From a bacterium (GTDB lineage Archaea; Thermoplasmatota; E2; JACPAO01; JAHFTW01), in assembly GCA_040390065.1 (NCBI GenBank), contig JAZJZE010000009.1:442930-506929 (forward strand): 64,000 nucleotides of DNA, in the 5' to 3' direction. Of the stretch, positions 1-64,000 are shown in pieces. The notes beneath the pieces are model-generated. The model worked only from the letters and a program-made list of their open reading frames with translations, had not been told where the DNA came from and made no database searches. The stretch's first letter is position 1. Every line of letters begins with the position of its first letter. The translations under genes were made by a program, and so were the position numbers.

Positions 1-1
1 A

Positions 2-1174
2 CTCGCCGCAGGCGTCAACACCCCGGCGCGCCGCGTCATCATCCGCGACCTCACGCGCTTCGAGATGGGTGAAGGCAGCCGCCCCCTGCCGGTGATGGAG
101 GTCAAGCAGATGATGGGCCGCGCCGGCCGGCCGCGGTACGATCCCTTCGGCGAGGCAGTGCTTGTCGTCAAGTCCGAGGACCAACGCGACATGGTCGTCG
201 ACGCCTACCTGCGCGGCGACCCGGAGCCCGTCACCTCCAAGCTCGGAGCCGAGAGCCCGCTGCGCACGCACGTCCTGGCCAGCATCGCGGGCGGCTACTG
301 CGAATCCATCGCCGGATTGCAAGTGTTCTTCGGCGGCACGTTCTGGGCCAAGGAGACCGACGAATGGGTCGTGCAGGACAGGTTGGAGGACGTGGTCGGC
401 TTCCTGCAGGACAACGACTTCATCCAGCCGCAAGGCCAACGCCTCGTCGCAACGCCCTTCGGCCGGCGCACGAGCGACCTGTACATCGACCCGTTCTCGG
501 CCATGCGCATGCGCGAGGCGCTGGAGCACAAGGATGCCCAGCCCACGCCCTTCGGGTTGTTGCAGACGGTGGCGGGCTGCCCTGACCTCTTCCCACTGTA
601 CCTCAAGCAGGGCGACGACTGGGTGCAGGAGCGCTTCTGGCGCCACCACGAGGAACTCCTCGTCGCGGCCGACGGGCGCGACCTGGAAGGCGCCATGAGT
701 TTCGCCAAGACGGCGTTCCTGCTGCTGGACTGGATGGCCGAGATCCATCTGGATACACTGGAGGAGCGCTTCGGCATCGGGCCCGGCGACATCCGGATGC
801 GCTTGGACAACGGCTCCTGGCTGCTGCACGCGTTCCGCGAACTGGCACGCTCGCTGCGGCCCGATTGGGCGCCGGCCATCACGGAACTGGGACTTCGCCT
901 GGAGCACGGTATCAAGGAGGAACTGCTGCCGATGATCCGCCTGCGCGGCGTCGGCCGCATCCGGGCCCGTACGCTGTTTGCCGCCGGCTTCCGCACCCCC
1001 CAATCCCTCGCTGGCGCACCGGTCGAGCGCATCGCCGCCTTACCCGGCTTCGGCGTGAAACTCGCCACCGACATCCTGAAGCAGGTCGGCGACAAGCCTG
1101 GACCGATTCCGGAACCGCCCGCGCCCACCCCCGTCGACGCCGTCGGCCAGAGTTCCCTGAAGAGGTTCGAGTGA
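2..1174 (+). CDS. hel308: Ski2-like ATP-dependent DNA helicase Hel308 (5' end outside window)
   Basis: Frame is open from base 2 (LAAGVNTPARRVIIRD, motif V). Motif VI QMMGRAGRP, C-terminal HhH LRGVGRIRARTLF, and adjacent to cgi121 as in many archaea. Confidence 0.93.
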   Translation, partial: LAAGVNTPARRVIIRDLTRFEMGEGSRPLPVMEVKQMMGRAGRPRYDPFGEAVLVVKSEDQRDMVVDAYLRGDPEPVTSKLGAESPLRTHVLASIAGGYCESIAGLQVFFGGTFWAKETDEWVVQDRLEDVVGFLQDNDFIQPQGQRLVATPFGRRTSDLYIDPFSAMRMREALEHKDAQPTPFGLLQTVAGCPDLFPLYLKQGDDWVQERFWRHHEELLVAADGRDLEGAMSFAKTAFLLLDWMAEIHLDTLEERFGIGPGDIRMRLDNGSWLLHAFRELARSLRPDWAPAITELGLRLEHGIKEELLPMIRLRGVGRIRARTLFAAGFRTPQSLAGAPVERIAALPGFGVKLATDILKQVGDKPGPIPEPPAPTPVDAVGQSSLKRFE

Positions 1175-1695
1175 TGCACGACTACCCGGACGAGCAAGTC
1201 GCATTCGCTGCCCTACGCGGCCCCATCCGCCTCGAGGACGCGCTGTTCACGGCGCGCAAGTCCAACCGCATCGCACCACTGCAAGTCGTCCGGCATGACC
1301 GCGTCTTGGGCGCAGCCCACATCCGTAGCGCCGCCTTGCACGCCAACCGCGCGCAAGCCGAGGGGCGAATGCACGCCAAGTCCCTCGAGGTCGAGTTCGT
1401 GCGCTACTTGGCCGGTGAGCGGCAGATCTCGGATGCGCTTGCGAAGATGGGCTTGCCCGACTCGAAGGAAGGAAGCGACGGGGCCGTCGTCGTCGCCCTC
1501 GGCCCCAAGCGCATGGACGCCTTGCAACACTTCGTGCACACCCTTGGCCTCGTCGAGGACGACGGACTTGCGGCCGCGACGCCCACGAAGTTGTCGGCGT
1601 TCGGCGTCACGAAGGAGATGCTCGACGCGACGACGCCTGGAAAGGCCAACGATGTCGTCCTCGAGATGGTCGCCGCCGTGGACCTCATGCGCTAG
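1174..1695 (+). CDS. cgi121: KEOPS complex subunit Cgi121
   Basis: TGATG overlap with hel308 stop; motif AKSLEVEFVRYLAGERQISDALAKMGL typical of Cgi121. Confidence 0.85.
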   Translation: MHDYPDEQVAFAALRGPIRLEDALFTARKSNRIAPLQVVRHDRVLGAAHIRSAALHANRAQAEGRMHAKSLEVEFVRYLAGERQISDALAKMGLPDSKEGSDGAVVVALGPKRMDALQHFVHTLGLVEDDGLAAATPTKLSAFGVTKEMLDATTPGKANDVVLEMVAAVDLMR

Positions 1696-1711
1696 TTCAC
1701 GCCACGAGGTG

Positions 1712-3130
1712 CTACCGGCCATCCCACATGGCGACGACGCCCGCGTTGGCGTTGCTCTGGCTTGACGTGCCACCCGCCGCGGCGCAGGCTTCGACGCACG
1801 TGTCGACGAATGCGCCCCATGCCCTCATCTCTGGGTCGAAGGCCACGGAGATGAAGTCGAGGACGTTCTGGCAGCGCCCGGGACCGCATGGCCCGCGGAC
1901 GAGCGGGTCGCCGACGGGGCCGACGCGTGCCGTCCTGAACACGACGGGGTCCTGCGTGAAGTCCCCGATCGCCAGGTAGCCGTCCCAGACGGCCGACGCG
2001 TTGCCGAAGCCGCCCCCCGATTCGGTGCCGTAGTAGGCAACCGCGACGAGGCCCGGCGTCCCTGCAGCCATGGCCGGCAGGTTCCCCGCCGTGAGGTTGG
2101 CGGGAAGGATGCCGACGGGCGTCGACCAGGTCTTGCCGTGGTCGGTGCTGCGCGAGACGACGATGCCGCTTGCGTCGTCCATGAACGTCGCGTACAAGGA
2201 GTCGGCTTGATCGACGGCGATGGCCGGATCGATGGCCTCGGCCGCCGTCTTGGCGCCCCCGATGGAGCTGACCGTCCACGTCGTGCCATCGTCGATGGTC
2301 GCGCCGATCTGCACGACACCGCACTCGTTCTTCGGCAGGTACACGGTGCCGTCGCGGCCGGCCGCCAGGTGGCCGACCAAGCCGCTGCAGTCGTCCGGGA
2401 CGGGAAACGGCGCTGCGATGCCGGCGAAGGTGAGGCCGCCATCCGTGCTTTGGTTGCAGGCGACGGAGACGACCGTGCTCTCGCACAGGTACACGTAGTT
2501 CGGATAGAGCCCAGCTGGAAGCGTGAGTGGCGGCGACGCGACGAGGCTCGGGTGGTCCGTGAGCGGCGTCGGGCACGCGGGCACTGGCGGGTTCCACGAT
2601 TTCGCGCCATCCGTGCTGGTGGACAGGAGGTTGCAGCTGACACCCTGCTGGTCCAGCACGAAGAGCCGCCCAGTCAGCGGATCCTGGTAGAAGAAAGGGT
2701 CCGACGTGCTGGGCTGCGGCGAGGTGGAACGATCGGGCAAGCTGGGCGACACGTCGAGCCAGGTCTTGCCGCCGTCGTCGCTGCGCAGCAGGCCGGTGCG
2801 GATATCGCCAAACGCCTGGCCGGGCACGCTGGAGACCTCGAGCGACGTCACGTACACGCTGCCCCCGGACGTCACGGCCAGGGACGGTTCACCCGCGGCG
2901 TGACCGGTCGCAAAGAGCTGACCCTGACCGATTTGCGGCGCCGCGACGTTGACGCGCGGCGGCGCGGGCGGGGCGGGCGCGGACGTCGACGAGGACGAAT
3001 CGGACGATGACGTCTTGCCATGCCCCGCACAGCCGGCGAGCACGACGGCGACGACCATGACCGCGGAAAGTCCCCGAAGGCCCGGCACGGATGGTGCCAG
3101 GTGGAGGATGACGATTGAAGGTTTCGCCAT
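1712..3130 (-). CDS. BNR/Asp-box (sialidase-like) beta-propeller lipoprotein
   Basis: Lipobox-like VLAGC; repeated Asp-boxes SDDGGKTW, STDGAKSW, STDGGLTF, DDGTTW, STDHGKTW. Start uncertain (3130 or 3058). Confidence 0.75.
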   Translation of the reverse strand: MAKPSIVILHLAPSVPGLRGLSAVMVVAVVLAGCAGHGKTSSSDSSSSTSAPAPPAPPRVNVAAPQIGQGQLFATGHAAGEPSLAVTSGGSVYVTSLEVSSVPGQAFGDIRTGLLRSDDGGKTWLDVSPSLPDRSTSPQPSTSDPFFYQDPLTGRLFVLDQQGVSCNLLSTSTDGAKSWNPPVPACPTPLTDHPSLVASPPLTLPAGLYPNYVYLCESTVVSVACNQSTDGGLTFAGIAAPFPVPDDCSGLVGHLAAGRDGTVYLPKNECGVVQIGATIDDGTTWTVSSIGGAKTAAEAIDPAIAVDQADSLYATFMDDASGIVVSRSTDHGKTWSTPVGILPANLTAGNLPAMAAGTPGLVAVAYYGTESGGGFGNASAVWDGYLAIGDFTQDPVVFRTARVGPVGDPLVRGPCGPGRCQNVLDFISVAFDPEMRAWGAFVDTCVEACAAAGGTSSQSNANAGVVAMWDGR

Positions 3131-3253
3131 GGCACCCCCTCGCGCACGGCAATGGCCGACATGGGTCGCCTCTCGGGCCCGACGTAGCCAACGCGTTTTC
3201 AATGCCCCATCCCATCGAGCCGGATTGGCCGCAGGGTGGCCGCTGGTGGTTGT

Positions 3254-4762
3254 GTGAAGCTGCAAACGATTGTTGGAACATGCGTGATCTTAGCTGCATT
3301 CGTGCCGGCCGTGCCTGCCGCGTCGGCGGCTCCTTGGGCCCAGCTCAGCGAGGGCTGCCAGGCAGGAGTCAATGGCACGGGCGGGCCCGTCATCCTTGGG
3401 CCGGCGACCGTCGACGGATCGGACCAAAAGGTCTGCATCGACCCGGACGACCCGGGGGCCTGCGTCGACGGCACTGCCAGTGTCCTAGCCGCCGTTCCCG
3501 GCGCCGATGCATCCCTCACGTACGCCGGAGCCTGCCACGGCGACGGGGCCGCCTGCGACGACATGATCGTGGTGGGACATGCCGACGTCGCGAGCGTCCC
3601 AGCCACAGGCTACGTCCACGACTTCCTCGAGTACAAGCAGTGCGGCCACGCCCCCGGCGTCGGCACCCAATGCGCCCCGATGGTGCATTTCGACACGCCG
3701 GTCGGGACCATCGACGACTCTGCCCTCGTCTACGGGTGTTCGACGCCGGCCTGCGCGGGGCAGCTCCTTGCCTACTTCACGTACGTCGTCCTGTGCTGGC
3801 CGAACGGCTTCGGGTACTGCCCCGAAGGCCTTGGTATCGTGACTCCGGTCGGGCCGTTTTGCGCCGACGTCGACTTCTGTCCCGCGCCGACGCAAGGCGT
3901 CGTCGTCATGGGCACGCCCGTCTGCGAGACGGCCCCCGTGGCGTGCGCCTTGCCGGCCATCGGCATCGAACCGGATTGCCACGCGCCATGCACCGCTCCT
4001 GACGTGGGATACGAACCGGCCTGCGTGACGCCGCCGGTGCCATGCACGCTCCCCGAAATCGGCGTCGAGCCTGACTGCCTCGTGCCGTGCACGCCGCCCG
4101 ATGTCGGCGTCGAGCCTGACTGCACGACGCCACCCACGCCATGCACACCGCCGCAAGTCGGACTTGAGCCCGACTGCACGGTGCCCTGCACGCCGCCGGA
4201 TGTCGGCGTGGAGCCTGACTGCACGACGCCCCCGACTCCTTGCACACCGCCGCAAGTCGGACTCGAGCCCGACTGCCAGACTCCCTGCACACCCCCCGAT
4301 GTCGGCTTCGAGCCCGACTGCTCGGGGCCGCCGACGCCCTGCACGTTCCCGGAGATTGGCATTGAGCCGGATTGCATGGTGCCTTGTGCGGCGCCGGACG
4401 TCGGCTACGAGCCGAATTGTGTGACGCCGCCGGTTCCGTGCACGCCGCCTGCCGTCGGCCTCGAACCTGACTGCCTGGTTCCGTGCACGCCGCCGGACGT
4501 TGGCTTCCAGCCGGACTGCCAGCCAGCGGACGACGATGCGGACGATGACGGCGTCTCCGATGCTGTGGACAATTGTCCGGGCGTCCCGAACGGTGACCAA
4601 GCCGACCAAGACGGCGACGGCGTCGGCGATGCCTGCGACCCTGACGATGACGGCGACGGCATCCCGGACGACTTGGAGCCTACGCTATGCGCCAACGAGA
4701 ACCCCCTGACGCCCCTTGACGGGACGTGTGTCGGCGACGACTATACGCCGCCGCACCCGTGA
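3254..4762 (+). CDS. Secreted Cys/Pro-rich repeat protein with C-terminal thrombospondin type-3-like Ca-binding repeats
   Basis: Signal peptide after GTG 3254; 12 CxxPxxGxEPDC-type units; DxDxDG repeats ([36 protein letters not shown]). Confidence 0.8.
3923..4519 (+). repeat. Intragenic tandem repeat, about 99-bp (33-aa) super-unit x6 made of alternating 18- and 15-aa units
   Basis: Units such as [18 protein letters not shown] / [15 protein letters not shown]; 4082-4180 and 4181-4279 are near-identical 99-bp copies. Confidence 0.9.
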
Positions 4763-4913
4763 GGTGGTCCGGACACATGCAGACGGGCAACGACAGGCGC
4801 GCAACGGACCCACAGCCCTCGGCCGCAGGCCGTGGACAGGGCCGAAGCCGTCAGGCCGACAGGTCCGAAGGCGGGAGCCTCGCTTTCGACTGAGCCGAGC
4901 GAAGGAGAAAGAG

Positions 4914-4987
4914 CGGGCCCAGAGGGATTTGAACCCTCGTCGCAGGCTCCGCAAGCCTAAAGGATATCCAAGCTACCCCATGGGCCC
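4914..4987 (-). tRNA. tRNA-Arg(GCG)
   Basis: Reverse complement GGGCCCATGGGGTAGCTTGGATATCCTTTAGGCTTGCGGAGCCTGCGACGAGGGTTCAAATCCCTCTGGGCCCG folds as a cloverleaf; anticodon GCG; T-loop TTCAAAT; CCA not encoded. Confidence 0.93.
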
Positions 4988-5256
4988 GTATTGCGGATGA
5001 TGCGGCGACTTAGGGTTTCTACTTAAGCGTGTCCGAAGGGCAGTCGCCTAGCGCGGGTGGCTTGGATCGAGTGGCGCGGCCAGTTGCTCGACGTGGCCGC
5101 AGACCCGGCACTTGCACGAGCCTGGGCCCGTGATGTCGTGCCGGCGGACCTCTTGGCAGCGTGGGCACCATGCGTCGAGTGCCTCCTCCCCGGCCATACC
5201 ATTGTTTGGTCTGGTCGCGGCTTAAGGCTTCGTGTGGTGCGGCGGCGCCGCCGCCA

Positions 5257-5262
5257 TTATGA
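5257..5262 (+). promoter_or_regulatory. Putative TATA box for leaderless gcvT
   Basis: TTATGA in GC-rich context, 28 nt before GTG 5285. Confidence 0.45.
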
Positions 5263-5284
5263 TGCCGCCCCCGCTCGCCGCGGC

Positions 5285-6340
5285 GTGGCCCTCCGGACCG
5301 CCTTGTACGACACGCACGCCGCAGCCGGCGCCACCTTCGTGGAGTTCGCGGGCTACGACATGCCCGTGCATTACGGCTCCATCAAGGAGGAGCACTTCGC
5401 GGTGCGGCAGGGCGTCGGGTTGTTCGACGTCAGCCACATGTCGAACCTATGGGTGACGGGGCCGGCGGCTGCCGCGGCGCTCGCCAAGGTGACGCCGTCG
5501 GATCCGGCAGGCGGGCCGGTTGGCAAGGGCAAGTACACCGTTTTCCTCAATCCGGACGGCACCATCCTCGATGACACGTTCTGGTTCAAGATGGATGCGG
5601 AGCGTTTCTTCGTCATCCCGAATGCCGGCCGCAACGTCGCCGCGTGCGACTTGCTGCGCGCGCACGGCAAGGCGACCGTCCACGATGTGACGCGCGACTG
5701 GTCCATCCTCGCCCTGCAAGGCCCCAAGGCCAAGGAAGTCCTGGCGGCGGCATCCGCGTCCGCCCCGCCCAAGTTCCACCACATCACCGAGATGGAGGTC
5801 GGCGGCGCCGGCTGCCTCGTCTCCGGGACGGGCTACACGGGCGAGAAGGGCGTCGAACTCTACGTCCCCGTCAAGGAGTCCAAGCGTGTCTGGGACCATC
5901 TCATGGCCGCGGGCAAGGCGCACGGCATCCGGCCAATCGGGCTTGGTGCCCGCGATACCCTGCGGTTGGAGAAGGGCTACTGCCTCGCCGGCAACGAGTT
6001 CGCGGGCGGACGCACACCCATCGAGGCGGGGCTCGAGTGGACGATGGACTGGAACGGCGACTTCCTCGCAAAGGCCCGTCTCCTTGCGCAGAAACAGTCC
6101 GGCGACTACGCTCGGCTCGTGGGCCTGCGGCAGGAGAAGGGCATCCCGCGCCACGGCTACAAGGTGCAACGCGGCGACGGCGCGACCATCGGCGAGGTCA
6201 CGTCCGGGACGCTGAGCCCGACGCTGAACGTGGGCATCGCCCTCGGCTACGTCAAGGGGGCCGGCCTGGGCGACGAGGTCGCCGTGGACGTCCGCGGCAA
6301 GCCCCAATCCGCGACGATCGTGAAGACGCCGTTTGTCTGA
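5285..6340 (+). CDS. gcvT: Glycine cleavage system aminomethyltransferase T
   Basis: RTALYDTH...FAGYDMPVHY, LFDVSHM, TGYTGEKGVE, GLGARDTLRLEKG. Confidence 0.95.
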   Translation: MALRTALYDTHAAAGATFVEFAGYDMPVHYGSIKEEHFAVRQGVGLFDVSHMSNLWVTGPAAAAALAKVTPSDPAGGPVGKGKYTVFLNPDGTILDDTFWFKMDAERFFVIPNAGRNVAACDLLRAHGKATVHDVTRDWSILALQGPKAKEVLAAASASAPPKFHHITEMEVGGAGCLVSGTGYTGEKGVELYVPVKESKRVWDHLMAAGKAHGIRPIGLGARDTLRLEKGYCLAGNEFAGGRTPIEAGLEWTMDWNGDFLAKARLLAQKQSGDYARLVGLRQEKGIPRHGYKVQRGDGATIGEVTSGTLSPTLNVGIALGYVKGAGLGDEVAVDVRGKPQSATIVKTPFV

Positions 6341-6348
6341 GGATCGCG

Positions 6349-7089
6349 TCACGGGCGACGTGGGGGAGCCGGTGGACGAGGCGGGGCGCGGACGCCCGCA
6401 GCCGTCGTCGCATCTCCCTGCAGCCGTCCATCGGCCATCGTGTAGGAACGGTCCGCCTGCTGGGCCATGGCCGTATCGTGGGTCACGGCGATGACGGTCA
6501 TGTCCTCGCTGCGGGCGAGGCGCTTCATCAGGTCGATGATGCGTTTGCCGGTCTCGCTGTCGAGGTTGCCCGTGGGTTCGTCGGCAAGGATCAGTTTCGG
6601 TTTGTTGGCCAAGGCACGCGCGATGGCGACGCGTTGCTGCTCGCCGCCCGACAGCTTCCCGGGGCGCTTGTCGTGCTTGTCCGCATCGAGGCCGACGAGG
6701 TCGAGCATGATCTTCGCGCGCTTGACGCGGCGGCCTGGGGCAAGACCCGCGAACTCCATGGGCAGCATGACGTTCTGGATGGCCGTCATGTTGGGGACAA
6801 GGTTGTAGGCCTGGAAGACGAACCCCACCTTCTCGCAGCGTACCTTGCGCAAACCGCCTGCCCCGAGCTTCGTGATGTCCACGCCGTCAATCGTGACCGT
6901 ACCCGATGTCGGGCTGTCCAGCGCGCCGAGCAGAGACAGGAGCGTGCTCTTGCCCGAGCCGGACTTGCCGACAATGGCGACGAAGGACTTCTCGGGAATC
7001 TCCAGGCTGATACCGGCGACGGCGTCCACGGGTCCCGCTGGGGTCTCGAAGCGCTTGCGCACGTCGCGGACGGAGATCACGTCACTCAC
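6349..7089 (-). CDS. ABC transporter ATP-binding protein (LolD/MacB-type)
   Basis: Walker A GKSGSGKS, signature [15 protein letters not shown], Walker [14 protein letters not shown]-loop VTHD. Confidence 0.93.
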
Positions 7090-8497
7090 CTCGCAGGACT
7101 TCGGACGGACGGATGCGTGAGATTGCCCATGAAGGGATGGCGCTGCCGAGGACGGCGATGCCGACCACGACGGCCAGGCCGACGAGCAACAGGACCGGGT
7201 CGATATGCGTCTGCACTGTCGGGGCCGGAAGTTGCACGGCGGGGCCGCCCGCGAAGCCGCCGAATCGGCCACCCGGACCGCCTGCCATGACCGGGCTGGG
7301 CGTCGCCTGGGCGTTGGCCTTCACGAGGATGTTGGCGACGCCGTTGCCGCTCAGCAGCCCGACGACGCCACCGACGAGGGCGGCCAGAATGGCGAATGTC
7401 AGGGCTTCTGCGACGAACTGGCTTACCACACGCGCACCCGAGGCACCGATGGCCTTGAGGACGCCAATCTCGCGGCGGCGTTCGCGCACGATCATGAACA
7501 TCGTCAGAAGGATGATGACGCCGCTTGCCGCTACGGCGCCGACCATGCTCGACGCGGCGATGCCGCTGATGGTGGAGAGCGAAGCCTCCTGCGCCTGGTC
7601 AGCGGTCTGGATGGCCTGCGTCACGGCCTGCGCGCTGTCGGCTTGGCTGGTCACGTCGATGTCGCTGCCCACGACGACGCGAACGGCCGCGAGCGTGGCG
7701 TTCAGGTTCTGCGGCGAGTCCACGACGGCGACCGCCTGGGACACGACGCCGACGTTGTTGGTGAGCGCCTGAAGGGTTCCGAGACCCGTGACGGCGCCCC
7801 GGTTGTTGAACTGGGTGCCCGTGTCGAAGATGCCGGTCACCGTGAGGCTCACGCCGTACAAACTGACGGACGAGCCGGGCACAAGGTTGTTGGACTTGGC
7901 AAGCACGCAGCCGAGCAGGATCGAGGAGGAATCCGTCTTGGGGTTGAACGCGCTGCCTTGCGTGATGGCGACCGTGCCGCCGCCGCTGCCGGCGATGACG
8001 TTGAGGTCATCCGCGCCGAGGACGGAGACGCCGGGAGCAAAACCGCGGCCGCCGTCGCCGCCGGTTTGGGGCGGTGGCACGTCGCACGGGCCAAGCGAGG
8101 CCTGAGCCCGGCCGCCAAACCCGCCGGAAACGGGGACGAGGCTGGTGTTGGTCGCCGGGACCTGGCGGATGAGGAGTTGCGCGAGTTCGGTCACGTGGGG
8201 AACGAATGCCGCATCCGTGATGTTCGCCTGCAGCATCGTTGCTTGACCGCCAAAGCCGCCAAAGGCACCGCCTCCGCTTGCCGGGCGCAGTTGCAACGAA
8301 TTGGCAAACGCCCCATTGACGTTGGCGATGCGCGCGTCCGCGGCCGACCGCGCGTCCCCGATGCTGTGGTCGACGGCGGCACGCGACATGGCCATGGTGA
8401 GCGCCAGGCCTAGGCTCAGGCCGAGGATCATCGTGACCGCGAGTGCACGGCCGGGGTTGCGCAGCGCGTTCTTGGCGCCGCGGGCGATGGCGCTCAT
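7082..8497 (-). CDS. ABC transporter permease, FtsX/MacB family
   Basis: N-terminal KNALRNPGRALAV + TM, large extracellular domain, VRERRREIGVLKAIGA, C-terminal RIRPSEVLR. Confidence 0.9.
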   Translation of the reverse strand: MSAIARGAKNALRNPGRALAVTMILGLSLGLALTMAMSRAAVDHSIGDARSAADARIANVNGAFANSLQLRPASGGGAFGGFGGQATMLQANITDAAFVPHVTELAQLLIRQVPATNTSLVPVSGGFGGRAQASLGPCDVPPPQTGGDGGRGFAPGVSVLGADDLNVIAGSGGGTVAITQGSAFNPKTDSSSILLGCVLAKSNNLVPGSSVSLYGVSLTVTGIFDTGTQFNNRGAVTGLGTLQALTNNVGVVSQAVAVVDSPQNLNATLAAVRVVVGSDIDVTSQADSAQAVTQAIQTADQAQEASLSTISGIAASSMVGAVAASGVIILLTMFMIVRERRREIGVLKAIGASGARVVSQFVAEALTFAILAALVGGVVGLLSGNGVANILVKANAQATPSPVMAGGPGGRFGGFAGGPAVQLPAPTVQTHIDPVLLLVGLAVVVGIAVLGSAIPSWAISRIRPSEVLRGE

Positions 8498-8604
8498 GGC
8501 ATGCCTCGGGGATTTCGCATGAGGCTGCCAGAGCCGCGCCGGGAGGAGCCTTCCGAACAATTCCTCCAGCACCGGTAAATACACCGCCTCCTGCATGGCC
8601 CGGC

Positions 8605-9297
8605 GTGGACTTGGACGCCTTTCTGCGCGCCCTGCCGGGCGCCTCCGTGCAACTTGCCTCCGCCGTCGTGGCGGGCTACGGCGCCGTCCGATGCCTTCGA
8701 CTGCAACGTTTTGCCAAGGACCGCCGCCTCACCGCCTTGGCGTGGTTCTTTGCGCTCTTTGCCGGCGCCGTGTTCCTGCAGGCCGCGTGGCAGATGCAAT
8801 TGGGAACACCCCCGACGGATTTCGGGCCAAGCCGGCATGACCCCGCCTTCAACGTGACCGACCGCGAGCATTTCGGACCCGGACTCTTTCGGCCCGAAGG
8901 CCCGGAGAACGTCAACATCCTCGTGGTCGGAGCGCATGCCCTGATGCTTGCCAGCCTCGTGGTGGGAGTCTGGGCCTTCGGGCATCGTCGGCCGCCTGCC
9001 GCGCTCACGATGGCCGCGTTCATTCCCTTCGCTGCCGTGGGCGAGTGGCTTCCCGCCATGCTCGCACTCGAAGCGGGCCTGGCACTCTACCTCGCCGCAC
9101 GCGCCTTCGTCAACCACGTCGAACGCCGCAGCGCCGGCGCCGTCCAGGTCGCGATTGGCTTCTTCCTGTTCTTTGCTGGCCACTTGCTGTTTACCCTGCT
9201 GCACCAGCCCGGCATGGGCCGGACCGGGATGGGCGACGTGCTCGGCCTTGTCGGCATCGTGCTCCTCGTGCAAGTCCTGCCGGGGCCCAGGGAATGA
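8605..9297 (+). CDS. Multi-pass membrane protein (about 6-7 TM), possible sensor
   Basis: Series of hydrophobic helices; overlaps downstream wHTH gene (ATGA); divergent from the ABC operon. Confidence 0.7.
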   Translation: MDLDAFLRALPGASVQLASAVVAGYGAVRCLRLQRFAKDRRLTALAWFFALFAGAVFLQAAWQMQLGTPPTDFGPSRHDPAFNVTDREHFGPGLFRPEGPENVNILVVGAHALMLASLVVGVWAFGHRRPPAALTMAAFIPFAAVGEWLPAMLALEAGLALYLAARAFVNHVERRSAGAVQVAIGFFLFFAGHLLFTLLHQPGMGRTGMGDVLGLVGIVLLVQVLPGPRE

Positions 9298-9572
9298 CGA
9301 AGCCGTACAGGTCGCGCGGTCGCGTCGTCGCCGAGATCCTGGCGACAATCCAGGGCGAGGGCCCCGTCGGGGTGACGCGCCTTACAACGGTCGTGAACCT
9401 CACGCACGCGCGGGTCCAGGAGCATCTGGCCGACTTCGAAGCGCACGGCCTGATTGAGAGCCAAGCCGATGGCGAACGAATCACATGGACCATGACGGCG
9501 CGCGGCAACCAGGCGCTCGAGGAACTGCGCCGCATCGACCGCGCCATGCAGGACTTCGGGATCAACCTCTAG
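9294..9572 (+). CDS. Winged helix-turn-helix transcription regulator (small archaeal type)
   Basis: YRSRGRVVAEILATI...TRLTTVVNLTHARVQEHLADFEAHGLI...WTMTARGNQAL pattern. Confidence 0.85.
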   Translation: MTKPYRSRGRVVAEILATIQGEGPVGVTRLTTVVNLTHARVQEHLADFEAHGLIESQADGERITWTMTARGNQALEELRRIDRAMQDFGINL

Positions 9573-9643
9573 ACGGTTGTCCTAGACGAGTTGTTCGGAG
9601 GCGACATGGCCGACGGCCGCCGTGGCGGTGTTGAGTGATCCTC

Positions 9644-10366
9644 ATGGACCCACCGCCACCCAAGAACAGAAAACGCATGCTCGCAGGACTTGGCATCGTC
9701 GCCATCCTCGCCACCGGACTCGTCGCCGCCGTCGCGGCCCATGGCTTCGGCGGCGCACCTGGCGGCCCCTTCGCCGCAGCCGCAAACGACGCCACCCGAT
9801 GCCCGCCCGGCGAACTCAGCGAGAGCTCCGGCGCCGTGAACGGCGACTGCATCGCCTTCAACGTGGACGCCGCGACCGGCATGGTCTCGGCCTTCACCCT
9901 CACCGTGAACGGCACGTCCACCCGGCTCGTCGATTCGATCGCCATCCCCGCCCTCGCCGGCGGCTCCGAGACCGTGCGCCGCGACTATGCGTTGGCCACG
10001 GACGACGTGCGCTTCATGGCTCGCGACGGACCCGGCCTCCTCCTTGCAAGCCGCAATGGGACGGCCGCGACCATTACCTTCCCGGCCGACGCCCTGGTCG
10101 TCATCCACGACGCCGTTGCCGACTGGAGCCCCGCCGGCGCGACCGTCACCATCGGTGCCATCAAGTTGAATCTCGTGCTGCCCCCCGGCTCGTCCATGTC
10201 GGCCAACGGCAACACGCTCAGCCTGCAACTGGGCCCAGGCATCGCCTCACTGGAGCCCGCGGGTGCACCGCCCGTGCCGCCCCTCGGTGAAGGCCGTGAC
10301 GGCATGCATGAACGCGGCCAGATGGGCGAAGGCGTGGGTCGGCCCGGCCACCACGGCCCTCGCTGA
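9644..10366 (+). CDS. Hypothetical exported/membrane-anchored protein
   Basis: Basic N-terminus + hydrophobic helix, beta-rich body, Gly/His-rich tail; typical codon usage. Confidence 0.65.
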   Translation: MDPPPPKNRKRMLAGLGIVAILATGLVAAVAAHGFGGAPGGPFAAAANDATRCPPGELSESSGAVNGDCIAFNVDAATGMVSAFTLTVNGTSTRLVDSIAIPALAGGSETVRRDYALATDDVRFMARDGPGLLLASRNGTAATITFPADALVVIHDAVADWSPAGATVTIGAIKLNLVLPPGSSMSANGNTLSLQLGPGIASLEPAGAPPVPPLGEGRDGMHERGQMGEGVGRPGHHGPR

Positions 10367-10531
10367 GCCAATGACCACGCGCTGACAGCCGCTGCAGCAC
10401 CCCGCGACCACCACCCACCGCGCCGGCTGAATGACGCGCACCTCCCCTGTGTATGCCGAATCGGTTTCGCGGGGGCCTCCTGGAACGGCACCGCTTGCCT
10501 TATCCCGATGAGGCCCCGTCGGCAGCCAGCC

Positions 10532-11881
10532 ATGTATGTCATCGTGGGCGGCGCCGGCGAGGTCGGCTCCAACGTGGCGCGCGCCCTTCGCGACGAGGGG
10601 CACGACGTGTGCGTCGTCGACGAGCGGGCGGACCGTCTCGAGCGGCTGCAGGACCTCGACGTCCTCACGGTGCAGGGCAACGTGGCATCGAAGGCCCTGC
10701 TTGAGGCCGAGTGCCGCATCGGCGAAGCCCAACTGCTCGTCGCGTGCACCGGTCACGACGAGGTCAACATGGTCGCAGCCGCGCTGGCAAAAACGTACGG
10801 CGCCCGCACCATCGCACGCATCAACAACACGGATTACCTCAACGTCCCCGACTCGGACGAGTACGCCAAGATGGGCATCGACGCCGCCGTCTGCCCCGAG
10901 ATGGTGGCCGCAATCCGCATCAAGCGTATGCTCAACCAGCCGCGCCTCATGGACGCCGACGTCTTTGCGCAAGGCAAGGTCTTCGTCGCCGAGGGCCGCG
11001 TCACCGAGGACGCCTTCGTCGTGGGCAAGCGCCTAGACGAGGTCGAACCGCCGCCGGGCTTCCACCTGTTCTGCATCTACCGGGGCGACGACGCCATCAT
11101 CCCCAAACCCGCAGTCCGTCTCCAGGCGCACGACCGGCTCCTCATGGCTCTGACCAGCCCGGACGTCCTGCGCGACGTGCAGACCTATATCGGCAAGGCC
11201 CGCCAAGCGCGTGAGGCGAAGGAAGTGAAGCGCGTCATGATCGCCGGCGCCACGCGCGTCGGGATCCAACTCGCCCGTCTGCTCGAACAGTCGAAGCGCG
11301 ACGTGGTCCTGATCGAGAAGGACCCGAAGCTCGCGGAAGCGGCCGGCCAGAAGCTGCAGAAGGCCCTCGTCGTGCACGGCGACGTCACGGACCGCCGCGT
11401 CCTCATCCAGGAGAACGTCGACACCTTCGACGCCTTCGTCGGCGCCACGAAGGTCGAGGAGTACAACGTCCTTGGCGCCCTAATGGCCAAGCAGCTCGGC
11501 GTCGGTCTCACGGTGGCCCTCATCAACCAGCCGGAGTTGAAGGGCTTCCTTGAGGAGATGGACATCGACCTCGCCGTCGCGCCGCGGCTGTCGACGGTGG
11601 GCGCCATCTTACGGCAAGTCCACGGCGGCGCAGACGAGGTGGCTCTGCAGAATGTCGGCCGCGAACGCCTCATCGTCATCCGTGTACGCGAAGGCGCCGC
11701 TGCCATCGGCCAGAAGCTCAAGAAACTCGCCCTGCCCGAGTCGGCCATCATCGCCGCCGTGGTGCGGGGCGACCAGGTCATCCTGCCGCGCGGCGAGGAC
11801 TCCGTCGAGGCGGACGACACCGTCATCGCCTTCTCGTTGCACGAAGGGGCCGAGGAACTGGAGCGCCTGCTCACCCCATGA
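10532..11881 (+). CDS. trkA: Trk potassium uptake NAD-binding subunit TrkA
   Basis: Two RCK_N (GGAGEVG; IAGATRVG) plus two RCK_C domains, about 450 aa. Confidence 0.93.
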   Translation: MYVIVGGAGEVGSNVARALRDEGHDVCVVDERADRLERLQDLDVLTVQGNVASKALLEAECRIGEAQLLVACTGHDEVNMVAAALAKTYGARTIARINNTDYLNVPDSDEYAKMGIDAAVCPEMVAAIRIKRMLNQPRLMDADVFAQGKVFVAEGRVTEDAFVVGKRLDEVEPPPGFHLFCIYRGDDAIIPKPAVRLQAHDRLLMALTSPDVLRDVQTYIGKARQAREAKEVKRVMIAGATRVGIQLARLLEQSKRDVVLIEKDPKLAEAAGQKLQKALVVHGDVTDRRVLIQENVDTFDAFVGATKVEEYNVLGALMAKQLGVGLTVALINQPELKGFLEEMDIDLAVAPRLSTVGAILRQVHGGADEVALQNVGRERLIVIRVREGAAAIGQKLKKLALPESAIIAAVVRGDQVILPRGEDSVEADDTVIAFSLHEGAEELERLLTP

Positions 11882-13386
11882 TCCGCGTCGCCCGCATCCT
11901 CTCGGCCGTGGCGGCCATCACGCGCCTCTTCAGCGTGGCGCTCCTGCTGCCCATCCTCATCGCGTTCGCCTACGAGCCATGGGACGCCAGCATCTTCGGC
12001 GTCCCTGCCCCGGGCACCGCGCTGGACTTCCTGGCCGCATTCGCCGCGTGCTGCGCATTCTGGGTTCCGGCAAGCATCGCGACGCGACGCGTCAAGGATG
12101 ACGACCTGCTCGACCGCGAGGCGTACCTCACCATGGCCGTCGGTTGGCTCGTCGTCACGGCCTTCGCCATGCTGCCGTTCCTGCTGTCCGGCACCATTGC
12201 CCGTCCGATCGACGCGTTCTTCGAGGCGATGAGCGGGCTGACCGGGACGGGGTCGAGCGCCCTGTCGCCGGATGCAAACCCCGCCGCGAGCGTCATCTGG
12301 TGGCGCGCCTTCACGCAGTGGTTGGGCGGCCTCGGCATCATCATCCTCACGGTCGCGCTGCTGTCGAAACTGACGCACGGCGGCCTGCAGCTGTTTCGCG
12401 GCGAGGCTGGGGCAAGCACGGCCAGCCGCATCAAGCCCAAGGTCGCGGAAGTAGCGCGCGGCCTTTGGCGCATGTATGGCATCATCACGATCCTGTTCGT
12501 CGCCGCCCTCGCGCTGCTCATCCACTTTCGCCTCGGCGTCGCCGGAAAGGAATCGCTGTTCCAAGGCATGGTCGGGTCGTTCGCGGCGTACGGCAACGGT
12601 GCCTTTGCCAGCCCTGGCATGCTTGCGTCGCTGCAGGACGGATGGGTACAGGCCCTCGTCGCCCTCATGATGGTGGCCGGAGCCACGAACTTCACGTTGG
12701 CATTCCTGCTCGTGCGCCGGGCCCAGGCGCGGCCGATCCTCAGCAATCCCGAGTGGCGCTTCTTCGCCGTCTGGACCCTCGTGGCCATCTCCGTGACATC
12801 GCTCGTCCTGGCGTGGCACGGCTGGCGGCCTGGCGAAGCGCTTCACCAGGGAGCATTCACGACCATCTCGCTGTCGACGGGAGCCGGTCTTGGGGCAGGA
12901 CACGCGGGGTGGCCCGCGGCCGGCGTCCTCGTCCTTCTCGTGCTCGTCCTCGTTGGCGGCACGGCGGGCTCCGCGGCCGGCGGCATCAAGGCGTTTCGTG
13001 CCTTCGTCCTTCTTCGCCTGGTCGGCCGCGAGATGCGCCAGATGCTGCATCCCCGCGCCATCCTGCCCCTGCGCGTCGGCGCCCGCGTCGTGCCGGAAGG
13101 GGCCGTGAGCGCGGTCATCGCCTTCTTCTTCACCTACCTCGGCCTCTGGCTGCTCGGCGCCTTCCTCCTCCTGCTGTTCCAACCTGGCCTCGACCTGATC
13201 GGTGCCACCGGCACGGCCCTTGCGGCGCTCGGCAACGTCGGCGGATGGTTCGGGGACCCGGCATCGCTTGGCACGGCGGCGTTCTCACCCGCAAGCAAGC
13301 TCGTCCTCGTGCTGCTCATGTGGATGGGGCGCCTCGAAATCTTCGCCGCCCTGCTGGTCTTCACGCCGCGCAGTTGGCGCAACTGA
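11878..13386 (+). CDS. trkH: Trk potassium uptake membrane subunit TrkH
   Basis: DAFFEAMSGLTGTGS, QWLGGLGII, GGTAGSAAGGIK, LGNVG, MWMGRLEI. Confidence 0.92.
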   Translation: MIRVARILSAVAAITRLFSVALLLPILIAFAYEPWDASIFGVPAPGTALDFLAAFAACCAFWVPASIATRRVKDDDLLDREAYLTMAVGWLVVTAFAMLPFLLSGTIARPIDAFFEAMSGLTGTGSSALSPDANPAASVIWWRAFTQWLGGLGIIILTVALLSKLTHGGLQLFRGEAGASTASRIKPKVAEVARGLWRMYGIITILFVAALALLIHFRLGVAGKESLFQGMVGSFAAYGNGAFASPGMLASLQDGWVQALVALMMVAGATNFTLAFLLVRRAQARPILSNPEWRFFAVWTLVAISVTSLVLAWHGWRPGEALHQGAFTTISLSTGAGLGAGHAGWPAAGVLVLLVLVLVGGTAGSAAGGIKAFRAFVLLRLVGREMRQMLHPRAILPLRVGARVVPEGAVSAVIAFFFTYLGLWLLGAFLLLLFQPGLDLIGATGTALAALGNVGGWFGDPASLGTAAFSPASKLVLVLLMWMGRLEIFAALLVFTPRSWRN

Positions 13387-13389
13387 CAA

Positions 13390-15345
13390 GTGGACCGTCG
13401 CCGTCGTCGACGCGTGCAGGCACCAGGGCCGGCCGACGGCGCCATCGCGGCCAAGCTGGCCGAAGGCCTGCGCAGCGGCTCCATCCGTGACCGCGAGGCC
13501 CTGCAGAAAACGAAGCTTGGCGAATCGCGTCGCCTCGGCGTTGCCGCCCCCACGGATGCCGACGTCGCGCATCGCCTTCCTGCCGACCTGCGCACGCGGT
13601 TTGCCGCGCTGCTTCGCACCAAGCCGACGCGCTCGCGCTCCGGTGTCGCCGTCGTGGCCGTCATGTCGAGCCCGGCCGCTTGCCCGCACGGCAAGTGCAC
13701 CTTCTGCCCCGGCGGCCCCGAAGTCGGCGTGCCCCAGAGCTACACCGGCTTCGAGCCGTCGACGATGCGCGCCATCCGCCACGCCTACGACCCGTACCGC
13801 ATCGTGCGTGGACGCCTGGCCCAGCTGCAACGCAACGGGCACGCCATCGACAAGGTCGAGATTGTCGTCCAGGGCGGGACATTCCCTGCCCGCGAGCAGG
13901 CCTACCAGGACTGGTTTGCGGCGGGCACCTACGCGGGCCTGAACGATGGGCCAAGCGACGAGGACTTGCCCTGGCAAAGCGAGGCGGAGTGGTCACTGCA
14001 AGGCGACGCCGAACGCCTGCGGCGCCTGGCCATGGTCATGCACGCCAACGAGAGTGCGCCATCGCGCTGCGTCGGACTCACGATCGAAACAAAGCCGGAC
14101 TGGTGCCTCGAGCCGCATGTCGACGGGATGCTGCGACTGGGGGCGACACGCGTCGAAGTCGGCATCCAGACCCTCGACGAAGGCGTCCTATTGGCCACGC
14201 ATCGGGGCCATACGTTGGACGATTCGCGCAATGCCATGCGGATTGCGCGCGATGCCGGATTCAAAGTGTGTGCACACATGATGCCGGGGCTTCCCCGTCA
14301 GGGGAAGACACGGCTTTCCGAGGTCGCCTCCAGCGACCTTGGGATGCCGGGACTTCCCCGTCAGGGGAAGGCACGGCTTGACGGGGTTGCCGCAGGCGAC
14401 CTTCAGATGCCGGGGCTTCCCCGTCAGGGGAAGGCACGGCTTGACGAGGTTGCCGCAGGCGACCTTGGGATGCCTGGATTGCGGCGCGCCCGCCACCCGT
14501 CAACCGATGCCACGGACGCAACCGACACAACGCACGGACGTCTCGACCCGGACCCGGAGGCTGACGTCGAGGACATGCGGCGCCTGTTTGCGGAGGCCGA
14601 TTGGCGGCCGGACATGCTCAAGATCTACCCGACGCTGGTCGTGATGGAGGGCGAGACGCTTCTCAAGCGGCAATGGGAGCGCGGCGAATACCACCCGTAC
14701 GACTCGTCGCAGGCCGCCGAGGTCATTGCCCGCGGCAAGGCGTTCGTTCCCGAGTATTGCCGCATCCAACGCGTGGACCGGGACATCCCGACCACGCACG
14801 TGGAAGCCGGCGTCATGAACTCCAACCTGCGGCAGATCGTGCACGAACGCATGGCCGCCGCGGGCACCTCATGCCGTTGCATCCGCTGCCGCGAGGCCGG
14901 CCATCGGGCCGATGAGGGCCGGCCCGTCGACGCCGAGAATCTCATGCTCGTCCGTCGCGACTACGACGCGAGCGGCGCCATGGAGACGTTCCTGAGTCTC
15001 GAGGATGCGCAGGCGGATGCGGTCGCGGCGTTCCTGCGTCTGCGCCGCGTCGGCCCCGACGCGCACCGGGCCGAAACGCAAGGCGTCGCGGGCGGTGTGG
15101 CGTTCATCCGCGAGCTCAAGGTGTACGGCACGGCCCTGGCACTCGGCGAATCCGATGATCCCGACGAGGGCACGTGGCAGCACCGCGGCTTTGGTGCCCG
15201 ACTGCTGGCGGAGGCCGAGCGCGTCGCGTTCTCCGAGTGGGGCGTCGGACGTCTCCTCGTCATCGCGGGCGTCGGCGTGAAGGAATACTACCGCCAGCGC
15301 GGGTACTCCGACTGCGGGGCGTACGTGGCCAAGGACAAGGCTTGA
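13390..15345 (+). CDS. elp3: tRNA uridine(34) acetyltransferase Elp3 (radical SAM + GNAT) with an internal repeat insertion
   Basis: CPHGKCTFCPGG cluster motif, GLTIETKPDWC, PDMLKIYPTLV, CRCIRCRE, RELKVYG, QHRGFG, IAGVGVKEYY. Confidence 0.95.
   Translation: MDRRRRRRVQAPGPADGAIAAKLAEGLRSGSIRDREALQKTKLGESRRLGVAAPTDADVAHRLPADLRTRFAALLRTKPTRSRSGVAVVAVMSSPAACPHGKCTFCPGGPEVGVPQSYTGFEPSTMRAIRHAYDPYRIVRGRLAQLQRNGHAIDKVEIVVQGGTFPAREQAYQDWFAAGTYAGLNDGPSDEDLPWQSEAEWSLQGDAERLRRLAMVMHANESAPSRCVGLTIETKPDWCLEPHVDGMLRLGATRVEVGIQTLDEGVLLATHRGHTLDDSRNAMRIARDAGFKVCAHMMPGLPRQGKTRLSEVASSDLGMPGLPRQGKARLDGVAAGDLQMPGLPRQGKARLDEVAAGDLGMPGLRRARHPSTDATDATDTTHGRLDPDPEADVEDMRRLFAEADWRPDMLKIYPTLVVMEGETLLKRQWERGEYHPYDSSQAAEVIARGKAFVPEYCRIQRVDRDIPTTHVEAGVMNSNLRQIVHERMAAAGTSCRCIRCREAGHRADEGRPVDAENLMLVRRDYDASGAMETFLSLEDAQADAVAAFLRLRRVGPDAHRAETQGVAGGVAFIRELKVYGTALALGESDDPDEGTWQHRGFGARLLAEAERVAFSEWGVGRLLVIAGVGVKEYYRQRGYSDCGAYVAKDKA
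14281..14481 (+). repeat. Three 63-bp tandem repeats plus a partial fourth, each with two internal hairpins, inside elp3
   Basis: Units start at 14281, 14344, 14407 (ATGCCGGG.CTTCCCCGTCAGGGGAAG.CACGGCTT...GCGACCTT); partial unit at 14470. Confidence 0.92.
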
Positions 15346-15415
15346 AAGGGGCCCCCTGACCGCCTTCTAGGGCCTTGTGGCCAGGTACTTCATTGTCGAA
15401 CCCTGGCACTCGTGT

Positions 15416-15700
15416 CTAGCCAAGTTCGAGGTCCGGCCTTGCCGGCCGGCGGGGCCGAAAACGCCAGAGAGCAAACACACCGGCGGCGATGCCAGCCGTG
15501 GCGAGCGCGCACGCATAGAAGCGATCGAAAATCGACGTTTCGCGCCCGAGCCACAGGCCGGCGAGGAACGACCCGAGATAGGCCCCCGACACGCCGAGAA
15601 GTACCATCCCCGAGAAGAACGTTGCAACGCGTTGTAGGTGCTTTTCTTGCGCAACAATCGCGGGGGCGACGCGTGATTGTACCCGGGCCACCGGCTTCAC
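15416..15700 (-). CDS. Small hypothetical membrane protein (2 TM)
   Basis: Two hydrophobic segments; starts 3 bp after the upstream minus-strand gene. Confidence 0.4.
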   Translation of the reverse strand: MKPVARVQSRVAPAIVAQEKHLQRVATFFSGMVLLGVSGAYLGSFLAGLWLGRETSIFDRFYACALATAGIAAGVFALWRFRPRRPARPDLELG

Positions 15701-15703
15701 GGG

Positions 15704-16795
15704 TCACCCCCTCGAGAGGGAATAAGGTGGACGGGGCTCCGAAAGGAATCCGTTGTGACGAAAGTCGTAGACTTTCACGTCCATGCGGGGCCAAAATGAG
15801 TCCGCAAGAAGAAGAATTGGGCCGTTCTCAGCGGGGTACGCAAGCCAGTCGCCGTATTCAATCCCGACAAGTCCGACCTCCCGGGACGATTGCTGGAAAA
15901 CCACGGTTGCCGACTCGACGTGCATCGTCGAATTGAAGAACCGCAGTTCCGCGTCCTGCGGATTTGTTGCCTGATCGTCGATGAACAGCATTGCGCTACC
16001 AAAGGACGTTTGCAGTTCCGCCGTGCCGCCATGAGTGACTTCGGCGTAAGAGCCGCGGGCCCAGGCGGCCGGGCCGTCAAGCCGATCAAGCCCGACGCCG
16101 CATCGGATCGCGGTCGGCGGTAGGTACGTCACTTGCACTGCTGCGCTGGAGCGGATGGTCAAGGAAAGCTGATTACTGTGACCCTGGAAATCCGTTCCGT
16201 GGACGCCGTACGAAGGGCTCCGGCCCCCCAGTTGTACGTTAATCGTATCCCCACCATCGACCGTCCAGTTCCGCCCTTGCATGATACGGATTGGCGTCCC
16301 TGTAAACGTACGTGCTGGCGAGCCGGGATTTGCAGACGGGCCGGCTGGCCCCGATTGCGCGGCTACCGATGTCTCGTAGTCTCCATGGGCAAAGGCCGCC
16401 ACTACTAGTGAATCAGCGCGGGACGACGCAACTAGACCCGAGTTGTTACCCGCCGGAGCCATGGCGGGGCCGGGGTTTAGTGCCGCTGTGGCGACGGCGC
16501 AATCGCTGGATGGCCCAACGCTGCCTACGGCCCCTGAAATGGTGACGTTGGCAACCCCGGACGTAGCAAACCGGACTGCATAGTTGACGGTGGAGTTTGA
16601 ATAATCCTGGTCGCTAAGACGGAAGAGAATCTCGCTTTCGCTCCCCGTCTCGTCTAGCCGGAAGCTGCGGCCAGGGGCCCGATCGGGGGGGTGACTTGTC
16701 ACGTGCGGGCCGGCCAAGCTCTCATCCTGAACACAACCCGTAGCGCCAAGGAGAATCGCCACCGCAATGGCCACCAGCGTTCTACGGATATGCAT
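15704..16795 (-). CDS. Hypothetical lipoprotein
   Basis: MHIRRTLVAIAVAILLGATGC signal/lipobox; beta-rich mature part; overlaps the upstream gene end. Confidence 0.65.
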   Translation of the reverse strand: MHIRRTLVAIAVAILLGATGCVQDESLAGPHVTSHPPDRAPGRSFRLDETGSESEILFRLSDQDYSNSTVNYAVRFATSGVANVTISGAVGSVGPSSDCAVATAALNPGPAMAPAGNNSGLVASSRADSLVVAAFAHGDYETSVAAQSGPAGPSANPGSPARTFTGTPIRIMQGRNWTVDGGDTINVQLGGRSPSYGVHGTDFQGHSNQLSLTIRSSAAVQVTYLPPTAIRCGVGLDRLDGPAAWARGSYAEVTHGGTAELQTSFGSAMLFIDDQATNPQDAELRFFNSTMHVESATVVFQQSSREVGLVGIEYGDWLAYPAENGPILLLADSFWPRMDVKVYDFRHNGFLSEPRPPYSLSRG

Positions 16796-18602
16796 GATCA
16801 GCGCCCAGGTCGCCCGAAAAGTCGCCGTCGATTGAAACCAGCGGAATGGGGAAACTAGTGCCCAAGCCCTCGATGTAAGCCGATCCAGTCGCACACTTTT
16901 CTCCACCAGTAAACCGATACTCAACGGCGGCCTGGGCCACCGTCAGGACTTGGGCCCCACAGTCGGTAAGCTGCACGACGAGCCGGAGATTCTTGCAGTC
17001 AGCCACACCAGTGCAGTCAATGAGGACTGTGCCGGAACTGCCCGCCGTCCAATAGACCCCGTGAGCGAGGGGAATGGCCGTAACCGGAATGGGCGGGTTG
17101 TTTGAAAACACCGTCACCGCAAGGGACGCGTTCAGCCAGGCCATGGCCCCGCCCCCGGGCACGTAGGCGGCCGGCACGGGACTGCCCGAAACCGACACAT
17201 TTGTTCCTGATGCATCGTCAGAATGTGTGTTCTGCCACAATGCAAACTGGGCCCGAGCGGCGATTCGAGATTGGTCCCAGGCGTCAATGCACACCTGTTT
17301 CCCTTTCACGTAGCCATGATCATGGTAGACCGGATAAGGGTTAAGGCCCTGTGCGGCCGTGTCGCTGTACCCGTTTCCGGAACTGGCGCCGGCAACCATC
17401 AGCGGACCGATGGCCACTGGGACATTTGTGAAGGTGTTGTTGTTCGCCCCGCCCCAGTAGGTTTTTACACCTTCGACGCCGCAGTCAAGGTAGCCGCCAT
17501 TCGCAATTTCCCAAGCCTCCCTATCGCAGGCCTTCTGCGCATTATCCCCGAACCAATCGGCCATGAAGCCCAAAGCAACGCCGCCTGCCAAGATTATCAG
17601 CCCTTCCGGGAACGTCGCTCCAATGGCCTCCGATGCCCCCCAGAGAAAGACGTCGGCGCCCTTTGCTACGTTCCGATAGAAATCCTTCCCGGCGCAGGTC
17701 GCATGATCACGTCGCATTTGGTCCCAGTTGGGATAGACGCGCGTGGCTGGGTTTTCGTAGATTTGGCCCTCCTCGTAGCAAGCCACTTGGCCAATGGTCC
17801 CCTTTGTTAGGATTGGGAGTGCTAGGGACACGATGGCGAATGAATTGGCGGACACGACCTTGGAGGCAAGAGCGGGCGCATTCACTCGAAGGTACCATTG
17901 ACCAGCCGCCTGCGTCGTCTCCTTGCGGTGGCATCGACCATCGGAACCCGGCAGCGGGTCGGTCGGCTGGGGGAAATTGTTGTAGAGCAGATTTGCGGTT
18001 GCATTGGCTGCCGCATCAAGCTGCGGCTCGACTAGTACGCCTACGGCTTCAACCGTTGCGTTCACGAAGGCGCGTGCCGTGAGGACTTGGTCACAAACAG
18101 CCGCCACAACTAGGCAGGGGGACGATCGGGCGGACTGGCACAACGCCTCAAGGTGGGGAAGGCTGGGGTCAAACCGCGACAACCCGCCCAGCGGTGCACA
18201 CACGTACTCTGCAACAGATTCCGAAAGGGCACCAGCGTATTGCAAAATCGGGAGCACGATTTCCTGGGCGAGGTATGAGGCGTAGTGGAGCGCCAGGCAT
18301 TCGCGCTCATCCGGAGAGCCCGTCTGGTAGCCGGAACAATTCGCAGGTGGTGGCGGTGGCGGCGAGCCTGGGACTGGAGGGCATTGCACCGAGGGGTCAG
18401 AGCATGGAGGCATTCCCCAGCAGGGATCGCCATGTGTTGCGAGTGGGGGCACCTTGCTGATGAGCAGCGCCCAGGCCGCCTCGCACGGGTGGGCAGCCGC
18501 AACCGGCTTTGGTGAAATCCCAGGCATTCCGACGAGCGCAATTGCGACGAACGTTGCAACCATTCGAGACGCCACACGAACCTTCGACGAAGTCGCCTTC
18601 AA
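16782..18602 (-). CDS. Secreted Cys-rich hypothetical protein
   Basis: 606-aa ORF in less GC-rich DNA; signal peptide; many Cys; internal hydrophobic segment (GLIILAGGVALGFMA). Confidence 0.7.
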   Translation of the reverse strand: MKATSSKVRVASRMVATFVAIALVGMPGISPKPVAAAHPCEAAWALLISKVPPLATHGDPCWGMPPCSDPSVQCPPVPGSPPPPPPANCSGYQTGSPDERECLALHYASYLAQEIVLPILQYAGALSESVAEYVCAPLGGLSRFDPSLPHLEALCQSARSSPCLVVAAVCDQVLTARAFVNATVEAVGVLVEPQLDAAANATANLLYNNFPQPTDPLPGSDGRCHRKETTQAAGQWYLRVNAPALASKVVSANSFAIVSLALPILTKGTIGQVACYEEGQIYENPATRVYPNWDQMRRDHATCAGKDFYRNVAKGADVFLWGASEAIGATFPEGLIILAGGVALGFMADWFGDNAQKACDREAWEIANGGYLDCGVEGVKTYWGGANNNTFTNVPVAIGPLMVAGASSGNGYSDTAAQGLNPYPVYHDHGYVKGKQVCIDAWDQSRIAARAQFALWQNTHSDDASGTNVSVSGSPVPAAYVPGGGAMAWLNASLAVTVFSNNPPIPVTAIPLAHGVYWTAGSSGTVLIDCTGVADCKNLRLVVQLTDCGAQVLTVAQAAVEYRFTGGEKCATGSAYIEGLGTSFPIPLVSIDGDFSGDLGADHAYP

Positions 18603-18681
18603 TCTCCACTCACCAAGCCCTGTAGACGGGGGGGGGGTAATCAGTTTTCGCCCCCACCGGGCACCATCATCGATTGTCTCG

Positions 18682-20193
18682 TCAGATGAGCTTCAGAACG
18701 TCCATTCCACGGCTCAAGTCGCCGGTGAAAAGGTAGCCGTTGTCGTACGCGGTCTCCCACGTGTTCGAGTGGTCCTGGTACTGGCTGATCATCTTCGGCA
18801 CGACGCCGGGGCCGACGTTCGTGAAGTCGAGCAGGATGACGCCGTCACCGTAGTAGCTCATGGCCAAAAGGTCGCGGCCTTCCATGTCCGGGACCATGCG
18901 GCCGTGGTGGGTCGTGCAACTGGCCGAGTGGATCTGGCCGTCGGTGCCCGCGTACGTGGTTGGCTGCACGGGTGGCTCGAAGTAGCCAAGAACCTGCGGG
19001 CTCGCCTCGTTTGAGACGTCGTAGAACCACGTTGCGCCGATTGGAGTGCCGGCCGAGGAGCCGTCCAGGGGCACGGCGGCGCTGGCTGCGCAACCGGGGG
19101 GCAAGCCGCCGCCGCCGGACTCGTCGCCGACGTACAGGACGTCACCCTTGATGTTCATGCCAGCGGAGTGGCTGAACATCTCGACCGAGGCGGAGTTGCT
19201 CGGGCCGTTGGCAACACCAGAGTGCACCGGGATCGACACGATGACCTTCGGGTGCTCCGGGTCGGTCGTGTCCCACAGCTGCGTGTACTGGATGCCGGCG
19301 CAGATGGCGCGGAACTTGTTCTGCGTCGCGTTGTTCCAGAAGAAGATGTGGTGGCAGGACAAGCCGTTCTTGAATTCCTGCACCAATTTCGGGTGTTCCG
19401 GGTCGGTGAGGTTGTAGATGGAGGTGTAGCCGACGCAGTTCGTGATGGAGGCGCTGCACGTTCCGGGGCCGAGGCCGAGCGGGTTGATCGGGCTCGAGGC
19501 TTCGCCACCGTTCGAGCCGGCGTTGTACACGATAGGCGTGCCGGGGACGACGCCCAGCTTGTGGCCGCCCTCGCTGGGGGAGACGTCTGCCAGTTGCACC
19601 GGGTGGACTGGGTCCGTGAAGTCGATGACGTCGAAGCCCGGGCTCGTCGAGATGACGGTGACGAGCCTGCCGTTCGGGTAGGCGATGATGGCGGCGCCGC
19701 GGCCGCCGGTGTCGATGGCCGAGAGCGGGACGGGGTGCGTCGGGTCGGAGATGTCGACGAAGTGGGCCTGCGAGCCGTCCTCCGGAACGACGGCGATGCG
19801 GCCGAAGAGTGCGATTCCTGCGCCCTGCGTCACGTTGCCGCCGACCTGCAGGAGGTGCTGCATGCCCGTGACGTGAGCCGGAAGAGCCGTGCCGTTGATC
19901 GGGTTCCACCAAGCGAGGCAGCCCGTCGTGTACGGCGTCGTGGCGTTGCGTGCCGTGCGGGCCATGCAGCCGTCAGGCGTCGACGGCAGGGGGCCGATGG
20001 CGGGGTTCGAGAGGGTCGGCCAGCCCCACTTGGCGTGCGGGGCGTTCTGCGGGTCTGCCCAGAGAGCGGGTCCGGCGAGGAGGTTGACGGCTGCCGCATG
20101 GTCGTCCGTCGTCGTGGTCGTGGTCTCGGTCTGGGCGCAGCCGGCAAACAGCGCAAAAAACAGCGCCGCGGCCGACAGGAGTCGCAGGGACAT
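18682..20193 (-). CDS. LVIVD-repeat beta-propeller lipoprotein
   Basis: LFAGC lipobox; repeats FVDISDPTHP, VIDFTDPVHP, IYNLTDPEHP, LWDTTDPEHP, FYDVSNEASP. Confidence 0.8.
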   Translation of the reverse strand: MSLRLLSAAALFFALFAGCAQTETTTTTTDDHAAAVNLLAGPALWADPQNAPHAKWGWPTLSNPAIGPLPSTPDGCMARTARNATTPYTTGCLAWWNPINGTALPAHVTGMQHLLQVGGNVTQGAGIALFGRIAVVPEDGSQAHFVDISDPTHPVPLSAIDTGGRGAAIIAYPNGRLVTVISTSPGFDVIDFTDPVHPVQLADVSPSEGGHKLGVVPGTPIVYNAGSNGGEASSPINPLGLGPGTCSASITNCVGYTSIYNLTDPEHPKLVQEFKNGLSCHHIFFWNNATQNKFRAICAGIQYTQLWDTTDPEHPKVIVSIPVHSGVANGPSNSASVEMFSHSAGMNIKGDVLYVGDESGGGGLPPGCAASAAVPLDGSSAGTPIGATWFYDVSNEASPQVLGYFEPPVQPTTYAGTDGQIHSASCTTHHGRMVPDMEGRDLLAMSYYGDGVILLDFTNVGPGVVPKMISQYQDHSNTWETAYDNGYLFTGDLSRGMDVLKLI

Positions 20194-20242
20194 GGCTCCG
20201 GCGACGCCAGGTACGCTTCAAGAGGCTTGTGTCGTCCACGTC

Positions 20243-21577
20243 TCAGGCTAGTTTCAGGACGTCCATGCCGCGGCCGATGTCCCCGGTGAAGACGTAGCCG
20301 TTCCAGACGCGCGCGTTCCACGTGTTGATTCCAGGGGCCCGGTACTGGCTCAGGATGGCCGGATGCGACGGTTCCGTGAAGTCGATCAGCAGGACGCCGG
20401 CGTTGTACCAGGCGATGACGAATTTCTCCTCGCCGGGAACGAGGGTCCCGAAGTGCGCCGTGCAGCCAGCGCCCGGCGTCTCGTCAGGCTCCGTCGGCAC
20501 TTGCGGGACCGGTTCGTCCTGGGGCCGCATGGTGGGGGGGCTGATCCAGCCCTTGAGCACGGGCGACGCCTCGTTCGCGACGTCGTAGAACCACAACGCA
20601 CCAAGGGGCGTGGCAAGTCCCGTCGTTGGCTCGTACGCGAAGCACGCGCCCGGCTGGCCGCCGCCCGAGTATTCGTCGCCGATGATGAGCACCGTGCCCG
20701 CGGCGTTGGAGCCAGCGTAGTGGTGCAAGCCGCGTGTGCCGATGAGGGGATTCGCCGTCTTGTCGACGGTCGCAAGGACCGTGATGCCGAAGTTGGGCTT
20801 GGCGGGGTCGAAGCCGTCGAGGCTCCAGATCTCCGTCGCCTGGACGCCGGCGCAGTAGGCGCGGAACTTAGGTTGGCCCAGCGTTCCGTGGAATGTGATG
20901 CCATGACAGCCGTAGATGCCGAACTTCCCAACGACGACGGGGTGGCAAGGGTCGCGGGCGTCGATGAGTTCGTTGCCGTTGCCCATTCCCGACGACGGTG
21001 CGTTGAAGACGTACTCGGTGCCCGGCACGACCGCCAGGTTGTGGTTGTTGACCCCTTCGAGCTCGACGTTCGACAGCCACACCGGCTGGCGCGGGTCCGT
21101 CACGTTCCAGAACTGCATGCCGAAGTGGTTGCGGCCGGTGGCCAGGATAAGGGTCCGGGTGCCGTCGGGGTGCGGCATGAGGTCGGCCTTGCGGGCGTAT
21201 TCGGTCTTGCCTTCCCGGCCAGTCGAGTTGAACACGAGGACAGGGTGCATCGGGTCGTGCACGTCGGCGATGAAGAAGACGTGGTTGAGGGCCGAGCCGA
21301 AGACGTAGTCGCCGGCGACTTGGTTGCCGGAGCCAGTCGGCCAGGGCACGCCCGCCGAGTCGTTGAGGCGCGCCACGAACTCAAGGCGCGTGACGGACTT
21401 CGGCTGCGGGTTGGCGGCAGTTGGCGCCGTATCCCAGGATGACAACGCAGCGGTCCCGTCGCCGACACGGGCGCTGGAGCACACGACGGGGCTTGACGTG
21501 GTTTCCGGGACCGACGACGACGTGCATCCGGCCAAGGCCGCGAAGGCGAACAGAATGACGGCGAGGATGGCGCGCAC
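20243..21577 (-). CDS. LVIVD-repeat beta-propeller lipoprotein (tandem paralog)
   Basis: LAGC lipobox; IADVHDPMHP, FWNVTDPRQP, FYDVANEASP; C-terminus GYVFTGDIGRGMDVLKL matches the neighbour. Confidence 0.8.
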   Translation of the reverse strand: MRAILAVILFAFAALAGCTSSSVPETTSSPVVCSSARVGDGTAALSSWDTAPTAANPQPKSVTRLEFVARLNDSAGVPWPTGSGNQVAGDYVFGSALNHVFFIADVHDPMHPVLVFNSTGREGKTEYARKADLMPHPDGTRTLILATGRNHFGMQFWNVTDPRQPVWLSNVELEGVNNHNLAVVPGTEYVFNAPSSGMGNGNELIDARDPCHPVVVGKFGIYGCHGITFHGTLGQPKFRAYCAGVQATEIWSLDGFDPAKPNFGITVLATVDKTANPLIGTRGLHHYAGSNAAGTVLIIGDEYSGGGQPGACFAYEPTTGLATPLGALWFYDVANEASPVLKGWISPPTMRPQDEPVPQVPTEPDETPGAGCTAHFGTLVPGEEKFVIAWYNAGVLLIDFTEPSHPAILSQYRAPGINTWNARVWNGYVFTGDIGRGMDVLKLA

Positions 21578-21621
21578 GATGCGCCGACGCGGGCGCCCCC
21601 TTGAAAGCGTTGCGTCGGGCG

Positions 21622-22782
21622 CTAGTACACTTCGAACAGGATGGCGTAGCCCTGCCCGCCGCCGACGCACATCGTCTCGATCGCCAGCCCGCCGCCCTTG
21701 CGGCCGAGGTTGTTGAGGATGTGGCTGGCGATGCGCGTACCGGTTGCGCCCAACGGGTGGCCGAGGGCGATGGCGCCGCCGTTCGGGTTCACGATGTCCT
21801 CGGGGATGCCGAGCTCACGGATGGAGGCAAGGACCTGGCTGCCGAAGGCCTCGTTGATCTCGAACTGCGCCAGGTCCGCGACCTTGACCCCCGTCTGCTT
21901 GAGAAGGCGGCGCACCGCGGGGATGGGGCCGATGCCCATGACTTCGGGCTCGACGCCAGCGACGGAAGCGCCGAGGATTGCGGCCTTCGGCTCCAGGCTG
22001 TGCTCCTGGGCGAACTTGGCGCTCGTGACGAGGCTCATGGCGGCGCCGTCGGACATCTGGCTCGCGTTGCCGGCGGTGACGACGCCGTCGGCCTTGAAGA
22101 CGGGTTTGAGGGCGGCGGTGGCTTCGTACGTGGACCCGTAGCGAATGCCCTCGTCCTTGGAGACGACGACCGGCTTGCCGTCGGGACCGGGTACGGTCAC
22201 GGGGACGATCTCGGCATCGAAGAGCCCGGATTTCTGGGCGGCTTCGGCGCGGTTGTGGCTGCGGACACCCCAGCGGTCCATGTCCTCGCGCGGCACCTTG
22301 TAGCGCTTGGCGACCTCTTCTGCCGTGATGCCCATGGCGTTGTAGTACGTCTTGCGGCGGTCCCACATGCGGGGATTGACGTAGAGTTCCGGGGTCATGC
22401 CGACCATGGGGATCATGCTCATGGTCTCGACGCCGCCTGCCACGAGGCAATCGTTCCAGCCCGACTGGATGGTGCTGTGTGCCAAGGCCATGGCGTAGGC
22501 GGAGCTCGAGCAGAAGCGGTTGATGGTCGCGGCACCGGACGCGTCTGGAAGGCCTGCGAGAAGGCCGACTTGGCGCGCGACGTTGTAGCCCTGCGGTCCC
22601 TCCGTCATGGCGCAGCCGACAAGCAGGTCTTCGACGTGCTTGGCGTCGAGTTTGGTTCGAGACAGCAGACCCTCCAGGCACCAGGCGCCCAGGTCGTCGC
22701 TGCGGGTCTTCGCAAACGAACCCTTGAACGCGCGGCCGATGGGCGTCCGGCAGGCGTCGATGATGACTGCTTCCTGCTGCAC
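21622..22782 (-). CDS. Thiolase (acetyl-CoA C-acyltransferase)
   Basis: RTPIG, NRFCSS catalytic Cys, EINEAF, GGAIALGHPLGATG, MCVGGGQG. Confidence 0.95.
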   Translation of the reverse strand: MQQEAVIIDACRTPIGRAFKGSFAKTRSDDLGAWCLEGLLSRTKLDAKHVEDLLVGCAMTEGPQGYNVARQVGLLAGLPDASGAATINRFCSSSAYAMALAHSTIQSGWNDCLVAGGVETMSMIPMVGMTPELYVNPRMWDRRKTYYNAMGITAEEVAKRYKVPREDMDRWGVRSHNRAEAAQKSGLFDAEIVPVTVPGPDGKPVVVSKDEGIRYGSTYEATAALKPVFKADGVVTAGNASQMSDGAAMSLVTSAKFAQEHSLEPKAAILGASVAGVEPEVMGIGPIPAVRRLLKQTGVKVADLAQFEINEAFGSQVLASIRELGIPEDIVNPNGGAIALGHPLGATGTRIASHILNNLGRKGGGLAIETMCVGGGQGYAILFEVY

Positions 22783-22807
22783 GGAACGCCCCACGCGGTC
22801 GCGCAGG

Positions 22808-22813
22808 TTATAG
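22808..22813 (-). promoter_or_regulatory. Putative TATA box for the thiolase gene
   Basis: CTATAA on minus strand 26-31 nt upstream of GTG 22782. Confidence 0.5.
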
Positions 22814-22914
22814 GCTTCCGGGTGCGGGCAGGTACCTGCCACCAGCAATGCCCCTGCCATGCCGACCGTTGTCCCTGACAGCCTTTACGCGAAGGCGCCC
22901 AGAATGGGAATGCC

Positions 22915-23424
22915 ATGACGCAAACGCATCGCACGAAACGAACGCTCTGGCTCGCCGCCGCCCTGGCCCTCGCGGGCCTCGCCGCTTGGGCCCCTCCCGT
23001 CGTCGCGGATGGCAACGCCGGCACCGTGAAGGTGCAGGACGACAGCGACACCGGGAACATGTCGAACGACCCGCACGTCGGCTGCAGCTTCTCCGTCGAG
23101 GGATTCAACATGGCCGCCGCCTCCGGCACGCTCTCGATCCAGGCATGGCCGCCAACCGGCGACCGCAGCGAGGTCCTCGCCGCGAACTGGACAGCGGACG
23201 CCGACTCGGATGCGACGGGCAACCACTTCGTCGCAGGCGAGTTCTCACTGCCGTCCGGTCACTACAAGGTGTCCGCGAGCAACGAGCAGCACGCCAAGAC
23301 CAAGGTCTTCTGGGTCGACTGCCCCAACGCCAGTGTGCCGGTCTTCCCGACCACGACCGCACTGACCATCGGCACGACGGCCGCCCTCGGCGGAGCGTTC
23401 CTCATCCTGCGCCGCCGGCCTTGA
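22915..23424 (+). CDS. Small secreted protein with a PEF-CTERM-like C-terminal sorting signal
   Basis: Signal peptide; C-terminal VPVFP motif + TM helix + RRRP; directly upstream of an archaeosortase. Confidence 0.8.
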   Translation: MTQTHRTKRTLWLAAALALAGLAAWAPPVVADGNAGTVKVQDDSDTGNMSNDPHVGCSFSVEGFNMAAASGTLSIQAWPPTGDRSEVLAANWTADADSDATGNHFVAGEFSLPSGHYKVSASNEQHAKTKVFWVDCPNASVPVFPTTTALTIGTTAALGGAFLILRRRP

Positions 23425-23428
23425 TGGG

Positions 23429-24415
23429 ATGACCCCGCCCCTCCTCCTCTCTTCCACCCTTTCTCCGCCCATACCGGCGGACCCGCAGCCGCAGCCAAGC
23501 CCAGCGCCGAGCGCGCGAGCCTACATCGGTTTGGCAATCCTCGGGTGGGGCCTTTCCATGGTTCTTGGCGCATCCCCGCACGAAGACCCGTTGGTCGGCG
23601 CCGCGTTGGCCTTCTTCGGCGCCGCACTCCTCGTCTCGTCACCGCGGCTTCCGCACGTCGAGCACCTGCCCTCCACCCTCGTCGCTTGCGTTGGGATGGC
23701 ACTATGCGTTGCCATCGCCGCAGGGACCGCCCTCGCGCACACCGGGCTGAACGTGACGAAGGCCGCCGTCCTTGCCGCGGGGCTCGCGTTGGTCGCGTGC
23801 GCTCCCCTCATTGCGACCCACAGGACCATTCCATGGCGCGGCGACCAGGTCCCGCTGGCCACCGTCGCGGCCGCAATCCTCGTCGCGCTGGCCGCTCCCC
23901 TTGCCGTCTGGGGCGCGCAGGCCACCTTCAAGGACGCCTTCGGGGCGACGCCGGTCGAAACCTTCGTCGCCTTCGGCCTCCTCGTGCCGCTCGCGTTCCT
24001 GGCCAACCTCGCAGGACTGCACGCCGTCGCGCGGGGCCAGGATCTCATCTATGCAACGCCGCGAGGCCAGCTGGACGTCCAGGTCGGCGCGGCCTGCTCC
24101 GGCGTCGAGGCCATGGCCGTCTTCACGGCCGTCCTGGCCTTGTACTGCCTCATCGAACGCCCCGGTGGGAGGGCCCTGGGCATGTGGAGTCTTGTCGGCC
24201 TAATCGGCGTCTACGTGGCCAACATTCTGCGCCTCACGCTGCTCGTCGCCGTTGGCTACTGGTGGGGAACGGACGCACTGCTTCGCGCGCACGCGGAGGC
24301 CGGCTGGATCGTCTTCGTGGCCTGGGCACTCGTGTTTTCGTGGCTCGTCCGTTCGCAGGTGTCGCGTTCGCGCAAACGCGGGGCAGCCCCGCTGCCGCAG
24401 GATGGCCCTCCGTAG
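23429..24415 (+). CDS. Archaeosortase/exosortase family transpeptidase
   Basis: Multi-TM; catalytic Cys (VGAACSG), Arg (ANILR) and His (RAHAEAGW) in family spacing. Confidence 0.85.
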   Translation: MTPPLLLSSTLSPPIPADPQPQPSPAPSARAYIGLAILGWGLSMVLGASPHEDPLVGAALAFFGAALLVSSPRLPHVEHLPSTLVACVGMALCVAIAAGTALAHTGLNVTKAAVLAAGLALVACAPLIATHRTIPWRGDQVPLATVAAAILVALAAPLAVWGAQATFKDAFGATPVETFVAFGLLVPLAFLANLAGLHAVARGQDLIYATPRGQLDVQVGAACSGVEAMAVFTAVLALYCLIERPGGRALGMWSLVGLIGVYVANILRLTLLVAVGYWWGTDALLRAHAEAGWIVFVAWALVFSWLVRSQVSRSRKRGAAPLPQDGPP

Positions 24416-24422
24416 TGGCCCG

Positions 24423-25073
24423 TCAGGTACGACGGAACACGAAGGGCAAGATCTGGTCGAGCGGGCCCCCCTCGATCGTCCACGTCGCATGCTCGCGCGT
24501 GTAGTCGTCCTCCGGATGGAACGCCACGGACCGCCCGGCGACCTCGAACATCGAGACATCGGGCAGCGAATTGCCGACGCACAGCACGCGTTCGAGGGGG
24601 ATGCCGAGTTCCTTGGCGAAGCGCACGACGGGTGCCGCCTTGTCGTTCAACGGAGTGCGCACGACGCCTTCGCCCGTGATGTGGCCGTCGTCATCGTAGA
24701 CGAAGCCGTTCGCGGCAACACGTTCGATGCCGAGCCGCTTCGCGAGGTTCTCCGCCATGACGTCGACCCCGCCCGACACGATTGCGACCTCGACACCGTG
24801 GGCGCCCAGCGCCGCGATGGTGTGCTCGACTCCGGGCATGAGCGGCGGGACGCGGAAGATGTCCTCGAAGTCGCTGCGCCGGATCTTCGGCTTCAGCCGC
24901 AGCCACAAGGCGGCGTCGCGCCGAATGAATTCCCGGTCGTCGAACTCGCCGTTGAGGTAGCCGCGCAGGCTCGCCTCGTTCTGCACGCCGAAATGCTTGT
25001 GGACCATCACCCAAGACGAGCCCACGTCGATGAGGACACCATCCATGTCGAAGCAGACGAGTTCGACGGGCAC
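24423..25073 (-). CDS. HAD-IB family phosphatase (phosphoserine phosphatase-like)
   Basis: Motif I FDMDGVL, motif II IVSGG, K, motif IV VGNSLPD. Start could be ATG 25205. Confidence 0.85.
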   Translation of the reverse strand: MPVELVCFDMDGVLIDVGSSWVMVHKHFGVQNEASLRGYLNGEFDDREFIRRDAALWLRLKPKIRRSDFEDIFRVPPLMPGVEHTIAALGAHGVEVAIVSGGVDVMAENLAKRLGIERVAANGFVYDDDGHITGEGVVRTPLNDKAAPVVRFAKELGIPLERVLCVGNSLPDVSMFEVAGRSVAFHPEDDYTREHATWTIEGGPLDQILPFVFRRT

Positions 25074-25251
25074 CTCCGGCCCCGGCTGCCGCGTCGGCGC
25101 GCGCACGACGCGGTGGCGATGATAGAAGGCGGCGAGGGCGTCCTTCAAGTGGGGCCGCCGACGGCGAACGGCGCTTAGCGTTTGGCGTGGGGTCCGTGGC
25201 CACATCAGGCCCGTCGCCAACCTAGAAGAATCCGGCGCCGTTGGACCCGCC

Positions 25252-25929
25252 ATGGCCGACGCGCCGGGACGACCCCGGCTGAAGGACATCCTCGATGGCA
25301 AGGTGCCGCGCCTGCAGGAAGCGCGCCCACTGCCCCGCCTGTCGGAGGACGACGTCGTCAACTTGGCGGCGCCGGCCTCGCAGCAGATCGGCGACAAAGC
25401 CTCGCCGGCGTTCATCAAGAGCCTCCTGCATGGCAAGGACGCCATGATGCGCCGCGCCGGGACGAAGCAGGCGGAAACGAGCGAGCGCACGTACGCAGTC
25501 CCGTACCCAAGCGCCGTGCTTGCCTACGGCTTGTCACTGCAGCGCAACCGGCTCCCCGTGGTGACCATGTTCGACACGGCGGCCGGCGGCATCCTCGAGG
25601 CGGACATCGCGACGGACATCATGGGCAATCCCGGCATCCTGACCATCGCATTCTTCGACGAACCCGCTAGCATCCGCGTCGACGCATCGTCGGAATTCGC
25701 GGGCCAACTCAAGCAGGGCAGCAACGCTCGTCGCTTGCTCCTGGAATTCGTGGCCGACGCCGAGTCGTACCTGCGCAAACTCGAACCCGCATGGCGGCCC
25801 CCCGCAGCCCCGGAGCGGCAGGAAGCCCCGCACGCCGCGCCCGCCCCCCCGCCGCCCACCGACCCGCACCCGGGCTGGTTGGCCGTCGACGAACCCGCCG
25901 GCTGGCTCCCTCTGGACGACGAGCCGTAG
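25252..25929 (+). CDS. Hypothetical protein
   Basis: 225-aa ORF with coding-like codon usage and Pro-rich tail. Confidence 0.6.
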   Translation: MADAPGRPRLKDILDGKVPRLQEARPLPRLSEDDVVNLAAPASQQIGDKASPAFIKSLLHGKDAMMRRAGTKQAETSERTYAVPYPSAVLAYGLSLQRNRLPVVTMFDTAAGGILEADIATDIMGNPGILTIAFFDEPASIRVDASSEFAGQLKQGSNARRLLLEFVADAESYLRKLEPAWRPPAAPERQEAPHAAPAPPPPTDPHPGWLAVDEPAGWLPLDDEP

Positions 25930-26006
25930 CCGCCGAAACAGTCAACCGCCCGCCGGCCCCAATCCATGTGGCACCCGCCGGGAACGTCGGCACGTTGATG
26001 GAAGGC

Positions 26007-26316
26007 GACTCCCCAGCCTCGAATAGACCCCATTCTGTTTCCCAGCCACTCTCGCGAATGTCTGGCAAGCGGCATCCGACTACGCGTCGCATGGACTTGC
26101 ACCCCGAGGGACGATGACCGTTTCAACAAATCCGCAAGAGACGTCAGGACCAAGTCCATCATCCCATTCCCGCGACTGTGTCGTTTCTGCGTCTCATCCA
26201 GCCCGTCTCCAGGCTCCAGCTTCTGCCGACCCGTTCTGCGCCTTGCGGCGCTGGTGTGGGGATCTTCCTCAGCCACCCTTGCGGGCTACCGTCAGCCGCT
26301 CTGAGGCGAGGGAGTC
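26007..26316 (-). ncRNA. rnpB: Archaeal RNase P RNA
   Basis: Minus strand: terminal P1 GACTCCCTCGCCTC...GAGGCTGGGGAGTC; CR-I GAGGAAGATCCCC, GCAGAAACG, TTGAAACGG, GGTGCAAG, CR-V AACAGAATGGGGTCTA; 310 nt; BRE/TATA-like CGAAACCGTAAAG about 25-37 nt upstream. Confidence 0.88.
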
Positions 26317-26649
26317 AATTCAGCGGCACGCCCGCCTGCCCTTTACGGTTTCGGCGCTATTCAACTTCGTTCAGGTTCCGAACCAGACCGGCTTGGGCAT
26401 CGAAGTCGTCCAGGAAGACGCGCTCCCAGTCACCGCACTCCGCACACGAACATTCCTCATCGTGCGCCAGGGGTACGCAGCCCATGGCTTTGCGCGGCAA
26501 AGGGAGGGGCGGTAGCGTGAATTCCCTACTCCAGCCACCCAACATGCAAGAGATCCCGCCATGACGCCCATGAGAACGGCCCGAACCGGCGCAGGCTTCC
26601 GCTTCAGCCGACGCCGCATGGAGGCGCGGCCGCCCCTTTCGAAAAGGCC

Positions 26650-27102
26650 CTAGGCTCGCGACCCATTTTCTACGCCTGCCGGCAGACGCGCACGAATGTG
26701 GCCCAGCAGCGCGTCCGCCTGCGCAGCCGAAATCCGTCGAATCCGGATGACCAGGGCTCGGCCCGAGGAGGACCGTAGTCTCAGGCCGACAACTAGAGCC
26801 AAGGAAGTCGACGCGCCGGCGCCCACGATCGCAAACTCATCGATTTCCTCCCACCTGAGCACCTTTTTCCTGAAAGCATAAGTCATGGAAACGGTCCGTT
26901 CCGTAAGGCGGATTTCCATTGTAAGCACGGACCACAGGAACCATGCATAGAAGCCACCGAACAGCAACGCGAACAGGACCGGGCCAACGTGCTCGCTTGA
27001 AACAATCCCGTCCCAGACAGATATCATTGCCAAAGGGAGAAAGATGATGCTGGGCCCAAGAATGTTGGGGCGGGGATGAATCACCAGGTCGCCCACGAAC
27101 AT
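26650..27102 (-). CDS. Membrane protein with bacterial PH-like domain
   Basis: Two TM helices followed by EIRLTERTVSM...KVLRWEEIDEF pattern. Confidence 0.6.
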   Translation of the reverse strand: MFVGDLVIHPRPNILGPSIIFLPLAMISVWDGIVSSEHVGPVLFALLFGGFYAWFLWSVLTMEIRLTERTVSMTYAFRKKVLRWEEIDEFAIVGAGASTSLALVVGLRLRSSSGRALVIRIRRISAAQADALLGHIRARLPAGVENGSRA

Positions 27103-27292
27103 TTTCCCCCAGAATTCGCATGCCCAAAGCACCCCGAAGCGAAAATCGCGGCGAGGGAACACGCGGCGACAAACAAGGATGAGTGGTTTGCCATTTCCCG
27201 CCTTCGCGTGAAAGAGGAGCGCATGTAACAATAACCTTTGCCGGCCAGCCGTCCGCCCCAATCTTCATCCCGCCTCCGTCCTCGCCGCCAGC

Positions 27293-27706
27293 GTGGACGA
27301 CGCGCCGCGCCAGGGGCCCCCGGGTGCGGCCCGCTTCGTCGGCTTCGGCGTGCTGTTGTTCCTGCTCGCCATCTTGATGGCGCGCCTCATCATCTACGGG
27401 TCGTGGGGTTGGGCGGTCGCCGCCTTTGCCGCTCCCGCGGTCCTCCTGGTCCTGCGCTTCCTCATGGGTTGGGGGGCCGCCTTCGTCCTGTCCGGCTTCT
27501 TCGTCGCGGCCGTCCTGGGCTTGCGCGCCATCCTCGACGAACCCCGCGTCAGTTGGGCCCTGCTCCTCGTGCTGACCCTGTTCCTGTTCTCCGCCATGCT
27601 GGCCGGCCGCGTGGCCGTGACACTGTGGGAGTTGCGCAAGCCTGGGCCCGAGGCCGAGCCGAAACCGGATACCGACGGCGACCTATTGCAAGGAAAACCC
27701 GAGTAG
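27293..27706 (+). CDS. Hypothetical membrane protein (4 TM)
   Basis: Four hydrophobic helices; typical codon usage. Confidence 0.65.
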   Translation: MDDAPRQGPPGAARFVGFGVLLFLLAILMARLIIYGSWGWAVAAFAAPAVLLVLRFLMGWGAAFVLSGFFVAAVLGLRAILDEPRVSWALLLVLTLFLFSAMLAGRVAVTLWELRKPGPEAEPKPDTDGDLLQGKPE

Positions 27707-27795
27707 CCGAAAAGAGATTGGAGAGAGAAGGAAAAGGGAACTTGGGCGGGCCCATACGGGCCACGCCACGCACTTGGACCTGATGGTCCAAATGC

Positions 27796-28002
27796 TTACT
27801 TGTTGGCCAGGAACGGGAGGCCCGTGCGCTGGTTGATGCCGACCTTCTTGCCGGCCGGCATCTCGGACCACTTGCAGCCCGGCTTCAGCTTCGCGCCGGT
27901 CTTGCAGAAGAAGTAGATCTGCTGCTTGCGGCCGCCCTTCAGTTCGACGTTGCGGGTCGCGAGGACGTAGGTTCCCTTCTTGGTCTTGTGTTCGTACGGC
28001 AT
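27796..28002 (-). CDS. Small basic conserved hypothetical protein (68 aa)
   Basis: MPYEHKTKKGTYVLATRNVELKGGRKQQIYFFCK...RTGLPFLANK; strong codon bias; TATA-like GGTTATAG about 40 nt upstream. Confidence 0.8.
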   Translation of the reverse strand: MPYEHKTKKGTYVLATRNVELKGGRKQQIYFFCKTGAKLKPGCKWSEMPAGKKVGINQRTGLPFLANK

Positions 28003-28023
28003 AGGTGGGATTCCCCCAGTGTC

Positions 28024-28310
28024 CAACAGAAGGGCGACCCCTATAACCTTGCCGAAACACAACAGGAGGGCAACAGGAGGGCATTTTCGTCTCCGCCCAG
28101 AAGGGCATTTTCCTCCTGTTGGCGGCCCTCCCAGGAAGGGGCGAAATCCCCCCCAGGAGAGGCCCAGAAGGTGCCCTTCCGGTGGGACCGGTGGATTCCA
28201 TCCAGGAGGCCGATGATCGGCAGGGCGGAGCAGGGGCCGTTGCCCAGAGTCGCCGGTTGCATCCTGGAGGCGCCTGAAGGAACATGTAGGCACCTGAAGG
28301 CACCTGAACT
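28024..28310. repeat. Array of about 14 short degenerate motifs (approx. MCWGRAGG), ending in five copies at exact 10-bp period
   Basis: CAACAGAAGGGC, CAACAGGAGGGC x2, CCCAGAAGGGC, inverted CCTCCTGTTG, further copies; 28261-28310 atcctggagg cgcctgaagg aacatgtagg cacctgaagg cacctgaact. Confidence 0.7.
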
Positions 28311-28469
28311 CCACTGTAGTATAGTAGAGGCTACCAGATTGGGAGGCAGACGCCCGGCAGGCGGTAAGGCGAACGCGCTGGGGCCGGGTTCCGGCGGGCG
28401 CTTGCGGAAGGCCGCCTGCGTGTAGCCCCGCAAGGCTCCCGAGTATATGGTGGGAAAAGGTGGAGAAAG

Positions 28470-28545
28470 TCGGGACTGCCGGATTTGAACCGGCGTAATC
28501 CAGATCTACAGTCTGGCGCCCAACCGAGCTAGACGCAGAGCCCCG
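28470..28545 (-). pseudogene. Duplicate or variant copy of tRNA-Tyr(GTA)
   Basis: Identical to nt 9-73 of the tRNA-Tyr 177 bp away; 5' acceptor strand replaced by CGGGGCT plus a 4-nt linker. Confidence 0.75.
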
Positions 28546-28646
28546 CGAAGGGGCTGCGCCCCTTTCGAAACCGGCGCGTCGTGGGGCGCTCGCTTCGCTC
28601 GGCCCCACATAGCCAACGATGAAACGGAAGGGAAAAGGGGGGAAAG

Positions 28647-28720
28647 TCGGGACTGCCGGATTTGAACCGGCGTAATCCAGATCTACAGTCTGGCGCCCAA
28701 CCGAGCTAGACGAAGTCCCG
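28647..28720 (-). tRNA. tRNA-Tyr(GTA), intronless
   Basis: CGGGACTTCGTCTAGCTCGGTTGGGCGCCAGACTGTAGATCTGGATTACGCCGGTTCAAATCCGGCAGTCCCGA; C1-G72 and A73 archaeal Tyr identity elements; followed by a pyrimidine tract. Confidence 0.9.
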
Positions 28721-28879
28721 AGAAACCCATTGAGTCCCGGCTCGGTGAAAGAGGGCGCTGGCGGGATTGGGCCCGCAAGGCGCGCGACACTGGCCTCCTT
28801 CTTGGGCTTTCCGCCCCAACCCGACGACGGGCGTCCGTCGGAGCAACGGGCTAAATGCCGTCCCCCCGTGCCGCGGCTT

Positions 28880-29263
28880 GTGTCCGAGACGCCGGCGAAC
28901 CTCCTGTACACCAAGTCCCACGAATGGGTGCGCATCGAAGGCGGCGAGGCCACCGTCGGCATCACGGACCACGCGCAGGAGGCCCTGAACGACATCGTCT
29001 TCGTCGAATTGCCGAAGGTCGGCGACGAGTTCGGCCAGGAGGACGAGTTCGGCGTCGTCGAGTCGGTCAAGTCCGTGTCGGACCTTTACCTGCCCGTGGC
29101 CGGCAAGGTCATCGCCGTCAACGCCAGCCTCGAAGAGAAGCCCGAGACCCTCAACGAGGACCCGTACGGAAAGGGCTGGCTCGTGCGCATCCAGATGACG
29201 GACCCGGCCGAGGCCAAGGAGCTCCTCACGGCCGAGGCGTACCAGAAGGCGATTGGGCACTGA
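28880..29263 (+). CDS. gcvH: Glycine cleavage system H protein
   Basis: YTKSHEW, VGITDHAQ, lipoyl-Lys motif VESVKSVSD, NEDPYGKGWL. Confidence 0.95.
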   Translation: MSETPANLLYTKSHEWVRIEGGEATVGITDHAQEALNDIVFVELPKVGDEFGQEDEFGVVESVKSVSDLYLPVAGKVIAVNASLEEKPETLNEDPYGKGWLVRIQMTDPAEAKELLTAEAYQKAIGH

Positions 29264-29273
29264 CCCGGCGCGT

Positions 29274-29810
29274 CTACACGAACCGCATCGACGCTGCCGC
29301 CGCCTCTGCATCTGGGCGCGCACTGTCGCGGTGGCCTTCCTCCGCGCTGAACGTCATGACGTACCCCAGGTCGGCATGGACGAAAACCGTCGCGTCGTTG
29401 TGGAGAAACCGCCCGCCCCTGGACCCAGTGTACTCAATTCGCCAGCCGGGCTGGAGGGCGCCGTTGAAGGGGCCTTGCGCGGCAGGCGTCAAACCCAAGC
29501 CAGGCAACTGGGCAAGGGTTGCATTGACGTATTGGGCCAGCGTGGTCCCTGCGGGCAGGAATTCCGTGACCACGTTGATATTCTCGGGAAATCCGTCCGC
29601 GGAGTCTTCCATCGGGGCCTCGAAGCCGACGACGCCACCGTGCACGTAGCGCATCCAGGTCGTCGGGTGGCAGTAGCCAAACCCGTATTGCGAATCGGTG
29701 TAGGAGATCCGATCACCGCAAGCCATCGCCGGCGCGCCGCGGGCAATGGGCCCGGACGAACATCCGGGCCCAAACACGGCTATGAGGGCCAGGAAAACGA
29801 CCCAGCGCAT
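29274..29810 (-). CDS. PsbP/DcrB-like lipoprotein
   Basis: MRWVVFLALIAVFGPGC; YTDSQYGFGYCHPTTW, DGFPENINV, YVMTFSA...AAASMRF pattern. Confidence 0.6.
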   Translation of the reverse strand: MRWVVFLALIAVFGPGCSSGPIARGAPAMACGDRISYTDSQYGFGYCHPTTWMRYVHGGVVGFEAPMEDSADGFPENINVVTEFLPAGTTLAQYVNATLAQLPGLGLTPAAQGPFNGALQPGWRIEYTGSRGGRFLHNDATVFVHADLGYVMTFSAEEGHRDSARPDAEAAAASMRFV

Positions 29811-29886
29811 GCGGATGGTACCGGGCTGCGAGAAGAAAAGGCCGCCGCCTGCCAGGCTTTTTCTCCTGTTCTCGACTGGGCGGCTT

Positions 29887-31239
29887 GTGCACCTCATCCC
29901 CAACGATGAGCTGGAAGCCGAACTCGCCCGCGCCGCTGGCGTCCGCTCGGCCCAGGACCTGTTCTCCGACATCCCCGCGGCCCTGCGCGCCAAGCCGCTT
30001 CGCCTGCCCCCCGCGGAGCCGGAACGCCTTCTGGTGCGCCGCCTGCGAACCCTGCTCAACAAGAACCACTCGTACGAGCGCATGGCGAATTTCCTCGGCG
30101 GCGGCTTCAAGCCGCAACTCGTCCCCGCCGCAGTGAAGGCCGTCGCGCATCGGCAGGAATTCATCACGGCCTACACGCCTTACCAGCCGGAGGTCTCGCA
30201 GGGCCTCCTGCAGACGATCTTCGAGTACCAGTCGCTCATCTGCGACGTCACCCGCATGGAGGTCACGAACGCGGGCCTGTACGACGGACCCACGGCGCTC
30301 GGCGAAGCGGCCCTCATGGCGACGCGCGTCAACGGCCGCATGCGTTTCCTCGTCCCCGGGCACTTGTCGTGGGAGAAGCGCAGCATCCTGCGCAACTACA
30401 CCGTCGGCCCCGGCATCACGCTCGACACCTACGGCTTCGACGCCAAGACGGGCCGCGCCGACATGGCAAGCCTACGGTCCAAACTCGGGCCCGACGTCTC
30501 CGGCGTGCTGCTGGAAAACCCGAACCACTTCGGCATCTTCGAGGAAGACGCGAAGAAGGTCGGCGAGGCCGCTCATGCGGCTGGTGCCCTCTTCGTGATG
30601 TACGTCGATCCCACGGCCCTTGGCGTTTCCGCCCCGCCGGGCCTGCTTGGCGCTGACATCGTGGTCGCGGAGGGCTCCTGCTTCGGCGGCGCGCCCGCCC
30701 TCGGCGGCCCTCTGCTCGGCATGTTCTCCTGCACGGAGGCCATCGTGCGCAAGGCGCCCGGCCGCATCATCGGCGCGACCAAGGACGAGACTGGCAAGCG
30801 CGGCTTCGTCATGACGCTGCAGGCGCGTGAGCAGCATATCCGCCGCGCCAAGGCGACGTCCAACATCTGCTCCAACGAGGCACTCTTGTCCATCCAGGCC
30901 GCCATCCACCTCACCATGCTCGGGCGCCGTGGGCTGCGCGACATGGGGCTGCAGAACCTCGCCGCCGGAGCGCGCCTCGAATCGACGCTCGCCTCCGCCG
31001 GCTTCAACCGCCGATTCAGTGGCGCCACCTACAACGAGCTCGTCACGCCTGCATCGAACTTCCGCGATGTGCATGAACGCGCCCTCAAGGACGGCGTGCA
31101 CATCGGCTGGAACCTTGGCGCCGACCTGCCGGCCATGAAGGACTGCCTGCTATGGGGCTCGACGCCCGTGCACATGGAGGAGGACTACCAGCGCCTCGCC
31201 AAGGCTCTCCTGCCGCAAGTCAAGGCGGTGACCCGATGA
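29887..31239 (+). CDS. gcvPA: Glycine dehydrogenase (decarboxylating) subunit 1
   Basis: EFITAYTPYQPEVSQG, NAGLYDG, TLQAREQHIRRAKATSNICSN. Confidence 0.95.
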   Translation: MHLIPNDELEAELARAAGVRSAQDLFSDIPAALRAKPLRLPPAEPERLLVRRLRTLLNKNHSYERMANFLGGGFKPQLVPAAVKAVAHRQEFITAYTPYQPEVSQGLLQTIFEYQSLICDVTRMEVTNAGLYDGPTALGEAALMATRVNGRMRFLVPGHLSWEKRSILRNYTVGPGITLDTYGFDAKTGRADMASLRSKLGPDVSGVLLENPNHFGIFEEDAKKVGEAAHAAGALFVMYVDPTALGVSAPPGLLGADIVVAEGSCFGGAPALGGPLLGMFSCTEAIVRKAPGRIIGATKDETGKRGFVMTLQAREQHIRRAKATSNICSNEALLSIQAAIHLTMLGRRGLRDMGLQNLAAGARLESTLASAGFNRRFSGATYNELVTPASNFRDVHERALKDGVHIGWNLGADLPAMKDCLLWGSTPVHMEEDYQRLAKALLPQVKAVTR

Positions 31240-32756
31240 CGGGACTGGCCACGCCAAAAGCGGGCATCAGCCTGATGGTGATTCCACACGACGTCCCGCT
31301 CGTCGTCGAGGAGGCGCGCCCCGGCCAGACGGGCACGAACCAAGGGCCCGCGGACGAGGCGTTCTCCAAGCGCGTGCCCGCATCCCTGCAGTACGACGCG
31401 ACGAAGCAGACGGGCGGCGACTACGGCCTCAGTGAACCGCAAGCCGTCGCCCACTTCACGAAGCTGTCGCAGAAGAACTTCGGCAACGACACGGCGCTCT
31501 ACCCTCTGGGCTCGTGCACGATGAAGCACAACCCGAAGGCCTGCGACGAGGTGGCGGGATGGAGCATGGTGAACCTCCTGCACCCGAACCAGGACCCGCG
31601 CACGGTCCAGGGAAGCCTGGAGATCTTCTACGAGTTGGAGCGCTGGCTCGCGGAAGTGACGGGCATGGACGCCGTCTCGCTGCAACCCGCCGCCGGGGCG
31701 CAAGGCGAATTCCTCGGTCTGCTCGTGGCGCGGGCCTACCACGAATCGCGCGGCGAAGGCCACCGCGACGAAGTGATCCTCCCTGACACGGCGCACGGCA
31801 CGAACCCGGCAACGGCGTCGATGGCGGGTTACAAGGTCGTGGAGATTCCCAGCGGCCCCGACGGCCTCGTCGACCTCGCAGCACTGAAGGCTGCCGTCGG
31901 GCCGAAGACGGCGGCGTTCATGCTGACCAATCCCAACACCCTGGGCATCTTCGAGAAGAACATCCAGCAAGTGCAGAAGCTCGTCCACGACGCGGGCGGA
32001 CTCCTGTACTACGATGGCGCCAACCTCAACGCCATCACGGGCCAGGTTCGCCCCGGCGACATGGGCTTTGACATCGTGCACATCAACCTGCACAAGACGT
32101 TCGCCGTCCCGCACGGCGGCGGCGGACCCGGTGCAGGTCCCATCGGCGTGAAGAGGCGGCTCGAACCGTTCCTGCCGGTGCCGCGCATCGGCAAGACCTC
32201 GGCGGGGACGTTCGACGCAGAGGGCATGGACCGGCACCCGCAATCCGTCGGCAAGATCAAGGCCTCCTACGGCCAGTCGGCCGCCCTCGTGCGGGCCTAC
32301 ACCTACATGTGCCTGCTCGGTGGCGACGGCATCACTCGTGCAAGCGAGATGGCGTGCCTGAACGCGAACTACGTGAAAGGCCAACTCAAGGGCGTCCTCG
32401 ACTTCCCCCACCCCGGCCGCAGCATGCATGAATTCGTCGCGTCCGCCACGGGCCTGAAGAAGCGCACCGGCATCACGGCCGGCGACATCGGCAAGCGCCT
32501 CCTCGACTACGGCCAGCATGCCCCGACCGTCTACTTCCCCCTCCTCGTGCCCGAGGCCATCATGTTCGAGCCGACGGAATCGGCGAGCAAGCAGGAGCTC
32601 GACCGTTTCGTGGCCAACATCAAGGCCATCGCCGCCGAGGATCCGGCACTGGTGCATGCGGCGCCGCACACGACGCCAGTCAAGCGCTTGGACGAGGCGA
32701 CGGCCGCGAGGAAACTGGTGCTGCGCTGGCATACATTGGACCGGCTGGAAGGGTAG
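31236..32756 (+). CDS. gcvPB: Glycine dehydrogenase (decarboxylating) subunit 2
   Basis: YPLGSCTMKHNP, QPAAGAQGE, AHGTNPA, PLP-Lys motif NLHKTFAVPHGGGGPG. Confidence 0.95.
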   Translation: MTGLATPKAGISLMVIPHDVPLVVEEARPGQTGTNQGPADEAFSKRVPASLQYDATKQTGGDYGLSEPQAVAHFTKLSQKNFGNDTALYPLGSCTMKHNPKACDEVAGWSMVNLLHPNQDPRTVQGSLEIFYELERWLAEVTGMDAVSLQPAAGAQGEFLGLLVARAYHESRGEGHRDEVILPDTAHGTNPATASMAGYKVVEIPSGPDGLVDLAALKAAVGPKTAAFMLTNPNTLGIFEKNIQQVQKLVHDAGGLLYYDGANLNAITGQVRPGDMGFDIVHINLHKTFAVPHGGGGPGAGPIGVKRRLEPFLPVPRIGKTSAGTFDAEGMDRHPQSVGKIKASYGQSAALVRAYTYMCLLGGDGITRASEMACLNANYVKGQLKGVLDFPHPGRSMHEFVASATGLKKRTGITAGDIGKRLLDYGQHAPTVYFPLLVPEAIMFEPTESASKQELDRFVANIKAIAAEDPALVHAAPHTTPVKRLDEATAARKLVLRWHTLDRLEG

Positions 32757-32876
32757 CCGCCCAAGAACCACCGATGACGCGGATGCGGCCGATGGACCGT
32801 CATCCCCCTCATCGTCGCTCCGACTCGGGCGCGCGGCGCAACGTCCAAGAGCATCCGCGTCTAGCACGACAGGCCG

Positions 32877-34040
32877 ATGGCCCAAAGCGAGCGTCTCCGC
32901 GTGGGCCTCATCGTGAATCCCGTCTCCGGACTGGGGGGGCCCGGCGCCTTCAAGGGGTCCGACCTCAACTGGAAGGACGCACTGGCGGCGGGCTATGCCC
33001 CGACGGCGCCGGAGCGGGCCAAGCGCTTCGTGGGTCTCGTCGGCGACGCGGTCGAGTGGTGGACCGTGCCAGGCGTGATGGGCCACGAAGAAGCGCCCGC
33101 TGGCAAGGTCGTGCTTGCCGATGCGTCGCTGGAACTCGGAAAGACGAGCCGTACGGACACGGAGCGCGCCGCCACCGCCCTGCGCGACGCCGGCGTGCAA
33201 CTGCTGTGCTTCGTGGGCGGTGATGGCACCGCAGCCGACGTGAGCCGCGCCGTGAACGACACGGTGCCCTGCCTCGGTGTGCCCGCAGGCGTGAAGGTGA
33301 CGAGCGCAGTGTACACGCACGACGTCGAAGAGGCCGCATGGCTCGTGAAACAGCTCCGCCCCGGATTCGAGACCATCGCGCGTGACGTCACGGACCTCGA
33401 CGAAGCGGCCTACCGGACGGGTCACGTCGACATCGAATTGAAGGGCATGCTGAAGGTGCCGATGTCCCCGGCCGTGCAGGCGGGAAAGGTGGCCACCTCG
33501 TCGGACACGCCGATGGAGCCCCTCGTGGAACAGACCCTCAACGACTGGGACCAGGCCGCCCTCAACCTCGTCGGCGCGGGGTCCGTCTGCCTGGCATTGA
33601 AGAAGCAGTTCTGGGGCACGCCCACACTCCTGGGCGTGGACGCGATCCAAGGGACGCGCATCGTCGCAAACGACCTGTCGGACCGCCGCATCGGCGAACT
33701 CGTGGCAGCGCAACAGGCCAAGGGCGGCGCCGTGCGCATCTACCTGAGCACCATTGGCGGCCAAGGCATGCTTCTCGGGCGAGGCACGCAAGTGTTCCGC
33801 CCAGAGGTGCTGCGCGTCGTCGGCTGGGACAACCTGCGCGTCGTTGCGCCGCCCGAAAAACTGGTGGGGCTCAAGGGCCTGCACATCGACTCCGGCGACC
33901 CCGAACTCGACGCCACGGCGCCGAAGCACATCCGCGTCGTCACCGGCTGGAACGAGTTCCGCATGGTGCGCCTCCTGCACGGCGCCCCGACGGCGGAGAA
34001 CGGCAACGGCCACGCCGCACCTCCCACGAAGCCCGGCTGA
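32877..34040 (+). CDS. ATP-NAD kinase family protein (AcoX-like)
   Basis: GLIVNPVSGLGG...KGSD, VGGDGTAADV, GVPAGVKV, IGGQGMLLGRG. Confidence 0.85.
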   Translation: MAQSERLRVGLIVNPVSGLGGPGAFKGSDLNWKDALAAGYAPTAPERAKRFVGLVGDAVEWWTVPGVMGHEEAPAGKVVLADASLELGKTSRTDTERAATALRDAGVQLLCFVGGDGTAADVSRAVNDTVPCLGVPAGVKVTSAVYTHDVEEAAWLVKQLRPGFETIARDVTDLDEAAYRTGHVDIELKGMLKVPMSPAVQAGKVATSSDTPMEPLVEQTLNDWDQAALNLVGAGSVCLALKKQFWGTPTLLGVDAIQGTRIVANDLSDRRIGELVAAQQAKGGAVRIYLSTIGGQGMLLGRGTQVFRPEVLRVVGWDNLRVVAPPEKLVGLKGLHIDSGDPELDATAPKHIRVVTGWNEFRMVRLLHGAPTAENGNGHAAPPTKPG

Positions 34041-34083
34041 CCGGCACAGTGCCCCTCAAGAACCGGCATCCGCTCACGATGGC

Positions 34084-35010
34084 GTGGCCGACGGCGACGC
34101 ACCGACCCCTGCGCCGGCGCAGCCGAACATCGACGATGTGGAGCGCAAGTCAGGTTCCAAGATTGACGACCTTGCCAAGGCTCTCCTGAAGTACCGCGTC
34201 GTTCGCGGCCCCGCCCGCCGCCTGGCCAACAGCAAAGCCGCATGGGCGGTCGTGTCCAGGATCGACCGCGTCCGTGCCCGGCGCGCCGTGACCCGCATCC
34301 GGACGGCCGCGGTGCCGCACCACGTCGGCATCATCATGGACGGCAACCGCCGCTTTGCCAAGCAACTCGGCTTGGACGACATCCGCATGGGCCACGTAGC
34401 GGGGCAGGAACGCCTGGAGAACGTCCTCGACTGGTGCCTGGAACTCGGCATCAAGGTCCTCACGGTCTACGCCTTCTCCACCGAGAATTTCCAACGCGCC
34501 GACGCCGAGCGGGACCTTCTCATGGAATTGTTCGAGCACAATTTCCGCAAGATGGCGGTCGACCCCCGCGTCCACAAGAACAAGATCCGCGTGCGCTGCA
34601 TCGGCGACATGTCCCTCGTTCCGCACAACGTGCGGCGCGCGGCCGAAGACGTGATGGCGGCGACCCGCGCCTACGACGCGTACACGTTCAACGTCGCCAT
34701 CGCCTACGGCGGCCGCGCCGAGATCGTCGAGGCGGTGCGCACCATCGCGACGGATGTGCGGGCCGGCAAACTGGCCGTCGACGACATCACGGACCGCACG
34801 ATTAGCGAACGCCTCTATACGGGTGACTTGCCGGACCCGGACTTCATCATCCGCACCTCCGGAGAGGAGCGCATCAGCAACTTCCTGCTCTGGCAGTTGG
34901 CGTACGCGGAGTTGTACTTCGCCGACGTCTACTGGCCGGGCTTGAACCGCCTGGAATTCATGCGTGCCATCGAGGAGTACCAGAAACGCAAGCGGCGCTT
35001 CGGAAGTTGA
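34084..35010 (+). CDS. uppS: cis-polyprenyl diphosphate synthase
   Basis: HVGIIMDGNRR, YAFSTENFQR, AYGGRAEI, IRTSGEERISNFLLWQ. Start uncertain. Confidence 0.92.
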   Translation: MADGDAPTPAPAQPNIDDVERKSGSKIDDLAKALLKYRVVRGPARRLANSKAAWAVVSRIDRVRARRAVTRIRTAAVPHHVGIIMDGNRRFAKQLGLDDIRMGHVAGQERLENVLDWCLELGIKVLTVYAFSTENFQRADAERDLLMELFEHNFRKMAVDPRVHKNKIRVRCIGDMSLVPHNVRRAAEDVMAATRAYDAYTFNVAIAYGGRAEIVEAVRTIATDVRAGKLAVDDITDRTISERLYTGDLPDPDFIIRTSGEERISNFLLWQLAYAELYFADVYWPGLNRLEFMRAIEEYQKRKRRFGS

Positions 35011-35012
35011 GC

Positions 35013-36368
35013 CTAGAGGTCGTTGCGTGGCGGCCGGGGCCGTGCAGGTCTGGCAACCGGTGCCTTCGGCTCGGCGAACTGCGCATGCTCGGTGGAACCC
35101 GGCAAGGCGACCGCCGACGAGTCGCCGGGGGCGATGACGCGGGCGACTTCGTCGAACCAACCGGCGCCGACCTCCTTTTGGTGGGCGAAGCCCTTGTACC
35201 CAGAGGCGGCCAGGGCCTTCTCGTCGCGCTGCAGTTTGACGTACGCCGTCATGCCATCGCGCACGTAGCCCGATGCCAGGCCGTACACCGCGGCATTCAT
35301 GGCATGGAAGCCGGCAAGGGTCACGAACTGGAATCGGTACCCGAGTTCCGCCAGGGCGGGCTGGAATTCGGCGATCTCGGCGGCGTCGAGGTGCTCCTCC
35401 CAATGGAACGACGGGCTGCAGTTGTAAGCCAGGAGCTTGCCCGGATGCTCTTGGTGGATGGCATTGGCAAAACGCTTCGCCTCCTCGATGTCCGGTTCGT
35501 TCGTCTCGAACCACAACATTTCGGCGTAGGGGGCGTAGGCCAGCCCGCGGTGGATGGCGGCATCCAGGCCCGGTCGGGTCTCGAACAGGCCTTCGCGCGT
35601 CCGCCGCCCAGTGAGAAACGCCTGGTCGCGCGTGTCCGTGTCCGATGACACGAAGTTTGCCGCGTGCGCATCGGTACGTGCGATGAGAAGCGACGGCACG
35701 CCCATGACGTCGGCCGCAAGCCGCGCCGCCCGCAGCGTTCGCACGTGCTGCAAGGTTGGCACGAGGACCTTGCCGCCGAGGTGGCCGCACTTGCGCGACG
35801 ACGACAACTGGTCCTCGTAGTGCGCCGCGGCGGCGCCCGCTTCGATTAGGTGCTGCATGAGCGTGAAGGCGTTGAGGGGGCCGCCGAAGCCGGCCTCCGC
35901 GTCGGCGACGATGGGCGCCAGCCAATCCGTGGACGGCATGCCGTGCGCCGACTCGATCTGGTCCGCGCGCAGAAGGGCCTTGTTGATGCGCTCGACGAGA
36001 GCGGGAACGCTGCTGACGGAGTACAGTCCGAGGTCAGGATACGTCTCGCCGTCGAGGTTGTTGTCGGCCGCAACCTGCCAACCCGACAGGTAGATGGCTG
36101 GGGCGCCGGCGCGCACCATCTGGACGGCTTGGCTCCCCGTGAGGGCGCCAAGAGCAGGCACGAAGGACGACGTGGTGAGGAGGTCCCAGAGCCGCGTCGC
36201 GCCGCGCCTGGCCAGCGTGTGCTCGATCTGCACGCTGCCGCGCAGGCGGACGACGTCTTGCGCCGTGTAGTCACGACGCAGGCCTTCCCAGCGGGGGTCG
36301 GAGGCCCATGACTCCTGCAAGGCTTGAGCCTCCTCGTCGGCCGGTGTGCCCGGCGTCGGCGGCGTCAT
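35013..36368 (-). CDS. aceA: Isocitrate lyase
   Basis: [19 protein letters not shown], active-site [25 protein letters not shown]. Confidence 0.95.
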
Positions 36369-37978
36369 GGGGCATCCTCCTTCAGCAAGCCCATGCCGGG
36401 AATGGTCAGGAACTCGACGAACGGGTCCTGCAAGGCGACGAGGTCGAAGAAGGAGCGGGCCGCGTCGAGATGCGCCCGGGCCGCCGGTGCAAGCGAATCA
36501 TCGGCGCGCAACGCCATCAATTGGTCGCGAGCGACGGCGCGCACGAGGTCAGCCGTGACGGTCCGCGCGTCCTCGAGGACGACGCCCTGATGCACCCATT
36601 GCCAGACTTGCGCTCGTGCAATCTCGGCTGTCGCCGTGTCCTCCATGAGGGAATCGATGGCGACGGCGCCCGTCCCAGCAAGCCAGGAGGCAAGATACGC
36701 GATGGCGACGCGAACGTTGGACTGCAGCCCCGCTTGCGTGACGGCGCCGCTTGGGACTTGGACGCACAGCAGGTCCGGGGCGCCGATGCGTGCGTCGCCG
36801 TGCACGTGCAACTGGTTCGTGCGCTCGGCCATGTGGGTCCGGAACGTCTCGAGCGCCACGGGGACGAGGTCGGGGTGCGCGACCCATGTGCCGTCGAATC
36901 CCTGGCCGGCTTCTCGCACCTTGTCCTCGCGCACCTTGGCCAAGGCGAGTTCGTTGCGGGCCGGGTCCTTGCGGCTCGGGACGTAGGCGGCCATGCCCCC
37001 GATGGCGTAGGCGCCGCGGCGGTGGCACGTCTGCACCAAGAGTTGCGTGTAGGCCCACATGAACGGCTGCGTCATGGTCAGGTCGGCGCGGTCGGGCAGG
37101 ACGAAGCCAGGACGCGCCCGCAGCGTCTTGAGGGCACTGAACAGGTAGTCCCAGCGCCCGGCGTTGAGGGCCGGCGAACGCTCGCGAAGCTCGTAGAGGA
37201 TCTCGTCCATCTCGAGGGCGGCCGGAAGGGTCTCGATGAGGACGGTCGTGCGCACGGCGTTGCGGGGCAAGCCAAGCGACTCCTCGGCTGCCGTCAAGAT
37301 GTCGTGCCACAGCCTGGCCTCGACGTGGCTCTCCATCTTGGGAAGGTACAGGTACGGCCCGGAGCCGTGGAAGAGGAGGGCCTGGGCGTTGTGGAAGATG
37401 AAGAGTCCCGCATCGAACAGGCTGGCCGATATGGGCCGGCCGCCCACGGCGACGCGGGGTTCATCCAAGTGCCAGCCGCGAGGGCGCACGACGAGGGTTG
37501 CATGGTGCGGCGCCAACGTGCGAGGAGCACCGCCGGACGTCGGGGCGGCAATCGTTCCGCGCACCACGTCCATGAGGTTGGCTTGGCCTTCCAGCAGATT
37601 GCGCCACGTCGGGACCGTTGCGTCCTCGAAGTCGGCCATGTAGACTTGCGCTCCCGAATTGAGCGCATGCAGCATCATGCGGCGGTCCGTTGGGCCCGTA
37701 ATCTCGACGCACCGGTCCACCAGGTCCGGCGGGGGCGGGGTGACGCGCCACGAGGCCTCGCGGATCGGACGCGTCGCCTCAAGTTGGGCAAGTGGCGCGC
37801 CGGCATCGATGGCGGCTTGGCGCTCGCGGCGCAGGCGCAGGACGGCCTGGCGGCGCGCTTCGAAGCGCTCGTGCAGGCCCACGAGGAAGCGCAGGGCCTC
37901 CGGTGACAGCAGGTGCCGCGGCAGGTCGGCGGGGACGGGCTTGACCAGGATTTCGGGAGCGACGGCGATGGACTTCAT
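36365..37978 (-). CDS. aceB: Malate synthase A
   Basis: [58 protein letters not shown]. Confidence 0.95.
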
Positions 37979-38086
37979 GGGCATGACCTCCGGTGGGGGG
38001 AAGGGTTGCTCCAGCCGCGGTTCGCCTTGGGGGCGGTCGTGGCCGTGCGGATGGGTTTTCCTCTTGGGGCGGACCGTATAAGTGGT

Positions 38087-38092
38087 TGTCGT
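38087..38092 (-). promoter_or_regulatory. Putative TATA box for the aceBA operon (leadered; SD-like GGAGGT near the start)
   Basis: CTTATA on minus strand; GGAGGT just before ATG 37984/37978. Confidence 0.45.
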
Positions 38093-38164
38093 ACAAGGTT
38101 CGAAGTTGCCGCGGCCGCAAAGTCGCGCCGCCTGCAACATGGACACGCATGACGAACAGGGACA

Positions 38165-39826
38165 CTACGTCCGTGTGTACGCCGCCGTCGTGCCCCAGTG
38201 GCCGACCTCGTGCCATGACGAGAGGAAGCCCGTCGGCAGGCCAGCGGCCGTCGTGTACTTGTCGACGAGGACGACCATGTGGGGATGTTGCCGTAACTCG
38301 TAGTCGCGCACGGTTGGGTCCTGGAAGAAGCCTGGATTGAATTGCGCGTCGCCCGCCGTGAAGGCACGGTAGCCGGTGCGCGCCTGCCACGATCCCGCGA
38401 GCACGTAGTCGGTGCCCCGGTCATGCAGGGCGCCCCACGCCTGCAGGTCATCGCTCTCGTAGATGCGGTACCACGGCGCCGTGGCCATGGCGGTGGGCAC
38501 GGTGAGGGCCAGAGTGAGGGCGACGACGCCGACTGCCAAGCCGGCGCGGGCGCTGCGCTTCGAGTTCGAGGCCATGGCAAAGAGTTCGGCCACGGGTAGG
38601 GCAGCCAGCATCGCAAGCGGGATGGCAAGGTACGCGACGGTGCGGTGCGGGATGTACCAGATGCCGAACCAGTCGACGAGGACGAATGGCAGCATGAACA
38701 GGGCCAAGCCAAGCGCCAGCAGGGAGAACCGGCTGCGGCGCACAATCGCCAGGGCGGCCCCGACGCCGCCAAGCAACAACGCAGGCACCGTCAGCATCGC
38801 AGGGAGGTCGACGAACACCGGAAGCGGGTTGATGGACGAAGGATGGGATGCCAACTGCGCAAGCCGCCCAAACCCGCGCCCGACGACGAGGTCGGCCATG
38901 GCGGGGACGGCGAGAGAGACCAAGCACACCGCAGCGAAGCCGCACGCGGCCAGCACCAGCCGGGTCCGCCACGCGGGCAGGCGGCGCCAGAGCACACAGA
39001 GGGTGAACACGGCCATTGGCAGCAGCAGAAGGGCAACGAGCCACGGGTGCACGACGAGGACGACGGCGCCAAGGACGCCGGCCGTGACGAGCGCGCGCCG
39101 CGAGCCGTCCGCTGCCATGAGGACGGCGAGCAGGAGCCACGGCAGGATTCCTAGGTCGACGGCCGTGGGGAAGAGGATGTCCGTGCGGCGAATCGTCTCG
39201 GGCATGACGGCAAGCAGGGCGGCCGCCGTCAAGGCGCCGGCCGGATGCACGTAGCGGCGGCACAGGACGAACGCGCCGACCACCATGGAGACGCCGAAGA
39301 GCGACGGCAGGAAACGGGCTGCGGCGTAGAACACCGACGGGCCTGCCAAGGCGAAGGGAGCGAGCATGATCTGCAGGCCGGGGGGATAGCTGAAGGAGAA
39401 CTTGCCCTGGAGCAGGTCCCAGGTACGTTCCATGTGGCGGTACGGGTCCTCGGCGCCCATCACGGGGCTGGAGGTCGCATCGACGAGACGCAGCATGAGG
39501 GCCAGCCCAGCGAGGCCCGCCAGCATGAGCCAATGGACCCAACTGGTTCCATCCCCCACCCCGGTGGCCGTCGGATGGGCGGCCATGGGAGTCGCGTGGG
39601 CCATGCTGCCATCGGACATCGGGGCTGGCTGCCTCGTGCCGGCGGTGGGGAAGCTCGCCCCATCCATCGCGGGCGTGGGGGGGTGATGCAGGCCGGACGG
39701 CGCCGGGCGCGTGGCGACGGGCATCGGGGGTGATGAGGCGGGCCTGGCCGGCGAAGCATTTGGCATCGCGGCAGAGACCATTGCAGGTGCGGACGGCTTC
39801 GGTGTGTTGGGCAGTTGGGTGGTCAT
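38165..39826 (-). CDS. Multi-pass membrane protein, GT-C-fold glycosyltransferase-like
   Basis: First-loop EDPYRH and YPPG motifs, about 11-13 TM, small C-terminal soluble domain; ATGA-coupled to the GT2. Confidence 0.65.
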   Translation of the reverse strand: MTTQLPNTPKPSAPAMVSAAMPNASPARPASSPPMPVATRPAPSGLHHPPTPAMDGASFPTAGTRQPAPMSDGSMAHATPMAAHPTATGVGDGTSWVHWLMLAGLAGLALMLRLVDATSSPVMGAEDPYRHMERTWDLLQGKFSFSYPPGLQIMLAPFALAGPSVFYAAARFLPSLFGVSMVVGAFVLCRRYVHPAGALTAAALLAVMPETIRRTDILFPTAVDLGILPWLLLAVLMAADGSRRALVTAGVLGAVVLVVHPWLVALLLLPMAVFTLCVLWRRLPAWRTRLVLAACGFAAVCLVSLAVPAMADLVVGRGFGRLAQLASHPSSINPLPVFVDLPAMLTVPALLLGGVGAALAIVRRSRFSLLALGLALFMLPFVLVDWFGIWYIPHRTVAYLAIPLAMLAALPVAELFAMASNSKRSARAGLAVGVVALTLALTVPTAMATAPWYRIYESDDLQAWGALHDRGTDYVLAGSWQARTGYRAFTAGDAQFNPGFFQDPTVRDYELRQHPHMVVLVDKYTTAAGLPTGFLSSWHEVGHWGTTAAYTRT

Positions 39827-42240
39827 GCATGCACTTCCTGGGGCGGGCTATCTTGGACGAGGAACTCGACTTCGTCGGCGCCGACTGGCAGCGTCGGGGA
39901 CACGGCACCGGCGGCGAGGACGGGTGCGCCGTCTTGCGGGCGCGTGCTGACGAAGGACTTGTAGGCGTAGAGGGGCGCTGCGCTGAACAGGAGTGCGTAG
40001 TAGACCAGCCAGAAGCCAAGCAGCAGATGGCCGACGGCGAGGGCGGCCCCGTGCGGCTCGTTGCCTGTGGCGCTGCGCACCGCGACGGCAACGCACGTCA
40101 GCAGGAGGAGGATCGCCATGACGGATTCGAAGATGGTGATGCGGAGGGCGCGTCGGAACGCCTCGCCGCGGCGCATGGCGTAGGTGGGCGCCTTCGGTGT
40201 GCGCAGGAACGGGATGGAGAACCCAAGAAACGCCTTGAGGGCGGCGCGCGTGTTGGAGAACTTGACGGAGAACCACATGCCCAGGATGCGCAGCGTTCCG
40301 CCGAAGCCGAGGTTGATGCTGCGGCGCAGGACGAAGTGCACGCGCGTCAGCCCATCCAGCAGCAAGAACAAAGGGACGAGGCCGACCAGCATGACCTCGT
40401 CCGTGTGGTGGGTGACGATCTCGAGGCCTGCGGCGTCGGCCACGCCCATGCCCAGCACGAACAGTGAGATGGCGAAGATGAAGGCCCCCTCGAACCAGTT
40501 GAGGTTGCCCACGAGGTAATCCAGGCGCTGGCGGAAGGTGAACCGGCCGAACAGGAACCGTAGGCCGTGGCCTCGCAGGATGCGGCCGCCGCCGAATGCC
40601 CAACGGTAGTGCTGGCGCTTGTAGCCCTCGAACGTCGGCGGAATGAGGCCGCGGCCGTAGGTCTTGTTGACGTAGAGCGAACGCCAGCCTGCGTTCAGTA
40701 GCCGGACCGACAGTTCGGCGTCCTCCGTGATGTACTTCTCGCCCCAGCCGCCCACCTCCTGGACGGCCCGCTTGCGCAGCATCCCCATCGTGCCGCAGAA
40801 GATGATCGAGTTCTCCTCGTTGCGGCTCGGCAGGATCGTGCGATAGAAGTATGCATCAGCAAGATAGTATTGCTCCGTAAGGAACGACTGGTGGCGGTTG
40901 CGGTAATCCTGCGGCGTCTGCAGCCAGCCGAGCTCCGGGTCGACGAAGAAGCCCACGGTGGCACGCAGGAATTCGGGCTCGACGTGGTAGTCGGCGTCGA
41001 CGACGGCGACGAGGTTGGCATCCGGCGGCGTCTGCCGCAGCAGCATGTTGAGCGCCCCGGCCTTGTAGCCGGAACGGTCGCGGCGGTGGAGGTAGGCAAC
41101 CCCGTGGCCCTTGCAGAAGGCACGCAGGGGATTGCGGCAGGCGTCGTCCGTGGAGTCGTCGCCCACCATGATGATGAAGCGGTCCTCCGGGTAGTCGAGG
41201 TCGAGCAGGCGTTGCAGTGTCCCGATGACGAGGTCCGGTGGTTCGTTGTAGGTGGGGACGTGGATCGCGACCTTGGGGAGGTAGTACGGCGAGAACATGG
41301 CCTCCTCGGTCGTGCGCCGCCAGTGCTTGCGGGCCGCGACGTCGATGGTGTAGAAGCTGTACAGCAGGACCATGAGGAGGCTGGCAAGCTCGGCGGCAAA
41401 GAGCGAGTCGGACAGCCAAGCCTGGTCCGGCGGCACGGCCGGCAGCGTGATCGAGGTCGTGTAGAGGATGTAGCCAAGGACCACGAAGAGAAGCGACACG
41501 ATCGTGAGGATGCCGTACAGCCGCCAGGCGTAGCGCGACAAGAGCGCCCCCGCGGCCGCGGCGATGCCGACGAAAAGGAACTCGGCCGGCGAGAACGAAT
41601 AGAGCGCCGTGGCCAGGTGCTCGACACCGTCCTGCGTGTTCGGGATGGAGGGATAGAAGATGATGACGAACGCGACGCAGAAAATGGTGAGGCCTGCGAG
41701 GGCACCGACCAGGCCGCCGGCGAGCATGCGGGCCCCGCGTCGAACCAGGGAGCCACCCGCCGCGTACAGGCCGATGACCGTGCCGGCGACCGCCCCGATG
41801 AGAAGGAACAGGAGGATGGGGTCGTGCCGGTCTGCCACTGCGGCGCGGGCATGCTCGAGGCCCTGGGTCAGGGTGGCAGGTTGGTGCCGGGCCAGCCACA
41901 AGCCGATGTAGCCGCCAAGCGAGACTCCGGCCCCGCAGGCCGTCGCGAGGGCGATGACGATGGTCCGGCCGATTCCGGTCATGATGCCGACCACGAGGCG
42001 GTTGCGTACGAGCAGGCCCGCGACGAGGAAGCCTGCCAAGCCGCCGACGAGGGTGAAATTGGCGGCGGCGCCCGCGAACAAGCCACGGGTGGACAAGTCG
42101 GCGAAACCCTCGGCCAGCGACTGCCCTGGATGTGTTGCCGCCCAGAACGCTGCAAAGCCCAGCGCACCGAGGGCGACTCCGATGACACCCCCGAAGGCCG
42201 CCACGAGGAGCGCGCCTGGTGGACGCGGTGCAGAAGTCAC
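39823..42240 (-). CDS. Processive family-2 glycosyltransferase (cellulose-synthase-like beta-glycan synthase)
   Basis: PTYNE, DDS, KAGALN, DAD, QTPQ, FCGT, TED, QHYRW (D,D,D,QxxRW) plus flanking TM helices. Confidence 0.88.
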   Translation of the reverse strand: MTSAPRPPGALLVAAFGGVIGVALGALGFAAFWAATHPGQSLAEGFADLSTRGLFAGAAANFTLVGGLAGFLVAGLLVRNRLVVGIMTGIGRTIVIALATACGAGVSLGGYIGLWLARHQPATLTQGLEHARAAVADRHDPILLFLLIGAVAGTVIGLYAAGGSLVRRGARMLAGGLVGALAGLTIFCVAFVIIFYPSIPNTQDGVEHLATALYSFSPAEFLFVGIAAAAGALLSRYAWRLYGILTIVSLLFVVLGYILYTTSITLPAVPPDQAWLSDSLFAAELASLLMVLLYSFYTIDVAARKHWRRTTEEAMFSPYYLPKVAIHVPTYNEPPDLVIGTLQRLLDLDYPEDRFIIMVGDDSTDDACRNPLRAFCKGHGVAYLHRRDRSGYKAGALNMLLRQTPPDANLVAVVDADYHVEPEFLRATVGFFVDPELGWLQTPQDYRNRHQSFLTEQYYLADAYFYRTILPSRNEENSIIFCGTMGMLRKRAVQEVGGWGEKYITEDAELSVRLLNAGWRSLYVNKTYGRGLIPPTFEGYKRQHYRWAFGGGRILRGHGLRFLFGRFTFRQRLDYLVGNLNWFEGAFIFAISLFVLGMGVADAAGLEIVTHHTDEVMLVGLVPLFLLLDGLTRVHFVLRRSINLGFGGTLRILGMWFSVKFSNTRAALKAFLGFSIPFLRTPKAPTYAMRRGEAFRRALRITIFESVMAILLLLTCVAVAVRSATGNEPHGAALAVGHLLLGFWLVYYALLFSAAPLYAYKSFVSTRPQDGAPVLAAGAVSPTLPVGADEVEFLVQDSPPQEVHA

Positions 42241-42761
42241 ACGTCCACCTCGAAGTCGCACTCGGGCGCGCCGCGGCCATGGCACGCGATCTCGCGGACG
42301 GCGACGCGGGGACCGAAGACCTCGCGGAACGCCAACTCGACGCCACTGCGCTCACGCGAGCATTCCAAACCTCGCACACCGGCGGTGCAGCTTGCGCATC
42401 CGTACAGGCGCAGGTGCGTGAAGTGGTCGACGGAGCGCAGGAGCCGCGGCTCGCCGAGGTTCATCTCGATGACCCGCGCAAGAGCAAGGTCGACGGGGGG
42501 ATGCGTCGCCGACTGCATGTGCCGGCGCTTGCCCGTCGGGCGGGCCGGTCGGCGCGGCGGCGGCGCGCCCGCGATGGGTCGAAGCTCACGGCTGCCGGGC
42601 CGGGCAGCGCGGCCGGGCCTCTGGCTGCGTTCGGGGAAGAGGTTCTGCAGGACGACGAGAAGGATGATCAGCGACAGGATGGAGAGCCCGCCCACGAGCA
42701 GCAGGATGGCGGAATCGGCGGCCACCTTCTGGATGCCCGTGGGGAGGGCCAGCACCTGCAT
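42237..42761 (-). CDS. Membrane-anchored V4R (4-vinyl reductase) domain protein
   Basis: N-terminal TM, basic linker, LYGCASC...C...VREIACHGRGAPECDFEV. Confidence 0.75.
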   Translation of the reverse strand: MQVLALPTGIQKVAADSAILLLVGGLSILSLIILLVVLQNLFPERSQRPGRAARPGSRELRPIAGAPPPRRPARPTGKRRHMQSATHPPVDLALARVIEMNLGEPRLLRSVDHFTHLRLYGCASCTAGVRGLECSRERSGVELAFREVFGPRVAVREIACHGRGAPECDFEVDV

Positions 42762-43735
42762 CAGGCGCCCTCTTGGCAGACCAGGTGCGTTGCGAAGTCG
42801 TGTGCCTGGAAGGTCCAGTGGACCGGCGGCGGAACCGGGGCGGTGGCGTTGTCCGGGGTTTCCTGGACGATGAGTTCCAGCACCACGGGGCTCGTCTCGC
42901 AGCGGCCGACATGCCCAGGCCACCAGGCCGCCATTGCGTCCCGCGAGAAACCGAGCGTCGCATGGGCGGAGGCGGTGCCGCCGGCCGGGATGCGCAATGT
43001 CGTGTCCGAGGTACCGGAGGCCACGGCGTTGCCGGCAAGGTCGAGGGCGGCATCGATGCCGCGCACCACGACGACATCGGCACCAGGGTTGCGCAGTCGC
43101 AGGTTCACGTCCAGGGATCCGTTTCGCCAGCTGGCCGTGGCCGCGTCGAGGCAGACCTCCGCATGCCCGTCGGCACAGTTGTGCGCAGCGGCCGCGACGG
43201 TGTCCGCCAGGTTTCCCGTCCAAGCGTTGGAGATGGAGAACGGCGGCGACTGGCCCGCGCCTCCATCGGCGACTTCGACGAGGCCCTTGATGGACAGGTC
43301 CGACGATTCGTCTGCGGCCACGTATGCATCCCACCAGGCGGGCACGAAGTTGGCGCCGAGAGGCACGACGAACCACAAAGAGGTCTGCTGGGCGGGGGCC
43401 AGGTCCACGCCCGTCGGCACCTTGGCGGCGGCGATGCTGCGCCCATGCGAGAAGGCTTCGTAGGTCACGGCGGTGGCGCGCCCGGGCATGGTCCCGTTGG
43501 ATTGCAAGACGAGAGTGACCACGATGTGCCGCGCGGCGGGGTCGGTCGTGTCCCAGCGCGCTTGCACGGCAGCCACGCGGAACGCCGAGGGCATCTCCTG
43601 GGACGTCGTGCTGGTCGACGGTACCGAACGCGACTCGGCAGCGGGTCCGCCGTTGCCGGTGTACACGACCACCAGGACGAGGAGGCCGAAGAGGGCCAGG
43701 AAACTGATTAGGACGGCATTCACGAATTGGGTCAA
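42761..43735 (-). CDS. Membrane-anchored protein with two LEA_2/WHy-like domains
   Basis: N-terminal TM; two repeats of (V/L)xLxxxN...Y/I...G..(V/L)x(L/I)xP(A)xxxT...WWxx(Y/H)V. Confidence 0.65.
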   Translation of the reverse strand: MTQFVNAVLISFLALFGLLVLVVVYTGNGGPAAESRSVPSTSTTSQEMPSAFRVAAVQARWDTTDPAARHIVVTLVLQSNGTMPGRATAVTYEAFSHGRSIAAAKVPTGVDLAPAQQTSLWFVVPLGANFVPAWWDAYVAADESSDLSIKGLVEVADGGAGQSPPFSISNAWTGNLADTVAAAAHNCADGHAEVCLDAATASWRNGSLDVNLRLRNPGADVVVVRGIDAALDLAGNAVASGTSDTTLRIPAGGTASAHATLGFSRDAMAAWWPGHVGRCETSPVVLELIVQETPDNATAPVPPPVHWTFQAHDFATHLVCQEGA

Positions 43736-43963
43736 GGGTCATCCCTTTGCGGCGCCTTGCCGGCGGGTCCGCGGCGCGAAGGCCGCGTGCAAGGGCACCA
43801 TCAATGCTGTCCTTTTCGATGGTCCCCCAGATTGAAAGTCTTGTCGAAGACCGCCACTCTCGATTGCCGCAAACAGCAACCCGACGCGCAAACATCCGAT
43901 GGCCGGCCCCGAAAGGGGGCTCCAATCCGCCGTTTCCGTGCGGTTGTTTGCCGTGATGCGAAC

Positions 43964-45052
43964 TCAGCAGCGTACTTGGGCCACCGGCGTGGCGCTGGAG
44001 CCGCGACCATCCGTGATGGCACGGGCACCTGCGGCGTACGCGGCAAGGGCCGCATCACTCGAATCGGCCGGCCAGTCGAGGTCGCGGTGGCTCTCGATCT
44101 CGTACTTGGCATCGTTGAACCACACGAAACCGCGGATGCGGCCGTAGCTGTGGAGTTTGGCATACATGTCGCCAATCCAGGCGGCCTTGTCGCCGCCGCG
44201 CTCGGTCGACGCGGTTTCGGCGATCAACAGCGGTTTTGTCGTCGCGGCTGTGACGGCGCAGTAGGAGTCATGGAAGATGTCGTCGAAGGATTGCCAGCCC
44301 CAGTTCGCATTGGCGCCCCAGTTGTAGCCGTCGATGGCGACGAAGTCCACGTATGCGTCACCGGGATACGCGTTCGTGAAGGTGGCCCCCTGCCCGAGGC
44401 TGAAGTGGTTGACCGCCCAGACGAAGCGGACGTCGCTCCCGCAGCGGTTCGTGAAGGCGTCGTGGACCTTGATCCAGGCGCGGCGGTAGTTGTCGATGGA
44501 GTTCGGCGTGTGGCCCTGGCCGTCCTTCCAAGTGATGCCCCAGGCGAACCAGAATCCGTTCATCTCGTGCAGCGTGCGGACGAGGATGGGTTGTTGCGCG
44601 GCATGGGCGGCCTGGCACGTCCCTTCGGCGAATTCGGCGACGTAGTCGTCCATCGCCATGCGGCGTCCGTCGCGCAGGGGAATCTGCTTGTGGCCGTCGA
44701 GGATGTCGACCGTGGTGAGTCCCTGCGGCTCCCAGGTCAGGACGGGCACGGCGCCACGCGATGCGATGTGGTGCAAGGTGTGGCTGACATTGGCAAACGG
44801 CGTGTTCCAGTCCAGGTAGACGTCCACGACGTCGAGGCGGACGCCTGCCTTGTCTTGGAATTGGTCGATGGCAGGGTTGCCGTCGGCCGGCCAGGAACCC
44901 AGCCAAGCGCCGACCACGACCTCGCCGCTGTCGAGTGCTTCCCAGCCATGGTGATCCGGGAGCCTCCAGAGGACGCAGCCGGAACTCGCGATGGCGAGCG
45001 CGACCTGGATGGCCGCGACGACGGCGATAGGCAGGCGCGCATGCGCGGTCAC
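43964..45052 (-). CDS. Glycoside hydrolase family 26 (beta-mannanase/glucanase-like), possible lipoprotein
   Basis: VLTWEP, acid/base HEMNGFWFAW, YPGDAYVDFVAIDGYNW, nucleophile KPLLIAET; hydrophobic N-terminus ending ASSGC. Confidence 0.88.
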   Translation of the reverse strand: MTAHARLPIAVVAAIQVALAIASSGCVLWRLPDHHGWEALDSGEVVVGAWLGSWPADGNPAIDQFQDKAGVRLDVVDVYLDWNTPFANVSHTLHHIASRGAVPVLTWEPQGLTTVDILDGHKQIPLRDGRRMAMDDYVAEFAEGTCQAAHAAQQPILVRTLHEMNGFWFAWGITWKDGQGHTPNSIDNYRRAWIKVHDAFTNRCGSDVRFVWAVNHFSLGQGATFTNAYPGDAYVDFVAIDGYNWGANANWGWQSFDDIFHDSYCAVTAATTKPLLIAETASTERGGDKAAWIGDMYAKLHSYGRIRGFVWFNDAKYEIESHRDLDWPADSSDAALAAYAAGARAITDGRGSSATPVAQVRC

Positions 45053-45198
45053 GGAGCTTGCAGAGGGCGCCAAACGTTCCTCACCCAAAGTCGAGGGCCG
45101 CCCGATTCGGCCGTTGCGTCGCAGGCAATGGACCATGCAAGGACGGCCGGATGCCGCATGGCCAAGCGTTATGCCGCACCAACGACAGAACAACGGCC

Positions 45199-45366
45199 AT
45201 GGAGCCCAATCCGCGCGAATGCCTGTTCTGCCACGACGACCTGCCCATCGTGCCCGGCGAACCCGTGAACATCGCGTTCTTGTCGCACCTGGAGCGCCGC
45301 GAGGAGTGCGGCGAAGCCTTCGAGGTCTGGAAAAGCAACATGCAATCGGACTATCTGGGCTACTAG
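45199..45366 (+). CDS. Small putative zinc-binding protein (55 aa)
   Basis: CxxC...H...C (CLFC, FLSHL, EECG); TTAT 30 nt upstream. Confidence 0.65.
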   Translation: MEPNPRECLFCHDDLPIVPGEPVNIAFLSHLERREECGEAFEVWKSNMQSDYLGY

Positions 45367-45851
45367 CCAGCCATCGCCCGGATGCGTTCCGGAGCGTGCC
45401 AGTCTAGCAGGAGCGCTGCCACCGCGGGCGGCACATGTTTTCGCCAGGCGGGGTCGTCCTCCGCCATGAGGCGGCGGATCGCGGTGCCCTCCCATTCGTC
45501 GCGGCGCTCAAGGCCCGGTCGCGCGACGTCGACGTGCGCGGCCTCGAAGAGACTCTGCGAGTTGTCGTCGTTGCCGTAGACGCGGTCCACGGCGCCCGTG
45601 ATGGCCAGCAGGTGCGCCACCCAGGCTTCGCGGTCATGGATGTCCGGGACCGCGAAGACCGGCACGCCCGGGAACACAGCCTGCAGCATGGCCTTGCGTT
45701 CCTCGAACGAGAAGGGATTGCGGGCATTCGGTTTGGCGTTCGTCGACCCCACCGCGATGACGACTGTGCCGCATTGCTCGCGCGCCTGTTGGATGAGGTG
45801 GACGTGGCCGATGTGCAGCGGCTGGAAGCGTCCGACGACGAGGCCACGCAT
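45363..45851 (-). CDS. nadM: Nicotinamide-nucleotide adenylyltransferase
   Basis: GRFQPLHIGH, AVGS, NPFSFEERKAM, GTAIRRLM, WRKHVP. Confidence 0.88.
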   Translation of the reverse strand: MRGLVVGRFQPLHIGHVHLIQQAREQCGTVVIAVGSTNAKPNARNPFSFEERKAMLQAVFPGVPVFAVPDIHDREAWVAHLLAITGAVDRVYGNDDNSQSLFEAAHVDVARPGLERRDEWEGTAIRRLMAEDDPAWRKHVPPAVAALLLDWHAPERIRAMAG

Positions 45852-45900
45852 GGTTGCGCCTCCGGATGGAGTCGATGCGTTATGGTCCTTGCCGGCGCCG

Positions 45901-47961
45901 CTAGACCGTCGGAACGGGCTTCGGCGTCTTCACCGCAAGGGATGGGCTGCGGCCCTGCTCGGACTTGGGCGTCATCTCGTTGCGCTGCCCGCCGAGGGCC
46001 TCCAGCTTGCGCAGGAGCTCCTTCTTCTCGGGGCAATCCACCAACGCCGCCTCGAGGACGTCGTTCAAGGTGATGCAGGGGATGACCTTGATCTTGTCGC
46101 GGTACTCGTCCTCGATGAGCACGTCGATGAGGTTCGCCTCGGGGATGAGGACGGTGCGGATGCCAATCTTGGCCGCCGCTTCGATCTTGGCGGTGACCCC
46201 ACCCACCGGCAGGACGCGGCCGTGCACCGACAGCGAACCCGTCATGGCAAGGTCCTGGCGGATCTTGACGCGGCTCATGGCAGACAGCACGGCCGTCGCG
46301 ATGGAGACGCTGGCGGAGTCGCCCTCGACGCCTTCGTGGGCCAGCACGAACTGGATATGCACGTCGTGGTTGGACACGTCCTCGCCGAGGAACTTCTTGA
46401 AGATGGCCGAGATGTTCTGCACGGCCTCCTTGGCGATGTCGCCGAGCTTGCCGGTCGCGATGATCTTGCCTTCGCCGCGGGACGAGGCAGGGGTCACTTC
46501 GGACACGATGGGCATGACGATGCCGGAGTGTTCGCTCATCGAGGCGTCCGCGCTGAAGACGGCCAGCCCGTTGACCATGCCGACGGCGGCGCCTTCGACG
46601 TTGATGAGTTGGTACTTCTGCTTGTGCTCGATGTGGCGGTCGTAGATCTGCTGCTCGAGACTGCGGGCGACCGACTTGGCCTTGAGGATGTGCGCCGCCG
46701 TGGTGACGGTCGCCTGCTCCTCCTTCGCCATGTCGCCGGCCACGCGCACGAGGCCTCCGAGCTCACGAAGCCGGAGGGTGAGCTTGCCTTTCTGGCCGCT
46801 GCGGCGCTGGGCCTCGTGGATGATCTCCGCGACGCCACCCTTGTCGAAGTGGGCGATCTTGCCGTCGCGGTGGACTTCCTGGGCGACGAAGCGGACGAGT
46901 TTACGGCGGTTCTCGTCCGTGTCGTCCATCTGGTCGCGCACGTAGACCTCGTAGCCGTAGCCGCGGATGCGCGAACGCAAGGCGGGATGCATGCCCTGCA
47001 GGGCGTCGACGTTGCCGGCCGCGACCAGGATGAAGTTGCAAGGCACGGGTTCCGTCTTGACCATGGCGCCCGAGCTGCGTTCGCTCTGGCCCGTGATCTG
47101 GAACCGGCGCTCCTGGATGGCCGTGAGAAGATGTTGCTGGCTCTGCAGGCCGAGCGTGTTGATCTCGTCGATGTAGAGAACACCGCGGTTCGCCTTGTGG
47201 ATGGCGCCAGCCTCGACCCGGTCGTGCGCAGGCGTCTCGAGCCCGCCTGCCTGGAACGGGTCATGGCGCACGTCGCCAAGCAGCGCGCCCGAGTGCGCGG
47301 CGGTCGCGTCGATGAAGGGCGCCACTTCGTCCGGGTCGTGCCCGACGAGCAGCTTCGGCGTCATCTGAACGGTGCGGCCGGCGCCCATTGCGGGCGAGCG
47401 GCCGAAGAGGTAGAGCATGAGCGCGATGCCGATGGCGATGAGGGCGATGGTGGCGTTGTGCTGGATGACCGCCAGCCAGATGCCGAGCGCGATGATGCCA
47501 AGCATGAAGATGTTGAGCATGACGCTGCGTTGTTCCTGGCGCTTGCGCGCCTCGAACTTCTGCGCATCGACGATCTCCTTGCCCTTGCCGGCCGGGACGA
47601 CGCGGATGCGCGGCGTGTTCGGGTCCTCCTGGTTGGGGTAGGCGATGACGTCCTCCAGCTCTTCCTTCGGCAGGAATTCGGTCATGGCCCGCGCGAGCAT
47701 GGACTTGCCCGTGCCCGGGTCGCCGATCAGCATGACGTGGCGCTTCTGCTCGCCGGCCTTGCGCACGACGGTGACGGCGTGGTCCTGGCCGATGACCTGC
47801 TCGATGAGCTTCTGGGGGACGGCGATGTCCGCCGTGGTGGTAAATGGCTCCGCCAGGATCCATTCCGAGGGCGGCGGCAGGCTGGCAGCAGGCTCTGGGA
47901 CGGCGACCTTCGTCTGGTTTGAACCGCCCTCCTTGGGGGCAGGAACGGCCGGGTCGCTCAT
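45901..47961 (-). CDS. lonB: Archaeal membrane-bound ATP-dependent protease LonB
   Basis: [18 protein letters not shown] insertion in the AAA domain, catalytic EGDSAS and [10 protein letters not shown]; no intein. Confidence 0.96.
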
Positions 47962-48249
47962 GGGGATTTCTTGATGGAGGAAGAACATTTAAGGGCGGAT
48001 GTTGGGGCCAGAAAAGGCCACCGGTGGGGCAAAGCGAAGGCCACCTCGGGGCTGCCCCTGAGCCCCTTTACCTCCTGGCGGCGGATACCCTTCTTGCCTC
48101 GGTCGAAACTCCTGCCGCGGTACAAGAATGGACGTTCGGGCACGACCATTCAACTATCTTGCCAGAAGCCTTATCCCTCCGGAAAGCGCCCACATGGTCT
48201 GGAGTCTTTGGCTCCGCAAGAAAGGACTGCCTGCAAGAGAACTGAAACC

Positions 48250-48735
48250 ATGCGAACCCGACTGCTGACCCAACTCGTTGAAGCGCCGAACCTCGACTAC
48301 GTGGAGAACTTCCAGGTCCTCTCCGCCCTGAACCTCGAGATCCGCCGCCATGGGCCTAGCGCCGAACGCATGCTTCGCAAGGCCATGCTCGAAATGGGCG
48401 TCGGCAACTACGCCGCCTGCCTGTCCGCAGCGCTCGACGCGCAAGCCATGGACCCGGCCAGCCCCGAGACGCACTACCAGGTCGGCCTGGCGAACTTCCT
48501 CATCGCACTCGCGCGCTCCGGCGCCGTCCCCGGCGGACCCGGCATGGGCCATCCAGCGGACGATGAGCCAGCGTCGCGCTTGCTGGCCAAGTCCATCGAA
48601 GCCTTCCGCGAGGCCGTGCGCGTCAACCCCGGCGACGACGAGACGGCCCAAGACGTGGCCATCCTGCAGCAGTTGCAGGTCGATTGCGACACGGAATCCA
48701 AGCTTCTCACAGCGCTGCGCCGCAGCCTGAAGTAA
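48250..48735 (+). CDS. TPR-repeat protein
   Basis: GNYAAC...AQAMDPASPETHYQVG and AFREAVRVNPGD TPR-like motifs. Confidence 0.7.
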   Translation: MRTRLLTQLVEAPNLDYVENFQVLSALNLEIRRHGPSAERMLRKAMLEMGVGNYAACLSAALDAQAMDPASPETHYQVGLANFLIALARSGAVPGGPGMGHPADDEPASRLLAKSIEAFREAVRVNPGDDETAQDVAILQQLQVDCDTESKLLTALRRSLK

Positions 48736-48763
48736 GACCCGGACGCGCAGGGCCCTTCGAAAT

Positions 48764-49035
48764 CTCGGACAAGGCGTTCCCACGGTCTTGAGCGGCTTGC
48801 CTTTGTCCGAGGCAACGGCGGCCTCGGAGAACCGGAACCAACCGGAGAACGGGAAACGCGTTCCGATTCTCTCCAATTGGTTCCTGTTGGCCCAGGTTGC
48901 CCGCACTCGGCCACGCGGCCACCTCCCGCCGATTGCCGCCGTCGGAGGTTGACGTGGCCGGTCGCTGCTTGGCCTTGGTCGACGAATGCCCCATGGGCTT
49001 GGCTTGACGGGCTTCTGGCGCCGCGCGAGGCATTC
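48764..49035. other. Intergenic array of four long imperfect hairpins (candidate structured RNA)
   Basis: Inverted repeats at 48764-48811, 48834-48884, 48908-48960, 48984-49035. Confidence 0.55.
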
Positions 49036-49046
49036 CAAATGCTGCG

Positions 49047-50852
49047 TTATGGCGGGGTCACGTACACCCAGTCTTGCCGTGCGTACATGGCGATGCCCGT
49101 GCCGCTCGTGTCGTCCTGGTAGGCCAAGTGGGCAAGGCCGGTCTGGTCGACCCAAGCCCCGATGAGGTCGCCGGCAAAGCGCGCCGCCGGGTCGTCGCCG
49201 TTCTGTTCACAGAACAGACCCGTACAGATATTGCCGGTGTGAACCAAGGGGACGACCGTGTCGTCGATCCACGTCGGCGCAGGCCCGTCGGCGAGCTCTG
49301 CGTGCACCACGTGCAGCGACCAGTCGCCCATGTTGGCGGTCGCGGGAGTGCCAGGCGTGTCACTGCCGTAGTAGACGATGGCGACGTACCGGCCGACACC
49401 CGGAGACCCCGGATAGGCCGTGTCGCCCTCGGTGTGGCTGCCGGCCAGGTCCTCTGGTCCATAGCCGATGTAGGAGTGCGTGATGCTGGCGACCGTCGTC
49501 GGCAGTGCGATGGGGAACTGTTGCCACGTCGCCCCCTCGTCGAAGCTGCGAGCCGCGACGAGCATGCCGGAACCGTCGGCCAAGACCGGGTTCCCTGTCG
49601 TCCACATGCGGCCCTTGTAGATGGAGACCCAGGGGAGGGCCAGCGAGTTCGGCACGCCGATCGGCGTCGGCTCGATGTCGGCAAAGCACGGGTCGACGCG
49701 CAGGAGCGATAGGCCGTAGCCGATCTGCCAGACCTTGTTGTTCACGTCGTCGTAGACGAGGTTGCCGTGCTGGGTGACGGTCTGCGAGGTGGCGCAGTTG
49801 AGGTAGGTGGCGCTGCCGTCGGTCGTCTTCGTCCACTGCGGGTCGGTGAGGCCCTCGCCGCTTTGCACGAAACCCGTGAGGCTGTCCTTGCCGACGATCC
49901 ACATGCGGTCGGTGACGCCGGCCACGGCGTTGTTGTTGCAGGTCCACGTCCACGTGGCTGCGCCGTCTTTGAGGTCGTTGGAGGTGCAGCCGATGGTGGC
50001 GTCGGGGTAGCCCCAGTAGCGGCTGTACCAGACGGAGTTGTCCGGGGCGATGGAGACGGAATCGTCGCTGCCGGATGTGGGCAGGGCGGTCGGCATCTGC
50101 GGGGAGACGTCCTCCCACGTGGCGCCGCCGTCGACGCTCCGGTAGAGAAGCGAGGTGGGTGCGTAGTAGATGATGCCGTTCTTGTCGACGGCGACGTGCG
50201 GCTCGTACCCGCCGGCGGAGACGGGGACCGGTGCACGCCATTGGCGTTCCCAGTGGCCCGGGGGCGGTGCTGGCGGGGTCGGCGGCCACGGGGGCGGTTG
50301 GGCGCCGCTTGCCTCGGGATTCGTGCGCTGCGGGTTGGAGCCGCCGTTCGAGCCCGAGCCGCCGCCCTGGCCGCCCGGCGGCTGCGTGGAATTCGTGGAA
50401 CCCGACGGTGGCGTCTTGACGTCACGAGGCAATGGCTCGAGCAGGAACGTCTCCGTCGCGTTCTCGTCCGTCTGGATCTCATGCGTCTGCGAGATGTAGC
50501 CGGGCGCGCTGGCCGTGATGTTGCCGCGCACCGGAGGCATCATGCGCTCGACAGCACCGTTGAAGGGCGCGACCTTGACGATGTCGGCGGCGCCAAACTG
50601 GTAGCGGCATGTCGCGCCCGCGAGGCCGACGTCCCCGGTCGTGGACTCGATGCGGCAGGTGACGAGGATCCCCGGCTCGATCGCGGTGCCCGTCGTTGTC
50701 GTCGAGGAGGCGGCGACGTGCGTGGACGTCGGCAACGAGTCGCGGTGGCCGCCCCAGGTGGCTAGCGCGGACGCTCCGCCCATGAAGAGAAGGAGCAAAC
50801 AGGCTACGACTAGCCACCGCCGGCGCACAAGACGGACCCAGTGCGGCCTCAT
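49047..50852 (-). CDS. Membrane-anchored BNR/Asp-box beta-propeller protein with carboxypeptidase-regulatory-like domain
   Basis: N-terminal TM; ITASAPGY motif; Gly/Pro linker; SVDGGATW, TTDGSATY, SFDEGATW. Confidence 0.75.
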   Translation of the reverse strand: MRPHWVRLVRRRWLVVACLLLLFMGGASALATWGGHRDSLPTSTHVAASSTTTTGTAIEPGILVTCRIESTTGDVGLAGATCRYQFGAADIVKVAPFNGAVERMMPPVRGNITASAPGYISQTHEIQTDENATETFLLEPLPRDVKTPPSGSTNSTQPPGGQGGGSGSNGGSNPQRTNPEASGAQPPPWPPTPPAPPPGHWERQWRAPVPVSAGGYEPHVAVDKNGIIYYAPTSLLYRSVDGGATWEDVSPQMPTALPTSGSDDSVSIAPDNSVWYSRYWGYPDATIGCTSNDLKDGAATWTWTCNNNAVAGVTDRMWIVGKDSLTGFVQSGEGLTDPQWTKTTDGSATYLNCATSQTVTQHGNLVYDDVNNKVWQIGYGLSLLRVDPCFADIEPTPIGVPNSLALPWVSIYKGRMWTTGNPVLADGSGMLVAARSFDEGATWQQFPIALPTTVASITHSYIGYGPEDLAGSHTEGDTAYPGSPGVGRYVAIVYYGSDTPGTPATANMGDWSLHVVHAELADGPAPTWIDDTVVPLVHTGNICTGLFCEQNGDDPAARFAGDLIGAWVDQTGLAHLAYQDDTSGTGIAMYARQDWVYVTPP

Positions 50853-50925
50853 ATGAAGATTCCGGCCTTTCCACTCCAGGCGAAGGCGGGGTTGGGGCGC
50901 GGGAGTGGGCCGGGGGGAGCCATCG

Positions 50926-51324
50926 CTATTGGGCGGGCGGCTCGTCCTCGCCCAGCTTCTTGCCGACCGTCTTCTCGACGCGACCGACCTGGACCTTCAC
51001 CCAGTCGTCGACGTTCTCGATGAGGTGCTCCCACGACTTCGGGCTCTTGGTCTTGATGAAGTCCGCCGTCGCCGCCGCCTCGTCCTTGTAGCGCGCCTTC
51101 AGGACCTTGTACTGCCGGAATGCACCCCGCATCTGGCCCTGGACCGCCTGCTCGATCTCATGCAGGTAGTCCTCGGCGTCCTTGCGGATGCGCGGCTCGC
51201 GCGGCCCCGGGTACACGATGAGGACTTCCTCGCCGGCATACTCCGAAAGACCGGAGACCTGCCCGTTTGGGCTGACCTTCTTCGTGCCGAGGATCTTGCC
51301 CTCACTGCCGATGTCGATCTTCAT
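50926..51324 (-). CDS. Hypothetical protein (possible AbrB/DUF2080-like N-terminus + helical C-terminus)
   Basis: KKVSPNGQVSGLSEYAGEEVLIV; strong codon bias; TATAAA about 40 nt upstream. Confidence 0.65.
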   Translation of the reverse strand: MKIDIGSEGKILGTKKVSPNGQVSGLSEYAGEEVLIVYPGPREPRIRKDAEDYLHEIEQAVQGQMRGAFRQYKVLKARYKDEAAATADFIKTKSPKSWEHLIENVDDWVKVQVGRVEKTVGKKLGEDEPPAQ

Positions 51325-51362
51325 GTGGGCACCTGTGGATGGCTGTGCGATGGGCTGGCCTG

Positions 51363-51370
51363 ATTTATAG
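51363..51370. promoter_or_regulatory. Putative bidirectional TATA element
   Basis: ATTTATAG between divergent starts at 51324 (-) and 51393 (+). Confidence 0.5.
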
Positions 51371-51392
51371 GACATGGGGAGGTGGCCGCTTC

Positions 51393-51863
51393 GTGGACTC
51401 TCCGCGACGCCTGCCGCGAGCCGCACTCGCAGCACCCGTCCTGGCATTGCTTCTGGACTGCGTGTTCCCCATCGGCGTGCCACATTTTCTCGACCCGCCG
51501 GGCACGTACATCGTCTGGGGCGCGCTTGCCGGTTCGCTTGCCATCGAGGCGGCCTTTGCGGGCGAAATCGCCGACCGCGTCCTTGCCGCCGAGCCCTGGG
51601 CGACCGAGCCACGTCGCCTCGTCTACTGCCTGGTCGTCGCCGCCGCGGCCACCGCCCTCAGCGCCGTCACGTGGCCGACCGTCATCCGGCTCTGGTTGAG
51701 CGGCGCAGACGCAGACGTGCCGCGGCCGTCGATCGGCGGGCCTGCGAGCCAGTTCGCCGTGGGCATCCATCTCGTCGGACTCGCCGGGTCGGCCGGCATC
51801 ATGTTCATGACCTCCCAGATCGCCGCACGGCGCCGCAAGCGCGAAGCCGCGCCGCAAACCTGA
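51393..51863 (+). CDS. Hypothetical membrane protein (4 TM)
   Basis: Hydrophobic helices; TGATG overlap with the next gene. Confidence 0.6.
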   Translation: MDSPRRLPRAALAAPVLALLLDCVFPIGVPHFLDPPGTYIVWGALAGSLAIEAAFAGEIADRVLAAEPWATEPRRLVYCLVVAAAATALSAVTWPTVIRLWLSGADADVPRPSIGGPASQFAVGIHLVGLAGSAGIMFMTSQIAARRRKREAAPQT

Positions 51864-52675
51864 TGGACGCACAACCCCTCGAACCGGTCGTGCCCCCGCC
51901 TGAAGCCCGCCTGCGCCTTGGGCAATGCGACGTCCTCGTCGTCGGCACCATCGCGGGCTTCGTCCCCGATGCGGCCCGCATCGACGCGGCCTTCGCCGCG
52001 CACCGACCCGACCGCGTGGCCCTCGGCATCCCGCCAGAGGACCTGGCGACCCTGGGGACGCTTGCGTCGGCCCCGCAGCCCGAAGCCCTGATCGGCGCCC
52101 ACCAAGCGCCGCCCTCCGCGGGGCGCCGGCGCATGAGCGATCCGGGGGCCGGCGCGGCCGGCATCGAAGCCCTGTCCGACCCCCGCCCGCGCACCATGCC
52201 GCGCCTGGACGCAGGCGACGACCGTCCAATCGCCGGCCTCGATGCCGCCTCGGTCCGGCTGCTCGAGCTGCTCGGTCGTTTCGGCCCCACGCGCATCCCC
52301 AGCCCAGACCTCGAGTCGGCCCATCGCCTCGCCGCTGCGGCGGCGGTGCCGCTGGTCGCAATCGACCTGGACGACGCCGCGCACGCGGAAGCCTTCACGC
52401 GGCTCGTCAAGGTGCGCCACCTCATCCGTTCCAACAGCCGCGAGAAGAAACTGCTCGCCGAGGAGTTCGCCGCGGCGCCGGACGCGTATGCGCTTGCCGC
52501 CGCATGGGACGCGCAACAGACGCGCGTCAAGCCCCTTGCAGCCATCGAGCGGCTGCGCGAACAGCACATGGCCGTCCGCCTGCGCGAACTTGCGGGCCGC
52601 TCGGCGCGGCTCTTGGCCATCCTTCCCGCCACGCGCATGGCCGGCGTCGCGCGCGACATTGGCGAAGGGATTTGA
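51863..52675 (+). CDS. Conserved hypothetical protein (TraB-like fold possible)
   Basis: VLVVGTIAG...RPDRVALGIPPEDL...VPLVAIDL...REQHMAVRL...LLAIL pattern. Confidence 0.65.
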   Translation: MDAQPLEPVVPPPEARLRLGQCDVLVVGTIAGFVPDAARIDAAFAAHRPDRVALGIPPEDLATLGTLASAPQPEALIGAHQAPPSAGRRRMSDPGAGAAGIEALSDPRPRTMPRLDAGDDRPIAGLDAASVRLLELLGRFGPTRIPSPDLESAHRLAAAAAVPLVAIDLDDAAHAEAFTRLVKVRHLIRSNSREKKLLAEEFAAAPDAYALAAAWDAQQTRVKPLAAIERLREQHMAVRLRELAGRSARLLAILPATRMAGVARDIGEGI

Positions 52676-52697
52676 CCAGGCATCGGCTTGTTGCTTC

Positions 52698-54086
52698 GTG
52701 CGCGCGGCGGCGGTCGTCCTGGGCATCGTCCTTGCGGCCGCGTCGGCCAGCGGGGCAGCCACGAAACCCGTGGACCTCCATATCCCCGTCGACTTCTCGG
52801 TGTCTGGCGGCGTCATGCTGGCCGGGCACCTCGACCTGCCGGGCGGCGCCGTCACCAACGCGACGTTCGTGGGGGCACGCGAGGTCCGCTTCGAGCCCGG
52901 CACGCTCACCGTCTGCCCCGTGACGGCAGCTCAAGACGCCCTGCCTGCCACGATTGCAACGATCCTGGGCGGACTCAACGCCACGTGCCCGCAAGGCGAG
53001 CACTTCCCGGACGGCCAACTGGCGTTGAGCCCGGGCACGATGCTCGCCAGCGTCGGCACCGCCCCCGTGGCGGCGACGTCGCGCGCGAGCCTGGCCTCGT
53101 TCGCCCAACGCGGCGGCGGACTCGTCTTGTCCGATGACGGCATCCTGCTCACCCGGCCCGGCGCGCTCTTTGGCATGGCACCCACGTCCCGCGCGGACCA
53201 GGTGTTCGTCACGACCGACAAGGGCACGCGGACGTACAACGGGACCGGCTACGCGTTCCTGCACGACGGCTCGGCGGCCCGCTTCCTCGCCGGGGGCGTG
53301 GCTGGCACTTGGGGCACGGTGCACGTCGTGGTGACACCGGCCGACCTGGATGCGCTCCGGCAGGCGTACCGGCCGTTCGACCTTCTCGCCCTCGAATCGG
53401 CGCTGCGTGGCCCCGAGGCGCGCGAACCGCAAGGCAATGTCAGCGGCCTGCTGTACGAGTATGGCCGCGTTCCCGCCTTCATCAACGGCGCCGCGTTGGG
53501 ACGGCTGCAAGGCACGGCAAACGGCGTGCCGCTCGACGGCACCGCCGTGGCGCTCGTGCGCAGCGACCACCTCGAACTGCAGGCCGATGGCGCGCATCTC
53601 GTCGGCACGGGCGAGCCGCGCCTCGTCATCGCAAGCCAGGGGATCGCCGTGGAGGGCGGCCCGCCGCTTGGGCCGCCGTGGTTCTTCGGCGCCTTGCTGT
53701 GGAGTGCCGCCATCCTCGTGCTCGCCGTGCGGCGTGAGACACCGGTCCGCCCCCGGCTTGACCGGCTTGTCTGGTGGGTCGCGACCGGACTTGCCTTCCT
53801 CGCCGTGGACCGCCTGGTGATGGCAGCGCCCCTTGGCACGAGCGCCCTCTCGGCCCTGACGGATGGCTCCACGGCCGGGACCGTGTTCTCGCTGGCGCTC
53901 TTCGAGTCCATCGCGGTCGCCCTATCGTGGCTCGTCCTGGCCCTTCCCGTCCGGCTCATGACGAGCCGCACCGTCCGCAAGCACGCCCTCGTGTGGCAGG
54001 GCGCCGTGGGATTTGCGTGGCTGGTCGTCATCGCCCTCCTGCCGGGAGCCATCTTCGCGTTGGCCCACTCGGTGGCGCGGTTGTAG
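52698..54086 (+). CDS. Exported protein with C-terminal multi-TM domain
   Basis: Signal peptide, beta-rich extracellular part, about 4 C-terminal TMs. Confidence 0.65.
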   Translation: MRAAAVVLGIVLAAASASGAATKPVDLHIPVDFSVSGGVMLAGHLDLPGGAVTNATFVGAREVRFEPGTLTVCPVTAAQDALPATIATILGGLNATCPQGEHFPDGQLALSPGTMLASVGTAPVAATSRASLASFAQRGGGLVLSDDGILLTRPGALFGMAPTSRADQVFVTTDKGTRTYNGTGYAFLHDGSAARFLAGGVAGTWGTVHVVVTPADLDALRQAYRPFDLLALESALRGPEAREPQGNVSGLLYEYGRVPAFINGAALGRLQGTANGVPLDGTAVALVRSDHLELQADGAHLVGTGEPRLVIASQGIAVEGGPPLGPPWFFGALLWSAAILVLAVRRETPVRPRLDRLVWWVATGLAFLAVDRLVMAAPLGTSALSALTDGSTAGTVFSLALFESIAVALSWLVLALPVRLMTSRTVRKHALVWQGAVGFAWLVVIALLPGAIFALAHSVARL

Positions 54087-54089
54087 CCG

Positions 54090-55283
54090 TCAGGGGCGAG
54101 GCCGGATGGCGGTGAAGGGCAGGCGGCGGCGCAAGCGCTCCGCGGCGGACGGGCCGCGCACGACGGTCCCCCGCTGCAACGCGTAGGCAATGCGCAATCC
54201 GGCCATCTCGATGGGAAGTCGCAGGACGTAGCCGGCCAAGAGCGCCACGGCCAAGACGGTGATGGTGACGATGTAGCGGTTGGAGACCGTGACGACCGCG
54301 GCCTGCGACACCGCCGTCGTGCGGCCGTCGCCACTGGCATGGTAGGTGGCACTCCGGTGGTCGGAAGAGACGATGATCTCGTCCGTCGCGCCCTCGATCG
54401 TGAAGCCCTGCGGCACGGTCATGGTGACCGCCAGGCGCCAGCCAGGCGGCACCTGGACGTCGAGCAGTTGCTTGAGGCCCAGCAGGCGGAAGGCCGACCG
54501 GTCGGTGACAGCGTCGCTCTGCGCATGCTCGATGCGGGCTTGCAGCCGGTCGCGCTCCGTGTCTGGCCGGTCCGGGCGTTGCAGGATGCCGACCAGGCTG
54601 AAGCGGTCGAGGTACTGCAGGCGGGCGCGAGCATCGAGGACCAGCGGCGGCTCGCGCAGCGGCGGGATGGGTGGTTGGCCGACCGTGGCGTACGGGTTGT
54701 TTGGGTCGGGCACGCCGGGCAGGTGGCCGGAGCGCAGGCCGCTTGCCGGCAACGTGTTGCTCCAGGCGCCCGACAAGTCGAGGACGGTGAGCCCGGGCAG
54801 TGAGGCTTCGAGGTAGCGCTTTGCCGCGCCGAGTTCGTAGGCCTGGAAGAGGGCCAGGAGTTCGCCCGCGCCGACGAGACGCACTTCCTCCGCGGTGAGG
54901 GCCGTTCGGTTCGCGGGCACGCCGAAGGAGTTGCGCAGGCTGGCGTTGGCGTCGCCGGTGCCCGAGCGGATGGCCTCGTCGAGGCGGTCTGCGCCGACGG
55001 CGCGGAAGTCGAGGTGGAATGTGGCAACGGCGTCGGCCCCGACCTTGCCTCCGCCGAAGACGATGCCGACGACGTCGTCGTCGACGTTGCGGATGTCGAG
55101 GTCGAGGACGGCCGCGATGTCTTCGCCGTGCAGGTCCTCGCCGCTGGCCACTTCCGCTGGAGGGAGGACTTGGGCGACGACGGGGTCGAGGATGGGATGC
55201 AATGTCTTGCCGACCGTGTCGGGCGAGGGGACTTGGCCCGTCGAGACCGGCAGGCAGCAGGCCAGCACGGCAAGGATCGCCAT
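54090..55283 (-). CDS. Exported protein with single C-terminal TM anchor
   Basis: Signal peptide MAILAVLACCLPVSTG; C-terminal TM followed by a basic tail. Confidence 0.65.
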   Translation of the reverse strand: MAILAVLACCLPVSTGQVPSPDTVGKTLHPILDPVVAQVLPPAEVASGEDLHGEDIAAVLDLDIRNVDDDVVGIVFGGGKVGADAVATFHLDFRAVGADRLDEAIRSGTGDANASLRNSFGVPANRTALTAEEVRLVGAGELLALFQAYELGAAKRYLEASLPGLTVLDLSGAWSNTLPASGLRSGHLPGVPDPNNPYATVGQPPIPPLREPPLVLDARARLQYLDRFSLVGILQRPDRPDTERDRLQARIEHAQSDAVTDRSAFRLLGLKQLLDVQVPPGWRLAVTMTVPQGFTIEGATDEIIVSSDHRSATYHASGDGRTTAVSQAAVVTVSNRYIVTITVLAVALLAGYVLRLPIEMAGLRIAYALQRGTVVRGPSAAERLRRRLPFTAIRPRP

Positions 55284-55633
55284 CAGGCGGCCCAAGGCGG
55301 CACCCCCGAGGTGAAGAAGACGAGCCATACCAGGAACAGCACGAAGGTGACCAGGGCGCCGAGGGCACCCAGCCGCCGCGCCTGGCCCGCACGGACCGTG
55401 AAGCGCGCATCGTCGTCGTCGCGATGCGCCAAGGCGAAGGAGCGGCCAGCAAGCAGCGGCCCGACGGCCAGGATCAAGATGGCGGCGACGGAGCCGACGA
55501 TGTAGCCGGGAAGGCGCAGGACGTGGACGTCGTCGGCGGAGAAGCCGACGGCGAAGGCGATGAGCGCGCCAGCCAGGCACGCCGAGCGGCGCGCCACGAC
55601 GGCGGCCTCGAAACGGTCCGGCCTGATGGACAC
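55283..55633 (-). CDS. Small membrane protein (3 TM)
   Basis: Hydrophobic helices; TGATG coupling to the downstream gene. Start uncertain. Confidence 0.55.
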   Translation of the reverse strand: MSIRPDRFEAAVVARRSACLAGALIAFAVGFSADDVHVLRLPGYIVGSVAAILILAVGPLLAGRSFALAHRDDDDARFTVRAGQARRLGALGALVTFVLFLVWLVFFTSGVPPWAA

Positions 55634-55821
55634 GCGTCTCGTCTGGGCGGCGCGCAGCCAGTGGCGCACCCGCCATTGCAGCGGGGGGCGGGAATGCCGT
55701 GGCCGTGATTGTCCGACCTTATGGACAACCATCAGGATTGCATGCCCGTCCCAGTAGAAAACTACGTGCGTTGCGTGGCCTCCGGGGAGCCTTGATAACG
55801 CTTCCAGGGGTGCCGGCGACG

Positions 55822-56784
55822 ATGAAGGACATCTGGGTCGAGAAGTACCGGCCGCGCACGTTGGCCGAGGTGGTCGGCCAGGATGACACCGTGGAACGCC
55901 TCAAGGCCTACGTCAAGACCGGCAGTGTCCCGCATCTGATGTTCGCCGGGCCGCCGGGCACGGGCAAGACTACGTGCGCCATCGCCATGGCCCGCGACCT
56001 GTTCGGTTCCGACTCCTGGGCCGGCCGGTTCCTCGAGTTGAACGCGTCCGACGAGCGCGGCATCGGCATCGTGCGCGGCAAGATCAAGGAGTTCGCCCGC
56101 GTCGGCACCGCAGACAACCAGGGATTCAAGATCGTCTTCCTGGACGAGGCGGACTCCCTGACGCACGAGGCGCAAGGGGCGTTGCGGCGCACGATGGAGA
56201 AGTACACGGCCACGACGCGCTTCGTGCTGAGTTGCAACTACTCGTCCAAGATCATGGACCCGATCCAGAGCCGCTGCGCCGTCTTCCGCTTCCGCCCGCT
56301 CACCGTCGACCAGGTGAAGAAGTTCATCCGGCGCATCGCCACGGAGGAGAAGCTGGACATCAGTCCAGACGGCGTCGACGCCCTTGTCTTCATCGCGAAA
56401 GGCGACCTGCGAAAGACCGTAAACACGCTGCAGGTTGCGGCGACCCTCGGGGGCAAGATCGACGCGGACGCCATCTACAAGACGACCTCGACGGCGCGGC
56501 CGGAGGACGTCAAGAAGCTCCTCGAAACGGCTCTCGACGGCGACTTCATGGCAGCCCGCAACAACCTGGATGACCTACTGATCGAGTACGGCCTCTCGGG
56601 CGAGGACGTCATCCGCCAAATCCACCGCAGCGTCTTCGACCTCACCGTCCCCGACGCCCTCAAGGTGGCCCTCGTGGACCGCGTCGGCGAAGCCGAGTTC
56701 CGCATGGTCGAAGGCGCCAACGAGCGCATCCAGATCGAGGCCCTCCTGGCGCATTTCGTCCTCGCGGGCTCCAAGAAGAAGTAG
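55822..56784 (+). CDS. rfcS: Replication factor C small subunit
   Basis: WVEKYRP, GPPGTGKT, ELNASDERG, LDEAD, IQSRC; no intein. Confidence 0.96.
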   Translation: MKDIWVEKYRPRTLAEVVGQDDTVERLKAYVKTGSVPHLMFAGPPGTGKTTCAIAMARDLFGSDSWAGRFLELNASDERGIGIVRGKIKEFARVGTADNQGFKIVFLDEADSLTHEAQGALRRTMEKYTATTRFVLSCNYSSKIMDPIQSRCAVFRFRPLTVDQVKKFIRRIATEEKLDISPDGVDALVFIAKGDLRKTVNTLQVAATLGGKIDADAIYKTTSTARPEDVKKLLETALDGDFMAARNNLDDLLIEYGLSGEDVIRQIHRSVFDLTVPDALKVALVDRVGEAEFRMVEGANERIQIEALLAHFVLAGSKKK

Positions 56785-56851
56785 GCGCCCCCGCATCCCC
56801 CGCTGCCGGGTCGGCCAGCCTTTATCCCCCGGCGCCGGTGCGTCAGCCAAC

Positions 56852-57943
56852 ATGGTCATGGACAAGCGGGACATGCACAGGCCAGCATCGGTGAGCGCAG
56901 GCGCGTTGATGGGAGGCGCCATGGCCTTCGCCGGCATCGGGCTTGCCCTCCTCATCATCAAGGGGCTGCAAACCATCTCGCAAATCGGACAGTTCTCGCA
57001 ATTCTTCGACACGGGGAAGTTCACCACTGTGCTCGTCCTCTTCCTCATCCTTGCCCTCGTCATCACGGCTGCCGGCGTCACCATCGGCATGAACGCCTTC
57101 ACGCTCTTGCGCGGGCGCCGCCCGAACCTGCGCCCATCCGTCCTGGCCTACAGCACGTACGTCGCCGCGACGGGCCTCATCGTCTTCATCGCCATCCTCG
57201 TCTTGGACGCCAGTTCATCGGCAGGCAACGCGCAGACGGCGTCCATCATCATGATGCTGGCCGGGGGCGCTGGCATCGCCGCGGGCGTCCTATGGGGACC
57301 GGATCCCCAGAAGCGCCTGGCCAGCGGCATCACGGGCGCCGTCGGAGCGTTCCTGTTCTTCATCGCCTCCATGATTGCCACATCCGGGTCGCGGTCGGTC
57401 GGCGCGGCGTCCTTTGCCGGTGCGAACCTCAGCAGCTCCAACACACCCGCAATCCTGACGAGCATGGCACTTCTTGCCGTCGGCGCAGCCGCCATCGTCG
57501 CGGCCATCGTGCGCGGCCCCGGACGCGTGAGCTACGTCTTCGTCCTCGCGGGCGCGGCCCTGCTGGGCGGCATCAGCCACCTTCTCACCGGCCTGGACTA
57601 CCTCAAGGCGCTCGACAACGGAACCTCATCGGACGGCCTGGTGTCGACTGGACTGATCCTCATCTACATCGCCGGCTGGATTTGCATCCTCGCCTTCGCA
57701 GCCTTCCTCACGGCAGCCATCCTCGCGGCCGTCGGCTTCGGCAGCCTCGCCACCCAACAGAGCCAAGCCAACCGCCCAGCAGGCTGGCAGATGCCCGGAC
57801 AGCCCGCGCCGCCGATGGCGTTCACGCCGGCGCCGGCAGCCCCCGCAGCCGGTCGCCGATTGCAGTGCCCGCAATGCAAGAACGTGGTCAACGTCATGCC
57901 GGGCCAGAAGCCCATCTGCGGCTACTGCGGGTTCGGGGCGTAG
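56852..57943 (+). CDS. Multi-pass membrane protein with C-terminal zinc ribbon
   Basis: About 8 TM helices; terminal CPQC...CGYCG. Confidence 0.75.
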   Translation: MVMDKRDMHRPASVSAGALMGGAMAFAGIGLALLIIKGLQTISQIGQFSQFFDTGKFTTVLVLFLILALVITAAGVTIGMNAFTLLRGRRPNLRPSVLAYSTYVAATGLIVFIAILVLDASSSAGNAQTASIIMMLAGGAGIAAGVLWGPDPQKRLASGITGAVGAFLFFIASMIATSGSRSVGAASFAGANLSSSNTPAILTSMALLAVGAAAIVAAIVRGPGRVSYVFVLAGAALLGGISHLLTGLDYLKALDNGTSSDGLVSTGLILIYIAGWICILAFAAFLTAAILAAVGFGSLATQQSQANRPAGWQMPGQPAPPMAFTPAPAAPAAGRRLQCPQCKNVVNVMPGQKPICGYCGFGA

Positions 57944-58008
57944 TGAGTTCCGGCGAACACCAACGAGTGTCCGACGGCGTTCAAGTAGGGCAGGCCTTAG
58001 CCTGAGGC

Positions 58009-59433
58009 ATGCATGCACGCAGCGCACTGGCCCTTGCGGGGCTTCTCCTGTTGGCTGGATGCTCGACACCGTCCGATCCCGTCCACGTCGGGCCGACGAC
58101 TCCGCCCTCGGCGGGTCCGTGGCAGGTCACGTACGACTGCCCGCCTGGCAGCAGCACCACGAGCGAGTTTCCAGTGTGCACAATCCATGCGGGCACCACG
58201 GCGAGCGGTGGTGCAGTATGGGGCCACGCGCAGGACGCCAAGCACCCAAACGTGATTGTGCTCTCGATGTACGGCATCGAGCCGACAGACGTCGGGGCCG
58301 GGCCCGCGGGAACGGCGCGGTTCTACGAGACCTACCTCCTCGTCACGCAGGACGGAGGGTCCACATGGAAACGCGTCGACCTGCCAAAGATTCCGACGCT
58401 CGAGCCAGCCTCCGAATTGGCGGGCGTCGACGACGTCATGGTTCGCGGCCTCACCTTCGGCCCCGACGGCGTGCTTCATCTCTTTGGCGGCGCGACCCAT
58501 GAGGCCCCGTATCCCTCTTCCCCCGTCAAGGCGTTCGGGAACTCTCCCTCGGCGGGCGGAAACTACACCATCTTCCATGTCTCGACGCCAGACCTTGGCG
58601 TGACGTGGGGAAAGCCGACGACGCTCGGCTGGGGCCAATTCCAGGACTTCGCGGAAGGCATGGTCCTTGCCGACGGCACCATCGTCGCCACCTTCAACGG
58701 CGCGGGCCAGCCCGATGAAGCCCGCGTGTCCCACGATGCCGGCGCCACTTGGCAGGCAGTTGACCTCCCCCCAACATGCTACTACCGCTCGTGGCTGGCG
58801 CGAGTCGACGGGAAAGCGACCATCGGCTGCACCCTCGAGGCCGAGATTTGGCAATACAACGCGACATCGGGCGCATTCGAAGACCTGGCGCCCATCCCTG
58901 GCATGGGAGACTACCAGGACAACCCGTGGATAGGCCAGGGTCCAGACGGAAACGTGACCATGATCCTGCAGGAACATTACGGCGCCGATGGCCCTCGCGT
59001 CTTGCACAGTCACGACGGCGGTCGGACGTGGAGCAAGCCAGTGTTCATCGCGGCGAACTGCCAGGCCTGCGCCGGACTGTACGAGTATCAACCAGGGGAG
59101 GGATACGGGCTGGACGGACAGGGGAACCTGCACGTTGTCTTTGCGGGGTCGTTCCACGCAACGGTTCCAAACGAGGGCCTCTACCGGCGCGTCCACGCTG
59201 TCTATGGGCCCGACCTGACGCGCTTGCACGACGCTGTGATGTACAACATGAGCGAGACCTGGACGCCCGATGCGGGCTACGCAGCATGGCGGGTCGAGAA
59301 ACGTGCATCCTGGATTCATGCACCCAACGGGGTCGTCCAGGCACGCGCTGACGGCGTAGCAAGCGATGTCAACTGGTGCTGGCGTCAGGTCGCAGATGCC
59401 AAGTGGTATGATGGCGTTGGCCCTGGGCGCTGA
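58009..59433 (+). CDS. BNR/Asp-box beta-propeller lipoprotein (C-terminus possibly non-native)
   Basis: LLAGC lipobox; TQDGGSTW, TPDLGVTW, SHDAGATW, SHDGGRTW. Confidence 0.75.
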   Translation: MHARSALALAGLLLLAGCSTPSDPVHVGPTTPPSAGPWQVTYDCPPGSSTTSEFPVCTIHAGTTASGGAVWGHAQDAKHPNVIVLSMYGIEPTDVGAGPAGTARFYETYLLVTQDGGSTWKRVDLPKIPTLEPASELAGVDDVMVRGLTFGPDGVLHLFGGATHEAPYPSSPVKAFGNSPSAGGNYTIFHVSTPDLGVTWGKPTTLGWGQFQDFAEGMVLADGTIVATFNGAGQPDEARVSHDAGATWQAVDLPPTCYYRSWLARVDGKATIGCTLEAEIWQYNATSGAFEDLAPIPGMGDYQDNPWIGQGPDGNVTMILQEHYGADGPRVLHSHDGGRTWSKPVFIAANCQACAGLYEYQPGEGYGLDGQGNLHVVFAGSFHATVPNEGLYRRVHAVYGPDLTRLHDAVMYNMSETWTPDAGYAAWRVEKRASWIHAPNGVVQARADGVASDVNWCWRQVADAKWYDGVGPGR

Positions 59434-59505
59434 CACGGTGACTGCTGCAACGGTGGCGAGGATGAGGAGCAAGGCTGCCAGGATGTTGGCGGGCCGTCTA
59501 TTCAT
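59280..59505 (-). pseudogene. 5' fragment of a secreted Cys-rich protein gene running head-on into the BNR gene
   Basis: MNRRPANILAALLLILATVAAVTVSAPRANA signal peptide followed by a Cys-rich stretch, then antisense-shadow-like sequence. Confidence 0.45.
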
Positions 59506-59581
59506 GCTGCACCCGGAGCAACCGCGGGGGGCGGTGGCGCTGGTTTGAGTAGGAGGGTCAAGCGGTTCTGTGGTGGAGGAT

Positions 59582-59773
59582 TCATCGGCGTTTTCTCCGG
59601 GGTTTTTGGTTCATGAAGCCGTAGCCTGCGGCTACGATGAAGGTTAGACTGAGGAAGGTGAGGAAGGGCGTGTCGGCGATGTAGCCGAGGAACCCTGCGG
59701 CGGCTGCGGCGGCAACGCACAATGCGGAGCCGCCGTAGAGTTTCACTTCAGGTGCGAGCTGGTAGCGAGCCAT
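59582..59773 (-). CDS. Small membrane protein (2 TM)
   Basis: Two TMs + basic tail; SD-like GGAGG upstream. Confidence 0.6.
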   Translation of the reverse strand: MARYQLAPEVKLYGGSALCVAAAAAAGFLGYIADTPFLTFLSLTFIVAAGYGFMNQKPRRKRR

Positions 59774-59798
59774 GATTTGCCTCCGAGCAATCGCTGTC

Positions 59799-60359
59799 TC
59801 AGAACAATGCGCCCGTGGTGAGGTTGACTTCCTCGCGATGCGAGACTGGGGCGAGGTCCTTCATTTGCGGCATCCAGAACGTGGTCCAACCGCTGGAGAC
59901 GTCGTTCTGGAACGCCTCGACGTCCACGACGTAGGCGCCGAGCCCTTGCGGATCGACGGGGAAGTGGACTTCCACGTCGAAGGCGCCTGCTCCGGCCTTG
60001 TCCACGACGTAGGCGGAATAGGAGGGTTCGCTGTTGCCGCCCGGCGTCGGGTAGTACACGGTTGTTCCGACGCGGCTGCCGGCCAGGCTGGCCGCGTGTC
60101 CATCCGTGGAGTCGTCCATGCCCGCGTACGTGACTTCGGCGGCGGCGAGTCTTCCGTCCTTGAGAGCACCGCCGGTGCAACTCGTGAAGGCCGCGTGCTG
60201 GCCGCCGTCCTTTCCGTCCGTAGTGAAGTGGCAGGTGATCTCGTAGTGCTTGTCCTTCAGTTTGGAGGCGTCTGTGACCTTCGTTTCGCCGGGCTTTCCG
60301 GCGCAACCAGCCAAGGCCAGCAATGCCAGGCAGGCCAACGCGGCGATTGCGAATTGCAT
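59799..60359 (-). CDS. Hypothetical lipoprotein
   Basis: MQFAIAALACLALLALAGC lipobox. Confidence 0.7.
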   Translation of the reverse strand: MQFAIAALACLALLALAGCAGKPGETKVTDASKLKDKHYEITCHFTTDGKDGGQHAAFTSCTGGALKDGRLAAAEVTYAGMDDSTDGHAASLAGSRVGTTVYYPTPGGNSEPSYSAYVVDKAGAGAFDVEVHFPVDPQGLGAYVVDVEAFQNDVSSGWTTFWMPQMKDLAPVSHREEVNLTTGALF

Positions 60360-60360
60360 G

Positions 60361-60561
60361 CTAACGCCCCCTTGGCGCTCGGCCTGCGCCGCCGGCTGCG
60401 GCGGCGAAGCCTTGGCGGCCCACGATGAAGAAGGCACCAATCATGACGAGCAGGAGCGGCAAGGGTAGGAAGAGGCCGCTGGCCCACCAGAACGCCAAGA
60501 CCGCGATGCCGCCTCCGACCAATGATGGTGGCCACGTGCGCCACTTCGATTGGAACGTCAT
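60361..60561 (-). CDS. Small membrane protein (2 TM)
   Basis: ATGA-coupled to the upstream gene and abuts the downstream start; two TMs. Confidence 0.55.
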   Translation of the reverse strand: MTFQSKWRTWPPSLVGGGIAVLAFWWASGLFLPLPLLLVMIGAFFIVGRQGFAAAAGGAGRAPRGR

Positions 60562-61109
60562 ACGAGCGGCACCTCGTAGGTTCCTCGCTCGGAGTCCTCA
60601 ATGGTCACACCGGCGGCGCTTGCATCAGTGTAGTCGACTTGCATCAAGGCGGCACTTCCGCGGCTGGCGCTCGTGGTGAAGAGCACCGTTCCGGAGGAGT
60701 CGTGGATGCTGACCTGCAAGGCGACGGCGCCGCTGCTGTACACCTTGGCGGCGTCCGTCTTGGCGGCGGGGTTCTGAATCGTGGTTCCCGTCTCGGTCCA
60801 GGCGGTGCCGTCGAAGCGGATGTACACGGTCTGGCCGGTGCCAGCGACTCCTGGGAGGCCGTTTCTGAGTTCGGCAATGCAGCCTTGCGTGTCGCCGACG
60901 ATGCGTTGCACACTGTGCAATGGGTCGGTGATGCTGCATCCCGGGTCGTGCGTGCTGGCCGCGGCCTTGGGCGGGGTGGCTTGGTGCGGCAAAAGCAACC
61001 ACACGCCGCCGACGACGAGGGCGGCGATGACGAAGTGTTTCATCGTGACTTGCTTCTTCTTGGCCCCATGGGGCGCTTGGTTGCCGAGTTGGCGGAATTT
61101 TCGTGTCAT
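60558..61109 (-). CDS. Membrane-anchored exported hypothetical protein
   Basis: Basic N-terminus + TM; SD-like AAGGAG upstream of ATG 61109. Confidence 0.65.
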   Translation of the reverse strand: MTRKFRQLGNQAPHGAKKKQVTMKHFVIAALVVGGVWLLLPHQATPPKAAASTHDPGCSITDPLHSVQRIVGDTQGCIAELRNGLPGVAGTGQTVYIRFDGTAWTETGTTIQNPAAKTDAAKVYSSGAVALQVSIHDSSGTVLFTTSASRGSAALMQVDYTDASAAGVTIEDSERGTYEVPLV

Positions 61110-61195
61110 AGCCAGGCTCCTTTCGTGTCGATTTGGACTGTCTTGATGGCGGTCATGTCGTCGATGGGGCAGGCGCGGTATCCGGGTTGCCACCA

Positions 61196-61516
61196 TTGGT
61201 CCACGTCAGGCACCTTGCACGAACCGAGCATCTGATGATTCGCCACCACGGCCGATCCTGGGCGATTTACCCAGGCAGCCACGCCGCAGGCTTCGTGCAC
61301 GGGGCGTTGCTGCGAGAGCCTGCCCTTGCTGCACTCCTGGCGTGGCTTACCCTGCAGCCGCCGCTTAGCCAGTGGGCCATCGTGGGCCACGCTGCGCGCG
61401 AATGGGGCTGGTCAAGTTCAACGACGCGACACCGCTTGGCCCGCCTGGTACAAGCGGGCCTTTCCAGACGCGAGACCGTAAAGCACGAGCAATTCTTGCA
61501 CGCCGTCAGCAAGTGA
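61196..61516 (+). pseudogene. Winged-HTH regulator fragment (probably 5'-truncated)
   Basis: HVRHLARTEHL...LREPALAALLAWL...WGWSSSTTRHRLARLVQAGL resembles the C-terminal half of tandem-wHTH regulators; no clear start. Confidence 0.45.
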
Positions 61517-61594
61517 CCAGGGCATTGCAGCCAAACAACATTCAGGCGCTACAGCGCAAGACGCCAACTTTCTTCGCCCGCATCCTCTGTGCCA

Positions 61595-62749
61595 TCAGGC
61601 GCAGGCCGTCGTGGGGTAGCACTCGACGCCAGAATTGTCTCCGTTGACGAGGACGAATTCCGGTGGGCCGTCCCACGGACCGTAGTTGAGGCCCCAGGCC
61701 TTCATGTACTGATTTCTATCAATCGAGTAGGATTCAACGAACCGCCCAGACAAAGGGGGCCGCACGTGCTTCGCGGCCGTTGTGGAGTCGATGATGTTGT
61801 GACCGATTGATAGTTGCAGGTAGTGAACAGCGGGGAAGTAAGGTGTCACCGCGTCGCCTCGCACTGCCAAGACCGTCGCATAGACGTACATCGGTAACAG
61901 TTTTCCCTGACTTTGGCTGAAGTACAGGAAGCCCCAGACGGGCACTGTCCCGTCTCCAGGCGCGAGGTCCGGCGGAACCAAGGCCTGCTGTGTGGTCTCG
62001 AAGGAGTCGAACTTGATTTCCTGGAAGAGTCCCGCGTTATCCAGGCTGTTGCCTTCGGGGGCGGCCACTGCGACAAGGATTGCGTCGCTCGACCACAACT
62101 GGCCTTGCACGTCAGCCACATCCCGAGAGTACGTGAAGTTGAGGCCCGGCAGGTTGATTGCCGGGACACCGGGGGTGGGCAACGTGTTGTTGAGGCCGAA
62201 GGTTTTCCCGGTGTCCACATCGAGGAACTTGCGGATGTTCGTGGCGTTGCCCAGGAAATTGGTCGTAACGGTCCACACAGAATCCTTGTCCACAGTACTC
62301 AACCAGTAATTCACCGTCGTCCGATTCGTGATTGAGGGATGCAGGGACGACAGGGTGCTAAGGGTCGAGTTGAGCGCGCCTTGGTTGTTTGGATCAAGAA
62401 CGGGTGCCACGGGCAGCGCCACGACAGTCATGCTTGTAGATGCTAGCGCCTGGCGGACCGTCGTTCCCGCGTCCCCGACCTGGACGACTTTGGCGTAATG
62501 ATCAAGCGGCGAATAGTACGAAAAGTACTCGCTGCGTGCGTAGATGGCTCCGCTGTCATCAAACTGGTCCGTGACGCTGACCCCCACGAGAATGTAGGCG
62601 TGTGTCAGATTGCCGACTGCGTTTCCTGCTTGGCTCGTAAGTGAGTTCGCCGTGCGTGATACATCGGGGACGGGCGGAGCACCGCAGCCGGCCAGTAGAA
62701 CCGCGGCAAGGATTGACAGAGCCGTGATTTGCATGGTTGCGTGTTTCAT
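61595..62749 (-). CDS. Hypothetical lipoprotein
   Basis: LSILAAVLLAGC lipobox; starts 4 bp after the protease stop. Confidence 0.7.
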   Translation of the reverse strand: MKHATMQITALSILAAVLLAGCGAPPVPDVSRTANSLTSQAGNAVGNLTHAYILVGVSVTDQFDDSGAIYARSEYFSYYSPLDHYAKVVQVGDAGTTVRQALASTSMTVVALPVAPVLDPNNQGALNSTLSTLSSLHPSITNRTTVNYWLSTVDKDSVWTVTTNFLGNATNIRKFLDVDTGKTFGLNNTLPTPGVPAINLPGLNFTYSRDVADVQGQLWSSDAILVAVAAPEGNSLDNAGLFQEIKFDSFETTQQALVPPDLAPGDGTVPVWGFLYFSQSQGKLLPMYVYATVLAVRGDAVTPYFPAVHYLQLSIGHNIIDSTTAAKHVRPPLSGRFVESYSIDRNQYMKAWGLNYGPWDGPPEFVLVNGDNSGVECYPTTACA

Positions 62750-62753
62750 TGTT

Positions 62754-63998
62754 TCAGCTCCACAAACTGTCGCCAACCGATTCATGCGGCCCCCAGGCAG
62801 GGTGGTAGCCGGAATCGTAGATGCCGGCGTTCGTCTTCATCAGGCTCATGTCGACTTGCGTCGAATAGTGGTTGAAGATGGTAAACCATGCGGAATGGTT
62901 GGGTCCCGGAGTGGTCTGCCATTGCATGGTATTGGCGCATGAAGGCGGTACGTTCGTGGCGCTGTAATCGCCTTCGGCTGAGAATTCCAGGCCGGGATCA
63001 TACGCACTGCCATCCATCAGGGTCTCGTACTGGTTCGAGTCCCCGTGCTCGTAGCAGTGGGTGTTCGCATTCGTTTTTCCGTTGTGGTCCTTGTACTCAT
63101 CCTGGAGGTAGAACGCGTAGTGGCCCCATTCATGTGCTAGGTCCTTGGCCCACCTGTTTCCAGGAGGGCCGTCGACCTGGACACCTACGTCCTTTGCCTC
63201 CGACATGGCCATAAAGACGTGACCAAGATTGGCAAACTTGAACTGGCAAGTAGATGGGACGGACTGACAGGCCGGATCAGTTGCCTTCTTGAAATCAATT
63301 CCGCCTACATTCGCCATGAACCAATGACCGACCGTATTGTCGGCCTTGTCGTGGAAAATCTGGATGTCCGCATTGACCCATTCCGGGTCAGTTGATTGAC
63401 TCCCAGTGCACGTGTGGATGGTGACCTTGCCAAACAGGAACTTGCCTGACGTGGCATCCCAGAGGTCGTCGCTGGCCGTCCTTATGGATCCTTGGAGGGA
63501 TTTCATCCATGCCGAATCCGCTGCCTCGCACCAGGGAACCGCTACGTCGACGTCGAAGCCCTTCACGTCCTTGACATGGGGGTCGAGTCCCCATCGGACC
63601 TCGTCCCAATTCGCGACGCCGTCGTGGTCGTAGTCGGAAGCGCCGTCATTGATGAACGGGTTGAGGCCGACGAAATTGGCAACAGTCGGATATGCATAGA
63701 CGCTCTGCGACAACGGGGACTCGCGATCCTTCATTTCCAGCGCGAAGGGAATCTTGTCACCGTCCTTTCCATTCGTGTACAAGTAGAACCACAATTGCCC
63801 TTCCACCCAGTCGCCCACGCCCCAGCCCTTGCAGTGACCGTACCCGTTTCCGTCGGCTGGAACGTCGTCGCCCAACCACGTGCCTGTCTGCATGCTATAG
63901 ACCAGCGTGCAGCCCGGATAGGCTTCCGGATGCGGGCCGATGTTGATTGGATGGGGTGCAATGAATCCATCGTCGTACAGGTTGAGAGTGGGGCCGAC
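62754..63998 (-). CDS. Zinc metalloprotease with CLCA-like catalytic domain (5' end outside window)
   Basis: AHEWGHYAFYLQDEY (HExxH...DEY), ASDDLWDATSGKFLFGKVTI, Met-turn-like TLMD; DYDHDG Ca-binding motif; frame open to the window end. Confidence 0.75.
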   Translation of the reverse strand, partial: VGPTLNLYDDGFIAPHPINIGPHPEAYPGCTLVYSMQTGTWLGDDVPADGNGYGHCKGWGVGDWVEGQLWFYLYTNGKDGDKIPFALEMKDRESPLSQSVYAYPTVANFVGLNPFINDGASDYDHDGVANWDEVRWGLDPHVKDVKGFDVDVAVPWCEAADSAWMKSLQGSIRTASDDLWDATSGKFLFGKVTIHTCTGSQSTDPEWVNADIQIFHDKADNTVGHWFMANVGGIDFKKATDPACQSVPSTCQFKFANLGHVFMAMSEAKDVGVQVDGPPGNRWAKDLAHEWGHYAFYLQDEYKDHNGKTNANTHCYEHGDSNQYETLMDGSAYDPGLEFSAEGDYSATNVPPSCANTMQWQTTPGPNHSAWFTIFNHYSTQVDMSLMKTNAGIYDSGYHPAWGPHESVGDSLWS

Positions 63999-64000
63999 CA

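Follow-up and report, generated by a model that had tools for sequence, protein, structure and literature searches.

A locus of uncultured Thermoplasmatota that probably builds an exported beta-glucan: a BcsA-like GT2 with a V4R partner and an oligosaccharyltransferase-like GT-C protein

The synthase-dependent secretion of polysaccharides is understood from work on bacteria and eukaryotes; to our knowledge no archaeal example has been characterised. Besides BcsA there are BcsA-like beta-glucan synthases without PilZ: the curdlan synthase CrdS, the mixed-linkage synthase BgsA, the CslA/GlxA/CslZ system of Streptomyces and the clostridial CcsA/CcsZ. We know of no pairing of any of these with a V4R or a GT-C protein. 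The pairing of a GT2 with a GT-C is otherwise the hallmark of polyprenyl-phosphate sugar systems, in which the GT2 (DPM1/ArnC/GtrB-type) is short and has neither QxxRW nor a channel-forming TM bundle, and we are aware of no earlier link between a processive GT2 and a GT-C enzyme resembling the oligosaccharyltransferases (OSTs).

The locus analysed here lies in a 64-kb window (the whole stretch of DNA under analysis) and combines a BcsA-like GT2 with both a V4R protein and a GT-C-like membrane protein. A preliminary description had taken the gene combination to be new, and a literature search found no published description of V4R, GT2 and GT-C-like genes together.

Gene organization and genomic setting

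The window is archaeal by its RNase P RNA and its relatives are Thermoplasmatota MAGs, which bears out the archaeal host that had been proposed. All five open reading frames are on the minus strand, within 38165..45193 (Table 1), and are flanked in the window by housekeeping genes. The co-orientation and the domains given in the preliminary description were both recovered, the latter by Pfam and by fold matches; as it had also noted, there is no PilZ, BcsB or BcsC domain in the five proteins according to Pfam and NCBIfam scans. The 64-kb window holds no nucleotide-sugar gene, GDP-mannose genes included. The three junctions of the last four genes carry the strings TGATG, GTGA and ATGA, which had been read as coupling overlaps; the strings are present, but two of the three overlaps hinge on the choice of start codon, because the protein database has later starts for the GT2 (793 aa) and the GT-C (479 aa). 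The TTG at 43735 is the same start position as that of the LEA_2 orthologues in the alignment, and the four genes downstream of the spacer may be a transcription unit of their own.

Table 1. Features of the locus, with positions in the window.
Feature	Position	Strand	Remarks
GH26 glycoside hydrolase, lichenase (CtLic26A-like) type by sequence	43964..45052	(-)	Pfam GH26 1.6e-14; alternative TTG start 45193
Spacer, 228 nt, GH26 stop to LEA_2 gene start	43736..43963	(-)	Sequence read
TM + 2x LEA_2 (WHy-like) protein	42761..43735	(-)	Pfam LEA_2 6.1e-10 for domain 2
TM + V4R protein	42237..42761	(-)	Pfam V4R 1.4e-5
BcsA-like GT2	39823..42240	(-)	Alternative starts 42204 (database, 793 aa) and 42285
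Membrane protein, predicted GT-C fold	38165..39826	(-)	PMT_2 9.6e-4; database start 39604 = 479 aa

The GT2 and its V4R partner

The GT2 matches three GT2 Pfam families and Cellulose_synt. In 18 GT2 homologues there is no variation, or hardly any, in the motifs DDS, DAD, TED, QHYRW, KAG, QTPQ and FCGT; D349/D350, D403-A-D405, E494/D495, Q531, R534 and W535 align with BcsA and do not vary in the 18 sequences. F666, R668, T669 and K671 are conserved in the same homologues, in the loop that leads from the third interface helix to the final pair of TM helices, and make up a gating-loop-like motif, F-x-R-T-x-K (the gating loop of BcsA is FxVTxK). By sequence the best solved relative is BcsA [4p00, 3.7e-36, over BcsA residues 45-450]. 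The AF2 model (pLDDT 85.5), compared with solved structures, matches BcsA [9b8v_E, 1.5e-21, TMq 0.53; 4p00_A, 4.1e-21] and, at 4.3e-13, the crenarchaeal membrane mannosyltransferase PcManGT. In the model, helices 229-291 precede the GT domain and helices 557-753 come after it, with a disordered tail past the last TM helix. About 16 helices are predicted in the membrane region of the 793 aa protein. They include some 225 residues of extra N-terminal TM helices ahead of the GT-A domain, and a search of the ESM Atlas gave no usable match for the extra N-terminal 228 residues.

Among NCBIfam models CelA ranks best (6.9e-57), followed by PgaC (9e-22) and NodC (3.6e-14). The CelA score [TIGR03030, 192.9 bits] is below its cutoff (699.1), so the GT2 is not an equivalog of BcsA; PRK11498 likewise gives 128.1 against 992. 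As modelled, the GT2 is a BcsA-type processive synthase at the superfamily level, with predicted channel-forming TM helices. This agrees with the processive-type GT2 with a complete motif set of the preliminary description, and the BcsA-like sequence, motifs and predicted TM architecture point away from the non-processive enzyme without a TM channel that it had named as the contrary outcome. The donor and the linkage are not readable from the GT2 sequence.

In the V4R protein a TM helix at the N-terminus leads through a basic linker rich in Pro and Arg to a Cys-rich V4R domain, in which three Cys are invariant in the alignment. The Pfam match of the window copy (25.5 bits) is below the cutoff of 31, whereas the L014 orthologue passes with 42.6 bits; the MJ1460 protein (2osd) is found by the V4R family profile at 0.0069 only. 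A match between the V4R TM segment and BcsA residues 550-592 was not significant (E = 0.46) and was dropped.

The synteny survey covered 80 genome contig loci, the best 80 of 187 confirmed from 270 pattern matches. Forty-three of them form a related set with GT2 at least 40% identical, in 41 of which the position of V4R can be tested. The V4R gene is directly upstream of the GT2, on the same strand, in 40 of these 41 loci; it is missing from all 37 more distant loci, and L041 has the GT2 without V4R. In two loci (L021 and L025) TM-V4R and GT2 are in a single open frame. The GT2 tree (FastTree, midpoint root) carries long-branch warnings and serves for grouping, not for the direction of transfer; L040, with a short GT2 piece, was left out of it. 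An HTH regulator occurs in 12 loci, at variable distance and on either strand, and was not counted as part of the system.

A model of the V4R–GT2 complex scored 0.70 (runs 0.74, 0.70 and 0.64) against 0.00 for the best of three controls, the score being the model's own confidence and not a measurement. Partner pLDDT is at least 65 and contacts agree between runs to at least 56%; of the solved complexes 58 of 80 attain the mark used for such models, of the mismatched pairs 2 of 110, and these counts are a rough guide here, since our own alignments were used. V4R and GT2 are the conserved core of the system. We predict that the V4R protein serves the synthase as a cytoplasmic sensor or as a regulatory subunit; near-universal adjacency, natural fusions and a complex model that passes its controls fit a regulator, as had been suggested, or a subunit.

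The GT-C-like protein, the hydrolases and the polymer

The GT-C-like protein has a Pro-rich N-terminus and a GAEDPY motif conserved after TM1; its E52 and D53, nearly invariant and directly past TM1, give the first external loop an acidic motif. The PMT_2 match is below the Pfam cutoff, and NCBIfam has no match for the GH26, LEA_2 or GT-C proteins. With the AF2 model (pLDDT 92.2), 34 structures in the PDB match at E<=1e-3, and the listed ones are GT-C enzymes [STT3 2.8e-10, AglB 3.4e-10, PglB 3.3e-8, ArnT 4e-6; TM-score ~0.6 over the query]. The family profile finds AglB (1.9e-4) and STT3B by sequence, with weak homology in TM3-4, and Pfam STT3 matches 10 of 26 family members at E<=0.01, the window copy not among them. 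ABC transporter matches in a single-sequence PDB search were due to chance (E >= 0.2), and the family profile is needed for such comparisons. STT3, AglB and PglB carry a large C-terminal domain with the WWDYG motif. In the GT-C-like protein a small C-terminal alpha/beta domain (~95 residues after the last TM helix) replaces the large OST domain, and there is no WWDYG-type motif among the conserved columns of the family alignment. The model thus assigns the protein a GT-C fold distantly related to STT3/AglB.

A GT-C gene is within 10 kb in 16 of the 43 related loci (40 with at least 1.5 kb downstream) and adjacent downstream in nine, and it turns up in no fewer than four distinct GT2 subclades. 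Of the 120 GT2 homologues listed as best, six have lengths of 1169-1240 aa; two of these six, P0104 and P0109, are GT2–GT-C fusions that align across the whole GT-C protein. The GT-C family has few members, with 142 representatives found among 1.84 billion at E<=1e-10.

The Pfam match of the GH26 is above the cutoff (54.4 bits, cutoff 20.2). Among solved structures it is closest to C. thermocellum 'Endoglucanase H' [2bv9, CtLic26A; 3e-48, 168 bits]; the best mannanase match is 1.6e-11, at most 47 bits. The GH26 contains HEMNG and IAET; of the two Glu, the first is invariant in four of four orthologues and the second is kept in all three that reach so far. On these alignments the GH26 sits in the lichenase branch, with CtLic26A nearer to it than the mannanases or xylanases. 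Translation from the GTG start at 45052 gives an N-terminus that looks like a signal peptide, with lipobox-like SSGC at its end, in line with the lipid anchor mooted earlier; elsewhere the N-terminus has LSGC (L003) or a TM anchor instead (L018 and L019). The GH26 is probably a lipoprotein on the external side of the membrane.

GH26 occurs in three of the 43 loci, in two separate subclades and at differing cluster positions. Four other loci have, in its place, a GH158-like beta-1,3-glucanase beside V4R–GT2, a modest match (3.5e-9 over ~140 residues); in the L008 copy the NE usually seen at the presumed acid/base site is missing. Because the GH26 is lichenase-type and a GH158-like enzyme occurs in other loci, the hydrolases suggest that the polymer is a beta-glucan containing 1,3 linkages rather than a mannan, and the 'mannan-like' product of the preliminary description is not supported.

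Glucose-metabolism genes recur close by in another subclade (GT4/starch-synthase-like in eight loci, GH15 in six, PGI in four). The GT4 and GH15 neighbours may be inherited synteny in one subclade and lend weak support to glucose chemistry.

In the window LEA_2 domain 2 scores 39.9 bits (cutoff 25.4), and domain 1 (0.029, 15.3 bits) is below the cutoff; domain 1 of the orthologues passes or nearly does so [L009 1.3e-11, 45.2 bits; L001 1.7e-5, 25.6 bits; L003 4.2e-5]. Behind an N-terminal TM helix come two beta-sandwich domains, in which Cys and WW motifs are conserved. The protein is predicted to be extracellular and possibly handles the glycan. Its gene is upstream of V4R in five of the 43 loci. 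The closest locus with GH26 (L003) has no GT-C, and the ORFs downstream of GT2 in L003, L006 and L007 have no Pfam family match. The co-conservation at issue in the preliminary description thus holds for V4R–GT2, with the fusions, and in part for GT-C; the full five-gene set was found in the window only among the surveyed loci. GH26 and LEA_2 are sporadic accessories that may be lineage add-ons or plain neighbours.

A possible glucan-exporting machine and its relation to known systems

On balance we lean towards the locus encoding a membrane machine that makes and exports beta-glucan, a reading built on domain identities, BcsA-like and STT3-like folds, gene linkage and fusions observed in silico. 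The GT2 would be the catalytic and channel subunit. It would polymerise a sugar nucleotide, most likely UDP-glucose, processively into a beta-linked glucan, probably with 1,3 or mixed 1,3/1,4 linkages, and push the chain across the membrane during synthesis as bacterial BcsA does. The separate V4R partner would stand in for the C-terminal PilZ domain of BcsA; with its cytoplasmic, Cys-rich domain against the GT domain and its TM helix packed on the synthase TM bundle, it may sense a small molecule, metal or redox state and so switch the synthase. On the outer face the STT3/AglB-like GT-C, coupled to the synthase and fused to it in some genomes, would act on the emerging chain, either adding lipid-linked sugars to it or attaching it to an acceptor. 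Decoration through a lipid-linked donor, the role originally assigned to the GT-C, is one possibility among several, and the 64-kb window has no polyprenyl-phosphate sugar synthase gene. In the window's lineage the set would be rounded off by a membrane-tethered tandem LEA_2 protein and by the lipoprotein GH26, which would trim or release the polymer, the role that BcsZ has for cellulose.

The same parts could serve glycoconjugate assembly, by analogy with synthase-dependent O-antigen and its subsequent ligation. The GT2 would then elongate and export a glycan on a dolichyl (pyro)phosphate primer, and the STT3-like GT-C would be the ligase that transfers the complete chain onto an acceptor, be it a protein, a lipid or the S-layer. 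Oligosaccharyltransferases are indeed the nearest solved folds of the GT-C model, ahead of ArnT, the family profile reaches AglB and STT3B, the acidic motif after TM1 is conserved and some genomes fuse GT2 to GT-C. However, the GT-C is without the large C-terminal OST domain (479-553 aa, compared with 640-870 aa in OSTs) and without a WWDYG-type motif in the alignment, the 64-kb window contains no priming phosphoglycosyltransferase, and 27 of the 43 V4R–GT2 loci have no GT-C within reach; therefore the synthase can work independently of GT-C. We judge this arrangement unlikely, though it deserves to be kept in mind. A classical pair, in which a non-processive polyprenyl-phosphate hexose synthase supplies a GT-C that glycosylates proteins or lipids (DPM1/PMT, ArnC/ArnT, GtrB/GtrC), would account for the GT2 and GT-C pairing typical of such systems and for PcManGT among the fold matches. 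It is distinctly improbable: the GT2 has QxxRW, FCGT, QTPQ, the gating-loop-like F-x-R-T-x-K and BcsA-like TM helices flanking the GT domain, the BcsA fold matches surpass that of PcManGT by at least eight orders of magnitude, and endo-glucanase genes in the loci are sensible only with a polymer.

The polymer itself might be beta-mannan or cellulose, with the GH26 a mannanase; BcsA makes cellulose. Of the GH26 enzymes that have been characterised, the majority are mannanases (PMC13390465, PMC6556568). Yet the GH26 reaches 168 bits with the lichenase and at most 47 with mannanases, the alternative hydrolase elsewhere resembles a beta-1,3-glucanase family, and the window has no GDP-mannose genes, which leaves mannan or cellulose a small chance; pure cellulose stays compatible with the data. 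That the five genes are mere neighbours without a common system is very improbable indeed. Among the surveyed loci the full set was seen in the window alone, its flanks are housekeeping, and some synteny is simply inherited, because L002 also retains isocitrate lyase and malate synthase downstream. Against this, V4R and GT2 stay adjacent in deeply diverged loci, with identity as low as 40%, natural fusions of two sorts occur, and GH26 takes differing positions in its two subclades; for V4R, GT2 and GT-C a chance neighbourhood is largely refuted.

The glucan-exporting machine that we favour can be extended to a bolder and rather doubtful picture. V4R–GT2–GT-C would be an unrecognised archaeal assembly line in which the GT2 extrudes a beta-1,3/mixed-linkage glucan and a docked or fused STT3-derived GT-C couples the chain covalently to an acceptor in the envelope, such as a membrane lipid or an S-layer protein, so that Thermoplasmatota of soil and groundwater would gain an envelope layer of polysaccharide; the Cys-rich V4R, by redox, metal or ligand sensing, would replace c-di-GMP/PilZ control. 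V4R is a candidate answer to how a synthase is switched where c-di-GMP/PilZ is absent, and the link between GT2 and an OST-like GT-C would join polymer export to glycan transfer. The locus may explain a surface polymer of uncultured terrestrial Thermoplasmatota. It makes an archaeal BcsA-like synthase open to direct test; as the hosts are uncultured, all tests need heterologous expression, and the natural V4R–GT2 and GT2–GT-C fusions, those of L018/L019 and L021/L025 among them, could help structural work.

The system would be a variant of synthase-dependent polysaccharide secretion with V4R and an OST-like GT-C. It shares with BcsA-BcsB/BcsZ a GT2 with D, DxD, TED, QxxRW, KAG, QTPx, FCGx and a gating-loop-like motif, the same predicted TM architecture and an endo-glucanase gene in the locus; the single-pass V4R partner, predicted to pack on the synthase TM bundle, recalls the TM anchor of BcsB. 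Unlike the BcsA system, it is archaeal, its five proteins include no PilZ, BcsB or BcsC, the hydrolase is GH26 or GH158-like instead of GH8, the V4R regulator is a separate TM protein, there is a GT-C-like partner, and the GT2 has ~225 extra N-terminal TM residues. The GT-C-like protein resembles STT3/AglB/PglB (GT66) in its best fold matches, in the weak homology of TM3-4 and in the acidic motif of the first external loop, but is ~300 residues shorter, has no C-terminal acceptor-binding domain, and is linked or fused to a processive-type GT2 and does not belong to an N-glycosylation cluster. The GH26 aligns with CtLic26A, the GH26 lichenase module of CelH, over nearly the whole catalytic domain (3e-48), with both catalytic Glu; unlike CtLic26A, it is archaeal, lipobox-anchored, without CBM or dockerin, and inside a biosynthetic cluster. 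With CrdS, BgsA, CslA/GlxA/CslZ and CcsA/CcsZ the locus has in common the synthase superfamily, lineage-specific accessories and a cognate hydrolase, and a 1,3 or mixed 1,3/1,4 product would parallel that of CrdS or BgsA.

Gene layout and surroundings

The five ORFs, their shared orientation and their domains were found as set out in the preliminary description (ORF reading, Pfam; see the table of features). The overlap strings TGATG, GTGA and ATGA reported there are all in the sequence, but two of the three depend on the start chosen, because the database entries begin at 42204 (GT2, 793 aa) and 39604 (GT-C, 479 aa). The LEA_2 stop and the V4R start share TGATG; in GTGA the V4R stop overlaps a GTG at 42240, and in ATGA the GT2 stop overlaps an ATG at 39826. 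The longer GT-C start would add a Pro-rich N-terminus similar to those of the homologues, so a start at the ATGA junction is plausible. A gap of 228 nt lies between GH26 and the rest of the cluster.

Housekeeping genes flank the cluster on both sides: an NMN-adenylyltransferase-like gene and LonB upstream, and downstream the isocitrate lyase and malate synthase genes, which overlap by 4 nt and also come after the cluster in the related locus L002. Other genes of the window (G+C ~68%) include glycine-cleavage genes, TrkAH, thiolase and RFC; nucleotide-sugar genes are absent from the 64 kb. The two tRNA-Tyr(GTA) genes lie ~110 nt apart, one being shorter and scoring much lower. G+C falls to 0.61 at 15346-18681 and to 0.575 at 62001-64000; the GC3-based gene caller placed no ORF in 15.3-18.7 kb. 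The Exosortase_EpsH-like membrane protein, ~14 kb away from the cluster, is possibly an archaeosortase.

Features of the window and of related loci (L numbers; genome contigs found by their GT2 homologue)
Feature	Position	Strand	Match or remark
Five-ORF cluster	38165-45193	-	
GH26 ORF		-	Pfam GH26 1.6e-14
LEA_2 ORF		-	Pfam LEA_2 6.1e-10
V4R ORF		-	Pfam V4R 1.4e-5, under cutoff
GT2 ORF	39823-42204 (database start)	-	several Pfam GT2 families, Cellulose_synt
GT-C-like ORF		-	Pfam PMT_2 9.6e-4, under cutoff
Isocitrate lyase + malate synthase	35013-38146	-	glyoxylate shunt pair, directly downstream of cluster
Archaeal RNase P RNA	26012-26311	-	124.5 bits
tRNA-Tyr(GTA)	28469-28537	-	37.9 bits
tRNA-Tyr(GTA)	28646-28720	-	55.4 bits
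Exosortase_EpsH-like protein	23429-24415	+	9.3e-10
V4R-GT2 fusion	L021:3243-5771		843 codons, stop to stop
V4R-GT2 fusion	L025:4822-7356		845 codons, stop to stop
Tandem V4R-like ORFs	L038:84-1923		
Tandem V4R-like ORFs	L039:3-1601		
GH158-like hydrolase	L008:7720-9261		secreted
GH158-like hydrolase	L011:4600-5331		secreted; ORF truncated
GH158-like hydrolase	L026:13030-14463		secreted
GH158-like hydrolase	L030:13223-14326		secreted

The synthase and its V4R partner

GT2 matches R. sphaeroides BcsA (3.7e-36 across BcsA residues 45-450). Among NCBIfam models CelA ranks first (6.9e-57, then PgaC 9e-22 and NodC 3.6e-14), at a score far under its equivalog cutoff. The motifs DDS, DAD, TED, QxxRW, KAG, QTPQ, FCGT and F-x-R-T-x-K are invariant or nearly so in 18 aligned homologues. 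In the AF2 model (pLDDT 85.5) F-x-R-T-x-K sits where BcsA has its gating loop, in the loop that connects an amphipathic helix with the final two TM helices. The closest solved folds are BcsA of E. coli (1.5e-21) and of R. sphaeroides (4.1e-21), followed by PcManGT (4.3e-13), hyaluronan synthases, plant CesA and CslF6. Since the best matches are BcsA both by sequence and by model, the alternative raised in the preliminary description, a non-processive glycolipid synthase lacking a channel, is contradicted in silico by motifs, helices and fold. The N-terminus carries ~225 extra residues (1-228), modelled as roughly eight helices, with no match in Pfam or Atlas; shorter GT2 paralogues lack part of this block.

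The GT2 homologues (482 at E<=1e-3 among 8000 candidates scored) are proteins of Thermoplasmatota or Thermoplasmata MAGs. A locus survey with one genome per species yielded 270 pattern matches; 187 were confirmed, and the best 80 of these were used. In a FastTree phylogeny of 79 loci and the window (L040 was too short), archaeal GT2s with at least 40% identity form one group; 8 Thermoplasmata sequences and 29 bacterial ones (22 Chloroflexota, 3 Dormibacterota) make up two clades outside it. Several MAGs hold two paralogous modules per genome. L013 and L020, titled Proteobacteria bacterium, hardly differ in GT2 and gene order from the Thermoplasmata loci L035 and L017, and their MAG probably contains archaeal contigs.

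Linkage was assessed on six-frame ORFs of all loci by tblastn and iterated HMMs. Among the 43 loci of the group with at least 40% identity, 41 include the DNA upstream of GT2 (the contigs of L034 and L040 end there), and in 40 of these the next ORF upstream, on the same strand, is a TM + V4R ORF; L041 has a divergent PGI gene in this position. The same searches found no V4R gene in the 37 more distant loci. In L021 and L025 the TM-V4R is fused to the GT2 N-terminus in one open frame, probably by a single event, given how closely the two MAGs are related. Upstream of GT2 in L038 and L039, two or three V4R-like ORFs stand in tandem.

In the V4R protein a TM helix is followed by a basic Pro/Arg-rich linker and then by the V4R domain, in which three Cys are invariant (family alignment); the basic linker predicts, by the positive-inside rule, a cytoplasmic domain. 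A model of the GT2 + V4R complex scores 0.70 (runs 0.74, 0.70 and 0.64; best of three controls 0.00), with partner pLDDT at least 65 and agreement between runs in at least 56% of contacts; among solved complexes 58 of 80 attain the same mark, and among mismatched pairs 2 of 110, counts that are only rough as own alignments were used. In this model the TM helix packs on GT2 residues 233-255 and 610-634 and on part of the extra N-terminal domain, and the V4R domain contacts the GT domain at 299-311, 339-342, 397 and 411-423. The model supports binding of V4R to GT2 and, together with the upstream adjacency and the fusions, leads us to predict that V4R is an obligate, probably regulatory, subunit.

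A GT-C-like gene is within reach of GT2 in 16 of these 43 loci (at least 1.5 kb of downstream DNA is present in 40), adjoins it downstream in 9 and is spread across at least four separate GT2 subclades. Lengths of 1169-1240 aa occur in six of the 120 top-listed GT2 homologues, and two of these six, P0104 and P0109, align with the entire GT-C protein (42% and 40% identity). LEA_2 occurs in 5 loci, all within the 11-row clade containing the window, and GH26 in 3, upstream in L003 as in the window and downstream of a fused GT-C in L018 and L019. The complete set is found only in the window among the loci surveyed. We regard V4R + GT2 (+ GT-C) as the conserved core, and GH26 and LEA_2 as lineage-specific accessories.

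Hydrolases and the nature of the polymer

The GH26 proteins of the window and L003 carry a lipobox, those of L018 and L019 a TM anchor; either would place the enzyme on the outer membrane face, as is also predicted for the LEA_2 protein. In the latter, both of the two homologous modules close with a WW motif; their conserved Cys suggest disulfides outside the cell.

The mannan-like product of the preliminary description is unlikely, and GH26 does not resemble a mannanase: C. thermocellum 'Endoglucanase H' accounts for all ten of its best solved matches (3e-48 to 1.6e-46), whereas the best mannanase reaches 1.6e-11. The 'Endoglucanase H' entries are the lichenase CtLic26A. A 2005 paper on this enzyme is cited in PMC13390465 and PMC6556568, and the latter treats lichenases as a branch of their own within GH26. 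In L008, L011, L026 and L030 another clan GH-A hydrolase adjoins V4R-GT2. Among solved structures it comes closest to GH158 (3.5e-9, 5.3e-8), ahead of GH2, and its putative acid/base position reads SD in L008 vs NE in L026 and L030; GH158 is described in the literature as a beta-1,3-glucanase family. Cellulose is another, less likely candidate product. Because two unrelated glucanase types are both linked to 1,3-containing beta-glucans, a beta-1,3 or mixed 1,3/1,4 glucan is the likely product.

On balance we lean towards an archaeal system for synthase-dependent production of a beta-glycan, the part of the original interpretation that stands, without its mannan or its five-gene unit, the core being smaller; our confidence in the linkage type is lower than in this mechanism. 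Full-text search of the open literature, covering archaeal or Thermoplasmatota cellulose/curdlan synthases, BcsA-type exopolysaccharide, and V4R with glycosyltransferase or cellulose synthase, found no description of the V4R/GT2/GT-C/GH26/LEA_2 combination.

The GT-C-like protein and comparison with known systems

The GT-C family is rare: among 1.84 billion sequences it has 142 representatives at E<=1e-10, of which 91 reach E<=1e-30. It conserves GAEDPYxHMxRTWDL directly past TM1, MPE..RRT..FPTA.DL, HPW and VDW...PHR, and a C-terminal module WYR...GSWQ..GYR. Pfam matches across 26 members (E<=0.01) are PMT_2 (24), STT3 (10), DUF6541 (10) and PTPS_related (8). The AF2 model (pLDDT 92.2, pTM 0.90) matches STT3 (2.8e-10), A. 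fulgidus AglB (3.4e-10) and PglB (3.3e-8) and, more weakly, ArnT, ALG12, AftA, DPY19 and Pmt4, in that order; by sequence the family profile reaches AglB (1.9e-4) and STT3B (1.2e-3), in TM3-4 only. If its topology is that common to GT-C proteins, the acidic motif past TM1 would face outward, beside the putative chain exit of the synthase, where the protein may decorate, anchor or merely guide the emerging chain.

The oligosaccharyltransferases STT3, AglB and PglB have a large C-terminal domain that the GT-C protein lacks. BcsA, in turn, is without the extra N-terminal helix block of GT2, and carries a PilZ domain at the C-terminus where GT2 is modelled with a disordered tail.
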